Notes: generated from the letters alone by a model not told the origin. A stretch of 64,000 nt of DNA from an uncultured Planctomycetota bacterium (GCA_963737655.1 CAVTTN010000002.1:1344001-1408000), one strand, 5' to 3'; shown: positions 1 to 64,000, numbered from the stretch's first letter. A program made the numbers and translations.

Positions 1-539
1 TGGACGATCCAGTGCCGCAAGTCCTGATCCGTCAATCCGTTGAGTCGTTTCAAGATCCGCTTCTGGAACTCCTCGGGTTCCAGGGACGGCAGCTCGGCGA
101 GCGTCGGCGAGGGGGACTGGCCCCTCCGAAGCAGCAATCGGCCGACGATCGCCTCCGGGTTCGGCGGATCGACGGCGCGGGGCACGTCGCGGGCCAGCAT
201 CCCGCACAGGACGCCCGCCCCCCTCATCGGCCGGCCCGCCTGCCGGAACGCCGAGGCCAGGGCCTCCAGCCTCGCCTGCCCCGGTCCCAGGTCGGGCAAC
301 CGCCCCCCGGCCCCGATCAGACGGAGCAGATGGAGGACATAGGCAAAATGCATGGGTGGGCGGGTCGAGTGAAGCCCGTGGAGGAACAGGGCCAGCTCGC
401 CGCTCATGGCGAACGTCAGGCCGATCTCGGGCGACTCGGCCGAGTGCTCGATGGCCTCGCCGTCGGCCGACCAGCGGAGGCCGCCGAGCCACGTCCCGTA
501 GTCCTCGGGGATGGCGAAGTATTCATCCAGGCGGCTCAT
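1..539 (-). CDS. N-terminal part of large bpX0(-vWA-beta-propeller)-type protein of a MoxR ternary system; runs off the left edge
   Basis: Not in the ORF track; translated by hand from the ATG at 539, which overlaps the upstream stop (ATGA): MSRLDEYFAIPEDYGTWLGGLRWSADGEAIEH...TFAMSGELALFLHGL...PPMHFAYVLHLLRL. Resembles bpX0 and sits in the expected operon position. Confidence 0.65.
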   Translation of the reverse strand, partial: MSRLDEYFAIPEDYGTWLGGLRWSADGEAIEHSAESPEIGLTFAMSGELALFLHGLHSTRPPMHFAYVLHLLRLIGAGGRLPDLGPGQARLEALASAFRQAGRPMRGAGVLCGMLARDVPRAVDPPNPEAIVGRLLLRRGQSPSPTLAELPSLEPEEFQKRILKRLNGLTDQDLRHWIV

Positions 540-1267
540 GGAGCGGCCTCCGCCCCGGATCGCCGGATCGCCGCCCGGGAAACCGGCCCGAACCCCTCCA
601 TCGCGACGATTTCGCAACCGTCCGCCTCGATCACGAGCAAATCGCCATCCTCGACCCCCAGGGCCCGGAGGATCGCCGGCTCGGGCAGGCCCGGATCGGG
701 CCGGAACCCCAGGGGGCAGAGCAGCCGATCCCCCCAGAACCGCTCCGCGGAGGCGATCGGCGGCAAGGGATGGCCCCGGACGAGCACCTCGTCCCCGGCC
801 CGAGCGACGGAAACGGCTCGCAGGGCCGCCGAAGTCGCCCAATCGGCCCATGCTTCCAGGTCGCTCCGCCGGCACCGGATCGCCGAGGCGGCCCGGGGTC
901 GGTCGTCCCGCCGGAGCCCCAGCCGGACCGGCGACGGAGCCGGCTCATCGGCCCCAAGCGGCCGGACGGGCTGAGGGGACAGGGCCCGGACCAGCGGGAC
1001 CGCCCGTTCGGAGTCCAGAGGGGTGCCGAACGCCGGGAGCCGACCGCCCAGCGGGAACCACTCGCCCCCTCGTTCCTCGAAGAGATCGACCTCGGGGATG
1101 GCCATCACTCGATGGGCGATCCGCTCGTCGCCGTCCTCCCAGAGAACCCAGGTTCGCTCACCGTCCAGGATCACCGCAATCCCCGGCTCGCGGCGAAGAT
1201 CGGCCAGGGCCTCCAGAGACGAGGCTGGGAACCGGGCCGCTCGGGGAAGGTTCGGGCGTGATCCCAT
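536..1267 (-). CDS. bpX2-like domain protein (MoxR-vWA-beta-propeller ternary system)
   Basis: ARFPASSLEALADLR...GGRLPAFG...GHPLPPIASAERFWGDRLLCPLGFRPDP; lies downstream of the MoxR gene. Confidence 0.65.
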   Translation of the reverse strand: MGSRPNLPRAARFPASSLEALADLRREPGIAVILDGERTWVLWEDGDERIAHRVMAIPEVDLFEERGGEWFPLGGRLPAFGTPLDSERAVPLVRALSPQPVRPLGADEPAPSPVRLGLRRDDRPRAASAIRCRRSDLEAWADWATSAALRAVSVARAGDEVLVRGHPLPPIASAERFWGDRLLCPLGFRPDPGLPEPAILRALGVEDGDLLVIEADGCEIVAMEGFGPVSRAAIRRSGAEAAP

Positions 1268-1301
1268 CGGAGACCTCGTGAACGACCCTGAATTCAGGAA
1301 G

Positions 1302-1418
1302 GGCCTTCGGCATCCGCAGAGGACGCAGAGTTCGCAGATAATCCAGATTAAGTGAGAGACTCGACCTTCTTGATTTCACAATCTGCGAACGCTGCGTCCT
1401 CTGCGGATGCCGAAGGCC
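1302..1418. repeat. Long inverted repeat (38-bp arms, 1 mismatch), MITE/REP-like
   Basis: GGCCTTCGGCATCCGCAGAGGACGCAGAGTTCGCAGAT (1302-1339) and its reverse complement (1381-1418) flank an AT-richer spacer. Confidence 0.9.
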
Positions 1419-1506
1419 TGAAATGCGGTTTTCGACGGCGGAATTGCTCATCCATTCGAAATCATGGCGAGCGGGAAAAACCCGCCGTGTCTCCTGGATG
1501 CTCCAT

Positions 1507-2634
1507 TCAACCCAGTCTCTCCAGGATCTCGGCGGCGCGTTTGCGGAGGTGGCCTCGGGGGCCGGGTTCGGCCAGCCAGGAGGCGCGGTCGGCCAGGTCG
1601 ACGACCCGTTCGCGGATTCGGGCGATGGCGGAGAGGCTGGGGGCGCCGCCGTCCAGCTCCTTCTCGGCCGCGTCCAGGGCGCGGGCGACCTCCTCGCCGT
1701 CGACCCGGCCGGGGACGGCGGCCAGGGCGTGCGAATCGGCCTCGTGGGCGAGCGGTTCGAGGACGCCGTCGATCAGCGCCCGGAGCGGCCCGATCTGCTC
1801 CTCGCGGTCCCAGACATAGCGCAGCGGCCAGAGGTCCGTGAGGCTCGCCGCCTTCCGGCCGCACAGCACGGCCGACGCCGCCACCAGCTTCAACAGCTTC
1901 ACCGCCCGGCGGTCCGAGACCGCGATCCCCAGGTCGCGGACGCGGAAGATGACCTCCGCGTACCGCTCCGAGACGGCCGAGAGGTCCACCTCGAAGACCC
2001 GTTGGGAGAGGGTGCGCAGGTCTCCGGCCGTCAACGACGAGGCGATCGGCGGGGCGTGCTCGATCTCCCAGCCGGCGGCCAGGAGCCGGGGCATCGATTC
2101 GCGCTTGAGGTTATCGACATGGCATCGCAACAGGAACCGATCGAACAGGGCCCGCAGCGCCTCGTCTTCCGGCAGGCCGTTGGAGGCCGAGAACAGCGAG
2201 AGCAGGGGCAGGGCGTGGACCTCCGCCCCCCGGCGATAGACCCGTTCGTTCAGGACCGAGAGCAGGTTGTTGAGGATCGCGCTATTGGCGTTGAAAAGTT
2301 CGTCGAGGAACGCGAATTCGGCCTCCGGGAGCATCCCGGTGGTCACCGTGGCCACGGTCCCCTCGCGCAACCTGGCCAGGTCGATGGGCCCGAAGACCTC
2401 GTTGGGCTCGGAGAATCGCGTGAGGAGATACTCGAAGTATCGGCCCTGGACGGCCTCGGCGAACTGGCGAATCAAGGCGGATTTGGCGGTCCCCGGGGGC
2501 CCGTGGAGGAACAGGTGCTCGCCGGCGACGGTGGCCAGGGCGATCAGGTCCACGACCTCGTCCCGGCCGACGAACCGGGCCTTCAGCGGCTCGACGACCT
2601 CGCGGCGGAGCCTCTCCACGGCCTCGTCGCTCAT
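1507..2634 (-). CDS. MoxR/RavA-type AAA+ ATPase
   Basis: Starts MSDEAVERL at 2634; Walker A GPPGTAKS, YLLTRFSEPNEVFGP, FLDELFNANSAILNNLL, ALFDRF, SDRR. Confidence 0.92.
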   Translation of the reverse strand: MSDEAVERLRREVVEPLKARFVGRDEVVDLIALATVAGEHLFLHGPPGTAKSALIRQFAEAVQGRYFEYLLTRFSEPNEVFGPIDLARLREGTVATVTTGMLPEAEFAFLDELFNANSAILNNLLSVLNERVYRRGAEVHALPLLSLFSASNGLPEDEALRALFDRFLLRCHVDNLKRESMPRLLAAGWEIEHAPPIASSLTAGDLRTLSQRVFEVDLSAVSERYAEVIFRVRDLGIAVSDRRAVKLLKLVAASAVLCGRKAASLTDLWPLRYVWDREEQIGPLRALIDGVLEPLAHEADSHALAAVPGRVDGEEVARALDAAEKELDGGAPSLSAIARIRERVVDLADRASWLAEPGPRGHLRKRAAEILERLG

Positions 2635-3230
2635 GAGGCCTCCCCCGCCACGAGGTCCACGAACTCGGCCGCCCGGCCCGAGGGCCTCCAGGAGGGGCGG
2701 CGGCCGCCGAGACGGGCGAACCTCTCGGCATAAAGGAGCATGAGCCCGGGATGATCGGTGAGGTCCGGCGGGGGATCGGGGCCGTCGTCCAGGTCGGCCA
2801 GGACGCCCGAGAGCGGCCAGAGCCTCATCAGGGCCGCCAGGGAGGAGACCAGCGAGTCTCCCGGGTCGATCCCCCGGGCCCGCCGGTAGATCCCGGGCAG
2901 GTAGCGGAACGTGAGGTCCGCCGAGAGGTGGTCCGAGGGCGAGGCCGGAGGGCGAGGCAGGGCCAGGGACCGGGCCAGCTCCTCGGGCCTCTCCTCGCGA
3001 TCGACCAGCGCCCGGCACGCCCGGAACACCACGGCCGCCGCGGCTTCGGCCACGCCCGGCTCGAACGGGATGGCGGGCCCGGCCACGTCCAGCGCATGGA
3101 CCGCATACGCCCCCTGGAGGACGTCGCGAACCACGCCCGGGGGCTCGGGGCCGTCCTCCCCCCGAAGGCCAAGCCGAACGCGGCCCTCGGAGAACAACCG
3201 GCGGAGGAATTCGGAAGGCACGGCGGTCAT
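2631..3230 (-). CDS. bpX4-like domain protein
   Basis: MTAVPSEFLRRLFSEG...HLSADLTFRYLP...WPLSGVL...LLYAER; stop overlaps the MoxR ATG. Confidence 0.7.
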   Translation of the reverse strand: MTAVPSEFLRRLFSEGRVRLGLRGEDGPEPPGVVRDVLQGAYAVHALDVAGPAIPFEPGVAEAAAAVVFRACRALVDREERPEELARSLALPRPPASPSDHLSADLTFRYLPGIYRRARGIDPGDSLVSSLAALMRLWPLSGVLADLDDGPDPPPDLTDHPGLMLLYAERFARLGGRRPSWRPSGRAAEFVDLVAGEAS

Positions 3231-3335
3231 GGATGCGGGCCCGAGCCGGACGGTTCGCCAGCGACGCCCTTCCAGGATACTGCAAGGGACGGCGGGAAGG
3301 GAGCGTCCTGTCGGGCGGAGCCAATCCATCCCGAT

Positions 3336-3481
3336 GTCGGGTGCATGAAATGCACCACCCATGCGGCGGCGGACGGCCGCCTGCCGCCTCGTTCCTGCCT
3401 CCTCATCACCGATCATCCGGGAGGAGGGTTCGGGAGGCGGCCGTCCGCCGCCGCATGGGTGGTGCCTTTCATGCACCCTAC
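3336..3481. repeat. GTAG-type REP doublet (inverted pair)
   Basis: GTCGGGTGCATGAAATGCACCACCCATGCGGCGGCGGACGGCCGCC ... GGCGGCCGTCCGCCGCCGCATGGGTGGTGCCTTTCATGCACCCTAC. Confidence 0.88.
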
Positions 3482-6400
3482 TTACGACGACGTTCCTCCG
3501 GGGCGGCCAGCCGTTTGAGGAGCTCGGCGGCCTGGCTGCCGGCTTCTCGGCGGAGGGCGGATCGGCCCTCGTCCTTCAGGGCCCGGGCCAGCGCCTGGCG
3601 GTCGATCTTCGGCTTGGAGAGGGTGCCGCCGACCCTCATGGTCAGCTTCTCGTTCGGCCCGATCGCCTGGTCCGCCGCGAGGCCCAGCCCCTTCGCCGCA
3701 AGGGCTGATCCGAGAGGCACTTGCACCCAGAGATCGAGCGTCTTATCCAGCCCCACGGCCCCATCCACGCTCAGCGACGCCCCCCGGCCCACCGGGATCG
3801 TCAGCCCTTTCTGGTAAACCTTGCGGTCGGACATCGCCACCTTGACCGTCTCGTTCAGGACCACTTCGGGCTGGCGGCCGTTGGTTGCCAGGTCGAGGAT
3901 CTCCCGGGCTGCCGGGCCGGGGCCGAACCGGACGTCCTCGAACTGGACTTCCCCGGCCAGGGTGACCTGCCGGCTCGCCTCGCCGCCGATCGGGAACTCG
4001 GCGCGATCCAGGACGGCCGAGACCTTGCCGCGGACCTCCGTCGCCTCGTTCAAGATCGGCGCCGCGTAGGACAGCAGCCGCCGGGACACCTCGTCGTCGA
4101 TCGTCGCCCCGCGGACGGCCGAGCCGGGCAGGAGCCTCAACGTCGCGCCCGCCTCGTCGACCAGCGAGAGATCGGGCCTCAGATCGACGCGCCCGCCGTT
4201 GAGCGTCCCGACGATCGGCTCGAACGCGACTCTTCCGCGGGCCATGTGGAAGACGACCGGCGCCGGCCCGAGCCGGAGGCCGGAGGCGTCGGCGCGGACG
4301 AGGTCCAGCCCGCCGTCGGCCTCGATCTCGCGGAGGAGGTCGCCGGCCAGAGGCCCCCGGAGGCGGATCGGCCGGGCCGTCGCCTCGACCCTGGCGTCGG
4401 CCGACACGTTCGAGGCCACGAACGCATCGATCGTCGCCGGATAGACCGCGATCGGCCCCTGCAAGTCGGCGATCCGCCGCCCCGACCACTCGGCGATCGT
4501 CCCGGAAAGCCCGGCGTTGCCGTAACGCGTGGCCACCCCGAGCGCCGCCAGGGCCACGCGATCGGCCTTGCGGTCGTAGGTCGCCTGGATCGCCACGCCG
4601 GACGGGCCGTCCAGCCCCTTGGCCGTCCCCCCGAGCCAGGCGGCCTGGGCCCGATCGAGGATTCCCAGATCGGCGTCGATCCCTCCGTCGATCGTCAGGG
4701 GAAACGCGCCGAACAGGCCGCCGATCCGCAGCCCTCCGGCGGCGATCTTCAGGGAATCGCCCGTCAGGTTGGGCAAGGGTTCCAGCGCCACGGCCCCCTT
4801 GGTGGTGTCGAATCGCCCCTTCGCGGCCAGGGAGAGCGAGGCGCCGGGGTCGGCCGTGGTGAGCTTCCCCCGGAACTGGGCGACGTCGAGGATCGAGCCG
4901 TCCCAGGAGCCCCAGAGCCTCGCGTCGGCCCGGCCCGAGCGGTCCCCATAGAACACCGGCAACGAGCCGACCGCCGAGAGGGCCATCCCGGCCGTGGTCT
5001 GGGTGGCCGAGGCCGCCACCGAGGCATCCGGCAAGGTCACCGCCACCGTCGCCCCCGACCATCGCATCGGCAGCCCGTTCGGGGCGATCGGGCCCCTGGC
5101 CCCGGCCTGAATCCTGGCGAATTCGCGGCGGAACGGCTCGGCGGTCAGCCCTCCGACGGCCGCTCCTTGAATGTCCCCGCCCAGCTTCGCCGAGAACCCC
5201 GCCGCGTCCCGGCGATAATCCGCCTCGAACCGGCCTTTCCCGGCGAGGCGGACCCCCTGGAAATCGACGAGGTCATGGAACTCCCGCTCCAGGCCGGCGA
5301 GATCGACGGTCGCGACGACGTGGACGCCCTCGTCCAGCGAACCCGACCCCTCGGCCGCCAGCCAGGACGAGCGGATTCCCAGTTTCTCGACACGGGCCCC
5401 GCCGTCCCGGGCCACGACCCCGGCGGTCAGGCGGAACGGGTCGCGGACGGCGATCGGCCCGGCCCGGCCCGGGTCGTTGGCGACGAGGTCGGCGAGGTCG
5501 GCGACGACCTCAAGCCTCTGGGCCCCGGCCTCCTCGCGGACGTCGATCCGCACCCGGGCCGTCCCCGTCTTGAGGCTCAGCCCCTCGCGGAGCCGCAACG
5601 CCCGGGGGGCCTGGCGAGACACGGCGGCCAGGTCGATCCGGGCCTCGATCGAGCCGGGCGAGCCGGGAAGGGCCGGGATCGCCCCCCGGGTCCGCACCGA
5701 GCCGACCGGGCAGGCGAGGTCCAATCGCCGAACCGTCAAACCACTCGGGGTTTGCGCCAGGTCCCACGTCCCCCCGAGAGAGTCCACAGCGATCCGGTCG
5801 CCGCCGAGGGCCGGTCCGGTCGCCTCGCCGTCCAGGAGCCGGGCCTCGCCGGTCAGGGTCACCGATCCCGAGTCGCGACGGATGCCGATCGTGCCATCGA
5901 GCCGACCCCGGACGCTCACGCCGCCCCCCCGGGCCACCGCCGGCCACCGCCGGGCGGTCAGGTCCAGGCTCAACCCGGCCGAGGGGTCCAGTTGCCCCGA
6001 GACCGCCAGGCTTTCCCCGTCCCCCTTGCCCAGATCAAGCTGCCAGGTGATCGGCGCGTTTCCGGGAGGGACGGTGGCGGTCAGGTCCAGGCGATCGGCG
6101 ACGAGATGCTCGGGCAACTCCGGGCTGCGGAGCCGGAGCGACCCGTTCACGACCTTCACGACCACGTCGGGCCGGGCCGTCGGCGCCGGAGGAGGGGCGG
6201 GATCGGCGGGAGCCGCGACCTGGGGCGGAGGGCCGCCCAGGAGCGCCCGGACGAGGTTGATCGAGCCGTCCCCTCGCCTCTCCAGGTCCAGGGCCGCCCC
6301 TTCAAGGACCACGGTGCCGAGGTGGGGACGATCGGTCAGCAGATGCCACAACCCCCGATCCCACTCGACCTTCGGCGCCGAGACCAGCGCCTCGCCGTCG

Positions 6401-6642
6401 GCCCCTCGAAGGACCAAGCCCTCGGCCCGGATCGGCCCGAACCACGAGAATTGCAGGCTCGCCGCCTCGACCCGCCCGCCGCCGAGGCTCGAATCGACCC
6501 GGCTCATAATCGTCCGACGCATCGGGCCGGTGCCCAGGATCCAGGGCACGGAGGCGACCGCGCCGATCAGCAAAATCAGGAGGGCGAGGCCGACCTTGAC
6601 GAGCCGCCGTCGCCACCGCCGGACGGGGGGATGCACATCCAT
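3478..6642 (-). CDS. AsmA-like/DUF748-like envelope protein, N-terminal membrane anchor, beta-rich
   Basis: 1054 aa; RRWRRR followed by a hydrophobic helix; repeated beta-strand patterns; C-terminal DGAVGLDKTLDL...VGGTLSKPKID typical of AsmA-like C-termini. Confidence 0.65.
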   Translation of the reverse strand: MDVHPPVRRWRRRLVKVGLALLILLIGAVASVPWILGTGPMRRTIMSRVDSSLGGGRVEAASLQFSWFGPIRAEGLVLRGADGEALVSAPKVEWDRGLWHLLTDRPHLGTVVLEGAALDLERRGDGSINLVRALLGGPPPQVAAPADPAPPPAPTARPDVVVKVVNGSLRLRSPELPEHLVADRLDLTATVPPGNAPITWQLDLGKGDGESLAVSGQLDPSAGLSLDLTARRWPAVARGGGVSVRGRLDGTIGIRRDSGSVTLTGEARLLDGEATGPALGGDRIAVDSLGGTWDLAQTPSGLTVRRLDLACPVGSVRTRGAIPALPGSPGSIEARIDLAAVSRQAPRALRLREGLSLKTGTARVRIDVREEAGAQRLEVVADLADLVANDPGRAGPIAVRDPFRLTAGVVARDGGARVEKLGIRSSWLAAEGSGSLDEGVHVVATVDLAGLEREFHDLVDFQGVRLAGKGRFEADYRRDAAGFSAKLGGDIQGAAVGGLTAEPFRREFARIQAGARGPIAPNGLPMRWSGATVAVTLPDASVAASATQTTAGMALSAVGSLPVFYGDRSGRADARLWGSWDGSILDVAQFRGKLTTADPGASLSLAAKGRFDTTKGAVALEPLPNLTGDSLKIAAGGLRIGGLFGAFPLTIDGGIDADLGILDRAQAAWLGGTAKGLDGPSGVAIQATYDRKADRVALAALGVATRYGNAGLSGTIAEWSGRRIADLQGPIAVYPATIDAFVASNVSADARVEATARPIRLRGPLAGDLLREIEADGGLDLVRADASGLRLGPAPVVFHMARGRVAFEPIVGTLNGGRVDLRPDLSLVDEAGATLRLLPGSAVRGATIDDEVSRRLLSYAAPILNEATEVRGKVSAVLDRAEFPIGGEASRQVTLAGEVQFEDVRFGPGPAAREILDLATNGRQPEVVLNETVKVAMSDRKVYQKGLTIPVGRGASLSVDGAVGLDKTLDLWVQVPLGSALAAKGLGLAADQAIGPNEKLTMRVGGTLSKPKIDRQALARALKDEGRSALRREAGSQAAELLKRLAAPEERRRK

Positions 6643-6790
6643 GAATCTCGGCCTCCATGCCGGCTCGAAAATCCGGGGGGACGGGGCGCGCGGAATCGCG
6701 GCGAGGATCGACGGGCCGGGCCGATCTTATACATCGTCCGAACCGGGCGGCCAACGCCAGTCCGGCCTCCCGTCCGAGGGAAGAAGACCA

Positions 6791-6912
6791 ACCGCCAAGA
6801 CGCCGGGATCGCCAAGGGGAAGACGAGGAGAGGAAGAGAGTTCATGAATTCACCTTGGTTTTTTCTCTCCCTCTCCTCGTCTTCCCCTTGGCGATCCCGG
6901 CGTCTCGGCGGT
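6791..6912. repeat. Long inverted repeat (about 49-bp arms) downstream of asnS, MITE/REP-like
   Basis: ACCGCCAAGACGCCGGGATCGCCAAGGGGAAGACGAGGAGAGG... (6791-6839) pairs with about 6864-6912 with 2 mismatches. Confidence 0.9.
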
Positions 6913-6921
6913 CCCATCCCC

Positions 6922-8331
<1,410 letters not shown>

Positions 8332-8430
8332 GACGGTCCCTTCGGCGAGGCGGCGAGGAGGAATTCCTCAACGACCCCGAGTTTGCCACCCGGAGGGCGA
8401 TCGGGCAAGCGGAAGGGCCGGCCTCGCCCC

Positions 8431-9306
8431 TCAGCCGCCGTCCCGCTTTCGCACCCGGGCGCCGGGAACGAGCACCGGGGCGGGCGTGTTCCGCGTCCGG
8501 CTGTAGACCTCGACGATCCGGCCCGGGCCCGGCGACACGGCGTTGGCCTTGTCGTCGCCGAACCGGAGGGTCAATTCGTCCCCTCGAAGCATGTAGAACC
8601 CCTTCCGCGTCTCCTCCCGCCACGCCGGCCCCTGGGGGTGAAGCCTCGTGTAGACGATCCGGGGCCAGGGGTCCCCCGCCAGTCGCTCGACCCGAACGAA
8701 CGTGCGGACGCCCGCCGTCTCCTCGGACCAGATCCCGTCGGCCACGACGATCCGCCTCTTGAGGGGCACCTGGTCGTCATCGGTGTAGCCCCAGAGCGAC
8801 TCCCACCGCCCCTCGAACTCCGAGGCCGGCTCCGGCTCCACGACCCGGCGATACACCTCGACCACGCGGCCCGGGGCCGGATCGACGCTCGGCGGGGGCG
8901 GGCCCCCCTTCCGGTCGTAGGCGATCCGAAATTCGTTCGCCTCCTTGCGGTACGACCCGACCGTGTGCGACAGGGACATCCAACTGGTGCCCCCCTCGGC
9001 GCAGATCCAGCGATCGAAGATCGGCAGGGCCGGCGAGGGGCGCCTCTCGACCTCCCAGTACAGGCTCGAATTCCGGATCCCTTCCCTCCAGGTCGATCCC
9101 TGGACGATCAGGGGGCTGGGATCGCCCGGTTGGAGCCCCCACCCCCGCGAGCCGGCCAGGGGGTCGCCCAGGCGCTCCGCGAACCGCCAACGCCCCTCGA
9201 ACGCCGACTGCGGCTCAACGCGGCGAACCGGGCCCTCGCCGAGAGGTCCGGCCTGGCAAACCAACAGGGCCATTCGCATCAGCAGAGCGGCCATCCGATC
9301 GAACAT
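8431..9306 (-). CDS. Secreted protein with two TIGR03067-like (planctomycete) domains
   Basis: Signal-like N-terminus; internal duplication FEGRW...PAPGRVVEVYRR / FEGRW...GFYMLRGDELTLRF...PGPGRIVEVYSR. Confidence 0.55.
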   Translation of the reverse strand: MFDRMAALLMRMALLVCQAGPLGEGPVRRVEPQSAFEGRWRFAERLGDPLAGSRGWGLQPGDPSPLIVQGSTWREGIRNSSLYWEVERRPSPALPIFDRWICAEGGTSWMSLSHTVGSYRKEANEFRIAYDRKGGPPPPSVDPAPGRVVEVYRRVVEPEPASEFEGRWESLWGYTDDDQVPLKRRIVVADGIWSEETAGVRTFVRVERLAGDPWPRIVYTRLHPQGPAWREETRKGFYMLRGDELTLRFGDDKANAVSPGPGRIVEVYSRTRNTPAPVLVPGARVRKRDGG

Positions 9307-9342
9307 CGGTTTTTTTCCGTTCGGCTTTCTGTCCGGCAGAAC

Positions 9343-10077
9343 CTAATAATTCACGGCCATCTGCTGGAGGGTCTTCTCCAGCTCGACGATGAAGGTTTCG
9401 AGACCGTGGGCGTCGGCGGCATTCCGGGTCTTCACGCTGGCGAGCGACTCTCTGGCGTAGGCGTTCAGCTTGTTTCGCGCGTCGATCACGTGGCGGATCG
9501 ACGCCTGGTTCGCGTCCCGGGCCTCTCGGGCAACGGCCTGGACCGCGGTTTCGGCGGCGCGTCGGGCGGGGGTGTCGGGAGCGGCGCTCGGCCAGAGGAT
9601 CTTGCCGTCCTCGTTCAGGAGCTGCTCGCGAGGGACCGTGGGCGAGGGACGGGGCCTCGGGCTCGGGCTCGAGCCCCTCGACGTGCCGTTCCAGCTGGGG
9701 AGCGAGGTGATCGCGTTGTAGAGGGGCGCGAAATTGGTCGTGGTCAACGGGGCCGTGCGGATCACGGCGGGACGATAGAACTGGTTCGCCGACCGATAGC
9801 CGGGGCCGACGATCCCGTTGCCGACCCCATAGCCCGAGCCGTAGAACGAAGGTCCGCCGATCCCGACCCCGTAGCCCGAGCCGTAGCCCGAGCCGTAGAA
9901 GGAAGGTGCACCAAGAAACCCAACCGAGCCATAGCCGGAACCGAGGCCGTAGCCCCCGAACTGGCCGACGTTGGGATAACCCGGCGTCCCCCGGATCAGC
10001 TGCGCCTCGACTCGGCCGATCCCGAAGACGCCCAGGACGACGAGGAGCGACGCGCACCAAGCTTTCAGACCGCCCAT
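9343..10077 (-). CDS. Secreted hypothetical protein with Gly/Tyr/Ser-rich repeats
   Basis: Signal peptide ending VEAQ; PSFYGSGYG repeated; helical C-terminal domain. Confidence 0.75.
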   Translation of the reverse strand: MGGLKAWCASLLVVLGVFGIGRVEAQLIRGTPGYPNVGQFGGYGLGSGYGSVGFLGAPSFYGSGYGSGYGVGIGGPSFYGSGYGVGNGIVGPGYRSANQFYRPAVIRTAPLTTTNFAPLYNAITSLPSWNGTSRGSSPSPRPRPSPTVPREQLLNEDGKILWPSAAPDTPARRAAETAVQAVAREARDANQASIRHVIDARNKLNAYARESLASVKTRNAADAHGLETFIVELEKTLQQMAVNY

Positions 10078-10110
10078 GAGAGTTCCTCCCGGACTTCGTG
10101 ATCTCGTCGC

Positions 10111-11178
10111 CTAGCGTTGCAGGGCCTTCCGGATCGCCGGCTCCAGCCCGTCGATGGGCACGTCGATGGCGATGACCTTGCCGTCGCGATCGACCAGGAG
10201 GCTGGCCGGGATGTGGGTGACCCCGTAGGTCTTGAGGAGGCGGGCCGCGTCCTTGCCGGCGATCACGCCGGTCCACGACATCCCCTGAGAGACCAGGAAG
10301 CGGCGGACCACGGGGAGGGCCTTCTTCGCGTCCCCGACGTCCTCATGAAGGGCATCGACGTTGACTCCGAAGATCTCGAACCCCTGTCCCTTGTACTTCT
10401 CGGCCAGCGCGTTGAGGCGGGGGATCGCGGCGACGTTCGGCGGGCACCAGGTCGCCCAGAAGTCGATCAGGACGACCTTGCCCCGGAACCCGGCCAGGGC
10501 GACCTTCTCGCCGTCGGCGTCGGTCCCTTCGATCGCGGGGGCGGCCTGGCCGAGCAGCTTGATCCGGTCCATCCGGGCCTCGAAGTGGGCCTTCATCGCC
10601 GGGGGGGCGTCCGGGCTCTCGCAGGCGAACGCGCAGAGCTTGCGGGCCTCGTCGTAGCGGCCCGAGCGGAGGAGGCGTTGCAGATAGGCCTCGGCGATCC
10701 CCGAGGCGATTTCGGGGTCGGCCTTCGCGGCGGCGCCCCCGGCCTTCAGGAACGCGGTCAGCTCGGCGAAGGAACGGTCGAACTCGCCCTTGTCGGCGCT
10801 GGCCAGGATCTTGACGAAGGTCGCCAGGGCGCGGGCCTCGCCGCCGGCCTCCTCCGAGGCGAGGCAACGCTCGGCGGCCGGGGCGGCCTCGGCGCAGAGG
10901 TCGGCGTCGATCGCCGCCCGGAACAGTCCCAGGAAGACCGGATCGGCGTCGGCGCCCTTCACCCGGGCCGACAGCCGCGAGAGGTCCGCGATCCGTCGTC
11001 GCTCCAGGTCGAGGAAATCCCGCCGATACGACGCGTTCAACTCGTCCAGGGACTGGAAGGCGCCGGGAGTCTTCGAGGGTTCCTGGGCCGCGATCGGGCC
11101 CGGGAATCCGACGGAGATCGTCCACAACGCCAGGACGAGCGCAAGCTTCCGGGCCGTTCTCGCGGAGGCGATGGTCAT
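10111..11178 (-). CDS. TlpA/ResA-like thioredoxin-fold protein with helical N-terminal domain
   Basis: Signal peptide; GKVVLIDFWATWCPPN...GVNVD...YGVTHIPASLLVDRDGKV. Confidence 0.88.
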   Translation of the reverse strand: MTIASARTARKLALVLALWTISVGFPGPIAAQEPSKTPGAFQSLDELNASYRRDFLDLERRRIADLSRLSARVKGADADPVFLGLFRAAIDADLCAEAAPAAERCLASEEAGGEARALATFVKILASADKGEFDRSFAELTAFLKAGGAAAKADPEIASGIAEAYLQRLLRSGRYDEARKLCAFACESPDAPPAMKAHFEARMDRIKLLGQAAPAIEGTDADGEKVALAGFRGKVVLIDFWATWCPPNVAAIPRLNALAEKYKGQGFEIFGVNVDALHEDVGDAKKALPVVRRFLVSQGMSWTGVIAGKDAARLLKTYGVTHIPASLLVDRDGKVIAIDVPIDGLEPAIRKALQR

Positions 11179-11446
11179 CGAGATGTCCCTTCCGGCAAGG
11201 CCTGGCCGCTCCGCTCCGATCGTCCTCACAACTCGACGCGATCGCGGGTCGGGCGGGACGCCCGGACTCCCGGCGGACTCGTCTTTCGAAAGGATGATTT
11301 CGTGACAGATCAGGCTGGGGCACAGATTGCTTACCGGCAGCAAACGTAGACCTGGGCGCCGAACGAGTCAAGGGTCCCTTCGCCGGGTTCTCCGAATCTT
11401 CAAGGCCGGTCCCCGGCGATCGGGGCCGGGGTCGCCGTCGCCGGGC

Positions 11447-14400
11447 CTACGGGGTGGCGTCCCAGAGGCGGACCTCGCCATCGGTTCCCCCCGAGGCCAG
11501 GACGTTTCCTCCGGGCCGGAAGCTCAGGCCGAGGACGCGGCCGGCGTGGCCCTTCAGCTCGAGCGTCTCCCGGCCTCGCTCGGGGTCCCAGATCCGGACC
11601 GAGCCATCGGCGCCGGCGGAGGCGATCCTCGATCCGTCGGGCGTCCAGGCGAGGGCGAAGATCCAGCCGGTCCTGGGGCTGAACGAGCGGAGTTCCCGGC
11701 CGGTTTCCCTCGACCAGACGCGGATCGTGCCGTCCTGGCCGGCGGAGGCGACGCGCTTCGCCTCGGGGTCGAAGGCGACGGCCGAGACCGCTCCCTGGTG
11801 ACCCTTCAGGACCCTCGACGCGTGCCCCGAATCGAGCCGCCAGAGCCGGACCGTCCCATCGGCGCCGGCCGAGGCGACGAGCTGGCCGTCGCGGGTCACG
11901 GCGAGGTCGTGGATCGGGCCGACGTGCCCCCGCAAGGCGCTCATCTCGAGGCCCGAGCCCAGGTCCCAGACGCGGACGGCTCGCTCGGCCGACGACGGCG
12001 GGACCCCCTTGCCCTGGAGGCCCTGGACGATTTCCCGAGGCTCGCCCCCTCCGGTGATCAGCCGGAGGCCGTCGGGGGCGAAGATCGCGCGGCCGAGCGG
12101 CTCGTCGGGCGTCTTGAAGGTCCCGACGATCTTCCTGGAGGGCCATTCGCGGACAGCCACTGATCCATCAAGGCTCGCCGATACCATCAACCGGCCCGAG
12201 GGGTCGATCGCCGGGGGGAACGGGGCGGGGAGGTCGGTGATTTCCTGCGAAACGCCGTCGGGGAAGGGCCGGATTGCGATCCCTCGGTCGGTCGCGATGG
12301 CCACGGACCGGCCGTCGGGGAAGAAGGCGAGGCCGACGATCGGGCAAGCCGGGAGGTCGGCCCTCCAGATCCGCGAGCCGGGGCCGTCGTCGAGGTCCCA
12401 GAGCTTGACCGTCGCGTCCTGGCCGGCCGAGGCGAGGAGGCGGCCATCGGGGCTGAACGCCACGCTGAAGACCGGCGCCGAATGCCCCGCGAACGAGGCG
12501 AGCTCCCGGCCGGTCCTGGCGTCCCAGACCTTCACCGAGCGATCGAGGGCGCCGGAGGCGATCCTCCGGCCGTCGGGGCTGAAGGCGAGGCCGTCGATCC
12601 GGGCGGAAGCGGCCCGGAAGCTCAGGATTTCCGCGCCGGACCGGGCGTCCCAGACGCGAATCGTCCGATCGGCGCCGCCCGAGGCGAGCGTCCGGCCGTC
12701 GGGCGAGAAGGCGACGCAGCGGGCGGCCTCGGCGTGGGCCGGCAGGCGTCTCCGCTCCCGGCCGGTTCTCGCGTCCCAGAGGATCACCCGGCCATCGGCG
12801 CCGGCGGAGGCGATCTCCTGGCCGTCGGGCCGGAAGGCCACGCCGAAGACCGGCCCGGAGTGGCCCGGGAGCGTCAAGATTTGGTCGCCCGAGCTCGTGT
12901 CCCAGACGCGGACCAACCCGTCGGCGCCCCCGGAGGCGATCGTCGAAGAGGACGCGCCGAAGGCGACGGCCGACGCCCATTCGCCGTGGCCGGGGAGGGT
13001 GGCCCGCAAGGTCCCGGCGGGGAGGTCCCAGATCCGAACCGCCCCGTCCGCCCCGGCGGTGGCCAGGAGCGTCCCCCCTCGGCTGAACGCCACGCCGAAG
13101 GCGGTGCCGTCGTGGCCCCGGAGGTCGCAGGCCCGGCGGTTGGTCTTCGCGTCCCAGATCCCCAGCCCTCCGCCGTCGTCGGGGCAGGTGAAGCGGAGGG
13201 TGTCGGGGACGAACGCGACCCCGCAATTCACGGCGTTGTGGCCGCGGAGCGTCAGCTTCTCGGCGTGGGCCTGGCGCTTCAGATAAGACCATTCCCACTC
13301 GCGAAGATCGGGGGGACACGCCTCCAGGAGGCGGTCGAGCCCGGGGACGTCGTTCGAGGCCAGCGCCCGTTCGGCGGCGGCGATCCGGTCGAAGTAGCCG
13401 TCGATCTCGGCCTGCTTGCGGGCGATCGCCTGGCGGCCGAGCTCGCCTTCGGCATTTTGGCGGCCCCGGGCCTCGATCTTGAGGGCGGCGGCGGTCTTCT
13501 CGGCCTTCTGACGGAGGACGATAGCCACGTCGATCGTCGCGGCCAGGAGGACGCAAACGCCCAGCAAGGCGGCGGCCGTCGGGCGCCTGCGGGCCCACTT
13601 GGCGACCCTCTCGGCCGACGAGGCGCGGCGGGCCTCGATCGGCTTGCCCGAGAGCCAGCGGTCGAGGTCGTCGGCCATCGCCTCGGCCGTCGCGTACCGC
13701 CGTTTCGGGTCTTTTTCGAGGCATTTCAGCGCGATCGTGGCGAGGTCTCGGGGCACCCTGGGATGGATCCGCCCGGGGGGCTCCGGCTCCTGCTCGCGGA
13801 CCTTCCGCAGGACCTCGACCACCGATTCGCCCCGGAACGGCGCGAGGCCGGTCAGGAGTTCGTAGAGGATCGCGCCCAGGCCGTGGATGTCGGCGGCGAT
13901 CGTGACGGACTCCCGGCGGCCCTCGGCCTGCTCGGGGGCCATGTAGGCGGGCGTGCCGACGATCGAGCCCGACTTCGTCGAGCGCCGCGTCCCCCTCGAC
14001 TTTCCTCGCCAGCCCGAAATCGGCGACGTGGGGGCGGCCCTGGCGATCGAGGAGGACGTTCGCGGGCTTCAAGTCGCGGTGGAGGATGCCGCGTTGATGG
14101 GCGTAGTGGACGGCCCGACTCACGGCGGAGACGATCTCGGCGGAGCTTCGCGGGTCGGCCTTCAGCCGGGGAACGTGGCGGGCGAGGCTGCCGCCATCGA
14201 CGATCTTCATGCTGTAATATGGGCGGCCGTCGTGCTCGCCGACCTCGAAGATCGGGACGATCCCGGGATGGTCGAGGTGGGCGGCGGCCTCGGCCTCGCG
14301 GCGGAACCGGCGGAGGTCCTCCTCCGTGGCGAGCCGGCCGTCGGCGATCATCTTCAAAGCGAGGACGCGGTCGAGGCTCACCTGCCGGGCCGCGAAGACG

Positions 14401-14720
14401 ACGCCCATCCCGCCCCGGCCGAGCTCGCCCATCAGCTCATAATCGCCGAAATACGCGACACGGCCCCCCTCGGCCGGGGCGATCGGCGAGGGGAACCGCA
14501 CCACGTCGGGCCATTCGGATGTCTTCAAAGGGTCGGCCAGGCGATCGACGGCGTCGAGGTCGGCGAAGAAGGCCGAGAGCTCGGCCGAGTACTCCGGATG
14601 GAGGTCGATCCAGCCTCGGCGATCGGGAGGGCCTCCGCATTCGGCCGCTTCGAGGTAGGAGGCGAGGACGGCCTCGAACCGGGGGTCGGCCTCGGAGTCG
14701 TCGAGACGGGCGCTGGCCAT
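11447..14720 (-). CDS. Ser/Thr protein kinase with transmembrane helix and WD40 repeats; +1 frameshift at about 13980
   Basis: Kinase motifs ELGRGGMGVVF, ALKMI, HRDLKPAN, DFGLA in one frame; SGSIVGTPAYMAPEQ and more than 10 GH...WD repeats in the next frame. Confidence 0.9.
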
Positions 14721-14725
14721 CGGTC

Positions 14726-15265
14726 CTAGCTCTCCTCTCCGGCGGCGAGCCTGGCGCGGAGGGCCTTCAGCCCCCGGTGCAGCAGGCCGGCCACGGCCGG
14801 CTTGGTGGTGCCGAGCGCCTCGGCGATCTCGGCCAGGGGGCAGCCCTGGAGGTGGTGCATCTCGACGGCCCGTCTCTGGCCTTCGGGCAGGGCGGCGAGG
14901 GCGTCGGCCATCCTCAACAGTTCCTCGGCGCGGATCGCCCGGCCGCTGGGCGAGGTCTGGTCGGCCGGCGGGCCGGCGTCGGCCGGGTCGATCGGGACTT
15001 CGCGCTCGTGGGACCGCTTCCGGGCCCCCAGCCGGCGGACCTCGTCGGCCAGGTTGTGGCGGAAGATCGCCCGGAGCCACGCCGCGGTCTGCGCATCATT
15101 GCGAGGCCGAGGCGCGGCCCGGTGAGCATCCAGGAGCGTCTGCTGGACCACCCCCGAGAGGTCGATGGACGATCGGAGCCGACGCGACACCTCGACCCGG
15201 GCCAGGAGGCCCAGGTACTCCCGGAACCGGCTCGGAGTGTCGAGATGCCCGTCGGCCGTGCTCAT
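14726..15265 (-). CDS. Planctomycete-type ECF sigma-70 factor
   Basis: FREYLGLLAR...DLSGVVQQTLLDAH, WLRAIF, TSPSG, region 4 LPEGQRRAVEMHHLQG...EIAEALGTTKPAVAGLLHRGL; directly upstream of the kinase. Confidence 0.92.
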   Translation of the reverse strand: MSTADGHLDTPSRFREYLGLLARVEVSRRLRSSIDLSGVVQQTLLDAHRAAPRPRNDAQTAAWLRAIFRHNLADEVRRLGARKRSHEREVPIDPADAGPPADQTSPSGRAIRAEELLRMADALAALPEGQRRAVEMHHLQGCPLAEIAEALGTTKPAVAGLLHRGLKALRARLAAGEES

Positions 15266-15296
15266 CGTCGTCCCGTCGGGCGGGCGAGGCCCACCT

Positions 15297-15356
15297 GTAG
15301 GGTGCATGAAATGCACCAACCCGCGGCGGCCGAAGGCCGCCCACCGACCAGTCTAC
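15297..15356. repeat. GTAG-type REP copy
   Basis: GTAGGGTGCATGAAATGCACC...GCGGCGGCCGAAGGCCGCC...CTAC; same family as 3336-3481. Confidence 0.85.
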
Positions 15357-17107
15357 CTCGCCGCCTTCAAGAACTTCAGCCGGAGCTTCGCCTCGTCTTT
15401 GCCCGAGGCCAGCCTCGCCTCCTCGGCGGCGATGGCGGAGTCGCGGCCCCCGGCCTTTTCGGTGGCCTGGGCGAACTTCTCGCCGGCCCACCAGTCCGTC
15501 ATGCCGGCGAGGTCGACGGGCCCGCCGGCCTTCTGATGGCACTGGCGGCATTCCTGAGACCGCAAGGCCAGGCCGGCGAGATCGACGAGCCGGCCGTACT
15601 GGCGGGCCGCCCCGCGATCGTCCCCCCGGCCTTCGAGCGCCAGGGCCCGGGCCTTCATGTCGATGCGATCGTAGCAATTCTTCCCCTCGGGCTCGGGCCG
15701 CGCCCCCAGGAGCTTCATCGCGGCATTCCCCTCGACCTTCGCCTCGGCGTCCAGGCCGAGCTCGCGGAGGAGCGACGCCAGCCGGGCCCGGATCATCGTC
15801 GGGTCCTCGCTCAGAGCCGTCATCGGCGGCAGGGGCTTGCCCTCGACCGCGTTCACGGCCGAGCGGAGGTCCGTCGCCAGGCCGGTCAGGAGGAGCCTCC
15901 GGCCCAGGAGCCGCACGTTCTCGTCCTTCGTCGCCTTCACGACCCGCCGGACGATCGGCTCGACGTACCGGCCCTGGCCTCGGAGGTACTCGAAGCCCGC
16001 CAGCCTCCTCGCCTCGTTGGGCGAGCCGAGGTCCAGGACCGCCCGTTCGGCCAATCGTTCGCGGCTCGGCGTGAGCATCTCCAGGCGGCCGACCATCACC
16101 CGGACCGTCTCCTTCGGCGCCGGGTTGATCGTCATCGGGATGAACGCATCGGTCCAGCTCTGCGGGAGGACGAACAGCGTGCGGACGCCCTCGGCGCGGA
16201 AATAGCTGGATTTCCAGGTGTTGACCATCGCGCGGGCCTCCTTCGGGAACAGGCCCGCTTGCACGAGCCGGGCGGCGAGGTCATCGGCCAGGCGGTCGGC
16301 GAAGCGATCGACCGGCAGGGCGTCGGCCATCGAGGGGATCGCCTCGCGGGCGGCCTCGCCGGGCCGGAGCGAAGGGATGTAGGCATAGGCGCCCTTTCCG
16401 CCCTCAACCCGGATCACGAATAGATGAGACACGGACGTCGATCCCTCGTCCATCGCCAGGGTTCCGCCGGACTCGGCCGTCATCTTCAGGGGCAGGGGCG
16501 CGGTGCCGAGCCCCCGGTAGAACAGGAACCGCTCGGTCTCGACGTTGTTCGGCGCGGCCTTCGCCACGTTGTAGGTCTGGACATAGGCCGAATCGACCTG
16601 GCGGGCGAAGTTCCAGAGGGCGTCGGCCGAGGTCGAGGGCGGAGGGGGCAGGGGGCCCGCCTTCGTCGCCGGGACGATCTGCGCATGCCAGATGATCGAC
16701 CCGGACTTCGGCGGCTCGACGGGCGTCGGCACGGGCAGGGCGTCCGTCAGGTGGGGAAAAAGCCCCGCGGCCTGCGGATACCACTGGGTCCACGACCCGC
16801 TCGGGAACTTCACCTCCACGCGGACGGATTGCGGCGTGTTCGTATAGAAATAAATGACCGGCGTCTCGCCCTTGGAGAGGATGTACAGCGGGCGGAGCTG
16901 GTCGCGCCCCCGGGCGTGGACGAAGCCGGGCAGGGCGTGCTCCTCGTGATACATCCCGTCGAGCGAGACGCCGTCCGACCCGCTCATGGCGAGGAACGTG
17001 CCCCACTCGTGGACCACGGCATCGCTCCTCGGCGGGGGATCGGCCAGGGCCGCTCCGGCCGAAAAGGTCCCGGCGAGGAACAGCCCCAGGGCGGTCTTCG
17101 ATCGCAT
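15353..17107 (-). CDS. Secreted uncharacterised protein (VHEWGTF / ETPVIYFY family) with C-terminal helical region and a CxxCH motif
   Basis: Signal peptide; VHEWGTF, ETPVIYFY, ERFLFYRG, GLFPKEARAMVNTW, RVMVGRLE; CRQCH near the C-terminus. Confidence 0.75.
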   Translation of the reverse strand: MRSKTALGLFLAGTFSAGAALADPPPRSDAVVHEWGTFLAMSGSDGVSLDGMYHEEHALPGFVHARGRDQLRPLYILSKGETPVIYFYTNTPQSVRVEVKFPSGSWTQWYPQAAGLFPHLTDALPVPTPVEPPKSGSIIWHAQIVPATKAGPLPPPPSTSADALWNFARQVDSAYVQTYNVAKAAPNNVETERFLFYRGLGTAPLPLKMTAESGGTLAMDEGSTSVSHLFVIRVEGGKGAYAYIPSLRPGEAAREAIPSMADALPVDRFADRLADDLAARLVQAGLFPKEARAMVNTWKSSYFRAEGVRTLFVLPQSWTDAFIPMTINPAPKETVRVMVGRLEMLTPSRERLAERAVLDLGSPNEARRLAGFEYLRGQGRYVEPIVRRVVKATKDENVRLLGRRLLLTGLATDLRSAVNAVEGKPLPPMTALSEDPTMIRARLASLLRELGLDAEAKVEGNAAMKLLGARPEPEGKNCYDRIDMKARALALEGRGDDRGAARQYGRLVDLAGLALRSQECRQCHQKAGGPVDLAGMTDWWAGEKFAQATEKAGGRDSAIAAEEARLASGKDEAKLRLKFLKAAR

Positions 17108-17242
17108 GGCGTCGCCTCCCTTCCTGTCGATTTCCGATCCGGGGCCCGTCGGGATGACGGCCCCCCGAGAGGATGGGCGGAGGAATCGCGAGGAGGGAGC
17201 GCGCGTTTCCGTGGGGTGGACGAAATTGCCCGCGGGATCGGG

Positions 17243-17282
17243 TCGGGCGGCAGGCTTACGTCTTCGTAAGCCTGCCGCCCGA
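17243..17282. terminator. Perfect 18-bp hairpin just downstream of the tricorn gene (terminator or mRNA-stabilising stem)
   Basis: TCGGGCGGCAGGCTTACG-TCTT-CGTAAGCCTGCCGCCCGA; no clear U-tract. Confidence 0.55.
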
Positions 17283-17296
17283 TCAAGACACCCGAG

Positions 17297-20200
17297 TCAC
17301 GGCGTTTTGACCGGCGGGGCCGGGCGCCCGGGGAGCTTCCTGGGCTGGTCCTTCATCGCCTTGAGGACTTCCTCGACGGCCCTCTCCAGCTGCGGGTCCC
17401 GGCCCTGGATCACCGCCTTGGGGTCGTTCTCGATCTCGATGTCGGGATCGACCCCGTGCCCCTCGATGATCCATTTGCCGTCTGCCGAGGCGAACCCGAA
17501 CTCGGGGACGTTCACCGTCCCGCCATCGACCAGGGGCCCGCGGCTCGTGATCCCGATCACGCCGCCCCACGACCTCTTGCCCACCAACGGCCCGAGCTTC
17601 GCCTGCTTGAACATGGCGGGGAAGATGTCGCCGTCGGACGCGCTGTTCTGGTTCAGGATGCACACGAGAGGGCCGTGGAAGACGACTCCGGGATACGTCG
17701 AGGCCGAGTCGCTCGTCCGGGCGAACCCGGTGGCCAGGAGCTCTCGCCTCAGCCGCTCGATCAGCATCTGCGAGACGTTCCCCCCGCCGTTGAAGCGGAC
17801 GTCCACGACCATCCCTTCCTTGCGGATCTGGGGATAGTACCACTTGATGAACTCGCGGATGCCTTCGGCGCCCATGTTCGGGATGTGGATGTACCCGACC
17901 CGGCCATCCGTCAGCTTCGCCACCCTCGCCATGTTCTGGCGGACCAGGGCGAGGTAGCGGAGATCGGTCTCCGAGGCGATCGGCTCGACCGTCACGGTCC
18001 TCGCGCCGTCCTTCTCGGGTTTGGCGTTCACGAGGAGCTTCAAAGGGTGGTCGGCCCCGTCGCGGAGGAGGCGATAGGGGTTGTCGGGCGCCTTCAGGTC
18101 CCGGCCGTCGATCGCCAGGACGTAGTCACCCTCCTTCACGTCCACGCCCACCTCGGTCAGGGGCGAGCGATAGAGCGGCTCCTCGTTCTGCCCCTTGAGG
18201 ATTTTCGCGATCCTGTACAGGCCCGAGGCCGCGTCCAGGGCGAACTCGGCGCCGAGGAGGGCGACGTGGGGCCGGCTCGGCTTCTCCCAGTCGCCCCCCG
18301 TGTTATAGGCATGCCCGACGTTCAATTCGCCGATCATCTCGCCGATCACGTAATTCAGGTCCGATCGGTGGGCGACGTGCTCCAGCAACGGGCGGTAGCG
18401 GCCGCGGAGGGCTTCCCAGTCGTAGCCGTGGAGGTTCTCGACGTAGAAGAAGTCGCGGTAGCGCCGCCAGACCTCGTCAAAAATCTGCGCCCACTCCTCC
18501 TTCGGCACGCGATCGACGGCCAAATCGGCCGTGCTGACGGCCTTCTTCGAGTCTTTCCCCTTTGGCGAGGCGTCGTAGAGGTTCAGCGAAGGGCCCTGGC
18601 GGACGAGGACTTTTGAGCCGTCGAGCGACAGGGCGTAGCCCCCGACGCCGTCGGCCAGGGTCGTCTCCTTGCGGTCGGCGATCGAGAAGATCCGCAATTC
18701 CGGCTTCGATTCCCCGTCCCGGCCGTAGTAGAACGCCCCCCCTCGGACGTAGAGCAGGTGCCCCTTCTTCGCCGAGAGGTTCGAGTAGTTGTCGGCCGGG
18801 ACCGGGACGCGGGCCACCCTCGCCGCCAGGCCGTCGAAGTCGATCTTGATCGGTTCCTTCGCGTCCTTCTTCGGCTTGTCGTCGGGCTTCTTCTCCTCCT
18901 TCTTGTCGTCGTCCTTCTTGTCGTCGGCGAGGGCGACCTCGTCGCTCTCGGGCGGGAAGGGATTCTTGACGTCCTTGCGCAGGGCGAGGGCATAGATGCC
19001 GGTCGATCGATTGGTGACGAAGTTCCTCTCCTTCCAGTCGATCTGGGGGGCGAACTCGCGGTCGCTCAGGTAATAGAGGTAGTTCCCCTCGGGGTCCCAC
19101 GCCGGCTCGGCCTCGTCGAAGGTCTCGTCGGTGATCCTCCGGGGCTTCTCGTCGCCGACGGTCCACACGTAGAGCGACCTCGTTTCGTTCGGGTCGCTCA
19201 GGCTGAACGCGAGGTGAGTCCCGCAGGGAGACCAGACGTAATCCTGGAGCTGGCCGCGAGGCTCGTCGGCGACCTGGACGACCGATTTATCGGCCAGGGT
19301 CAGGACGAACAGCTTGCCGTCCTTGTCGGAGAAGGCGATCCGCTTGCCGTCGGGCGAGGGCGAGGGCGCGTACCTCATCGCCTTGCCGCCCCGGGTGAGC
19401 TGCTCGGGAGAGCCGGACCCGTCCTGGTCGATCAAATAGAGCTCTTCCTCGCCCGAGGCGTCGGAGAGATAGACGATCTTGCGGCCGTCGGGGAGCCAGC
19501 TCGCGGCCTTGTCGTGGGCGTTCGACGACCGGGTCAGGTTGCGGGTGGCCCCCTTCTCGATCGGGACCGAGAACACGTCCCCCCGGCCGACGATCAGGGC
19601 CCGCTCCCCCTTCGGGCTCAGCGAGAACCCCTCGATCAACCCCGGCTCGACCTTCACCCGGGACGGCCTCCTCGCCAGGGCGTCGGTCGGGACGACGATC
19701 GGCACCGGCTTCGACTCGCCCGAGCGGACGTCCAGGACGAACAGCTCGCCGCCGAGCTCGTAGACGATCCGGCCGTCCTCCGACGCGCTTGGCCAGCGGA
19801 CGTCGTGGACGGTGCTTTTCGTGAGTTGCCGGACTTCCTTCGCCTTCGGGTCGAACTCGAAGAGGTTGAGCGTCCCGGTGCGGTCGGAGTTGAAATAGAT
19901 CTTGTCGCCGATCCACATCGGGTCGCGTTCGGTCCGGGGCGAGTGGGCGACGGGCTCGACCTCGTGGGTCTTGAGGTCGAAAACGTAAAGGTCCTGGGCC
20001 CATCCGCCCTGATACCGCTTCCAGGTGCGGAAATCCCGCGTAAGGGGCGAATAGAGCACCTGATTTCCGTCCGGAGAGAACGTCCCGCCCCCCGCCACGG
20101 GCATGGGCAGGGGGGTCGGCAGCCCGCCCTCGGCCGGGACCGTGTATAGCCGCGTGTCGGCCATCGTCCAGCCCTCGCGCATCGAGCGGAAGAGGACGGA

Positions 20201-20593
20201 CTTGCCGTCGGGCGACCAGCCATAAACCTGGTCGTCGAAACCCCAGCGGTCGGGCAGGGGGCCCCGGGCGGGGTAGAACGTCAACTGTTTCGGCTCCCCG
20301 CCCGAGGCGGGGACGACGTACACCTGCTCGTCGCCGTCGTACTGGCCGGTGAAGGCGATGGACTTGCCGTCGGGCGAGAATTTGGCGAAGAGTTCCAGGC
20401 CCGGATGGGCGGTCAGTCGCGAGGCGGACCCGCCGGAGACGGGGGCCGTCCAGAGGTCCCCGGCGTAGGTGAACACGACCTTGTCGCCGTGGACGTCGGG
20501 GAATCGCAGGAGCTTCGTCGGCCCGTCGGCCGGGGCCGGCGTCGCCAGGCCGGCGAGCAGGGCCGCCGTCGAAACAAGGAGGCGCATTCTCAT
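17297..20593 (-). CDS. Tricorn protease homologue (S41 peptidase, PD40 propellers, PDZ)
   Basis: [77 protein letters not shown]. Confidence 0.96.
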
Positions 20594-20776
20594 CGGTCGA
20601 ATGATCTCGGAGGGGTTCGGATCGGACGGCAACGAACCACGAAGCTATTCGCCGACGCCCCGGATGACAAGGCGGTCGCGACCGGAGGGCCGGCCCCCTC
20701 TTGATCGCCGCCGATGTTCACGCGATCATTGCGGGCCGGGGCGATCGGCGGGCCGGATGCTCGGAGGGTTCGGATC

Positions 20777-22045
20777 ATGTCCGAGGTCGTCGGCTCGATC
20801 TTGCAGTTCCTGGAGGCGGCCCAGGGGGCGAGCGCCCTGGTCCACGGCGGGGCGTGGGCGATGCAGGCCCTCCGCAACTTCGGCCGCCAGCAGAAGGCCG
20901 GGCAGATCCGCCGGTTCCTCGAAGAGCTCGGCAACACCAGCGAGCCCCAGGTCCGGTCGCTGGTCGGCGACTGGGCGAAGTCCCGGCCCCGGCCGCCGTC
21001 GATCGACGATCGCGAGGCGCTGATCGCCGTGCTGGTGAACCTCTCGCGGCGGGCCCGGTTCGTGACGACCCACGGGACCGCCCGGAGCAGCATCCTCCGC
21101 AGCCTCCCCCTGATCGAGCAGATGCTCTCGGACATCCAGCCCCGGAGGCGGAGGGGCGAGCCCGTGGCCCCGGAACACCGGAGCTGGAAGCTCGAACGGT
21201 TCCTCGGCATGGGCAATTTCGGCGAGGTCTGGATGGCGAGGAACCCGAACTACCCGCAGCCCCGGGCGTTCAAGTTCTTCACCCGGCCCGGGGCGATCGA
21301 GGCCATCCGCCGGGAGCAGGAGAGCCTGTTCGCCGTCCGCCGCGACCTGGGCGACCACCCGAACCTGATCCGGTTCGAGGACGTCGAGCTCGACGACCGC
21401 GTGATGCCGTACATCGCCCTGGAGTTCGCCGGCGGGGGTTCTCTCGAAGACTGGATCCTGGAGGACGTCGCCGACCGGCCCGCCGTGAACAAGCACGACA
21501 TCGTCCGCCAGGTGGCCGACGGCCTGGCGACGGCCCACCGCCACAAGATCTACCACCGAGACATCAAGCCGGCGAACCTGGTGCTGACCGAGGGCCCCCG
21601 TCCCGTGGCCAAGATCACCGATTTCGGGCTGGGGAAGGTCTCGGCCGAGATCGCCGGGGCGAATGCCTCGACCAGCGCCGCGGTGGTCGTCGGGACGCCG
21701 ATGTACCTGCCCCCCGAGGCCCAGCACCACCGGGACGGCCGCCAACCGGCTCAAGACGACGTGTTCGCCCTCGGCGTGGTCTGGTATCAACTCCTGGTCG
21801 AGAAGCTCGAACGCCCCCCGTACGACTTCGCCGACGAGCTGAGGCACAAGGGGGCCGACTCCCACACGATCGCCCTGATCTCGCGATGCCTCGGGAGGCC
21901 CGAGAACCGCTTCCGGGACGCCGGGGAGCTCGTCGAGAAGCTCGATTTCGTGGGCCTACCCCTCTGGGACGTGCCCCCCGGCGCGCTCGACGTCCAGTAC
22001 CTGTTCCGCGAGTACCACGCGAGCCTGCCGGAAGCATCCCTGTAG
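20777..22045 (+). CDS. Cytoplasmic Ser/Thr protein kinase with uncharacterised helical N-terminal domain
   Basis: LGMGNFGEVW, AFKFF, HRDIKPAN, DFGLG, GTPMYLPPE, DVFALG; no transmembrane helix or sensor repeats. Confidence 0.9.
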   Translation: MSEVVGSILQFLEAAQGASALVHGGAWAMQALRNFGRQQKAGQIRRFLEELGNTSEPQVRSLVGDWAKSRPRPPSIDDREALIAVLVNLSRRARFVTTHGTARSSILRSLPLIEQMLSDIQPRRRRGEPVAPEHRSWKLERFLGMGNFGEVWMARNPNYPQPRAFKFFTRPGAIEAIRREQESLFAVRRDLGDHPNLIRFEDVELDDRVMPYIALEFAGGGSLEDWILEDVADRPAVNKHDIVRQVADGLATAHRHKIYHRDIKPANLVLTEGPRPVAKITDFGLGKVSAEIAGANASTSAAVVVGTPMYLPPEAQHHRDGRQPAQDDVFALGVVWYQLLVEKLERPPYDFADELRHKGADSHTIALISRCLGRPENRFRDAGELVEKLDFVGLPLWDVPPGALDVQYLFREYHASLPEASL

Positions 22046-22117
22046 GCCGCATGCAATGCACCGTCGCGTCGGGCGGGTGAAACCGGCCGCGAGTTTGGTG
22101 CATTGCATGCACCCTAC
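22042..22117. repeat. GTAG-type REP doublet between convergent genes
   Basis: GTAGGCCGCATGCAATGCACC ... GGTGCATTGCATGCACCCTAC. Confidence 0.85.
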
Positions 22118-25100
22118 GGTCCGGAAAGCGCCCTCTCCAGCTCCTCGCGATCGACGAACGGGCTCTGGAGCCGCAGGGCCCCGCCTCCGCATTCCCACAG
22201 GAGGTCGCCTCGGCCGAGGAGGTCGGCGCCGTCGGGCCTTCGGAGGATCAGTTTGGAGTCGGCCTCGGAGGCGACCTTCAGGCAGATCCGGGCCGGGAGG
22301 TTGCTTCGGAGCAGAGGGGTGACCACGCTCGCCTCGGGCCTCTGGGTGGCCAGGACCAGGTGGATTCCTGCGGCGCGGGCCTTCCCTCCGAGCCTCTTCA
22401 AAGGGGTTTCCAGCGCCTTCTTCGTCGCCTTGTCGGTCATGAGGTCGGCGAACTCGTCGAAGACGACGACGATCCTCGGCGGGGCCTTGGGGTCGATCGC
22501 CTGCCACTGGCCGAGGTCTTCGAGCCGCCGGTCCCTCATCTCGGCGAACCGGCGCTCGCCCTCGTTGAAGACGTCCTCGACGATCCCCAGGGCCTCCTCC
22601 GCGCCCAGGGCCACCGGCCGGAGGAGGAACGGGCCGGGCTCCTGGCCGAAGTTGAAAGTGACCTGCTTCGGGTCGATCAGGGCGAACCGGAGGCGATCGG
22701 GGCCGAGCCGGGCGGCCAGGCTGGCGATCATGGCCTTGAGGAACTCGCTCTTGCCGCTGCCGGTGGTGCCGGCGACCAGGGCGTGGCAGAAGTTCGGGTC
22801 GGAGAAGTCCAGCCAGTGCGTCTCCCCGGCCACGTCCTGGCCGACGGGGAAGCTGGGCGTTCCCGGGGGGCCGGCCGGGAGGTCGCGGAGGCGGACCGTC
22901 CGGCGGAAGCTCGCGGGCAATTCGACGTCGATGCTCACCAGGCCACCCTGCGAGCCGATCAGGGGGAGCGTCTCGACGGCCAGGCCAATTTTGAGGTCCT
23001 CGGCCCGCCCCCGGATCTTGTTGATCGTCGTCGAGGGGTAGGGCTCGACCAAGAACCGGGCGAACGTCGGGCCGATCTGCGGGCCTCCCCGGGCCCGGAC
23101 CCGCGCCCCCAGCTCGCCGAGCCTCCGCGAGATGAACATCTGGGCGTCGTCGGACCAGAGCAACCGGGGCTCGCCATCTTCGTCCAGCTTGGACGGAGGG
23201 GGAGGAGGCGGGGGCGGCGGAACCGTCTCGACCGGCGGGGGCATCGTCGTCACGACCGGCGGGGGCGGCTTCACCACGACCGGCTCGGCGGGGCGTTCCG
23301 GGGGCGCCACCCATCCGGCGAAGATCTGGTCGAACAGGCCGAGGTTCGCCAGGACTCCGAGCTTCGCCGCCAGGTCGCGGAACTCCCCGGCCGAGACGAT
23401 CCGCCCGCCGACCTGGAGGTTCTGCGCCCTGGCCTTCTCCAGAAGCGTCAGATACGTTTCCAGGCGGGCGAAATCGTCGCGAGAGCCGACCAGAGAGACA
23501 ATTCGAAGGTGCTGCTTCTGGACCCCCTCCTCGATCTCCGTCCTCGCCGCGGGGCCGGCCGGGACCTCGGCCCTCGCCGTGACGAAGACGGCCCCGACGG
23601 CGTCCCCCTTCTCGACCGTCTTGAGGGCCGCCTTCAGGTAAGCCGTAAACCGCCGGGCGTCATGGTTGACCTCGAAGGCCACCACCAGAGACTTCGCGCC
23701 CTCTCGCCCGTCCAGGACGGCCTCCAGGGTGTAGCGATAAGGGTCCGGGCTGCCGGCGACCTGCGGGACCGGCCCGTCTCGGACGTCCTTGATGGCCAAT
23801 CCGGCGCCGGTCGGGGGGCGGAGGGCTTCGAGGAACGCCTTGTGGAGCCGTTGGTCCTGGACGTTCTCCGGCCCCCGAGTCTTGTCCCTGGTCGCGTCCT
23901 GGAGCTCCTTCTCCCACTCGTCGCGGATCGCCGCGAGCGGATCGACGGGCGGATCGACCGGGCCGGCCGGCATCAGGTCAATCGCCCGGCCGAGGTCCCC
24001 CTCGTCGGCCCAGTCCCGGTACGCTTCCTCGCAGGTCTTGAGAAGTCCCCGAGGTCGCTGAGGGGCCGAGGCGATCAGGCGGCGGAGCGAGGGCTCGTCG
24101 ATCGGCCACCATCCGGGCCGGGCCGCCGGGCCGTCGGGCCAGTGGAGCAACCTTCGATGGACGAGGGCCAGCGCCTCGTCTTCGTCCAGGTCGTTCAGGC
24201 TGGAAGGGCTCGTCCGCTCGTGGAAGGAGGCCAGGAAACGGTCGGCCAGCAACTTCCATTCGACCTCCAGGCAGGCCACCAGGATCAGCAAGTTCGGGAC
24301 GACCGACCGGAGCGTCATCATGTCGGTGCTGAACTGGAGGGGCGCGTTCTCGCGGTCGGCGAGGAGGACGTCGAGCTGGTCGATGCAGAGGATCACGGGC
24401 AGGTGACCGGCCATCAGCGAGGCCACGGCCTCGACGACTCGCACCGGGTCGGGCGGCTCGTCGGGCAGGCCGAGCCGGGCGGAGACGTCGTCGGGCAGGA
24501 TCTCGCCCCGGAGCCATCGGCGGGCGGCGTCCTTCTCGGGCGACCAGCCCAGGGCCAGGGCCCGGACGATGTTGCCGTCGAGATCGGGATGGGCCTTCGC
24601 CAGCGATTCGGCGAACGTGCGGAACGGCTCGACGGCCTTCACGGCGTCGACGATCGGCCAGACGGCGGCGTCCTCGGCCCGGAGCCGCTCGTGAAGGTCC
24701 TCATGCCGGGCCTCGATCGGCCGGGGGAGGAACGCCAGGTATTTCAGGAACGACGGCCGGGCGAGCCGGGCCAGGGCGCGGGCCAGGGGGGAGCGCGTCC
24801 TGCCGTCGGACTCGTCGAAGACGCTCATGACGACATGATGGCGGATGTGGGCCAGGGGCCGCCGGACGTCCTGGATCGGCGGGACGAACACGAACAGGAC
24901 GGCGCCGCCGATCTCGTGGGCGATCCGGCCGAAGAGGTGCGTCTTGCCGTAGCCGGGAGGCCCGAGCAAGACCTGGATCTTGCGGTTCGGGTCGATCCCT
25001 CGGCGGCCGTCCATCGCCGAGATCGCGGCCTTGAGCCTCTCGGTCACGTCCCGTCCGATCGAGGGGACGTCCCACTCGGGGACGAAATCGACCGGGCCGT

Positions 25101-25152
25101 TCAGGACGCCCCGGCCGAACGGGTTCGGAGGCGGAGGGCCGTCGCCGGTCAT
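22114..25152 (-). CDS. AAA-type P-loop ATPase fused through a proline linker to an FtsK/SpoIIIE motor domain
   Basis: N-terminal GPPGYGKTHL and LCIDQLD; poly-Pro linker; GPTFARFLVEP (FtsK alpha-like), HALVAGTTGSGKS, LIDPK, VFDEFAD, ARAAGIHLVLATQRP, LLGRGDLL. Confidence 0.9.
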   Translation of the reverse strand: MTGDGPPPPNPFGRGVLNGPVDFVPEWDVPSIGRDVTERLKAAISAMDGRRGIDPNRKIQVLLGPPGYGKTHLFGRIAHEIGGAVLFVFVPPIQDVRRPLAHIRHHVVMSVFDESDGRTRSPLARALARLARPSFLKYLAFLPRPIEARHEDLHERLRAEDAAVWPIVDAVKAVEPFRTFAESLAKAHPDLDGNIVRALALGWSPEKDAARRWLRGEILPDDVSARLGLPDEPPDPVRVVEAVASLMAGHLPVILCIDQLDVLLADRENAPLQFSTDMMTLRSVVPNLLILVACLEVEWKLLADRFLASFHERTSPSSLNDLDEDEALALVHRRLLHWPDGPAARPGWWPIDEPSLRRLIASAPQRPRGLLKTCEEAYRDWADEGDLGRAIDLMPAGPVDPPVDPLAAIRDEWEKELQDATRDKTRGPENVQDQRLHKAFLEALRPPTGAGLAIKDVRDGPVPQVAGSPDPYRYTLEAVLDGREGAKSLVVAFEVNHDARRFTAYLKAALKTVEKGDAVGAVFVTARAEVPAGPAARTEIEEGVQKQHLRIVSLVGSRDDFARLETYLTLLEKARAQNLQVGGRIVSAGEFRDLAAKLGVLANLGLFDQIFAGWVAPPERPAEPVVVKPPPPVVTTMPPPVETVPPPPPPPPPSKLDEDGEPRLLWSDDAQMFISRRLGELGARVRARGGPQIGPTFARFLVEPYPSTTINKIRGRAEDLKIGLAVETLPLIGSQGGLVSIDVELPASFRRTVRLRDLPAGPPGTPSFPVGQDVAGETHWLDFSDPNFCHALVAGTTGSGKSEFLKAMIASLAARLGPDRLRFALIDPKQVTFNFGQEPGPFLLRPVALGAEEALGIVEDVFNEGERRFAEMRDRRLEDLGQWQAIDPKAPPRIVVVFDEFADLMTDKATKKALETPLKRLGGKARAAGIHLVLATQRPEASVVTPLLRSNLPARICLKVASEADSKLILRRPDGADLLGRGDLLWECGGGALRLQSPFVDREELERALSGP

Positions 25153-26261
25153 GAGACGCCCTCCACGTAGAACCAGAGCTCCTGCCGGCCCGGGATCGCG
25201 TCGTCACGGTCCTCGACCGTCACTCCCGAGGTGTCGTTCAGCGGGAGGAGCCGGAGTTTCCGGTCGCGATGGAGGCCCAGAATCCGCTCGTCCAGGGCGT
25301 CATGCCGCGCCGCCGAGGGGCCGAGCGCCCTCGCGATCGACCGGCGGATCTCGGGGATCGGCACCAGGCCCGAATGGCCGAACCGCTCGCGTTTCAGCTC
25401 GGTGAAGGCGGCCATCACGGCGCGGTCGATCGCCTCGGGGCCGAGCGGTTGCGGCGTCGGGGGCGGCGGGATGACCGTTCCGCCGAGGGCGGCCCGCGCC
25501 GCGTCGTCGAATCGCTCCGGAGAGATCCCGGCGCCTCCGTATTTCTTGCGGAGCCCCTCCAGTTCCCCGCGGAGGTGTTCGACCAGGTCCGGCGGCCGGT
25601 CGGTGAACTTTCGCGGCTCCTTGACGGCGAACTTCAGGGCCTCGTGCGCGTGGCCGGCATCCAGGAGGCCTTGCAGGAGGTCGCCGAGCTGGTCCTCCGA
25701 GGCGCCCGGACAGGCTTTCTTCGCGGCCCTGGCGAGCTCGGGGAACGTCTGGGGGCCGCGATCCTTCCCCTTGCCCTTGCTCAGGACCGCGAGCAGGGCC
25801 GATTTCGCCAGGTGGTCGGGGCCCCGGTCCCAGAAGAGCGGCGCACCGCCCTTCTTCGCCGGGGGAAAGCGGTGGACGCCTCCGCGATCGGCGAGCGTTT
25901 CGAGGGCCTTGCGGACCGTCTCGACCGAGAACTTGTTGCCGGTCCGGGTCCGGACCCTCGCCGGGTCGAGCGGCGCGTCGGAACCTCGGAGGGCCGGGAG
26001 CAGGGCGTCGATCGCGGCGGCGTCCTGGCTCGTCAGGGCGAACCTCGGGGCCTTGCCCGAGGCGGGGTCCCAGCGGTGGATGGCCGCTCGCGAGGCCATC
26101 TCCTCCAGGAGCGCGCCGAGGCCGGCCGCCGACGGCTTCTTCTTGCCCGGCAGCTTCGCCCGGACCTGCGCCGTCGTCATCGGCTCGGACGTCTCGCCGA
26201 CGAGGGCGAGGATCGATTCCTCCAGACTCGACTCATCCAGGAGCGATTTCTGAATCGCCAT
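25149..26261 (-). CDS. Hypothetical protein with tandem winged-helix-like repeats
   Basis: Starts MAIQKSLL; three similar units ending LLEEMASRAAIHRW / ALETLADRGGVHRF / LLQGLLDAGHAHEA; C-terminal LVPIPEIRR...LDERILGL...DAIPGRQELWFYV; ATGA overlap with the ATPase gene. Confidence 0.75.
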   Translation of the reverse strand: MAIQKSLLDESSLEESILALVGETSEPMTTAQVRAKLPGKKKPSAAGLGALLEEMASRAAIHRWDPASGKAPRFALTSQDAAAIDALLPALRGSDAPLDPARVRTRTGNKFSVETVRKALETLADRGGVHRFPPAKKGGAPLFWDRGPDHLAKSALLAVLSKGKGKDRGPQTFPELARAAKKACPGASEDQLGDLLQGLLDAGHAHEALKFAVKEPRKFTDRPPDLVEHLRGELEGLRKKYGGAGISPERFDDAARAALGGTVIPPPPTPQPLGPEAIDRAVMAAFTELKRERFGHSGLVPIPEIRRSIARALGPSAARHDALDERILGLHRDRKLRLLPLNDTSGVTVEDRDDAIPGRQELWFYVEGVS

Positions 26262-26406
26262 CGGTCGATCCCCGATCGGTCCGCATCCTCGTGAGCCGGA
26301 CGACGCGAGGACTTTACCTGACGAGCGAGTCGGGAACAAGTGTCTACCGAAAGTTCCCCGGCGAGGGGTCGGTCGCGGACGCTCATGGATCGTCGGGGCC
26401 GTACGA

Positions 26407-27207
26407 TCAATCGAGCGGGTTGGATCTCGGGGCCGCGGGGAACGCCTCGTGGAACTCTCGCCAGCAGGCCCTCCACCAGCCCACGAACGAAAGTCCGCCC
26501 CGGCCGATGGCTCGCCGGTGAGACGCCCCGACGACCAGGACCGTCCCGAAGAACAGGGTCCGTTGCAGGGCCATCGTCGCGAATCGGCCGAGGCGGCCCC
26601 GAGCTTCGCGGAGCCTCCCGAGCCGATCGGCCTGGAATGCGACGTGCCGCGCCTCGTCGCCGAGGATCTGGTCGCAGAGACTCCGCAGGACCGCCGAACG
26701 GGTCGCCTCCCGCAGGGCGGCATAGTAGACCTTGGCGAGGATCTCGGCCGTGATCAGGACGGCGATCGCGGCTTCGAGCCCTCCGGCGAATCGTCGCAGG
26801 CCCCGGAACACGCGATCGCCGGGCGTGGTCGCCACCAGGGGGATGCCGTTGAGACCGAGGAAGCGGCCGAGGTCGCGGGCGTGCCTCCGCTCCTCGGCGA
26901 TGAACAGTCGGATCGCGGCGACGTACTCGCGGTCGCCGGTCCTCTCGGCGTACCGCTGGGCGGATCGGAGCAGGTGCTTGCCCTCCGAGCTCTCGCCGGC
27001 CTGGAACTCCCGGAGCGACCGGGCGATCGCGGCGGTTTCCTCGGGAGTCAAGTCGGCCCCGAGCGACCAGGGGATCTCCCGGAGCGACCGGGCATTGCGT
27101 TCGAAGGACCGTCGCCAATCCAGCGAGGTCGGCCGGGTCGCCGAGGGTTGGTGGGGTCGCGGAAAGGGTGCGAATCGCGGCGCGCGGGGAATCCTCGGCG
27201 TCCTCAT
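26407..27207 (-). CDS. Ferritin-like (di-iron carboxylate) domain protein
   Basis: FQAGESSEG, EERRH, AEILAKVYY, DEARH: paired ExxH motifs. Confidence 0.85.
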   Translation of the reverse strand: MRTPRIPRAPRFAPFPRPHQPSATRPTSLDWRRSFERNARSLREIPWSLGADLTPEETAAIARSLREFQAGESSEGKHLLRSAQRYAERTGDREYVAAIRLFIAEERRHARDLGRFLGLNGIPLVATTPGDRVFRGLRRFAGGLEAAIAVLITAEILAKVYYAALREATRSAVLRSLCDQILGDEARHVAFQADRLGRLREARGRLGRFATMALQRTLFFGTVLVVGASHRRAIGRGGLSFVGWWRACWREFHEAFPAAPRSNPLD

Positions 27208-27264
27208 GAACGTCTCCCGTCGAGAATCGCGATGGGCCTCCCCCGGCGGGGGAGGCCCGACATT

Positions 27265-27312
27265 CTTTGCGATGCAAAGCGAACCAGGCTCGGCCATCTT
27301 TGCGATGCAAAG
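27265..27312. promoter_or_regulatory. Two identical palindromic operator-like sites
   Basis: CTTTGC-GAT-GCAAAG at 27265-27279 and 27298-27312, upstream of the ferritin-like gene. Confidence 0.7.
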
Positions 27313-27406
27313 TCGCCGAGTCAAGGATTTTTCCGGGCTTCCGCGCGGAGGGCGGCCCGGGAGGTCTGGGATCGAGAGGGGATTCCGCCGTGGAGGGCCG
27401 CCGCGA

Positions 27407-29638
27407 TCAGAGTTTCGAGGGTCGCGCCGGCATCCAGGGCGAGAACGCGCCGAGGCCGTGGACCCGGAGCTTGCGGCTCCAGATCCGATCGCCGCAGAAG
27501 GCGAACAGGGTGTCCATCTCGCGGCCCCCGAGGCAGAGGCCGACGGGCCGGGATCGGTCGGGCAAGGGCAGGATCGCCTGGGAGGGGCCGTCGTCGGCGC
27601 AGGCCTGGACGCCCAGGCGGGTGGCCACGAGCATCGGCCCTTCCCTGGCGGAGCAGACCGCCTCGGCCCCGGCGTCGTCCTGGTCGTCGGGCTGGTGGAG
27701 CCAGAAGAACCGCTCCTTGTTCGCGAGCGTCCCGTCGGCGTGGATCTGGTAGCTGTAGGCCCATTTGGACCGCCCGTCGGCCACGCTCAGGAGCCAGCGG
27801 TCGGCCCGGACGGCCAATCCGGTCGCGCGCTTCAGGCCCGAATCGACCCGGGTCTTCGTGCCGTCCTTGACGAGCCAGACCTCGCCCGATCCCTCCGCGT
27901 CTCCCGAGGTGGTCACATACAGAGATCCCGATGCGGTGGCGAGCAGGTGACGCCCCTTCAGGCCCTCGACGATCGGCCGGCCCTTGCCCTGGGCGTCGAA
28001 GCTCATGACCGTCCCGGTCCGGCTCGACACGGCGAACAACTCGCCGCCGGGGCCGACGCTCAGGGCGTCGGCGCCCCCCGAATCCTCCAGGAAGTCGTGG
28101 ATTTTCCCGTCCGGGTCGATCCGGGAGACCTTGCCCTCGGGGCCCTCGACGAAGAACACCTCGCCCCGGGCGTTGACCGCCGGCCCTCGGGCGTCTCGGC
28201 GGCCCTCGGCGACGAGGCGCCAGGGCTCGTCGGGCAGGATCAGGTCGCGGATTCGAGGGGCGCTCGGGCCCGCCTTCACCGGCTCGGGCCAGCCTTTCCA
28301 GAGGAAGGCCATCGCCTCTCGCCAGAGGTCGTGGTAGCCCGCGACGTGCCCGCCGTCGAGGATTCGAAATTGGTGATCATACCCCGAGAACTTCAGGGCC
28401 TTGTCCATCTCCTGGTCGAGCAGGAACCAGTCGCCGGCGCAGTTCTCCATGTCGCGGGTGCCGGTGGTCAGGAACAGGCGGATCGGCTTCGCCTCGGTCT
28501 TGCGGACGAGGGTGGGGAACTCGTGTCCCCCTCGAAACGCGACGAAGCTCCCGCTGTTGGCGTAGACCCGGGAGAACGCCTCGGGCCGGTGCCACGACGC
28601 GGTGAACGCCGCGATCCCCCCGCTGCTGCCTCCCGAGAGGCAGCGGTCATTCCCGAGGGTCGAGAGGCGGAGGTCGAATTTCTTCGAGACCGCCGGCAGG
28701 AGCTCCTCGACCAGGAACCGGACGTTCTCGTCTCCCACGCCGTCGTACTCGAGGCAGCGGTTGCGGCGGCCGATGGTGTCCTTCGTCGGCGCCGGGAGGT
28801 CCCCGGGTCGGACGAACACGCCGATGGTCACGGGGATCTCCTTCGCCGCGATCATGGCTTCCAGGAGGGGTTTCTCGGCGGGGCTGTAGCCGTCGGTCTT
28901 CACGTAGACGCACGCGGGCCGGGAGCCGTCGTACTGGGCCGGGACGAACACCGAGACCTGCCGGACGGTCCCGGGGAAGATGGCGCTTTCCGAGAACACG
29001 AATTCATGAATTTGTCCCTTCGGGATCGCCTCGGGAGGCAGTTCGGGGGCGACGTAGACGCTCGGGGGCGGCCCGCTCGGAGGCTGGACCGGCGACCCGG
29101 CCAGGGGGCGGATCAGCCACTGGAGGTGGCGGTCTCCGGGCTTGTGGGTCCAGAGGTCGATCCGGGCGTCGGGCGCCGCCTTGCCGCCGAAGTGGTCGAG
29201 CCCCTGGCCCGAGACGTGGCCCGGGATCAGGGTGTATGACCCGTCGTCGTTGCGTTCCAGGGACCACTCTTGCCACGGCTTGCCGCGATCGATTTCCAGG
29301 ACGGCGGGCGTGCCGTTGGTCGCGCCTCCCCGGTCCACCGCCAGGACGAGATTCGGGCTGTAGGACGGCCGGATCGCGAAGCGGTCCTTCCCCTTCGGCG
29401 TGATCCGCCACTTCTGGTTGGGCGAGCCCGAGGGCCGCCCGATCGCGACGGCGGTCCCCTCGACGGTGCCCGAGGCGACGGCCTCCAGGGTGAACGCCGG
29501 GGCGCTGCTGGGGACGATCGCATAGGCGCCCCAGTCCTCGGCCGAGGCCATCCCGGGCGAGGAGGAGGCAAACAGGGCGGCGATCCCGCAGAGGAACCGC
29601 CCGGCGATTCGGCGGGGCGTCGAGGTCGTCTCTCTCAT
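27407..29638 (-). CDS. Secreted ricin-B lectin + Fes-like esterase + SMP-30/gluconolactonase fusion
   Basis: QKW/QEW/QW lectin repeats; SAIFPGTVR, RNRCLEYDG, nucleophile elbow GGSSGG; C-terminal propeller. Confidence 0.85.
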   Translation of the reverse strand: MRETTSTPRRIAGRFLCGIAALFASSSPGMASAEDWGAYAIVPSSAPAFTLEAVASGTVEGTAVAIGRPSGSPNQKWRITPKGKDRFAIRPSYSPNLVLAVDRGGATNGTPAVLEIDRGKPWQEWSLERNDDGSYTLIPGHVSGQGLDHFGGKAAPDARIDLWTHKPGDRHLQWLIRPLAGSPVQPPSGPPPSVYVAPELPPEAIPKGQIHEFVFSESAIFPGTVRQVSVFVPAQYDGSRPACVYVKTDGYSPAEKPLLEAMIAAKEIPVTIGVFVRPGDLPAPTKDTIGRRNRCLEYDGVGDENVRFLVEELLPAVSKKFDLRLSTLGNDRCLSGGSSGGIAAFTASWHRPEAFSRVYANSGSFVAFRGGHEFPTLVRKTEAKPIRLFLTTGTRDMENCAGDWFLLDQEMDKALKFSGYDHQFRILDGGHVAGYHDLWREAMAFLWKGWPEPVKAGPSAPRIRDLILPDEPWRLVAEGRRDARGPAVNARGEVFFVEGPEGKVSRIDPDGKIHDFLEDSGGADALSVGPGGELFAVSSRTGTVMSFDAQGKGRPIVEGLKGRHLLATASGSLYVTTSGDAEGSGEVWLVKDGTKTRVDSGLKRATGLAVRADRWLLSVADGRSKWAYSYQIHADGTLANKERFFWLHQPDDQDDAGAEAVCSAREGPMLVATRLGVQACADDGPSQAILPLPDRSRPVGLCLGGREMDTLFAFCGDRIWSRKLRVHGLGAFSPWMPARPSKL

Positions 29639-29822
29639 GGTTGCCTCGCCCCCTGGGGACCGCGATCGTTGGCCTCCTCGCCCGGGCCGAGCTGAGTCCA
29701 GCAAACCGGAGAGGTCCGGTCAACCCGCCTCCGCCCCGGTCGCGGCTTGTCCGAGGGCGCGGGGTCCGGTCTACTGGGGCATCGGCGGGAGGGAGGCGAC
29801 GCCACGACTCAGGGAGGGCGCG

Positions 29823-30608
29823 ATGGCTCGCGGGATGACGTCCTCGGTGCGGGAAGGGCCGGCGAACCCGGAGGGCCTTCGGGACGTCGCCGGTCGCGAG
29901 CGGCGGGGGTGGCTCCGATCGGCGTGGTTCTCGGTCCTCGCCGGGATCGTGGCCCCGATCGCCTGCTTCGCCCTCCAGCCGGCCCTCCTCCACGGCATGC
30001 AGTCCATGCTGCCCGGCCTGAGGTTCATCGACACGTTTTGGCTCTTCAGCTACGGCGTGATGGGGCAGGAGATGCTGGCCCTCGCCCTCTGGCTGGCCTT
30101 CCGCGACCGGCCGGGCGCTTGGAGCGCGTGGCTCTCGGGCGTGTTGCTCGCCGGCGCCCTGTTCGCGGGCGGCCTGGGGCTGGTCCTCCTGCCGATCAGC
30201 CTGATCGGGCTGCTGGCGGTCATCGGAATCCTGGGATTCGTGCCGTTTCTGACCTCCGCCGTCTTCTTCGCGCACGCGGCCGAGGCGTATCGCCGGGCGC
30301 GACGGGTCGCGGGGAACGCGATCGGCCTGGGGCTGCTCGTCCTGGGCGGGTTGATGGTCGTGGGAGGGCCGGCCGCGGTGGAGGTCACGGTCTGGATCGC
30401 TGCGGGATCGGCCATCCGCGGCATCGCCGCCGGAGACCCCTCGGCGACGGCGAGGCTCCGCCCCTGGGCTCGGCTCGTCTCCCTCGACCACCTCACGTGG
30501 GCCTACGCCGCCGAGCCGGACCCGGTTCGCAAGACGAGGCTGGCCGACGCCTTCCGGGAATTGACCGGCGAGGACGTGGAAGCCCGGATCAAGCGGCTCG
30601 ACGATTGA
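29823..30608 (+). CDS. Integral membrane hypothetical protein
   Basis: 5-6 hydrophobic segments; genome-like codon usage. Confidence 0.7.
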   Translation: MARGMTSSVREGPANPEGLRDVAGRERRGWLRSAWFSVLAGIVAPIACFALQPALLHGMQSMLPGLRFIDTFWLFSYGVMGQEMLALALWLAFRDRPGAWSAWLSGVLLAGALFAGGLGLVLLPISLIGLLAVIGILGFVPFLTSAVFFAHAAEAYRRARRVAGNAIGLGLLVLGGLMVVGGPAAVEVTVWIAAGSAIRGIAAGDPSATARLRPWARLVSLDHLTWAYAAEPDPVRKTRLADAFRELTGEDVEARIKRLDD

Positions 30609-30624
30609 CCGGCGCCGCCGCGGG

Positions 30625-31176
30625 TCAGTTGAAGGTCGGGTCGGGCGGGATCTCGCGGATCCCGAAGAACTCGGAGAGCTTCCGGGCGTTGGCCTGCTTC
30701 ACGACGGCTTCCCAGAGGTCGTCGTCCCGGCCGAAGACGTGGGCGACATCGGCGGGCAGGGCGAGCCAGGAATCGCGATCGAACTCCCCTTCGAGCTGGC
30801 CGGGGCCCCATCCCGAGTAGTTCACCACGAACAGCGAGGGCTCGGCCTTCCGGGTGAGCAGCTCCTGGGCCTTGGGGGCGTCGAGCGTGAGGAAGACGCC
30901 GGGGAGGATCTCGCGATCGGCGAGGTCGGGCTCGGAGTGGAGGACCATCAGCGGCCCCGGGACCGGCCCGCCGAGGCTCAGCGGCTTGTCCCAGACGAAG
31001 TCCTCGTCCATGACCTTGCCGGCGAGGTCCGTGGCCGTGGCCTCGGTCGGCCGGTTGAGGATCACGCCCATCGCCCCGTCCTCGTCGTGGTCGATCATGA
31101 GGATCACGCTCCTCGAAAAGATCGGCGACATCAGGTCGGGCATGGCGATCAGCAAATGGCCTTCCAATGTCTTCAT
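30625..31176 (-). CDS. YqgE/AlgH (DUF179) family protein
   Basis: GHLLIAMP, FSRSVILM, GAMGVILNRP, GGPV, YSGWGPGQLEGE. Confidence 0.93.
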   Translation of the reverse strand: MKTLEGHLLIAMPDLMSPIFSRSVILMIDHDEDGAMGVILNRPTEATATDLAGKVMDEDFVWDKPLSLGGPVPGPLMVLHSEPDLADREILPGVFLTLDAPKAQELLTRKAEPSLFVVNYSGWGPGQLEGEFDRDSWLALPADVAHVFGRDDDLWEAVVKQANARKLSEFFGIREIPPDPTFN

Positions 31177-31393
31177 GCGAGCCTCTGTCCGGTGCGCGAA
31201 ATGCACCAAGAGAACGCGGGCGAAGCCCGCCACTTCGTCCTCCGCCCCGCACTCATCGCCCCGCACTCCGAGGCGCTCTCGGGCCTTCCGCCCCGCTCAG
31301 CCCTGGCAATCCTCGGGCCGATCGCGTTCATTGTAAGGCTCGGGGCGGTCCGGAGGGAGGGCCGAGGTCCTGGGGTCCTGGTCGGGGGCGGCG

Positions 31394-31825
31394 ATGGCGA
31401 TGGCGATGAGGCAATCGGACGCGGTGGAGGTCAAGCGGGTCGCGGGCAAGGGCCGCGGGGTGTTCGCCCGGAGGGCGATCCCCCGGGGCGAGGTCTTCGA
31501 GACCTGCCCGGTCCTGGTCCTGCCCGAGGGCGCCCTGGGCGACGAAGACTCGATCCTCTGGACCTACGGCTTCGCCTGGGGCCGCGGCCGGGTCGCCCTG
31601 GCCCTGGGCTATGGGTCCCTTTACAACCACTCGTACAGGCCCAACGCCCGGTACGATGACATCGGCCCCCAGGCCAAGGCGTTCTCCGCGATCCGGGACA
31701 TCGAGCCGGGCGAGGAGATCACCGTCAACTACAACGGCGAGCCCCGGCGCAAGGCGAAGGTCTGGTTCGATGTCGTCGAGGCGGGCGCCGAACGTCCGAA
31801 ACGGCTCACCACGGCCTCCGAATAG
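31394..31825 (+). CDS. SET domain protein-lysine methyltransferase
   Basis: GKGRGVFA, YNHSYRPNA, GEEITVNY. Confidence 0.92.
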   Translation: MAMAMRQSDAVEVKRVAGKGRGVFARRAIPRGEVFETCPVLVLPEGALGDEDSILWTYGFAWGRGRVALALGYGSLYNHSYRPNARYDDIGPQAKAFSAIRDIEPGEEITVNYNGEPRRKAKVWFDVVEAGAERPKRLTTASE

Positions 31826-31864
31826 CGAGGTTTCGCGACCCCACGACCCCGAGGACGACCCCCG

Positions 31865-32206
31865 ATGGCGGACGACAATCGAGCCGTGGCCGAGCGCCTG
31901 GAGGCCCTGAAGAAAGCGGCCGTCGAGGTCCTCAGCGCGATCGAAAGACTCAGGACCGAGGACGCCGAATCGGCCCGAGGGGGGCTGCTCGCGATCGCCG
32001 AGATCGCCGATCCGCCCGGACCGCTCGCCACGATCCCCGTCCCGTTCGACCGCCCCAAGACCAGGACGCCGATGCAGGTGGCGAAGGCCGTGGGCGACGA
32101 GATCGACGCGATCCTCGAGGCCGTCGGAGGGCCGGGCGCGGCCTCCGAGCACTCGGGATGGATCGACTCGGTCAAGACCGCGTCGTTGTGGTTCTGCGAG
32201 TTCTAG
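31865..32206 (+). CDS. Hypothetical protein
   Basis: 113-aa ORF with plausible composition filling the gap between convergent genes. Confidence 0.5.
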   Translation: MADDNRAVAERLEALKKAAVEVLSAIERLRTEDAESARGGLLAIAEIADPPGPLATIPVPFDRPKTRTPMQVAKAVGDEIDAILEAVGGPGAASEHSGWIDSVKTASLWFCEF

Positions 32207-32224
32207 GACGGGAGGGGACCGGCC

Positions 32225-33052
32225 TCAGACCCACATCTCCTCCAGGATCGCGTTGATCCCGCTGCGGTCGAACGCCTCCGGGTCGAAGAACCCGCCCGAC
32301 CATTCCATCATGTCCTGGTGCTGAGGGTGATCGGGGTTGGCGATGGCATCGAGGAAGTCGAGATAGCCCCAGGGGCCGCCGACGTCCTCGGGCGGGCAGG
32401 CCCTCTTGCCGGCGAGGCATTCGGGATGCTTCGGCCCCTGGCCGGGCGGGAGGACCTTCTCGACCAGGATCTCGTGCTCCCAGTTGTCGCCGAAGTCGTA
32501 GGTGTAGAAGATCTTCGACCCCTTCCCGGTGACCACGGCGCTCAGGGGGACGAGGCTGGCGTCCTCCATGTCGAGTTCGGCGGCGCCCATCGCGTCGGTG
32601 TAGTCCTGGCCGTCGGCCTCGAACGAATACAGGTGGCCGTCTTCCCACCCCATCGCCTCCTGGAGGATCTGGTGGAGGAGGCTCAGGGAGCAATCGGGGA
32701 CGACCAGTCGCCTCCAGATCGGCGGCCGGATGCCTCGGAGAGTGACCTTGATCTGATACGCCGTTCCCGAGACCCCGGGCGGTCGCTTCGTCTTCGCCTC
32801 GGCCTCCCTCGCGGCGTTCCAGAGCGCCTCGGCGGGAGACCCCGGCTCCGGCAACCACTGCCAGACGGTCCGGATCCCCATCTTCGAGCGCACCTGATAG
32901 AACAGGGCCGAGCTGATCTGCCCCGGATGACCGGCCTTCGCCCACCGGCGGTTGATCGCGTCGAGTTCGAGGCTCGAGTCCTTGCCCAGGGCCTTGCGGA
33001 GGAAGTCGGTCTTCGTCACCTTCTTCTTCGTCTCGGCCTTCTTCTTCGCCAA
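32225..33052 (-). CDS. Plasmid pRiA4b ORF-3 family protein with basic N-terminal domain
   Basis: YQIKVTLRGIRPPIWRR, LHQILQEAMGWEDGHLYSF, YTYDFGDNWEH, ACPPEDVGGPWGY. Confidence 0.92.
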   Translation of the reverse strand: MAKKKAETKKKVTKTDFLRKALGKDSSLELDAINRRWAKAGHPGQISSALFYQVRSKMGIRTVWQWLPEPGSPAEALWNAAREAEAKTKRPPGVSGTAYQIKVTLRGIRPPIWRRLVVPDCSLSLLHQILQEAMGWEDGHLYSFEADGQDYTDAMGAAELDMEDASLVPLSAVVTGKGSKIFYTYDFGDNWEHEILVEKVLPPGQGPKHPECLAGKRACPPEDVGGPWGYLDFLDAIANPDHPQHQDMMEWSGGFFDPEAFDRSGINAILEEMWV

Positions 33053-33222
33053 GATCCACCCCCGCCCCTCTCTCGGGGCCGGACCGAGACCGGATCGTCC
33101 TGGCGAGCCCGGAGGCCGCCGATCCCGCCATATCCTGACGATTCGAAGGCCGATTGGGAAGGGCGTCGCGGGGCCAGCTCAGCGCCGGTGTCTCCTCCAG
33201 GGCCGGGGTTGGGAATTCCTGG

Positions 33223-33849
33223 CTAGCGAGCGGCCGGAGGGTTCCTCGGCGTCCAGGAGAGCTCTCGGCGGTGGGGGCATTTGCATCGCCAGAGGCCGGC
33301 TTTCGGTCGCTTGACGCGGAGGTGGACGGTCCCGCAGCCCGAGCATCGCGCCTCCCAGTTGGCGGCGCTCTCGACGCTCGGCGGCACGTCGGGCTTCCTT
33401 GCCGGGTCGCCGTGGAACTCGAAGGTGATCGGCGATCGGGCCGGGCATCGGCAGAGGTAGCGGGCGCCGGTCTGGGGCCTCCGGTAGCGGTGGTAGGTCT
33501 TGCCGCAGGCCGGGCAGGTGGCCTGCCAGTCTCCGGGCTGGAGGGCCACCTCGGGCGAACTCTCGCAGGCCCGAGGGGTGGCGCCGAGGCGGACGGCCAC
33601 CGCCTTCCACTTCGGGCCGTGGCGGGCGGAGGCGCCGGCCAGGGCGTGGGCGATCTCGTGGCGGAGGGTGTCGAGGACCGTCTCCTCGGGGCTGTTCCTC
33701 GCGTAGAACTCGGCAATCTCGATCCGTTTCGATCGATATTTGCACGCGCCAAGCTGCCTCTTGGCGTCGGTCAGGGCGAACGTCCAGCCGGTCAGGCCGT
33801 GGGCCTTCATCTCTCGGAGGGCGGTGGCCCGGAGTTCGTTCAGGTCCAT
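33223..33849 (-). CDS. SprT-like zinc metalloprotease with two C-terminal Zn ribbons
   Basis: LGACKY, HEIAHA, HGPKWK; CPAC...CRC and CSGC...CKC. Confidence 0.88.
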   Translation of the reverse strand: MDLNELRATALREMKAHGLTGWTFALTDAKRQLGACKYRSKRIEIAEFYARNSPEETVLDTLRHEIAHALAGASARHGPKWKAVAVRLGATPRACESSPEVALQPGDWQATCPACGKTYHRYRRPQTGARYLCRCPARSPITFEFHGDPARKPDVPPSVESAANWEARCSGCGTVHLRVKRPKAGLWRCKCPHRRELSWTPRNPPAAR

Positions 33850-34307
33850 CGGTCGGCCTCGCAGGCGCGCAACATCGCCTCCAGGGGGGCCGGGTCGGCC
33901 AGGCGGTGGTCGGAGCCGATTTCGATCAGGGCCGCCGGCGGCAGGCCGCTCCGGCGGATCAGGTCTTCCGAGTCGGCGAACGGGATCACGTCGTCGGCCC
34001 GGCTGTGGAGGATCGCGGTGCCGGGCTTGACGGTCGAAACGCTGCCCCATCGCTTCCAGGCCGGGCAGAGCAGGACGAGCCGGGAGTCGCCGACGCGGAG
34101 GTTCAGCGCCACGGCCCCGCCCCGGGACGACCCCACGACGACCCGGGGCCGATGGGCGTCGAACTCCGCCTGGGCCGAGGCCACGGCGGCGGCGAAATCG
34201 TCGTCGTCCAGGGCCGGGTTGAGGACGAGGTGGCCGTTCCGGGCGAGGTGCGAGGGCTTCACGCCCCCCGGGACCGAATGCCAGCCGTGGAGGAAGAGGA
34301 TCGTCAT
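33840..34307 (-). CDS. Small alpha/beta hydrolase
   Basis: FLHGW, GSSRGG, HSRADDVIP, DHRL. Confidence 0.88.
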   Translation of the reverse strand: MTILFLHGWHSVPGGVKPSHLARNGHLVLNPALDDDDFAAAVASAQAEFDAHRPRVVVGSSRGGAVALNLRVGDSRLVLLCPAWKRWGSVSTVKPGTAILHSRADDVIPFADSEDLIRRSGLPPAALIEIGSDHRLADPAPLEAMLRACEADRWT

Positions 34308-34409
34308 CGCGGCCCGGCCCCGGCGCCCCGCTTTGGCTGGTCTCGGGGCTCGACCGTTCCATTCTGTCCCCGGGATCTGGCCGGGACAAGGGCGATGGGG
34401 TCGGTCCGG

Positions 34410-37343
34410 TCAGGGGCCGGCGAGGGCCTCTCCGACGATCGCCCGGTCGAGGTCGGCCCAGAAGGCTCGCCAGGGGGCGCGTTCGTCCTCGGCCAGGGTG
34501 TCCCGGGCCCTGGGCTCGCGGTAGGCGGCGAGGTCCGGGTCCGTCTTGAGGGATCGGAGGGCTTCGAGGGCCTTGCGGTCGTCCTCGGGGCGGACCGGGC
34601 CGACCGTGGCGGTCCGGGCCCGAAGTTCGTCGCGGAGCCAGCCGAGGGCGAGACCTCGGCAGTCTCGGCGGGCCTGGGGGGAGGGGGGCGGGTCGTCCTT
34701 GCCTCGGCCCAGGCCCGCTCTCGCGGCGCGCCGGGCGGCGGCCGTGCGGTGACCGGGGCCGAGCGCCTCCAGGTTCCTCGGATCGGCCGACTCGGCCTCG
34801 GCGTAGAACCGCGAGGCGAAGGCGTCCCAGCCGTGGTCCCAGCAGTACCAGACGAACTCCACCCGCTCGGCGTTGTCGCGAGGCGGGGATTCGCCGCGGA
34901 TCGCCGCGAGGCAGCGGGCGAGGCCCTCGGCCTGGCGGAGGGCCTCCTTGACGACCGGCCCTTCGGAGTGCCCGGAGGGGACGAGCCGGAGGGCTTCCTT
35001 CAACGACGCGATCGCCCCGGGGGCGTCCGCCCGGCGGAGGCGGACCACGCCCAGGTCGTGCCAGATGGAGAACTGAGCCGGCCAGATCCGCGACGCCCCG
35101 AGCAGCTCGGCCTCGGCCTCGGCCAGATAACCCCCCTCGGCGAGGCTGGCGCCCAGGGCCATTCGGAGCTGGTGGGCGCCCAGGGGCCGGGCCGAGACCG
35201 CCTTGCGGTAGCAGGCGATCGCGTCATCCCAGCGCCTCCGGGCGCCGAGGACGTTGCCGAGGTTGTAGTGGGCCAGGGCCGATCCGGGCTGGAGGCGGAT
35301 CGCCTCGCGGAGCTGGGCCTCGGCGGAATCCAGGTCGCCCAGGGCCTGGCGGAGAATCCCCAGGCGGGTCCGGGCGGTGGCCGATCCGGGCCTCAGCGCG
35401 ACGGCGGCCACGGCGAACGGCTCGGCGTCTCGGGGTCTGGGCGAGTCGAGCGAGAGGACCAGGGCGAGGTCCAGGTTGATCCAGAAGTCCTCCGGGTGGG
35501 CCTTCCAGGCGCGGGCCAGGGCGGTCCGGCAGTCGTCGAACCGCCCGGCCCAGATCAGCATTCGTCCGAGGAGCCAGAGGCTGGAGGCGGGGCGGGTCTC
35601 CAGGTCGTTGGCCGAGGCGAGCCGGGCGACGGCCTGGCGGTCTCCGGCTTCCAGGGCGTCCCTCAGGGCGTCTCGCCACGGGTCGGGGTCGGCGGCCCGG
35701 GCGGCGGCCAGGGGGGGTCCCCACGACGGACCGGAGGCGGGATTCCCGTCGGACCGGCGGTCTCGGCGGACGATCGCCCAGCAGTCCAGGGCCGCCACGA
35801 TGGCTCGGGCCACGTCGCGAGGCCGCCCCGCCACGACCCGGCCGATCGTCTCGCCCCGGCTGACGTCCAGCCCGGCCTCGCGGAACGCGGAGTCGAACGA
35901 GGCCTCGGCGTCGGTCAGGTCGCGCTCATCGACGAGGGAGCGGGCGGCCTCCAGGCGATCGAGGAGCCTCGCGTCGGACTCGGCCAGGGCGAGCCCCGAC
36001 TCGACCCGCCTGGTCAGGGCCTCCAGGCGCGATCGCGAGATGAGGTCGGAGGAGCCGGCCAGAGGGGCCGCCAGGCGACCCAGGGCGTCCCGGGCGGCCC
36101 TCCACGGGGCGGGATCGCCGCTGGGGTCGCCGGCGGCCGAATCGCTGAGGAGCTCGACCTCCTTCATCGCCGCCCGGGCCCTCTCGCGGAGGTCCTGGCG
36201 ATGGCGGGCGACCACGGCCAGCCCGAACCCGCCGACGGCCGCGAGGGCCACGAGCGAGGTGGCCAGGGCCACGGCCAGCCGTCGGCGGGTCTTCTCCTCG
36301 GCGGCTCGGGCCCGGGCCGAGGCCGCGTCGAGCTCGGCCCGCCGGAGCCGTTCCCCCACGCCGTCGAGATGGGCCGTCAGCCGGTCGGCCACCTCCTGGG
36401 CGTCCCGGGGCCGGGCCCCGGGGTCGGCGGACAGGCATCGCCGGGTCAAGTCGGCGAGCTCCGGGTCGATCGGACTCGATTCCAGGCGGGCCAGGGCCTC
36501 GGAGAGGTCCGCCGCCTCGCACCTCTGGCGGACCTCCTCGGGCGTCGGCGCGTGGAAGGGCGGCTGGCCGGTCAGGATCTCGCAGAGGATCGCGCCGAGG
36601 CTGAAGACGTCGGCCCTCTCGTCGGCCCGGCCCTGCCCTCGGACCAGGTCCGGCGAGAGGTAGCCGGGCGTCCCCCGGACCGGACCGGCGTTCCCGGCGC
36701 CGTCGAGGACCTCGGCCAGCCCCCAATCCATCACGAGGACCTCGCCATACTGGCCGACCATCACGTTGGACGGCGTGAGGTCGCGGTGGACCACGCCTCG
36801 GCCGTGGGCGTAGGCGACCGTCCGGCAGACCTGGAGGAACAGGCCGAGCAGCCGGGGCAGGTCGCGGCCGTCCCCGGGGCGGCCGTCCAGGATCGCGGCG
36901 AGCGTCCGGCCCCGGACCAGCCTCATGGCGAAGAACGGGCGGCCGTCGTCCAGGGTGCCCATCCCGTGGACCGAGACGATCCCGGGATGTTCCAGACGCC
37001 CGCAGATCCGGGCTTCCTCGAGGAACCGGGCGACCATCTCGGGTCGGTCTCGGTGCTTCTCCAGGAGCACCTTGACGGCGACGTCCCGGCCGAGGGCCGG
37101 GTCGTGGCCTCGGAGGATCACGCCCATCCCGCCCCGGGCGATCTCGTCGCGGAGGAGCAGGGCCTCGCCGACGGGAGGGTCGAGGTGGACCGGGACGGTC
37201 GCGACGCCGAGGGGCCCCGGAGGGCCGCCGAGGAACGTCTCGTCCCCCAGGCCGATCCTCAGGAGACACCGCGGGCACATCCCGCCGGGCGAGCCCTCGG
37301 GGCGGGGCGATCCGCAGGTCGGGCAGGGGTTCGGCTCGCGCAT
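34410..37343 (-). CDS. Ser/Thr protein kinase with N-terminal Zn ribbon, transmembrane helix and TPR repeats
   Basis: CPTC...CPRC; EIARGGMG, AVKVL, HRDLTPSN, DWGLA; AHYNLGNVL TPRs. Confidence 0.9.
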   Translation of the reverse strand: MREPNPCPTCGSPRPEGSPGGMCPRCLLRIGLGDETFLGGPPGPLGVATVPVHLDPPVGEALLLRDEIARGGMGVILRGHDPALGRDVAVKVLLEKHRDRPEMVARFLEEARICGRLEHPGIVSVHGMGTLDDGRPFFAMRLVRGRTLAAILDGRPGDGRDLPRLLGLFLQVCRTVAYAHGRGVVHRDLTPSNVMVGQYGEVLVMDWGLAEVLDGAGNAGPVRGTPGYLSPDLVRGQGRADERADVFSLGAILCEILTGQPPFHAPTPEEVRQRCEAADLSEALARLESSPIDPELADLTRRCLSADPGARPRDAQEVADRLTAHLDGVGERLRRAELDAASARARAAEEKTRRRLAVALATSLVALAAVGGFGLAVVARHRQDLRERARAAMKEVELLSDSAAGDPSGDPAPWRAARDALGRLAAPLAGSSDLISRSRLEALTRRVESGLALAESDARLLDRLEAARSLVDERDLTDAEASFDSAFREAGLDVSRGETIGRVVAGRPRDVARAIVAALDCWAIVRRDRRSDGNPASGPSWGPPLAAARAADPDPWRDALRDALEAGDRQAVARLASANDLETRPASSLWLLGRMLIWAGRFDDCRTALARAWKAHPEDFWINLDLALVLSLDSPRPRDAEPFAVAAVALRPGSATARTRLGILRQALGDLDSAEAQLREAIRLQPGSALAHYNLGNVLGARRRWDDAIACYRKAVSARPLGAHQLRMALGASLAEGGYLAEAEAELLGASRIWPAQFSIWHDLGVVRLRRADAPGAIASLKEALRLVPSGHSEGPVVKEALRQAEGLARCLAAIRGESPPRDNAERVEFVWYCWDHGWDAFASRFYAEAESADPRNLEALGPGHRTAAARRAARAGLGRGKDDPPPSPQARRDCRGLALGWLRDELRARTATVGPVRPEDDRKALEALRSLKTDPDLAAYREPRARDTLAEDERAPWRAFWADLDRAIVGEALAGP

Positions 37344-37443
37344 CGGGGCCTCATCGGCGGGGGCCGATCGAATCGAACGAATGGCCCCTGCCCCATCGGT
37401 AAGGTGTCCCCGGCCGGACCTGACGAGGCGACATCCAGGCGGC

Positions 37444-38172
37444 TCAGACGGCCAGGGCCGTGAACAGGTCGCGGATCTCGTCGTCGATCTCGGCCTCATC
37501 GACCCGCCCGCCGTCTCCGGGGTCGAGCGTGGCGGCGACCTCCTCGCGGAGGGCCGCCCGGTAGCGGCGGCGGAGCCGGACGACGGCCGCCTGGACGGCC
37601 GCCTCGGTCGTCCCGAGCTCGGCGGCGATCTCGGCATACGGGGCGGCGAGGCTCGCGTCGGTCAGCACCGGGCGGAGCCTCTCGAACAGAAGGCCCCGGC
37701 CCGCCTGCGCCTCCCCCCGGGCCAGCCGATCGACGGCCCGGCCCAGGAGGTCCAGGGCCCAGGCGCGATCGAACAGGGCCTCCGGGTCGAGACGGCCCGA
37801 GGGCTCCAGCCGATACCGCCGGTCGGCGTCCTTGACGTCAAACCGCAAGACCCCGGGCGCCTTCCTCTTCTTCGCCTGCCGACGGTCGCGCTGGTCGGCC
37901 AGGAAGAAGACGCAATCGGTCCTCAGAAGGGAGCGAAACCGCCCCTTGGCCCGGTCGGCCGCGCGGAGGAGCCGGCCTCCGAGGAGCCTGAGGAAATACT
38001 CCTGGGTGAGGTCGGCCGCGTCGTCGGCCGGATAGCCCCGGGACCGGATGAACGAATAGATCGGATACCAGTAGGCCCGGCAGAGGGTCGCCTGGGCCTC
38101 GGGCGCCCCGGGCGAGGCCGGGTCCGAAGCGTCGGAGACGCTCGCCCACTGGGTCGTCGGGAACACCGCCAT
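37444..38172 (-). CDS. ECF sigma-70 factor (kinase-associated PVC type)
   Basis: FPTTQW, LCRAYWYPIYSFIR, DLTQEYF, KGRFRSLL, PEALFDRAWA, YAEIAAELG. Confidence 0.92.
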   Translation of the reverse strand: MAVFPTTQWASVSDASDPASPGAPEAQATLCRAYWYPIYSFIRSRGYPADDAADLTQEYFLRLLGGRLLRAADRAKGRFRSLLRTDCVFFLADQRDRRQAKKRKAPGVLRFDVKDADRRYRLEPSGRLDPEALFDRAWALDLLGRAVDRLARGEAQAGRGLLFERLRPVLTDASLAAPYAEIAAELGTTEAAVQAAVVRLRRRYRAALREEVAATLDPGDGGRVDEAEIDDEIRDLFTALAV

Positions 38173-38476
38173 CGTCGGGCCTCCGCATCGGAGCCCCGGG
38201 CCGTCGCACGATCGCCGCGAGACGGAACCGGCCTTCGAGGTCGGAGCGCGAGGATAGCCGTCGGATCGCCGATTTGCCAGCGCCTTATGATAAAAAGTGA
38301 CATTTCCTAGCGCGGAGACCGCTGATTGACCGGGAACCGCGCCGAACTCGTTCCCTTTTGTCACCCCGTCCGGGCCAGGGCCCGCCCCCGTTCTCCGGGA
38401 CGAAGCCACCCCCCACCGAGAAGCCCCGAGGAGAATCCGGCCGAGGCCCACACCGGGCCAGACGGCTCCCCGGCGG

Positions 38477-39073
38477 TCAGGGCCCGCCCTCGCCCCCGGC
38501 CCCTTCCGCGGACTTCCGATTCCGGTACAGCGACGGATCGACGGCCTCGACCATCGCCGGGACGTCCGCCCGGCCTCCGAGAAACGCGCCGACCCTGGCC
38601 GCCTCCTCCTCGGGATGGTCGATCAGGTCGCTGTACTTGACGTTCAGGACGCGGAGATGGTCCTGCTCGGCCAGCCACGCCCGGAGCTTCTCCAGGTGCT
38701 GAACGAACGCCTTCTTGATCGGCTCCCTCGGGCCGGCGGGCCGGTTCAGCCGCGCCAGCATCTTCTCCTGGGAGACGAGCATCTCGTCGAGGTCTCGCTC
38801 CATGAAGATCACGAGATAGCGCTCGGATCGGGGCAGGTCGTAGAGGAGCTGGGAGACCATCTTGACGGCCTTGCCGCGCGTCTCGGGGACCCAGGCGGCG
38901 TCTTCCTTGATCTTCTTGACGCGTTCGAACTCGTAATATCCTCGGGGATTATCGACGTCGGCCTCGCGGATCACGTCCGTGACGGCCTCGATGCCGCCGC
39001 GGTCGAGCATCTGCATCATCAAGGACGTGCCCGATCGGGGGAGGCCGGAGACGACGATGATCTCGGGATTCAT
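38477..39073 (-). CDS. Sulfotransferase-family protein
   Basis: VSGLPRSGTSLMMQML PAPS loop, NPRGYYE. Confidence 0.88.
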   Translation of the reverse strand: MNPEIIVVSGLPRSGTSLMMQMLDRGGIEAVTDVIREADVDNPRGYYEFERVKKIKEDAAWVPETRGKAVKMVSQLLYDLPRSERYLVIFMERDLDEMLVSQEKMLARLNRPAGPREPIKKAFVQHLEKLRAWLAEQDHLRVLNVKYSDLIDHPEEEAARVGAFLGGRADVPAMVEAVDPSLYRNRKSAEGAGGEGGP

Positions 39074-39324
39074 GGGCGGGGGCTCTCGCCGATCCAGAAA
39101 GGGCCGTCACGTTCGAGGTCCGGCGATCCTATCCGATCCGCCGGCCCCCGCTCCAGAGCGGAAACCCCGGGTCTCAGGACCGTTTCCTCGGCCTCGCGAG
39201 CCAATCGAAAAAATCCTCGGAATTTCCTGGCAGAAGCCGGGCCATTTGGGGCATTTATTAAGGGAGGCGGGGCGGTCGGGAGGTCCTCCGATCGTCCGTC
39301 CCGGAGCCGGGAGGGGGGCGAACC

Positions 39325-41751
39325 TTGATTGGACGTGGCCTGCAACTCGTCGCGGCGGCCCTGGCCCTCGGGATCGGCTCGGCGTCGGCCGACGAGCCCA
39401 ACTCCCCCCCGAAGCCCTCGCCCGAGGGGGCGCCGTCGGAGCGATTCGCGAAGGACGTCGTCCCGTTCCTGGCCTCGCACTGCTTCGCCTGCCACGGGAA
39501 CGGCAAGGCTCGCGGCGACGTGACGTTGGACAAATCCCGGGGCGCGAAGGACGTCCTCAAGGACCGCGACCTCTGGGAACGCGTCACGGAGATGGTCCGC
39601 ACCGGCGAGATGCCCCCCAAGAGCAAGGACAAGGACAAGGACCAGGCCAACGTCCGGCCCCGGCCCGACCCCGCCGAGGCCGAGGCCGCGATGAAGGCCC
39701 TCGACGACGTCCTCGCCCAGTACGATTGCTCCGGCCCCCGCGACTTCGGCCGGGTGACGATCCGCCGCCTGAACCGGACCGAGTACAACAACACGATCCG
39801 AGACCTCGTCGGCGTCGATTTCAAGCCCTCGGCCGACTTCCCCAATGACGACGTCGGCTACGGCTTCGACAACATCGGCGACGTGCTCTCCGTCTCGCCG
39901 ATGCTCCTCGAAAAGTACCTCACGGCCGCCGAGGAGGTCTTCGAGCGCGCCATCGTGATCGCCGACCCTCCGAAGCCGAAGGCCGAGCGCCTGGGCAGCC
40001 CCAAGGCGTCGTTCAACGCCGGCCGGGATCGTCGCGGGGGCGGCCAGTTCCTCTTCGGCAAGGGGCAGATCTCGGGGCAGATCTACCTCGACGAGGGGGA
40101 TTACACGATCAAGGCCACCGTCTTCGGCCAGCAACGCGGAGACGAGCCGGTCAAGGGGGCGATCCGAGTCGGCCGAGACGAGGTCTTCCGGTTCGAGACG
40201 AACGCGACCGAGGAGAAGCCCGAGACGATCGAGGCGAAGGTGCGGATCAAGGCCGGGTCGAAGACGATCGGAGTCGCCTTCCTCAACCCGTTCACCGAGC
40301 CGGCGAAGCCCGACGAGAAGGCCGAGAATCCCGAGCCCGCCCCGAAGGACCCGAAGAAGGCCGACCCGTTCCGACCCGTCGATCCCGACACGCATCAGCG
40401 GGTCCTGGTCGTCCGCAACATCGCCCTGGATGGCCCGTACAACCCGCCTCCGCCCGACCTGCCCGAGACCCACCGGCGGATCTTCGCCCACAAGCCCGGC
40501 CTGGAGCCTCGCGAGGCCGCCCGGGAGATCGTCGCGAGGTTCGCCGACCGCGCCTTCCGCCGGCCGAGCCGACCGGAGGAGGTCGATCGCCTCCTGAAGC
40601 TCTACGACCGGGCCGAAAAGGAAGGCGAACGGTTCGAGGACCGCGTCCGCCTGGCCCTCGAAGGGGTCCTCGTCTGGCCCGATTTCCTGTTCCGGGTCGA
40701 GTCGCAGGCGCCCGGCCTGGCGCCGGGAATGAGCGAGCCGATCGGCGAGTACGAGCTGGCCTCCCGGCTCTCGTACTTCCTCTGGAGCAGCATGCCGGAC
40801 GCCGAACTGTTCGACCTCGCCGCCCGGGGGAAGCTCCGGGAGAACATCGACGCCCAGGTCCGCCGGATGCTCGCCGACCCGAAGTCGATCGCCTTCGTCC
40901 AGAACTTCTCCGGCCAGTGGCTGACCACGAGGAAGCTCGCCTACGTGGCGCCCGACCCGGAGACGTTCCCCGGCTTCGACGACGAGCTCCGCTCCGCGAT
41001 GACGAAGGAAACGGAACTCTTCTTCGAGGCGATCCTCCGCGAGAATCGCGGCATCCTCGACCTCCTCGACGCCGATTTCAGCTTCCTCAATGAGCGATTG
41101 GCGAGACATTACGGGATCGTCGGCGTGACCGGGCCCGAGTTCCGCCGGGTGAAGCTTCCGCCGAACCGCGGAGGCGTCTTGACCCAGGCGAGCATCCTCA
41201 CGCTGACCTCGAACCCGACGCGGACCTCCCCCGTGAAGCGAGGCAAGTGGGTGCTCGACCAGATCCTCGGCACGCCTCCGCCGCCCCCTCCGCCGGACGT
41301 CCCCTCGCTGCCCGACGAGAAGCAATTGACCGGCTCGCTCCGCAAGGTCATGGAGCAGCACCGGGCCAACGCCCTGTGCGCCTCGTGCCACCAGAGGATG
41401 GACCCGATCGGCTTCGCGTTCGAGAATTTCGACGCCGTCGGCGCCTGGCGAGACAAGGACGGCGATTCGCCGATCGACGCGTCCGGCGTCTTGCCCGGAG
41501 GCCAGTCGTTCCAGGGCCCGGCCGATCTCAAAACGATCCTCCGGGGGAAGAGAGACCAGTTCAGCCGCTGCCTGGTCGAAAAAGTGCTCACGTACGCCCT
41601 CGGCCGAGGGTTAGAATCGTATGACCGTTGCGCAGTCGATGAAATCCTGGACGCCGTCCGCAAGGACGAGGACCGATTCGCCACCCTGATCGTCGCGGTG
41701 GCCCGGAGCGGACCATTCCTGATGAGAACAGCCGGAGGGGACGAGCCATGA
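39325..41751 (+). CDS. DUF1587/DUF1595/DUF1592/DUF1588/DUF1585 planctomycete cytochrome-c-like protein
   Basis: CFACH, RRLNRTEYNNTIRDL, ASRLSYFLWSSMPD, TSPVKRGKWVL, CASCH. Confidence 0.93.
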   Translation: MIGRGLQLVAAALALGIGSASADEPNSPPKPSPEGAPSERFAKDVVPFLASHCFACHGNGKARGDVTLDKSRGAKDVLKDRDLWERVTEMVRTGEMPPKSKDKDKDQANVRPRPDPAEAEAAMKALDDVLAQYDCSGPRDFGRVTIRRLNRTEYNNTIRDLVGVDFKPSADFPNDDVGYGFDNIGDVLSVSPMLLEKYLTAAEEVFERAIVIADPPKPKAERLGSPKASFNAGRDRRGGGQFLFGKGQISGQIYLDEGDYTIKATVFGQQRGDEPVKGAIRVGRDEVFRFETNATEEKPETIEAKVRIKAGSKTIGVAFLNPFTEPAKPDEKAENPEPAPKDPKKADPFRPVDPDTHQRVLVVRNIALDGPYNPPPPDLPETHRRIFAHKPGLEPREAAREIVARFADRAFRRPSRPEEVDRLLKLYDRAEKEGERFEDRVRLALEGVLVWPDFLFRVESQAPGLAPGMSEPIGEYELASRLSYFLWSSMPDAELFDLAARGKLRENIDAQVRRMLADPKSIAFVQNFSGQWLTTRKLAYVAPDPETFPGFDDELRSAMTKETELFFEAILRENRGILDLLDADFSFLNERLARHYGIVGVTGPEFRRVKLPPNRGGVLTQASILTLTSNPTRTSPVKRGKWVLDQILGTPPPPPPPDVPSLPDEKQLTGSLRKVMEQHRANALCASCHQRMDPIGFAFENFDAVGAWRDKDGDSPIDASGVLPGGQSFQGPADLKTILRGKRDQFSRCLVEKVLTYALGRGLESYDRCAVDEILDAVRKDEDRFATLIVAVARSGPFLMRTAGGDEP

Positions 41752-43091
41752 GCATCGGCGGGCGGATTTCGAGGCGGACGATCCTCCGAGGGGCCGGCAC
41801 GGTCCTGGCCCTCCCGTTCCTGGAGGCGATGGCGCCGAAGGCGATCGCCAGGGTCGGGGGGGCGGCGGCCCAACCTCCTCGCCGGATGGCCCTCCTCTAC
41901 GTGCCCAACGGCGCCCACATGGCCGACTGGACCCCGAAGGCCGAAGGCGCCGCCTTCGACTTGCCCGAGATCCTCCGGCCCCTCGCCCCGCTGAAGGACG
42001 ACCTGCTCGTCCTGAGCGACCTGACCTGCGACAAGGCCCGGGCCAACGGAGACGGCGCCGGCGACCACGCCCGGGCCTCCTCCGCCTTCCTGACCGGGGC
42101 CCAGGCCAGGAAGACCGCCGGCGCCAACTTCCGCTCGGGCATCTCGGCCGACCAGGTCGCCGCCCGCCGGATCGGCGACCAGACCCGCCTTCCGTCTCTG
42201 GAGCTGGGGATCGAGCGCTATCGAGGCAGCGGCAACTGCGACAGCGGCTATTCCTGCGTCTATGAACACACGATCGCCTGGAGGTCGCCCACCTCGCCCC
42301 TGCCCAACGAGGTCGATCCCCGGATCGTCTTCGAGCGCCTCTTCGCCGAGAGGCCCAACGACCCCGCCCGCCTGAAGAGGAACCGGCTGCGGTCGAGCGT
42401 CCTCGACGCGGTCCTCGAAGACTCCAAGGGGCTGGAGGGCCGGCTCGGCGGCGCCGACCGCCGCAAGCTCGATCAGTACATGTCGTGCGTCCGGGAGCTC
42501 GAGCTGAGGATCGCCCGGGCCGAGACCCTGCCGCCGGTCCAGCCGCCCGAGGACGCCATCCGACCCTCCGGGATGCCGGCCGACCTCTCCGAGCACATCC
42601 GCCTGATGTGCGACCTGATGGTCATGGCCTTCCAGACGGACGTGACCCGGGTGATCACCTGCATGTTCGCCCGAGAGGGCAGCGAGCAGAAGTACCGGAT
42701 GATCGGCGTGTCCGAGGGGCACCACGAGCTCACCCACCACCGCAATGACCCCGAGAAGATCGCCAAGGTCAAGAAAATCAACACCTATCACATCGAGCAG
42801 TTTGCCTACCTCCTGAACAAGCTCAAGTCCGTGCCCGAGGGGGATGGCACCCTGCTTGACCACTGCATGATCGCCTATGGGAGCGGCAACAGCGACGGCA
42901 ACCGCCACACCCACGAGAACGTGCCGCTGTTGCTCGCCGGCAAGGGCGGAGGCTCGCTCAGGACCGGCCGCCACGTCCGCTACCCGGGCGAGACGCCCCT
43001 GAACAACCTCTGGCTGGCGATGCTCGACCGCATGGGCGCCCCGACGGATCGCCTCGGCGACAGCACGGGCGTCCTCCCCGGGCTCTCGTGA
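41748..43091 (+). CDS. DUF1552 family protein (Tat signal)
   Basis: SRRTILRGAGTVLALPFLEAM, YVPNG, SLELG, CDSGYSCVY, HHELTHH; ATGA overlap with the upstream gene. Confidence 0.93.
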   Translation: MSIGGRISRRTILRGAGTVLALPFLEAMAPKAIARVGGAAAQPPRRMALLYVPNGAHMADWTPKAEGAAFDLPEILRPLAPLKDDLLVLSDLTCDKARANGDGAGDHARASSAFLTGAQARKTAGANFRSGISADQVAARRIGDQTRLPSLELGIERYRGSGNCDSGYSCVYEHTIAWRSPTSPLPNEVDPRIVFERLFAERPNDPARLKRNRLRSSVLDAVLEDSKGLEGRLGGADRRKLDQYMSCVRELELRIARAETLPPVQPPEDAIRPSGMPADLSEHIRLMCDLMVMAFQTDVTRVITCMFAREGSEQKYRMIGVSEGHHELTHHRNDPEKIAKVKKINTYHIEQFAYLLNKLKSVPEGDGTLLDHCMIAYGSGNSDGNRHTHENVPLLLAGKGGGSLRTGRHVRYPGETPLNNLWLAMLDRMGAPTDRLGDSTGVLPGLS

Positions 43092-43564
43092 GCCGAAAGG
43101 AAGGGCGGCCGATCAGGGACCCGACGATCACGATCGGGGCCATCGCGATCCTGCTCGACGCGCTCGGCCCTCGCCCAGAGGCACGGGGAGGCGCGGGGCC
43201 GGGGGGAAGGGGCGTTGGCCGCCGACGTGCCGCCGGGGTCGCACCCCTCGCCGAGACATCCGGCGTGACCGCGTCGATCCTCTTCACAGACGTTCGCGGG
43301 TTCGCGCGATGGGCCGAGAAGATTGAGGACTTCTCCCAACTCAACCGCTTCGTGGCGGATTTCCCGGCGATCCTCCAGGGCGCCTTTGCCAACCACTTCA
43401 TCAAGGGCCTCGTCGCGGGGATGTGCCTCGACGCCTCGAACAAGAGGGGTTTGAGGTGGCTCCTCGCGACCCGCTCGCGGACCCGGCGACTCTCCGCCGG
43501 GAAGATCGAGGGGTGCGGGGGACCGCTCAAGGATTCCCAGTCCTTCTCGGGGTGCGTCCTCTGA
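43088..43564 (+). pseudogene. Fragment of an adenylate/guanylate cyclase (class III) domain
   Basis: ASILFTDVRGFARWAEK...FIKGL, after which similarity stops; no GD or NxAxR motifs. Confidence 0.5.
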
Positions 43565-43638
43565 GCGAGAAGAGGAAGCGGCGGGCGAGTGGGGCGAGGC
43601 GTCGGCCCTCCGCCGGGTCGGTGCCGTGGCGACAGAGA

Positions 43639-45192
43639 TCAGCGAGGCCGTGGCTCGAGGAAAGCCTGCCTCATGCGGCTATAGGCGCGGGAGACGTGCG
43701 TGACGTACTCGCGGGCCTCCTCGCGATCCCCTTCCTCCACGGCGTGCTTGAGCAATTCGAGCCGGTCTCGGAAGACCTTCGCCTTGGCCTTGCGATAAGG
43801 GCCGAGCGTCCCCTCGCGGAGGAAGGTCCCGACTTCCAGGCGGCGAGTCCAGTCGGCCCAGGCCGGGAGGAAGTGTTCGGCGTGCTTGCGGTCGCCGCTC
43901 AGTGCCGCCGTGAGCACCTCGGCCTTGAGGATCGACATCTCCTCGAACACCTCTGACGGTGAGGGATAATAGACGTAGCATCCGACGATGCTCAAGGCCA
44001 CCAGGCCGAGCAAAGCGACCCCGCCCAGCACCGGGGCCGGGACCGATCGATCGTGCCAGGATGGCTGACCGTCCGAGGGCTCCGTGGCGCGTTCGAGCCA
44101 GGATTCCACTCGCCACCGGCGGTCCAACGCCCGGAGGACCAGGCCGACCGCGGCCAGCGAGGCGAGGACCGCGAGGGCGACTCGCTCGAACGGCTGGATC
44201 TCTTCCCGGAGCCTGGCGACGACGAACGGGGCGGGGTGCGTCTGGCTCGACGAAAAAGGGCGGCAATACATGTCGAAGGCGTGAGTATGACCGGGCGGGG
44301 CGATCTCCCTCGGGTAGAGCGGGGCCTCGATCGCGTAGGCGACCCCGAGGATGGATGCCACGAGGAACACGAGCCAGGCGAGGCCACGACCGACCCCGTA
44401 GTTGCGGAGCACCCAGGCGGCCAGGCCGAGGTTGAGGCCCGCCCCGAGCGTCAGGAGGACGAACGCCGCCCCGGGCGAGTTGGCGTGCTGGAACATCGAA
44501 CCGAGCTGCGCCATCGCCGTCATCGGCGAGGCGTAGGCGGGGATCGCCACCCCGGCCATCGCCAAAGGGGCGAAGGGATTCGAATGCTCCATCGTCGATT
44601 GGAGCGACCCCGGCGGGAGGGCCATCCCGAGGAGGCCGACGCCCAGGAGCCCGACCGCCACATACCCGAGCGAGGGGCCGGTGACCTCTCTCGCGGCGGC
44701 GACGGCAATCGCGGCCATCCGCTTCAGTCCCTGAGCGACCGGAGCCGGGGCCGCCTCCTCGCTTCCCGACCCGGGGAAGAGCCGGTTCAGGGCCGCGCCC
44801 ACGATCGTCACGACGACCATCGAGGCGAAGGCGAACACGAGGATGACCGACGGCTCGGAGAGGGTCAGGCCGTAGAGCATCGAAACCGGGTTGAACAGCG
44901 GCGCCGTCATGGCGAACGCCAGGACCGCACCGGGGGAGACGCCGGCCCTCCGCATCTCCCGGGCGACCGGGATGACTCCCAGAGAGCAGACCGGCAGGAG
45001 CATCCCCACGAGCCACGCCTGGGGCAACTCGCGCCGCGTCCCGCTCCCGAAGAGCCTCCGCGTGTTCGCAGGACCCAGGAGCCGGCGGAAGACGCCCGCC
45101 ACGACCAGGCCCACGAGCAGGGTCGGGACCGATTGGATCAGGGCTTGCCCGGACCGGAGCACACCGCCCCAGAGTAGGGACTCGATCATCAT
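43639..45192 (-). CDS. DUF318/ArsP-like permease with C-terminal extension
   Basis: LLPVCSLGVIPV, AFAMTAPLFNP, about 10 transmembrane helices, HTHAFDMYC. Confidence 0.85.
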   Translation of the reverse strand: MMIESLLWGGVLRSGQALIQSVPTLLVGLVVAGVFRRLLGPANTRRLFGSGTRRELPQAWLVGMLLPVCSLGVIPVAREMRRAGVSPGAVLAFAMTAPLFNPVSMLYGLTLSEPSVILVFAFASMVVVTIVGAALNRLFPGSGSEEAAPAPVAQGLKRMAAIAVAAAREVTGPSLGYVAVGLLGVGLLGMALPPGSLQSTMEHSNPFAPLAMAGVAIPAYASPMTAMAQLGSMFQHANSPGAAFVLLTLGAGLNLGLAAWVLRNYGVGRGLAWLVFLVASILGVAYAIEAPLYPREIAPPGHTHAFDMYCRPFSSSQTHPAPFVVARLREEIQPFERVALAVLASLAAVGLVLRALDRRWRVESWLERATEPSDGQPSWHDRSVPAPVLGGVALLGLVALSIVGCYVYYPSPSEVFEEMSILKAEVLTAALSGDRKHAEHFLPAWADWTRRLEVGTFLREGTLGPYRKAKAKVFRDRLELLKHAVEEGDREEAREYVTHVSRAYSRMRQAFLEPRPR

Positions 45193-45297
45193 CCTATCCT
45201 CGTGAAATAGGGCAGGCTGTCGATGGTGACTTCCCGGGACGTGCGGTTCGGTTCGTTTCCTCGATCACCTCGGGGCCGATCTCGCGCCGAGGACTCG

Positions 45298-45849
45298 TCA
45301 AGGGGCTCCCGTCGTGCCTGCCGTCCTGTCGAACCAACGGGGGTCGGCCTTCTCCAGGATCGTCTCCAGGGCGGCGACGTTTCGCCCGGAAGCCCGGGTC
45401 GCGTCGGCGCGACCGGCCGGCGATTCCCGGATGACCCGATACTCCGCGACGAGGCCGGCGGAGAGCCGGTCGACCTCGATCCACCGGTCCTCGGGCATGT
45501 CGCTCTCGGCGGCGATCTCGGGCAACCAGCCCGCGATGTCCGTCGCCATCGACAAGGTCCTGTCATCGATCGGGCGGCCCGCCGAGCCTTCGACCACCCC
45601 GCGACCGATCGCCTCGTCGAGCGCCCTCAAACGACGGACCGCGTCGGGGAACGTCGCCGGCCTGTGGGCCGGAATGACGTGACCGACATGCTCCTCGTGG
45701 GCGCCGGGGACGCCGCCACCGTCGCAACCCGCCACGGCGAGCAGGATAGAAAACATCGCAACGACCGTCCGCGGCCGTCCGCCGGAGCGGGTGTCCCCGA
45801 TCTCTCTCGGGGCGGCAAGACTTCCCCCGGTGTGCCTCGCGATGATCAT
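45298..45849 (-). CDS. Putative His-containing lipoprotein
   Basis: Lipobox-like LLAVAGC; HEEHVGHVIPAHRP; WLPEIAAESDM; start codon uncertain. Confidence 0.65.
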   Translation of the reverse strand: MIIARHTGGSLAAPREIGDTRSGGRPRTVVAMFSILLAVAGCDGGGVPGAHEEHVGHVIPAHRPATFPDAVRRLRALDEAIGRGVVEGSAGRPIDDRTLSMATDIAGWLPEIAAESDMPEDRWIEVDRLSAGLVAEYRVIRESPAGRADATRASGRNVAALETILEKADPRWFDRTAGTTGAP

Positions 45850-45910
45850 GGTGCCTCTCCTCGTAATCGTCCGGAATTGGAACCGGGTCGCACCGCCCAC
45901 GGGGCGTGCC

Positions 45911-46887
45911 TCACGTCCTCGAACCCGGCGTGATCGGGACCGGGACGGAATCCAGGATCTCGGCCAGGACCCGGGCGGTGGCCTCCGGCTCGACGCCGAG
46001 CCGAACCTCCAGGACGGGTCCGGCCATGTCCTGCACGTCGTCGGGCGTGGTGTAATCGCGACCGAGCAGGAAGGCCCGCGCCTGGGCGAGCCTCTGCCAG
46101 GTCAGCAGGCCGCGGGGCTCAGGCCCAGGGTGACCTGGCGATGCGATCGGCTGGCCCCTCCCAGGGCGACGAGATAGTCCCTCACCAACGGGCCGACGGC
46201 GATCGCGGCGACGGCCTCCTGGAGGGCGCGGAGCTGCCCCGGAGCCAGGGAGGGGGCGGCCCCTCCCGGGGTGTCCGAGGTCGCGCCGACGGCCGCGTCG
46301 AGCATCGCCCGCTCGTCGTCGGGTCCCGGGTAGCCGATCCGCAGCTTCATCGCGAAGCGGTCGAGCTGGGCCTCCGGCAGCGGGTAGGTGCCGTGCTGCT
46401 CCACCGGGTTCTGGGTGGCCATGACGAAGAACGTGTCGGACAGGACGTGCCGGAGGCTGTCGACCGTGACCTGCCGCTCGGCCATCGCCTCCAGGAGGGC
46501 GCTCTGCGTCCTCGGCGTGGCCCGGTTGATCTCGTCGGCCAGCAGGACGTCGGCGAAGACGGGGCCGGGCAGGAACTCGAATTCACGAGTCTTCTGGTCA
46601 TAGACGCGAAAGCCGGTGATGTCCCCGGGGAGGAGGTCCGGCGTGCACTGGACGCGCGCGAACTTGCCGCCGAGCGCCTGGGCCAGCGCCTTGGCGAGCG
46701 TGGTCTTGCCGAGGCCGGGGAGGTCCTCGATCAGCAGGTGCCCCCTCGCCAGGAGGCAGGCGAGGACGGACTCGACCACGGCCGCCTTGCCGCGCAAGGC
46801 GGCGTTCAAGGCCGTGCGGATCGCATCGACGGCCGAGGCCGATGGGCCGTTCCGCTCGGCGTGCAGGGCGTGCGGGATCACCTTCAT
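45911..46887 (-). CDS. MoxR-proper AAA+ ATPase; -1 frameshift in a G4 run at about 46115
   Basis: [57 protein letters not shown]; continues in another frame as SPRGLL...[11 protein letters not shown]. Confidence 0.9.
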
Positions 46888-49247
46888 GTCGCCAGTTCCT
46901 CCTGGAGGAGAGTCCGGTCCAGGGCCTGAAATCTGCGGAGGGACCAGGCGCGGACGGCGCGACGGCAGGCCCCTCGGGGATCGTCGTCGCCGCGAGATTT
47001 CGGGGGCGTGGAACCCTCGGGCGAGTAGAGGCCCCACTCGGCGAGTCGGATGAGCCCGTGGAGGTCGTCCGCGCCTGCGGAGGTCGTCGGGGCGATCGTC
47101 GCGTACCAGCGAAAGGGGGTGCGTCCCGAAGGGCGGGGATGGCCCGCCCATCTCGACCGCCGTTCGACGAGGCGGAGGGCTTCGATCGCGTAGAGGCGGG
47201 GGTCGGGCAGCGGCCTGGCCATCCACGCCAGGGTCAAGAGGGCGTCGGCGACATCGCGGCGGAAGCGGGCCAACGCGGCGAGGCCGACGACGACCAGGCC
47301 CAGGAAGGCCGCATGCGATCGCGCCCACCGCCAGGCGTGGGCGATCGCGGCCAGGATGCTCTCGGACCAGGAGGGCGACGGCCCCATCAACTCGTAGCCG
47401 GGCGTCGGCTCGACGGCGACCCACGTCCCGTTCGGCAGGCGGACTTCCGCCCAGACGTGGACATCGTCTCGGGTCACGGGCGTGTGCCGGGTGCGGGGGT
47501 CGTACCGACGGGGATCGGCGTAGAAGCCGCTCACCAGGCGAGTCGGGTAGTCGAGCGACCGCAGGAGAACGGCCGCCGACGTGGCGAACTGGTAATCCGG
47601 CCCGCGCCGCGACCTCAGCAGGAAGTGGGCCACGACGTCGTCGCACTCGGGCGGGACCACGACCCCGCGATCGTGTTCGGCGTGCCGGCGGAGGCCGGCG
47701 ACGACCGCCTCGACTTGCCCCCAACCGCGAGGGATGCCCTCCGACCACTTGCGGGCCAGGGCCGCGACCTCCGGGGCGATGCCACGGCCGTCGGCGACGT
47801 CCAGGAGGCGAGCCGCGGCGTAGGGGATGGTGGGGAAGGACAGGTCGCGAAGCCGTCCCGGGTCGGGGGTCCGGGCCTCGGACTCGATCACCGTGCTCGA
47901 AGGGACGGTGCGTCCAACCATCCGCACCATCCCCTCGTGCGACCAGCCGAAGAAGTCGCGGCGGTTGACCTGGCCGATCCGGAATCGGGACACGTGCGAC
48001 GGCAGGGGCAGCGGGCCCGAGTCGAGCGCCCCGACCTTGATCTGGTGGGCGACGGTGCCGGTGAACAGCGGGGGGATGGGCGAATCGAGCCGGAACCACG
48101 GGGCGCCCTCGGATTCCAGAACCAGGGGGCAGTCCCTCCCACACGGCGGCTCCTCGTCCCATTCCCGGCCGTCGAAGCGGTCGTAGGCCGCCAGGCCGAG
48201 ATGCAGGGGGGTCGGCCCCTTCACGTAGAGGAGGGCCTTCGCCTCGCGGTCGGTCGGCCGACGTCCGGGCCGATCGTTCCCCCGGCGGACCACCGAGAAC
48301 TGGCGGCCGGCCCGGAGGTTCTCCGCCGGCCGTTCGCGCTGTTCGACGACGTTGTCATTGTTCAATGCGACCATCCGATCTCGCTGCATGGGCTTGATCG
48401 GCTCGCCATACAGGTCATTGAAGGCGTCGTAGAGGCTGGGCCGGTCGCTGTCGAGGTAGACGTCGGAGTCGGTGAAGCCGACGGATTGCGGCTTCTCCGA
48501 GCCCTTGACCTCGTCCTCGCCGTCGTTCACGCCCCCTCGGGCGTCGGGGTTGTCCCAGACGGTCCCCCCGGAACTCGGCATCAGGCCCGCCAGGGCGGTG
48601 GCGGCCCGGGTCGGCCCGACCGCCGCGACCGCGACGACGAGGGCGACGAACCCCAGGGCCAGGGCCGGCGTCGCGATCGGGAATCGACGACGGTCGTTCG
48701 AGGTCGGAAGGCGGAGGCCGCCCCAGGAGGCCAGGACCAGCCAAAGGCAGCCGACGGCCGCGTAGGTGCCGAGCGCCCAGAGCAAGGCCGTCCCCTCGGC
48801 CTGCGAGGAGGCGACCAGCACCAGGAAGAGGCTCACCAGCGCCGCCAGGCGGGCGAACGCCGGCCGCCTCGACAGCACGGCCAGACCCAGCCCGAGGTTC
48901 CTCAGGGCCGAGATCATCACGACTTCCAGGGGCTCGGCCCGCCCGACCCGGGCCAGCCGGCCCGCCTCGACGACGAACGGCAAGGCCACGACGACCAGCA
49001 GGCCGATCACGAGGAGCGGGCTGAGCGAGGTCCGTGGCCGCGAACGTGCGAGGAGCCCGGGGGATGAGGATTTCGACCACAAGGAGACCATCCATGCGGC
49101 GAGGGACCATCCCAGGCCCCAGGCCAGGGAAACCATCAGCGGCCTCCCCGGCTCGGCGATGGCGAGCTCGGCAGACGTCGTCGCCAGGGCCGCCAGGGCC
49201 AGCGTCGCGCCCTGGACCCATCGGTCCTCTTCTCGGTCAGCCGCCAA
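46884..49247 (-). CDS. Membrane-anchored transglutaminase-like (TgpA-like) protein
   Basis: N-terminal transmembrane bundle; [40 protein letters not shown]; probable TTG start at 49247. Confidence 0.82.
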
Positions 49248-50508
49248 CGGAGACCTCCTTCCATCCCCGTCGCACGAGGCCCGGGACGTTCGATGGGTCG
49301 TCGATCCAGATCCCGGGCCGCAACGGCAAGGCACCGGACACGGTGCGATCCACGGCATCGGAGAAGGCACCGGCATCCAGGACGACGAATCGTTCGGCAC
49401 GACCCCGACCGGCCGACCCGGCCAGGTTTCGCGTCGAACGACTGGTCGCGACGACGACCCGCAGGCCGCCGTCGAACCGGAGACAGGACGGCCCGGACAA
49501 TACGTCTTTGAGATCATGCCGCCCGTCGGGTTCCAGGCGGGCCAGGGCGTCGAGGACGCGGGCACGACGGGAGGCGACGGTGCCGGCCGACGAGGCGACC
49601 GACCGGCCGCCGTGGACGACCTCCACCTCGGCCCCCTGGCCGATCCAATCCTCGGCGAAGCTCGCCGCGATCCGGACCGCCCACTCGAACGACCCGGCCT
49701 GACCCGACCCGGAGTGCGCCTCGGGGGAGATGTCGAGGACGATCTGGACCCTGGGGATCGCCTGGGCTTCCAGCTCGCAGACGATGAGGTGGCCGTGCCT
49801 TGCCGATTGCGGCCAGTGAACCCGGCGGAGCGAATCGCCCCGGCGATAGGGCCGGACGCCCAGGAGGTCGCCCGCCGTCCCCGCCTTGTTCCGGGGGGCG
49901 AGCCCGTCCCCCTCCCGGCCGCTGGCCGCCTCGGGGATCGGGCCGACGGGGAAGGTGCGGGGCCAGACCAGGAGGCGGGACGGGACGGCCAGAGGCCGGG
50001 ACGCCTCGCGGAGACCGAACGGGAACGCGGTGACGACCCTCGGGGCGGCCCTCGGGTATTCGCCTCGGCAATCGGGCGTCGCTCTCCAGCAGATCTCGGT
50101 GGTCCGCCAACCCCCAGCGAACGCCACGCCGGCCCCGGCTCCGGGCAAATCGCCGCGAACGGCGAGCCCCCAGGCACCCCAGGGCATCCGGTTGCGGACG
50201 ACCAAACGGACGTCCACCGGCTCCCCTTCGCGGACACGATCCCGCCCGAACGCGAGCGTGCCGCTCAGCCCGCACGCGGACAACCAGGGCCACAGTGTCC
50301 CCGCCGCCAGGACGGCCGCCAGCCCGGCCGCCAGGATCATGGCCCTCGGGTGCAGGTAGAGCCCGCAGAGGATCGCCGCCAGCATCGCCATCGAGAGGAC
50401 GGCCAGGGGGTTGCGTACCCATTGGATGTACGGGTCGAATTGCGAGGCATGATCCTTGACGAGGATCTCGCCGAGCTTCGCGAAGAATCGCTTGCCCGAT
50501 CGATTCAT
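49237..50508 (-). CDS. DUF58 domain protein
   Basis: RGEYP, FPFGL, GVRPYRRGDSLRRVHWPQSAR, FEWAVRIAAS. Confidence 0.9.
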   Translation of the reverse strand: MNRSGKRFFAKLGEILVKDHASQFDPYIQWVRNPLAVLSMAMLAAILCGLYLHPRAMILAAGLAAVLAAGTLWPWLSACGLSGTLAFGRDRVREGEPVDVRLVVRNRMPWGAWGLAVRGDLPGAGAGVAFAGGWRTTEICWRATPDCRGEYPRAAPRVVTAFPFGLREASRPLAVPSRLLVWPRTFPVGPIPEAASGREGDGLAPRNKAGTAGDLLGVRPYRRGDSLRRVHWPQSARHGHLIVCELEAQAIPRVQIVLDISPEAHSGSGQAGSFEWAVRIAASFAEDWIGQGAEVEVVHGGRSVASSAGTVASRRARVLDALARLEPDGRHDLKDVLSGPSCLRFDGGLRVVVATSRSTRNLAGSAGRGRAERFVVLDAGAFSDAVDRTVSGALPLRPGIWIDDPSNVPGLVRRGWKEVSVGG

Positions 50509-50567
50509 GACCCGCCCTCCAACTCACGGTTTTCGGGGCATTTCGGGGCGGCCAGCTTCGAGCCGAC

Positions 50568-50725
50568 TCAACCCCACCTCGGGCACGTCCGGCAGAGCCG
50601 GCGATTCAGCAGGAGCGATCCGGCGATCGAGAGACCGCCCGAGACGACGGCGACCACTCCCAATCCCTCGGCGTCCCGGGCCTCGGCGAAGCGGCCCAGG
50701 GCCAGCAGGATCAGGCCGCCGGAAG
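50568..50725 (-). pseudogene. Possible C-terminal remnant of a MerC-like membrane protein
   Basis: Hand translation GGLILLALGRFAEARDAEGLGVVAVVSGGLSIAGSLLLNRRLCRTCPRWG*; no start codon, abuts an AT-rich junction. Confidence 0.4.
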
Positions 50726-51083
50726 CGTCTTCTTCGAGACGATCGGAGCAACCGATCGCTCAATCCTAAAATATTCACGAGCTTGAATATATGAAAATCA
50801 CAACCCAGCGGGGCGGATTCGGCTCGGACGGGCCGAACCCCCGAGAGGTCGGGTGGCGCGCGCCGCCTCCGGACGTCAGGCTCGGCCCTGCCGGGACGGG
50901 GGCGGCGTACCAGGGTTGGCTACCCGCCGAGAGGGCGGCCCGAGAGAGTTCGGGGAAAACGACGCGGACCCGGAGGGACGATCGCCCCTGGTGGACCCTC
51001 GGTCGGCATGCAATCGAGGGCCGCGACCGAGCGGACGCTGCCGCGCGGCGAGGAGGGGGCGATCGGGATGGGCTCGCGTCGGG

Positions 51084-51407
51084 TCAGGCGATGGGAGGGG
51101 CGCGAGGGGAGGATGGGCGTTCGACGGCCGCGGGGAAGGTCAGCGGCAGATCGTCGATCGGTTGAATCCGCACCACGTCGAGGGAAAGGACGTGTGCGGC
51201 TTCTCCCGCGAGTTGGCCCTGAGCGAAGAAATGGCAGATCGGGCAGTCGTGCGACGACGGGTGATTCGACCCATCGCCGCCATCAGGAAGACTGGTCTTG
51301 GAGTGCTCCACGCCAGGGAGGGCGTGAAGGGCGGGACCGCAGACGGTCATCACCCCATAGAGTGCGAGCAGGGAGACCAACAGGAATAGTCGGGCCTGTC
51401 GTTGCAT
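51084..51407 (-). CDS. DUF2946-like small protein (signal/TM, CxxC, C-terminal RAPP)
   Basis: Hydrophobic N-terminus, LH, HDCPICHFFAQ, ends SPRAPPIA. Confidence 0.8.
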   Translation of the reverse strand: MQRQARLFLLVSLLALYGVMTVCGPALHALPGVEHSKTSLPDGGDGSNHPSSHDCPICHFFAQGQLAGEAAHVLSLDVVRIQPIDDLPLTFPAAVERPSSPRAPPIA

Positions 51408-52029
51408 CGCGGGACGAATCGCCGGTTACCGGACAATTCCGCGAGCCCTGAGCAGGTCGCGGTGGTGACTCACACCGATCTGAAAGGATCGGACCAGATT
51501 CGCAGGCGACTGTCAAGGGGGCCGCGAAAAGGTCGCGACCTCCTCCGCCTCCGCCGGATGGAGGCCCGGACTGCGATCATTCCAGGCCGTCAGGCCGCCA
51601 CAACCTCGCGTCGCCTCGGACTGGACGCGGATGCGCGCCTCGGCCGCGGCGAGACGAACCAGGCGGCCCAAGTGGCCTCGCCCTCGGGCCCCGAAGTGGA
51701 CGACTCGGGCTTCTCCTCCCGGCCCGGCGATCGGCGGCTCCCGGTGCCGGTTGACCGGCTTGGCCCACTCCTCGGCGTCGGCCATCCGTGGGGAAGTCCA
51801 CCCGTACAAGTGGCGGAGGCGGCGGACATCGGTGCGGAGGAAGCGGCATCGGCCTGCCCGAGCTCGCACCCCTCTCGGGCACTTCCCGAACACGTATCCG
51901 GACTTGTCGCGACTCCCAATTCGGTGTGATACTCTGAGAACTGATGCCATAGGGTTCGATATCTCGTCGATCTCGTCTCCCAAGTGTGGTGCCGCTGAGC
52001 GACACGGACCCTGACGTCATGAACACGTC

Positions 52030-54303
52030 ATGAACCAGTCTGAAATCCATAAGATCGCGTTCGTCGGGGACTACCTGCCCCGAAAGTGCGGGATCGCCAC
52101 CTTCACCCACGACATGTACGCTTCGGTGGCCGCCGGCGCCCCGGACGCCGAGTGCTTCGTCGTCCCCGTGAACGACCGCCCCGAAGGGTATGACTACCCG
52201 CCGGAGGTCCGGTTCGAGATCCACGAGCAGGACCCGGACAGCTATCTCCGGGCCGCCGACTTCCTGAACTTCGCCAACACCGACATCGTCTGCCTCCAGC
52301 ACGAGTACGGCATCTATGGCGGCCCGGCGGGCGGCCACATCCTCAGCCTGATCCGGAACCTGAGGATGCCGGTCGTCACCACCTTCCACACCGTCCTGAA
52401 CGAGCCGGACGACGACCAGAGGCGGGTCCTGATGCAACTGGCCGACCTGTCCGCGAGGGTCGTCGTCATGACCGGACGCGCCCGGACATTCCTCCGGGAG
52501 ATCTACGGCGTCTCCGAGGCGAAGATCGACCTGATCGCGCACGGCATCCCGGACACCCCGTTCGTGGAGCCCGGCCTCTACAAGGAGCAGTTCGGCGTCG
52601 AGGGACGGTCGGTGGCGCTGACGTTCGGGCTGCTCTCGCCCAACAAGGGGGTCGAGCACATGCTCCGGGCCGTGCCGGCGATCCTCGAGGAGTTCCCCGA
52701 CTTCGTCTACATCGTCCTGGGGGCGACCCATCCGGACCTGGTCCGCGAACAGGGGGAACGGTACCGGCTGGGCCTGGAGCGATTGGCTCGCGACCTGGGG
52801 ATCGAGCGGAACGTCATCTTCTACAATCGTTTCGTCGAGCTGAACCAGTTGACCGAGTTCATCCGGGCCGCGGACGTGTACGTGACCCCTTATCTGAACC
52901 CGGCCCAGATCACCTCGGGCACCCTGGCCTACTCCTTCGGCTGCGGCAAGGCGATCGTCTCGACGCCGTACTGGCACGCGGAAGAATTGCTCGCCGGGGG
53001 CCTCGGCGTGCTCGTGCCGTTCGCCGATTCGCGGTCGCTGGCCCGGGAAATCCGCGGGCTCTTGCGGGACGGGCCGCGACGGCTCTCGATGCGAGAGAGG
53101 GCCTACGCCCTCGGCCGCAGCATGGTCTGGCAGCAATCCGCCTTCCATTACCTGGAGTCGTTCCAGCAGGCGCGGCTGGTCCGTCAGGATCAGCCGTTCA
53201 AGCCTCTGGCCGTCCGCACCCTCGCCGAGCAGCAGGCCGAGTTGCCCTCCTGGAGACTCGACCACTTCGTGAGGATGACGGACTCGACCGGCATCTTCCA
53301 GCACGCCACCTACACGATCCCCCACTTCGCGGAGGGGTATTGCATCGACGACAACGCCCGGGCGTTCCTCCTGACTGTTCTCCTGGATGAGCTGGGACAG
53401 GACGGTCCCGAGGTCCGCCGCGTGGCCACGACGTCCGCCGCGTTCCTCCAGGCGGCCTTCGATCGCGATCGGAACCGGTTCCGGAACTTCATGAGCTACG
53501 ATCGCCGATGGCTGGAGGAGGTCGGGTCGGAAGACTGCCAGGGTCGGGCGCTGTGGGCCCTGGGAACCTGCGTCGGGCGGTCGAGCCGCCCCGACCTTCC
53601 GGCCTGGGCCGCTCCTCACTTCCTGGAGGCCCTGACGCCCGTCCCGGAGATGAGCTCGCCCCGGGCATGGGCCTTCGCCCTTCTCGGCGTCCATGAGTAC
53701 CTCCGTCGGTTCCGGGGGGATCGGGCCTGCGGCCATGCCCGGGACGTGTTGACGGCGCTCCTGGTCGGCCTCTACGAGCGGACGGCGACGCCCGAGTGGC
53801 CGTGGTTCGAGGAGGTCCTGTCCTACGACAATGCCCGGCTCCCCCACGCCCTGATCGCCGGAGGCCGCGACGGCGGCGACCCGAGAAGCCTGGAGATCGG
53901 CCTCCTGAGCCTGGGCTGGCTGGTCGAAGTCCAGAGAGCCCCCCAGGGCCACTTCCGGCCCATCGGCTGCCACGGGTTCTACCGCAAGGGAGGAGAGCCG
54001 GCGCGGTTCGACCAGCAGCCCGTGGAAGCCAACGCGACGGTGGCCGCCTGCCTGGAGGCGTACCGGGCGACCCACGATCCCCGCTGGATGGACGAGGCCC
54101 GCTCGTCCTTCGAATGGTTCCTCGGCCGCAACGACCTGGGGCAGGAGCTCTACGACCCGGCCACCGGGGGCTGCTGCGACGGCCTTCAGGAGGACCGGGT
54201 CAACCGGAATCAGGGGGCCGAGTCCACCCTCGCGTTCCTCCTTTCGCTCGCCGAGATGAACCTGCTGGAAAGCTCTCTGGCGGCATTCCGCCAGCCGCGG
54301 TAA
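52030..54303 (+). CDS. GT4 glycosyltransferase fused to a glycosidase-like helical domain
   Basis: YLPRKCGIATFT, QHEYGIYGG, FGLLSPNKG, QITSGTL, STPYWHA; GYCIDDNARA, FDQQPVEA, NQGAESTL. Confidence 0.92.
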   Translation: MNQSEIHKIAFVGDYLPRKCGIATFTHDMYASVAAGAPDAECFVVPVNDRPEGYDYPPEVRFEIHEQDPDSYLRAADFLNFANTDIVCLQHEYGIYGGPAGGHILSLIRNLRMPVVTTFHTVLNEPDDDQRRVLMQLADLSARVVVMTGRARTFLREIYGVSEAKIDLIAHGIPDTPFVEPGLYKEQFGVEGRSVALTFGLLSPNKGVEHMLRAVPAILEEFPDFVYIVLGATHPDLVREQGERYRLGLERLARDLGIERNVIFYNRFVELNQLTEFIRAADVYVTPYLNPAQITSGTLAYSFGCGKAIVSTPYWHAEELLAGGLGVLVPFADSRSLAREIRGLLRDGPRRLSMRERAYALGRSMVWQQSAFHYLESFQQARLVRQDQPFKPLAVRTLAEQQAELPSWRLDHFVRMTDSTGIFQHATYTIPHFAEGYCIDDNARAFLLTVLLDELGQDGPEVRRVATTSAAFLQAAFDRDRNRFRNFMSYDRRWLEEVGSEDCQGRALWALGTCVGRSSRPDLPAWAAPHFLEALTPVPEMSSPRAWAFALLGVHEYLRRFRGDRACGHARDVLTALLVGLYERTATPEWPWFEEVLSYDNARLPHALIAGGRDGGDPRSLEIGLLSLGWLVEVQRAPQGHFRPIGCHGFYRKGGEPARFDQQPVEANATVAACLEAYRATHDPRWMDEARSSFEWFLGRNDLGQELYDPATGGCCDGLQEDRVNRNQGAESTLAFLLSLAEMNLLESSLAAFRQPR

Positions 54304-54361
54304 GGTCAGCCCTCTCCCGGATGGACCCAACTCCCTCGCACCGAGGCCACCAGTCCCCCTC

Positions 54362-55813
54362 ATGGACGTCAAGCGCACCGGGATCATCCTCAAGCCCTCG
54401 AACTCCCGCGTCGTGATCAGGCCGTTCGAGGTCGCCAGCGAGGAACGCGTCGAGAAGATCATCGCGAGGGTCTCGTCTCTCTCCGAGTCGGAAGTCGAAG
54501 ACCTTCTGGAAGGGGTCATGCGCGAGTTCCGCGAGCGACACCAGCGGACTCGCGAATTCTTCCTCCACCGCTTCGACCAGGTTCGGACCCACCTGCTGAC
54601 CGATCAACCGGTCAGCGAGAGCCGGCGCCTCCTGATCGGATCCTACTTCACCCAGGAATACTCGCTCGAGTCGGCCGCCCTGTTCAATCCTTCGATGGTC
54701 TGGCACCCCGACCAATCGGGCTTGCCCGGCGGATCGAGCCGATTCGTCGTCAGCCTGAGGGCCACCGGCGAGGGTCACATCTCGTCGATCACGTTCCGCT
54801 CGGGCGTGATCGACGCCGAGAACCGCATCCTCATGGATGAGCCCACGCGGTTCGTCGCGGCCCCGGAGCTGGTGCCCAACGCGCTCTACGAGAAGGCCCT
54901 CTTCCACCGCAAATTGACCGAACTGGGGGCCGACGGCGCACTCGTGGAACAGGCGATGACCGCGCTGGACGACCACTTCACCCTCGGCGAACTGGAATAC
55001 ACCCTCGGGATCGTCCTCCGGCACAACCGCGATCGTCAGCGTGAATTCGAGCCGATCGCCCACACCATGGTGACCCTGGCCAAGGCCAATTACGAGATCC
55101 GCTTCGGGCCCGAATTGAACGTCTCGGAGCGGATCATCTTCCCGTCGTCGCCCACCGAGACCAATGGGATCGAGGACGCCCGGTTCGTGCATTTCACCCA
55201 CGACGACGGCCGTAGCTGCTACTACGCCACCTACACCGCCTACGACGGTCACGTCACCCTGCCGCAGATGCTCGAGACCGAGGACTTCCTGCACTTCAAG
55301 GTGAGCACCCTGAACGGGCCGGAGGTCCGGAACAAGGGCTTCGCCCTCTTCCCCCGGATGGTCCACGGGCAATACGCGATGCTCTCCCGGCAGGACAACG
55401 AGAACATCTACCTGATGTACTCCGACACTCCTCATTTCTGGTACAGCAAGGTGCGGATCGCCAGGCCGACGTATCCCTGGGAGTTCGTCCAGCTCGGCAA
55501 CTGCGGATCGCCGATCGAGACCGAGGCCGGCTGGCTGGTCCTGACGCATGGCGTCGGGCCGATGCGTAAGTACGCCCTGGGCGCGTTCCTGCTCGACCGC
55601 AATGACCCGTCGCGAGTGATCGGGCGATTGGAGAGGCCCCTCCTGGAGCCGAACGCCAACGAGCGCGAGGGCTACGTTCCCAACGTCGTCTATAGCTGCG
55701 GCGCCCTCACGCATGGCCGCGACCTGATCATCCCCTACGCGATGGCGGACTACGCCAGCACGTTCGCCACCGTCCCTCTCGACGACGTCCTCAACGCCAT
55801 GATCCGTCCGTGA
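54362..55813 (+). CDS. GH130-like glycosidase/phosphorylase with N-terminal extension
   Basis: ESAALFNPS, GEGHISS, NGIEDARF, YATYTAYDG, NKGFALFP, GYVPNVVYSCG. Confidence 0.9.
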   Translation: MDVKRTGIILKPSNSRVVIRPFEVASEERVEKIIARVSSLSESEVEDLLEGVMREFRERHQRTREFFLHRFDQVRTHLLTDQPVSESRRLLIGSYFTQEYSLESAALFNPSMVWHPDQSGLPGGSSRFVVSLRATGEGHISSITFRSGVIDAENRILMDEPTRFVAAPELVPNALYEKALFHRKLTELGADGALVEQAMTALDDHFTLGELEYTLGIVLRHNRDRQREFEPIAHTMVTLAKANYEIRFGPELNVSERIIFPSSPTETNGIEDARFVHFTHDDGRSCYYATYTAYDGHVTLPQMLETEDFLHFKVSTLNGPEVRNKGFALFPRMVHGQYAMLSRQDNENIYLMYSDTPHFWYSKVRIARPTYPWEFVQLGNCGSPIETEAGWLVLTHGVGPMRKYALGAFLLDRNDPSRVIGRLERPLLEPNANEREGYVPNVVYSCGALTHGRDLIIPYAMADYASTFATVPLDDVLNAMIRP

Positions 55814-55818
55814 GGCGA

Positions 55819-56886
55819 TCAATCGGGCGCGGTCATCGCGTCGAGTAAGTCCCTCTCCGAGAACTCGGCGACCGCCGTGAACGCGTCGGCGGCGCCGTAG
55901 TAGATGAGCAGGACCCCCTGGTCCCGGACCACGCCGGTGGGGAAGACGACGTTCGGCACGAATCCGGCCATCTCGAAGTCGGATTCGGGCCTGAGGAACG
56001 CCCCGGGGGAGTGCCGCCGGACCCTGGCCGGGTCGTTCGGATCGAGGAGGACCGCCCCGGCGTAATACTCCCCCACGTCGCCAGGGCGGGCCGGATGTCG
56101 GTTCCCATGATAGATCTCCAGCCATCCCTCCGGGACTCGCATGGGCGGACAGCCCGCGCCCACTCGGCCGGATCGCCACTCGCCGGCCGGGAGGGCGAGC
56201 GGGGCATGCCCCCCCCAGTGGATCAGGTCCGGCGACCTCGCGGCCCAGATCTCAGGCCGCGTGAAGGGCGTCCCGCAGACCGGCCGATGGAGCGCCGCGA
56301 ATGCCCCGCCGACCTTCCCCGGGAACAGGACGACGTCCTTGTTCTCCGGGCAGAAGATGACCCCATGTCGGTCGAAGGTGCGGAAGTCGGTCGTGGACGC
56401 CAGGGCCGTCGCCGGGCCGTGCCGCGACACCGCGACATAGGTGAAATAATACCGTCCCTCGATCTCGGTGATCCGAGGGTCCTCAACGCCGTACTCCTCG
56501 GTCACGTCCCGCGGGCGAAACGTGACCTCGGTGACCTCCCTGACGGCCCGACCGTCCCCGCACCGGATGACCCGGAGGTGCGAGGTGAACGTGAGCCGGA
56601 TGAGGCCGTCCGACCGGCGCCGGACCACCCGCGGATCGACGGCCTCCAGCTCGGAGTCGGGCACCCAGTCGATCGTCGAGCCGAGTTCCGGGTCCCACCG
56701 CGGCAGCCCGGTGAACCCGGTCCGCCTCTCCCTGGGCCGCTCGGCCACCCGGACCAGGAGCACGACTTCGGCTCCCGCCCGGGTCGCCCCGGGGTTGAAC
56801 ACGCCGACGACCTCGAGATCGTCGCGAGACGGGGGCACGTCTTCGGGCCGGAGCAGGAGAAGGGTCGAGAGCCTGGGGACGGTCAT
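55819..56886 (-). CDS. GH130-family glycoside phosphorylase/hydrolase
   Basis: GVFNPGA, YGVEDPRIT, NKDVVLFP, LHRP, GWLEIYHG, GFVPNVVFPTG. Confidence 0.9.
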   Translation of the reverse strand: MTVPRLSTLLLLRPEDVPPSRDDLEVVGVFNPGATRAGAEVVLLVRVAERPRERRTGFTGLPRWDPELGSTIDWVPDSELEAVDPRVVRRRSDGLIRLTFTSHLRVIRCGDGRAVREVTEVTFRPRDVTEEYGVEDPRITEIEGRYYFTYVAVSRHGPATALASTTDFRTFDRHGVIFCPENKDVVLFPGKVGGAFAALHRPVCGTPFTRPEIWAARSPDLIHWGGHAPLALPAGEWRSGRVGAGCPPMRVPEGWLEIYHGNRHPARPGDVGEYYAGAVLLDPNDPARVRRHSPGAFLRPESDFEMAGFVPNVVFPTGVVRDQGVLLIYYGAADAFTAVAEFSERDLLDAMTAPD

Positions 56887-57273
56887 GGCCTGGCTCCTGG
56901 GATGGTCGGTCGCTGACTCGGCCCGCGATGGGGACGCCGAAGATGTTCGGCCGACGGTCCCGGTCGGCATCCGTCCCGGGGCGCGGTCCGGGCTCGGGGC
57001 GTCATGGACCTCCATCATAGGCCCGGTCCTCCGGCCGAGGCGTCGCGATCTCCAAACGGGGAGGCAGCCGTCTGGAGCTCGCGACGGTCGCCGCGGAGGC
57101 GGGGTCGGCTCACTCGCGAAAGCCGTTCAGGCGGGCCCATCAGGAGGGCCGACCGATCCGTTACCTCGGGCCCAGATGCCCTTTCATGTACGGCAGATTC
57201 GTCAATTGATGGCGCCCGGGGGCGGCCTGGGTAGGATCGAACCGCCGACCAGGAAACCCGAAGGCGAGACCGG

Positions 57274-57654
57274 ATGAAGACCCAGGGCGAGATCGAACGC
57301 GCGATCGCGGAGGGCATGACCCGCTTCGAACAGGAATACATGGGCCGGGGCCCCAAGGACGTCCACGCCCATCTGATCGAGGACCTGATCGTCGTCCGGC
57401 TCAAGGGGGTGCTGACCGCGGCGGAGCAGCATCTGGTCAGGACGTTCCCGCCCGAGAAGGGCCGGGACTTGCTCAAGGAGGTGAGGACGCACCTCGTCGA
57501 GGTCGCCAGGCCGACCATGGAGGCGATGGTCCACGAGATCACCGGCGTCCGGGTCGTCAGTTTGCATCACGATATCAGCACAATTACCGGGGAAGAAGTC
57601 GTCCTCTTCACCCTGTCGGGGCCGCCATTGTTCCGAGAAACGAAGAAGAAATAG
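57274..57654 (+). CDS. DUF2294 / MpsC-family protein
   Basis: MKTQGEIE...FEQEYMGRGP...LKGVLTAAE...SLHHDISTITGEEVVLFTL. Confidence 0.92.
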   Translation: MKTQGEIERAIAEGMTRFEQEYMGRGPKDVHAHLIEDLIVVRLKGVLTAAEQHLVRTFPPEKGRDLLKEVRTHLVEVARPTMEAMVHEITGVRVVSLHHDISTITGEEVVLFTLSGPPLFRETKKK

Positions 57655-57819
57655 GTCCGAACCCGCGAGCGAATCCGAATCTCGGCTCTTGCTATTGCTC
57701 GGACGCGCTCCTAACGTCTCAATCGTGCGGGGCCATTGGCCCCGGCATGAAACGATCCACCCAGTCGGACGACGGAGCAAAAGGCACCCCGATCCCTCGG
57801 GTGGCCGGTTGCGAAGTAT

Positions 57820-57873
57820 AAGCCGACGTGGCCGAGGCACCCATCGGTTGCCTCGGCCACGTCGGCTTTTTTT
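57820..57873 (+). terminator. Intrinsic terminator in the leader of the second DUF2294 gene
   Basis: AAGCCGACGTGGCCGAGGCA-(9 nt)-TGCCTCGGCCACGTCGGCTT followed by a T-run. Confidence 0.9.
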
Positions 57874-58052
57874 GTTCCCCCCCCATCAATCCCAATGTGA
57901 CGACATCTCATTCATGGAATGGGTTGTTCGGTTCGCGGTGCGCCCTCGTCGCGAGGGAGGTCGTGGACGATCGCGGGGCCCTGTCCCGACGAGCGATCCG
58001 GCGGGCGTCACGGTCGATCTTCCGGGATTGAAGACGCGGCCAGTCGGCATCC

Positions 58053-58538
58053 ATGACCCACGCTGATCCGACGCAAGACACGAACCGAACGATGGCCGAG
58101 CAGATCGCCCTGGTGGCCGCCGCGTTCCAGCAACGGCGGACCGGCCACGACCCGAAATCGGTGAGCGTGGTGCTGAGCGGAGACACCCTGGTGGTCACGC
58201 TCCACGGCGCGTTGTCGCCGGCCGAGCAGGCGATGTCGCGGAGCCCGGAAGGGGCCGCCAAGGTGCAGGAGTTCCACCGCCAGTTGTTCCGGAGCGCCTC
58301 CGAGGCGCTCCGGGAGGACATCAAGCGGATCACCGGGATGGACGTCCGCGAGGCCACCACGGAAGTCGAGCCGGAATCCGGCGCCGTCGTCCAGGTGTTC
58401 ACGAGCGGCACGATGGTGCAGGTGTTCCTGCTCTCCGGCAAGGTGCCGTCCGGGAGTTTCGAATGCGAGAACCATCCCGAGGATGGAGACGCTCGGCGAC
58501 CCGGTCCGCAGTCCGGGGAGCCCGTCGCTCATCGATGA
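58053..58538 (+). CDS. Second DUF2294 / MpsC-family protein
   Basis: FQQRRTGHDPKSVSV...TLHGALSPAE...IKRITG...VFLL. Confidence 0.85.
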   Translation: MTHADPTQDTNRTMAEQIALVAAAFQQRRTGHDPKSVSVVLSGDTLVVTLHGALSPAEQAMSRSPEGAAKVQEFHRQLFRSASEALREDIKRITGMDVREATTEVEPESGAVVQVFTSGTMVQVFLLSGKVPSGSFECENHPEDGDARRPGPQSGEPVAHR

Positions 58539-58662
58539 TTCCCGTTCGGACGGACGCGACCTCGACGACGTTCCATGGCCGGGCGGTCGCCCCGGGGGCA
58601 GGAATGCCGAACCCGCAACATTTCCAACCTTTCACTTGTTGAATCCTAGAAGGAGGTGTCCC

Positions 58663-59573
58663 TTGAAACACGAGGACAGGTTCAAGGTGCCTCCCGGCAC
58701 CACGGTCCAGTTGAAAGACCTCGATCCGGGTTTCAAGAACCACCAGGAAGGGCCCAGGGACGCCGCCAAGGAGATCGAGAGCGATCGGGCGAAGTTGAGG
58801 GAGTTGCAAGAATTGTTCTTCGCCAACGGACAGCGGTCGCTCCTGATCTGCTTGCAGGGCCTGGACGCCGGGGGGAAGGACGGGACGATCCGTCACATCC
58901 TGGGATCGATGAACCCCCAGGGCTGCAAGGTGGTGGCGTTCAAGCGGCCCACGCCCGAGGAGCTTGCCCATGATTTCTTGTGGCGCATCCATCGCGCCGT
59001 GCCCGCCCGGGGGGAGGTGACCATCTTCAACCGTTCGCATTACGAGGACGTCCTGATCGCGAGAGTTCATGACCTGGTCCCCCGGGAGATCTGGTCGCTC
59101 CGCTACGATCGGATCAACGCCTTTGAAAATGGCCTGGTCGAGGATGGCACTCACATCCTCAAGTTCTTCTTGCACGTCTCCAGGGGCGAGCAATTGAAGC
59201 GGTTCAAGGCCCGGCTCGAAGACCCCGCCAGGCAGTGGAAGATCAGCGAGGCCGACTACAAGGAGCGCGACTTCTGGGACGAGTACACGGCGGCCTATGA
59301 GGACGCGCTCTCCCGGTGCAGCACCGAGAGGCCCCCTGGTTCGTCATCCCGGCCGACCACAAGTGGTTCCGCAACCTCGCCGTGGCCCGGATCGTCGTGT
59401 CCTACCTGGAGGGCCTGAAGATGACCTTCCCTCCGCCCTCGGTCGATCTCGAGGAGATTCGGAAGGAGTATCACTCGGCGAAGAAACGCAAGCATTCCCC
59501 CGAGGACGACGCCCCGAAGCGACCCGCCGAGGATGAACTCGCCGCATCTCGCTCGGGGAAATCCCACCACTGA
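58663..59573 (+). CDS. ppk2: Polyphosphate kinase 2 (class III-like); -1 frameshift at about 59329
   Basis: AGGAGG RBS and TTG start; QGLDAGGKDG, HDFLWR, FNRSHYEDV, KFFLHVS; APWFVIPADHKWFRN in a shifted frame. Confidence 0.9.
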
Positions 59574-59771
59574 GCGACTGCCGGCCGAGAGCCGGTCGGC
59601 TCGCACGTCGGCGGAAAGCCCGACCGGGTCCGGAGGAGGGCCCTGATCCTCGACAACGAAGACGACACCGAATCCTCCCGACTCCAGGCGACCCCCTCCC
59701 TCGTCCCGCTCGATCGCACGCCCTGGAAGTGGTCGCCCGAAGGCGAGGGGTTTTCGATCCCAGGGTGAGAC

Positions 59772-61652
<1,881 letters not shown>

Positions 61653-61660
<8 letters not shown>

Positions 61661-61803
61661 GAACATCCAGACGAACGGCGCGAGCGAAGAGTCGAACTTC
61701 AGCCGTCAGGTCGGCGCCCAGGCCAGGCGCATGTTGAAGGCCCGGAGAGGGGCTCGAGGAGCGTCTGGTTCGGGCTGGGCATGTCGGGGTTGATCGGCTG
61801 GTC
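61653..61803 (+). pseudogene. atpQ: 5' remnant of AtpQ (AtpI/AtpZ-like), frameshifted and truncated
   Basis: FSRQVGAQARRMLKARR, then a shifted VWFGLGMSGLIGWS, then an abrupt end. Confidence 0.8.
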
Positions 61804-62223
61804 GACGCCAAGGAGCAGTTGGCGACCGCCTTCAAGACGTCGAATCATACCGTGAGCGTGCATAGCGCGTTCGATCTGCCGTCGGCACAGCGGGTCGCGA
61901 TCGAAGATGCGGTGAAGGAAACGTTCGCCCCGGACGCCAACGTCCAGTTCGAGACCGCGCCGGAAATCATCAGCGGCATCGAACTCTCCACCAACGGACA
62001 TAAGATCGCCTGGAGCATCGCGGATTACCTCGCGAACCTCCAGAGGAGCGCCGGCGACCTCGTGAACACCGAAACCCGGGCCGCGCCCAAACCGAACGCG
62101 AAGGACAAGCCCGAGCCGAAGGCGGCGGCGCCCCAGGCGAACGGAGGGGCCAGGCCCGGACCGAAGCGGGAATCGAAGCCCGCACCCGAACCGGTGGCTC
62201 CCGGCAAGGAGGCGGACCATTGA
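61804..62223 (+). pseudogene. atpF: 3' remnant of N-ATPase subunit b (b/delta-like fusion)
   Basis: DAKEQLATAF...VHSAFDLP...[29 protein letters not shown]-terminal membrane anchor absent. Confidence 0.8.
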
Positions 62224-63779
62224 ACACCTCGACTGACGGCTTGCACGCCGTCTACGAACGGGCGTTCGCGGGGATCGGCCGGGCCGTGGAAGCGTTTACG
62301 CCCCGGATGTCCCCTCGCGAGGTTGGGACCATCACGAGGGTCTCCATCGGGATCGCCAAGGTCTCGGGCCTCCCCGGGCTGGGCTTCGACGAGCTGGTGA
62401 GTTTTCCCGGCGGCCTGTTCGGCATCGCGTTCAACGTCGATCCGGACGAGATCGGCGTGGTGCTCCTCGGCGAATGCGAGCACCTGCACGCGGGCGACGA
62501 GGTCGGCCGCACCGGGCGAGTGATGGACGTGCCGGTCGGCGATGGCCTGCTGGGTCGCGTGATCAACCCCCTGGGCGGGCCTCTCGACGGCAAGGGCCCG
62601 GTCTCCTCGACCGAGCGGTCGCCGATCGAGCGACCGGGCCGCCCGATCATGGACCGCGCGCCCGTCTCGGTGCCGTTGCAAACCGGGATGATCGTGATCG
62701 ACGCGCTCATCCCGATCGGACGAGGCCAGCGGGAGCTGATCCTGGGCGACCGCCAGACCGGCAAGTCGGCCATCGCGATCGACACCATCCTGGACCAGCG
62801 CGACCAGGACGTGGTGTGCGTCTATTGCGCGATCGGCCAGCGAGCCTCCGCCGTCGCGAAGGTCATCGCCGACCTCCGAGACCACGGGGCGATGGAGTAC
62901 ACCGTGGTCGTCGTGGCCGAGGGGAACGACCCGCCCGGCCTCTCCTACATCGCCCCTTATGCCGCCACGAGCATCGCCGAGCACTTCATGGAAGCGGGAC
63001 GAGATGTCCTGATCGTTTACGACGACCTGACCCACCACGCCCGCGCCAACCGCGAGCTTTCGCTCCTGCTCCGACGCCCTCCCGGCCGCGAGGCGTTCCC
63101 GGGCGACATCTTCTACATCCACTCGCGACTCCTGGAGCGGTCCACTCACCTCCGCGACGACCTCGGCGGCGGATCGCTCACCGCCTTGCCCATCATCGAG
63201 ACGGAAGCCCAGGACATCTCCGCGTACATCCCCACCAACCTGATCTCGATCACCGATGGTCAGATCTATTTGTCGCCGACCCTGTTCGAGCTGGGGGTCC
63301 TCCCCGCCGTCGACGTCGGCAAGTCGGTCTCTCGGGTCGGTGGCCAGGCGCAACGCGCGGCTTACCGGGGCGTGGCGGGCGATCTCAAGCTCGCCTACGC
63401 GCAGTTCAGCGAGCTCGAATCGTTCGCCAAGTTCGGCACCCGGCTCGACGAGCAGACTCGTAAGGTCATCGAGCATGGCCAGCGAATCCGGGCCATCCTC
63501 AAGCAGCCGGAACTCGAACCGGCGTCCGCCGATGAACAGTTGCTCATCCTCGTCGCCCTGACCGGCGGCCTGCTCGACCCCGTGCCGATCGACGAGATGC
63601 GCGACGCCGAGCAAGCCTTGCGAAAGGCGGTCGCCGACATCCCGGCGGACGTCCGCAAACGCTCCTCCTCGGGTGACAAGTTGAGCGACGACGACCGCGA
63701 GGCGATCCTCCAGGTCGCCGGCAAGTCGATCGCGCCGTTCCTGCCGCGACCGGCCCCCGACCCCGGGAAGAAACCATGA
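62220..63779 (+). CDS. atpA: N-type ATPase alpha subunit
   Basis: [44 protein letters not shown]. Confidence 0.96.
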
Positions 63780-64000
63780 GCGACACCCTGGCGAGCCTCC
63801 GCCGCAAGATCGGCGGGGCGGGGGACCTGAAATCGGTGGTCCGCTCGATGAAGGCCCTGGCCGCGTCGAGCATCGGCCAGTATGAGCAGTCGGTCCTGGC
63901 GCTGGCAGACTACGATCGCGCCGTGGAGCTGGGGTTGGCCGCGTGCTTCCGGGATCGCGATCGGGCCGCCGAACGGGCCGGGACGACCGGCCCGGCCTCG
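63776..64000 (+). CDS. atpG: N-type ATPase gamma subunit (partial, runs off the right edge)
   Basis: [41 protein letters not shown] overlap with atpA. Confidence 0.92.

Follow-up and report, generated by a model that had tools for sequence, protein, structure and literature searches.

The question raised by this locus is whether two adjacent genes of an uncultured Planctomycetota bacterium, one encoding a protein with several winged-helix (wHTH) domains (gene A) and the other a protein that combines an AAA ATPase with an FtsK motor (gene B), form an undescribed DNA-scanning or defence system, as the original prediction had proposed from the sequence of the 64,000-nucleotide stretch in which they lie (referred to here as the window).

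Gene content and distribution of the cassette

Re-reading of the ORFs returned the coordinates and features first given for A and B, which are joined by an ATGA overlap and translationally coupled. Both have a coding GC3 signature of 0.9, and the 370-aa length of A equals that of gene call P0070 in the protein collection. The view of the module as a two-gene unit had overlooked a third conserved gene, here called C, which encodes a Ser/Thr kinase. An upstream ATG at 20714 is an alternative start of C that would give a protein of 443 aa; the gene call in the collection is 422 aa. The features of the locus, in window positions, are:

20777-22045, plus strand: gene C, 422-aa Hanks-type Ser/Thr kinase, convergent on B (Pfam Pkinase, 2.5e-30)
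22046-22113, no strand: convergent intergenic spacer between C and B, 68 bp, from the gene coordinates
22114-25152, minus strand: gene B, 1012 aa
22114-23172, minus strand: B residues about 661-1012 and stop codon, FtsK alpha and beta motor without gamma
23173-23307, minus strand: B residues about 616-660, Pro-rich flexible linker (from the translation; pLDDT about 50)
23308-23952, minus strand: B residues 401-615, middle alpha/beta domain with a C-terminal helical/hairpin element
23953-25152, minus strand: B residues 1-400, Orc/Cdc6-type AAA+ ATPase module
25149-26261, minus strand: gene A, multi-winged-helix partner, 370 aa, ATG at 26261 and end at 25149
26262-26406, minus strand: intergenic region 5' of A, 145 bp, presumed promoter region
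26407-27324: rubrerythrin-like gene upstream of A, ending at 26407

A consensus scan of the spacer between C and B revealed no terminator-like site. The region 5' of A has no sigma-70-type consensus, a consensus that is uninformative for this phylum.

Besides the window, 34 related loci were examined. Gene A is placed directly upstream of B in all 32 that have room for it, which bears out the proposed co-conservation of the wHTH partner, and the survey of split versus fused forms showed that both exist among these loci. Of 22 related loci whose B is complete, 20 have gene C, and in the remaining two there is no more than 98 bp of room. C is mostly encoded on the opposite strand, and its linkage is kept across three gene orders and across a gene insertion of 1.9-2.6 kb in loci L118 and L119. 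Moreover, among the 117 kinase-like ORFs of this genome C scores 762 bits against 197 for the runner-up, and in the phylum sample the module kinase was restricted to the two genomes with a family-level B. The protein begins with a module-specific helical domain of about 135 aa (median identity of the N-terminal part, 27%), and the Gly-loop, beta3 Lys, HRD..KPxN, DFG and PPE motifs are kept in 18 module kinases. Judged by these sequence comparisons, C is a distinct kinase subfamily and the obligate third gene of the cassette.

The A-B-C cassette is rare, patchy, single-copy and accessory. Family-level copies were found in one of 300 other sampled genomes of the phylum, in one of 40 relatives and in none of three congeners. 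In three genomes the cassette is chromosomal, on contigs of megabase scale.

Proteins A and B and the division FtsK

The translation of B contains the motifs GPPGYGKT (residues 65-72), LCIDQLD (255-261), GTTGSGKS (795-802), FDEFAD (898-903) and LATQRP (933-938), together with a Pro-rich linker at about 615-655. In the Pfam search the protein matched FtsK_SpoIIIE (1.3e-33, residues 768-939) and AAA_16 (7e-09, 58-281), in agreement with the proposed arrangement of an N-terminal ATPase, a middle part of about 200 aa, a poly-Pro linker and a C-terminal FtsK motor. The FtsK_alpha match is weak (1.3e-3, 679-746); this domain is among the precomputed domains of six of 56 full-length B homologues.

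The model of residues 1-400 is a soluble AAA+ fold with no membrane anchor. Its Walker B carries D258-Q259. Walker A (GPPGYGKT), R313 and R368 are invariant, R313 being a putative Arg finger and R368 a putative sensor-2 residue. As 40 of 41 B homologues have D-Q rather than D-E in the Walker B, we suggest that the ATPase may dwell in a long-lived ATP-bound state rather than turn over fast. In the FtsK motor, 41 homologues show no variation in Walker A, Walker B or Q937-R938.

In the middle domain, DSSP on the AF2 model assigned helices at 433-444, 499-514 and 534-545 and strands at 454-459, 475-482, 485-494, 520-525 and 549-553, so that the order within 433-553 is alpha-beta-beta-beta-alpha-beta-alpha-beta. 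There is no conserved D...(D/E)xK motif among the homologues, and no PD-(D/E)XK or other match was obtained in Pfam or PDB sequence profiles. The Atlas matches of this domain were unnamed clusters only, and the matches listed in a fold search with the whole B model were AAA+ proteins. The predicted strand and helix order and the missing D/ExK motif are compatible with a degenerate restriction-endonuclease (REase) fold, as had been supposed.

B was claimed not to be the division FtsK, and the genome agrees: since it keeps a separate canonical FtsK elsewhere (757 aa, with a membrane N-terminus and a gamma domain), B cannot be taken for the divisome protein. The two share the alpha and beta motor domains. 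B has neither the membrane domain nor the gamma (KOPS/XerD) domain, with no Ftsk_gamma match in the Pfam search, and has the Orc-like ATPase in addition. BLASTP aligned B residues 639-1007 with residues 262-642 of the canonical FtsK (32% identity over 398 aa). The alignment begins within the alpha domain and stops before the gamma domain, thus B ends where the gamma linker begins.

For A, three wHTH-like repeats and a distinct C-terminal unit had been described. The winged-helix array was recovered, with WH1 (residues 3-78) and WH2 (78-147) confident in the model and a third repeat at about 148-215 of lower confidence (pLDDT about 60-70). The C-terminal unit (274-370) is itself a winged helix in the model and is conserved. 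The N-terminal repeats are variable (median identity 25%), and in a 28-sequence alignment both the repeat number and the length of A differ. Neither DndG, SspB nor FokI was among the matches listed for A.

Relation to capture systems and other known systems

The 'HerA/FtsK capture systems' were described as computationally predicted counter-invader systems in section 22 of PMC10853773 (Nucleic Acids Res 2024). Their operons combine an Orc/CDC6 AAA+ protein, an inactive REase, wHTH domains and HerA/FtsK, some with FtsK-alpha, and a subset includes a rapidly evolving gene with two to four wHTH domains. The inactive REase follows the AAA+ core and precedes a C-terminal wHTH, and an active REase is among the usual core domains (PMC10853773). 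Because that section describes Orc/CDC6, wHTH and HerA/FtsK operons, the claim that no named system matches this architecture fails. The cassette shares with the class the Orc/Cdc6-type ATPase, the FtsK motor with FtsK-alpha 'captured' from cellular FtsK, the separate fast-evolving wHTH gene (here A) and a patchy, mobile-like distribution, and the middle domain of B is placed where the inactive REase is found. The class is widespread, with 2645 profile matches at E<=1e-3.

The active REase usual in capture systems is absent from A, B and C, in which no nuclease family was matched in Pfam, PADLOC or NCBIfam. The Pro-rich linker unites the Orc module with the FtsK motor in one polypeptide, and a dedicated Ser/Thr kinase is added as third gene; the terms 'planctomyc' and 'protein kinase' do not occur in the main text of PMC10853773. 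The two-gene core class is already known as a prediction, and its nuclease-free, kinase-coupled form is apparently new.

More distant relatives with a split form were found at loci L109, L143 and L147. Their Orc-like N-terminal module (93-128 bits to the family profile) and their FtsK motor (247-304 bits) are homologous to those of B. In these relatives the two parts are encoded by separate genes, FtsK bears a PDDEXK_1/Cas4-like nuclease at its N-terminal side, where B has its Pro-rich linker, and no module kinase is found at these three loci.

In the PADLOC search (PADLOC-DB v2.0.0) no full system was matched, as the claim of novelty required. Matches were at domain level: the B motor to the C-terminus of SspH (3e-52) and to mad8 (8.9e-31), and kinase C, with mad6 as its best match (1.5e-37). 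A was unmatched, and so was the N-terminus of B except for its P-loop to mad8 (E 5e-4).

In SspFGH/DndFGH, the HerA/FtsK C-terminus of SspH/DndH resembles the B motor and the triple-wHTH companion DndG is a theme shared with A. Assignment to these systems was rejected: the SspH match is limited to model positions 1539-1760 of 1766 and 1234-1554 of 1561, the REase, helicase-like and DAM-like domains of SspH/DndH are absent here, and the locus has no DndF/SspF and no PT-modification gene. MADS (mad1-mad8), of which mad6, mad7 and mad8 are mandatory in the authors' MacSyFinder model, also combines a kinase with ATPase modules, and the accessible parts of its literature report no planctomycete MADS (10.1101/2023.03.30.534895, PMC13662399). 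It was likewise set aside: its methyltransferase, specificity subunit, MAD3/MAD4 and mad7 have no equivalent here, the matches to mad6 and mad8 are at domain level, and there is no methyltransferase among the neighbours. BREX type 2/Pgl, according to the portion of PMC12839542 available, pairs the Orc-like ATPase BrxC/PglY with the PglW kinase. The cassette lacks PglZ and the PglX methyltransferase and has an FtsK motor, and kinase C is small and stand-alone, without NERD or pseudokinase domains.

Two further candidates were rejected on their scores. Type VII secretion EccC/EssC gave 51-88 bits against NCBIfam cut-offs of 347-778. Among STAND families, NACHT scored 22.6 (cut-off 26.7), nSTAND_NTPase5 21.5 (34) and nSTAND1 18.6 (27.1), the last falling on the FtsK P-loop of B.

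Possible function and competing explanations

We propose that A-B-C is a capture-type conflict system, nuclease-free and kinase-coupled, with phosphorylation rather than DNA cleavage as its output, a reading to which we give an even chance of being right. A would be the targeting subunit, its variable winged-helix array recognizing a DNA feature or a component of the invader and its conserved C-terminal winged helix probably docking on B. The N-terminal Orc/Cdc6-like module of B, with its AAA+ motifs, would act as an ATP-dependent switch or loader, and the FtsK motor, tethered by the Pro-rich linker and recruited via A and the Orc module, would translocate double-stranded DNA as expected of its family. 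In the nuclease-bearing relatives the effector would be the PD-(D/E)XK nuclease that forms part of their FtsK protein. Since this domain is gone here and an intact kinase is always linked, phosphorylation presumably takes over as output. The targets of the kinase could be host or invader proteins, as part of an abortive or dormancy response, or it could switch A and B on and off; effector, sensor and regulator may all be considered for its role. A more specific version is put forward tentatively, as a possibility that we consider doubtful: an immune or surveillance machine with a new type of output, in which a hypervariable winged-helix subunit directs an ORC-like switch and an FtsK pump to a DNA molecule, and their engagement is signalled, without cutting, by the kinase through phosphorylation of host or invader proteins. 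A signalling effector would then have replaced the nuclease within one defence lineage. As no experimental test of the capture class was found in the literature, the word 'defence' rests on the comparative genomics of one paper and on context data.

Genomic context points partly the other way. Neighbouring genes in the window encode a tricorn-like protease, a rubrerythrin-like protein and an esterase/lectin, and the scan of 45 true flanking ORFs at related loci gave almost exclusively metabolic genes. The defence-island enrichment raised in the original prediction did not appear, neither around the window locus nor in the scanned flanks. The composition of the window shows no anomaly (GC 0.70-0.71), and five related loci have a common amidase neighbour, which indicates vertical inheritance within one clade. 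These metabolic flanks, native composition and amidase synteny, together with the missing active REase and the putative status of the REase fold in the middle domain, stand against the conflict reading.

The native composition and the amidase synteny favour a domesticated DNA-transaction or regulatory module that, having lost the nuclease, would work on the host chromosome, outside defence and under kinase control. The ATPase would then load or remodel A, a site-specific binder that could serve in transcription or nucleoid organization. Planctomycetes have very many Ser/Thr kinases, employed in signalling, and the number of kinase-like ORFs in this genome agrees with this; the single-copy state of the cassette and the absence of a nuclease and of a defence island also favour it. 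In cyanobacteria the wHTH-like DNA binder RcaD and the downstream ATPase RcaG are reported, in the accessible part of PMC2799420, to bind a phycocyanin promoter, phosphorylation being suspected as relevant. Nevertheless, housekeeping is hard to square with the patchy distribution, and a simple transcription factor would have no use for the fully intact FtsK motor. Moreover, change is fastest in the presumed recognition surfaces, the N-terminal parts of A and of the kinase, and repeat number varies, a pattern usually read as conflict-driven. We regard domestication as rather unlikely.

FtsK-family pumps are also used to move DNA in conjugation, and the cassette could serve a mobile element in DNA transfer or partition. 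B would then be a pump of TraB-like or plasmid type, accompanied by a DNA-recognition protein of its own and regulated by the kinase. The patchy distribution would suit this, as would a weak NCBIfam TraB match on B (1.9e-10, far under the cut-off) and locus L114, where a DDE transposase, a ParA-like AAA_31 gene and an HU-like gene adjoin the module; the only other exception among the flanks is a PT-HINT gene at L115. However, neither the window nor the other scanned flanks yielded an integrase, relaxase, replication gene, tRNA target or repeat boundary, the B motor is nearest to the cellular FtsK and SspH type and not to TraB, and the cassette is chromosomal in three genomes. We consider this explanation very improbable.

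Least credible is a previously undescribed two-gene DNA-scanning system with the kinase as a mere neighbour, for although A and B are coupled, the kinase is mostly on the opposite strand and PADLOC holds no model for A or the B N-terminus, the kinase is a distinct subfamily that occurs only with B, accompanies it in all 20 complete loci with room despite rearrangement and insertion, and the core pair was described in 2024 (PMC10853773).

If the kinase-coupled capture cassette does defend its host, it would show that phosphorylation signalling can be linked to DNA capture, and the phospho-substrates would be a tractable readout. If it does not, it would be a clear example of an immune DNA motor turned to host use, in a phylum whose cell biology is unusual. 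The family is a natural dissection of the capture class: it keeps the recognition subunit, Orc-like switch and DNA pump, with a kinase in place of the nuclease.

Gene content of the module

The original prediction had placed in this part of the window two genes joined by an ATGA overlap. Both the coordinates and the overlap were reproduced:

22114-25152 (-), gene B, 1012 aa, with an Orc/Cdc6-type AAA+ domain, a middle domain, a Pro-rich linker and an FtsK motor
25149-26261 (-), gene A, 370 aa, a multi-winged-helix protein

All the motifs that had been quoted for B, together with its Pro-rich linker, could be read in the translation. The host genome (G000) is that of a planctomycete with a GC content of about 0.70, and a family search placed PSD/PSCyt 'planctomycete' families at 39262-43091 of the window.

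The product of gene B matches the Pfam families FtsK_SpoIIIE (1.3e-33) and AAA_16 (7e-09), with a weak match to FtsK_alpha. The claim that it is not the division FtsK proved correct, as the genome encodes its canonical FtsK elsewhere, a 757-aa protein that has both a membrane N-terminus and a gamma domain. B aligns to this protein only in the alpha and beta domains (32% identity over 398 aa), ending where the gamma linker starts, and lacks the gamma region. Membership tests led us to drop, besides divisome FtsK, the EccC/EssC, TraB, MADS, SspH/DndH and NACHT-STAND families. The same genome also encodes an EccC-like protein (L003, G000:C2:3071087-3074347) with a long coiled-coil and FtsK-type P-loop domains, scoring 89 bits to FtsK_SpoIIIE.

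The middle domain of B (residues 425-615) gave only chance-level rows, both in Pfam at E<=5 (25 members) and in the PDB sequence profile. In the ESM Atlas it fell into unnamed clusters only, the best match reaching 0.93 and the commonest source being Cyanobacteriota. For A, no matches were found in Pfam, PADLOC or NCBIfam. The predicted complex of B residues 1-620 with A residues 265-370 scored 0.24, the mark being 0.32, which speaks neither for nor against a contact.

Where the original prediction saw a module of two genes there are in fact three, a Ser/Thr kinase gene (C) being linked to the pair in related loci. In G239 and G324, two other genomes with clear full-length orthologues of B (38-39% identity), an A homologue precedes B and a Ser/Thr kinase follows it, strikingly similar to the kinase that converges on B in the window. 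The gene call for C in our collection starts at 20777 and encodes 422 aa, and its catalytic motifs are conserved in the alignment of module kinases. This kinase forms a distinct subfamily, with a score of 762 bits in G000 against 197 bits for the runner-up (C2:6440433-6443765) and 397-769 bits in other loci. Its genome holds an unusually large Ser/Thr kinase set, with 117 ORFs of at least 150 aa matching the kinase profile at E<=1e-3. Among the best five candidates per genome in the 301-genome phylum sample, G000 and G239 alone had a match to the kinase at E<=1e-50, and these are also the two members of the sample that carry copies of B's own family. The N-terminal domain of C (window 20777-21199), which is module-specific, gave a sub-threshold match to Pfam HTH_74, a three-helical bundle, scoring 20 bits (E 7e-4) where the cut-off is 25. 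Its role might be DNA binding or docking on one of the partners, A or B.

Conservation and genomic context

Word-indexed searches with A and with the kinase N-terminus each returned two relatives besides the query, since both diverge too fast for such an index, and in a full-length-alignment search of genome contigs so many canonical FtsK genes matched through the Walker A pattern that no loci of the family were recovered. Given this divergence, we used profile HMMs for four parts (A, the N-terminal part of B, the FtsK part of B and the kinase) on 34 fetched loci, 2 genomic and 32 metagenomic. The A profile was made from five sequences and the kinase profile from three, which match by construction.

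As had been proposed, A and B are co-conserved: in 32 of the 34 loci the gene immediately upstream of B is A, and the remaining two have at most 55 bp of upstream sequence and thus no room for it. The FtsK part was detected in 22 loci. In 21 of them it shares one ORF with the N-terminal part, while in L126 a stop codon and a change of frame interrupt B; ten contigs end before it and L139 is fragmentary. Of the 22 complete loci, 20 carry the kinase, and the two that do not have at most 98 bp beyond B. The kinase is mostly downstream and convergent (n=18), with one same-strand downstream case (L102) and one same-strand upstream case (L122). In L118 and L119 a GFO_IDH_MocA oxidoreductase gene (L118:9370-10692, L119:5478-6800) stands between B and the kinase, which is still linked to B at 1.9-2.6 kb. 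By N-domain identity, 25 copies including that of the window group into 22 clusters at the 90% level and into 9 at 50%. The pairwise identities of the three proteins are correlated (r 0.83-0.89), part of which could come from shared host phylogeny.

Shorter forms were also seen. Metagenome contig L128 (8714 bp) carries A and only the Orc/middle part of B, as a 702-aa ORF, with neither an FtsK part nor a kinase though the contig runs 5.9 kb further into unrelated genes (GHMP kinase, SpoVG, MFS). The homologue search gave four N-terminal-only proteins of 614-780 aa (P0059-P0062).

B is single-copy in G000. Copies of its own family were found in 1 of the 300 other sampled phylum genomes (G239), in 1 of 40 relatives (G324) and in none of three same-genus genomes (completeness 96, 71 and 77%). 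Full-length homologues returned by a word-indexed search numbered 56, some of them labelled Singulisphaera, Gemmataceae or Humisphaera by their sources. The flanks of related loci hold ordinary metabolic genes that vary by lineage, an amidase neighbour being common to five of them; transposase and ParA-like genes occur at only one related locus (L114). Near the module in the window there is no compositional shift or integrase, Rfam and tRNA scans of the whole window found nothing, and scans for promoter and terminator consensus gave nothing useful. No insertion boundary could be defined from the three same-genus genomes, owing to a DNA identity of 65-78% and broken synteny; of the neighbouring genes, G302 yielded just the esterase and the AlgH-like one, 18 kb apart. 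From its patchy presence, ordinary flanks and native composition, the module is accessory and lies outside any recognisable defence island or mobile element, and the island context for which a check had been proposed was not found.

Other genes of the window include one at 32225-33178 (-), 6 kb from the module, that matches PRiA4_ORF3 (plasmid pRiA4b ORF-3-like) strongly at 4e-64, and a SET-domain gene at 31394-31825. A row at 11447-17296 (-), upstream of a tricorn-like protease, encodes a large WD40-repeat protein of 873 aa, a sigma factor of the ECF type and a protein of 584 aa that matched no family.

Wider superfamily and known systems

When 1.84 billion representatives were searched by profile, 2645 relatives passed E<=1e-3, 1465 passed 1e-10 and 192 passed 1e-30, with fused proteins of about 1000 aa as the top group, above many of 600-750 aa. 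The survey for split and fused forms that had been called for found both. In the split loci (L109, L143, L147) the B N-terminal homologue is a separate AAA_16 protein, 670-700 aa long, and the next gene encodes a PDDEXK_1/Cas4-like nuclease fused to FtsK-alpha/FtsK. Other relatives from planctomycetes carry the module in fusion with a HerA-type ATPase or with C-termini that have no assignment. A kinase was found in none of the eight longer loci of such relatives.

Three genomes of the window's taxonomic family (G321, G307, G322; loci L014, L016, L019) carry fused proteins of about 1080-1130 aa in which an Orc-like AAA_16, scoring 72-122 bits against the family profile, shares the chain with a HerA-type (DUF87/HerA_C) ATPase in place of FtsK, with no nuclease family match in the available parts. 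ORFs of about 1020-1056 aa in L104, L105 (G018, G053) and L010 (G164) combine an Orc-like module (162-187 bits) with a long stretch, C-terminal or N-terminal, that matches no Pfam family; these are possibly further effector swaps within the same superfamily.

The original prediction regarded the system as a candidate undescribed one, a view we had to abandon, as section 22 of PMC10853773 already describes the class, the Orc/CDC6-coupled HerA/FtsK capture systems. Their parts are an Orc/CDC6 AAA+ protein, an inactive REase, an active REase, HerA/FtsK and a wHTH protein; one set has an FtsK-alpha taken from cellular FtsK and a subset has a rapidly evolving gene with 2-4 wHTH domains. They are proposed to intercept invader DNA (PMC10853773). 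The main text of that paper makes no mention of protein kinases in capture operons or of planctomycetes. The available part of PMC12839542 extends the capture theme and proposes the PglW kinase as a backup effector.

The PADLOC check for a full-system match gave domain-level matches only, the best being SspH C-terminus and mad8 for the B motor and mad6, PD-T4-6, MkoA and PglW for C. MADS, which according to the available part of its description requires mad6-8 and methylation genes, is absent here. Searches of the full-text literature turned up no description of an Orc/FtsK module linked to a kinase.

Homology of the module to the capture systems at class level is well supported. Unlike them, the A-B-C module has no active REase, so that strict membership fails and we file it as a variant. 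The locus is not categorically new: within a class so far only predicted, it represents a variant that lacks the nuclease and is coupled to a kinase.

Possible role and origin

We give a role in genetic conflict about an even chance. We consider less likely the main rival reading, in which the module has been domesticated to serve the host in a DNA-related or regulatory function; that reading is strengthened by the non-island context of the module and by a candidate parallel in cyanobacteria: RcaD/RcaG, a wHTH-like DNA binder and a downstream ATPase reported at a phycocyanin promoter in the available part of PMC2799420. That the genes are machinery of a mobile element is unlikely.

For the kinase-coupled variant, the most economical evolutionary reading would begin with the fusion of an Orc-like gene to an FtsK gene. 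The nuclease would then have been lost, leaving the Pro-rich linker in its former position, and a dedicated kinase would have been recruited and since inherited with the module. Phosphorylation is presumably the output of the module or the means of its control.
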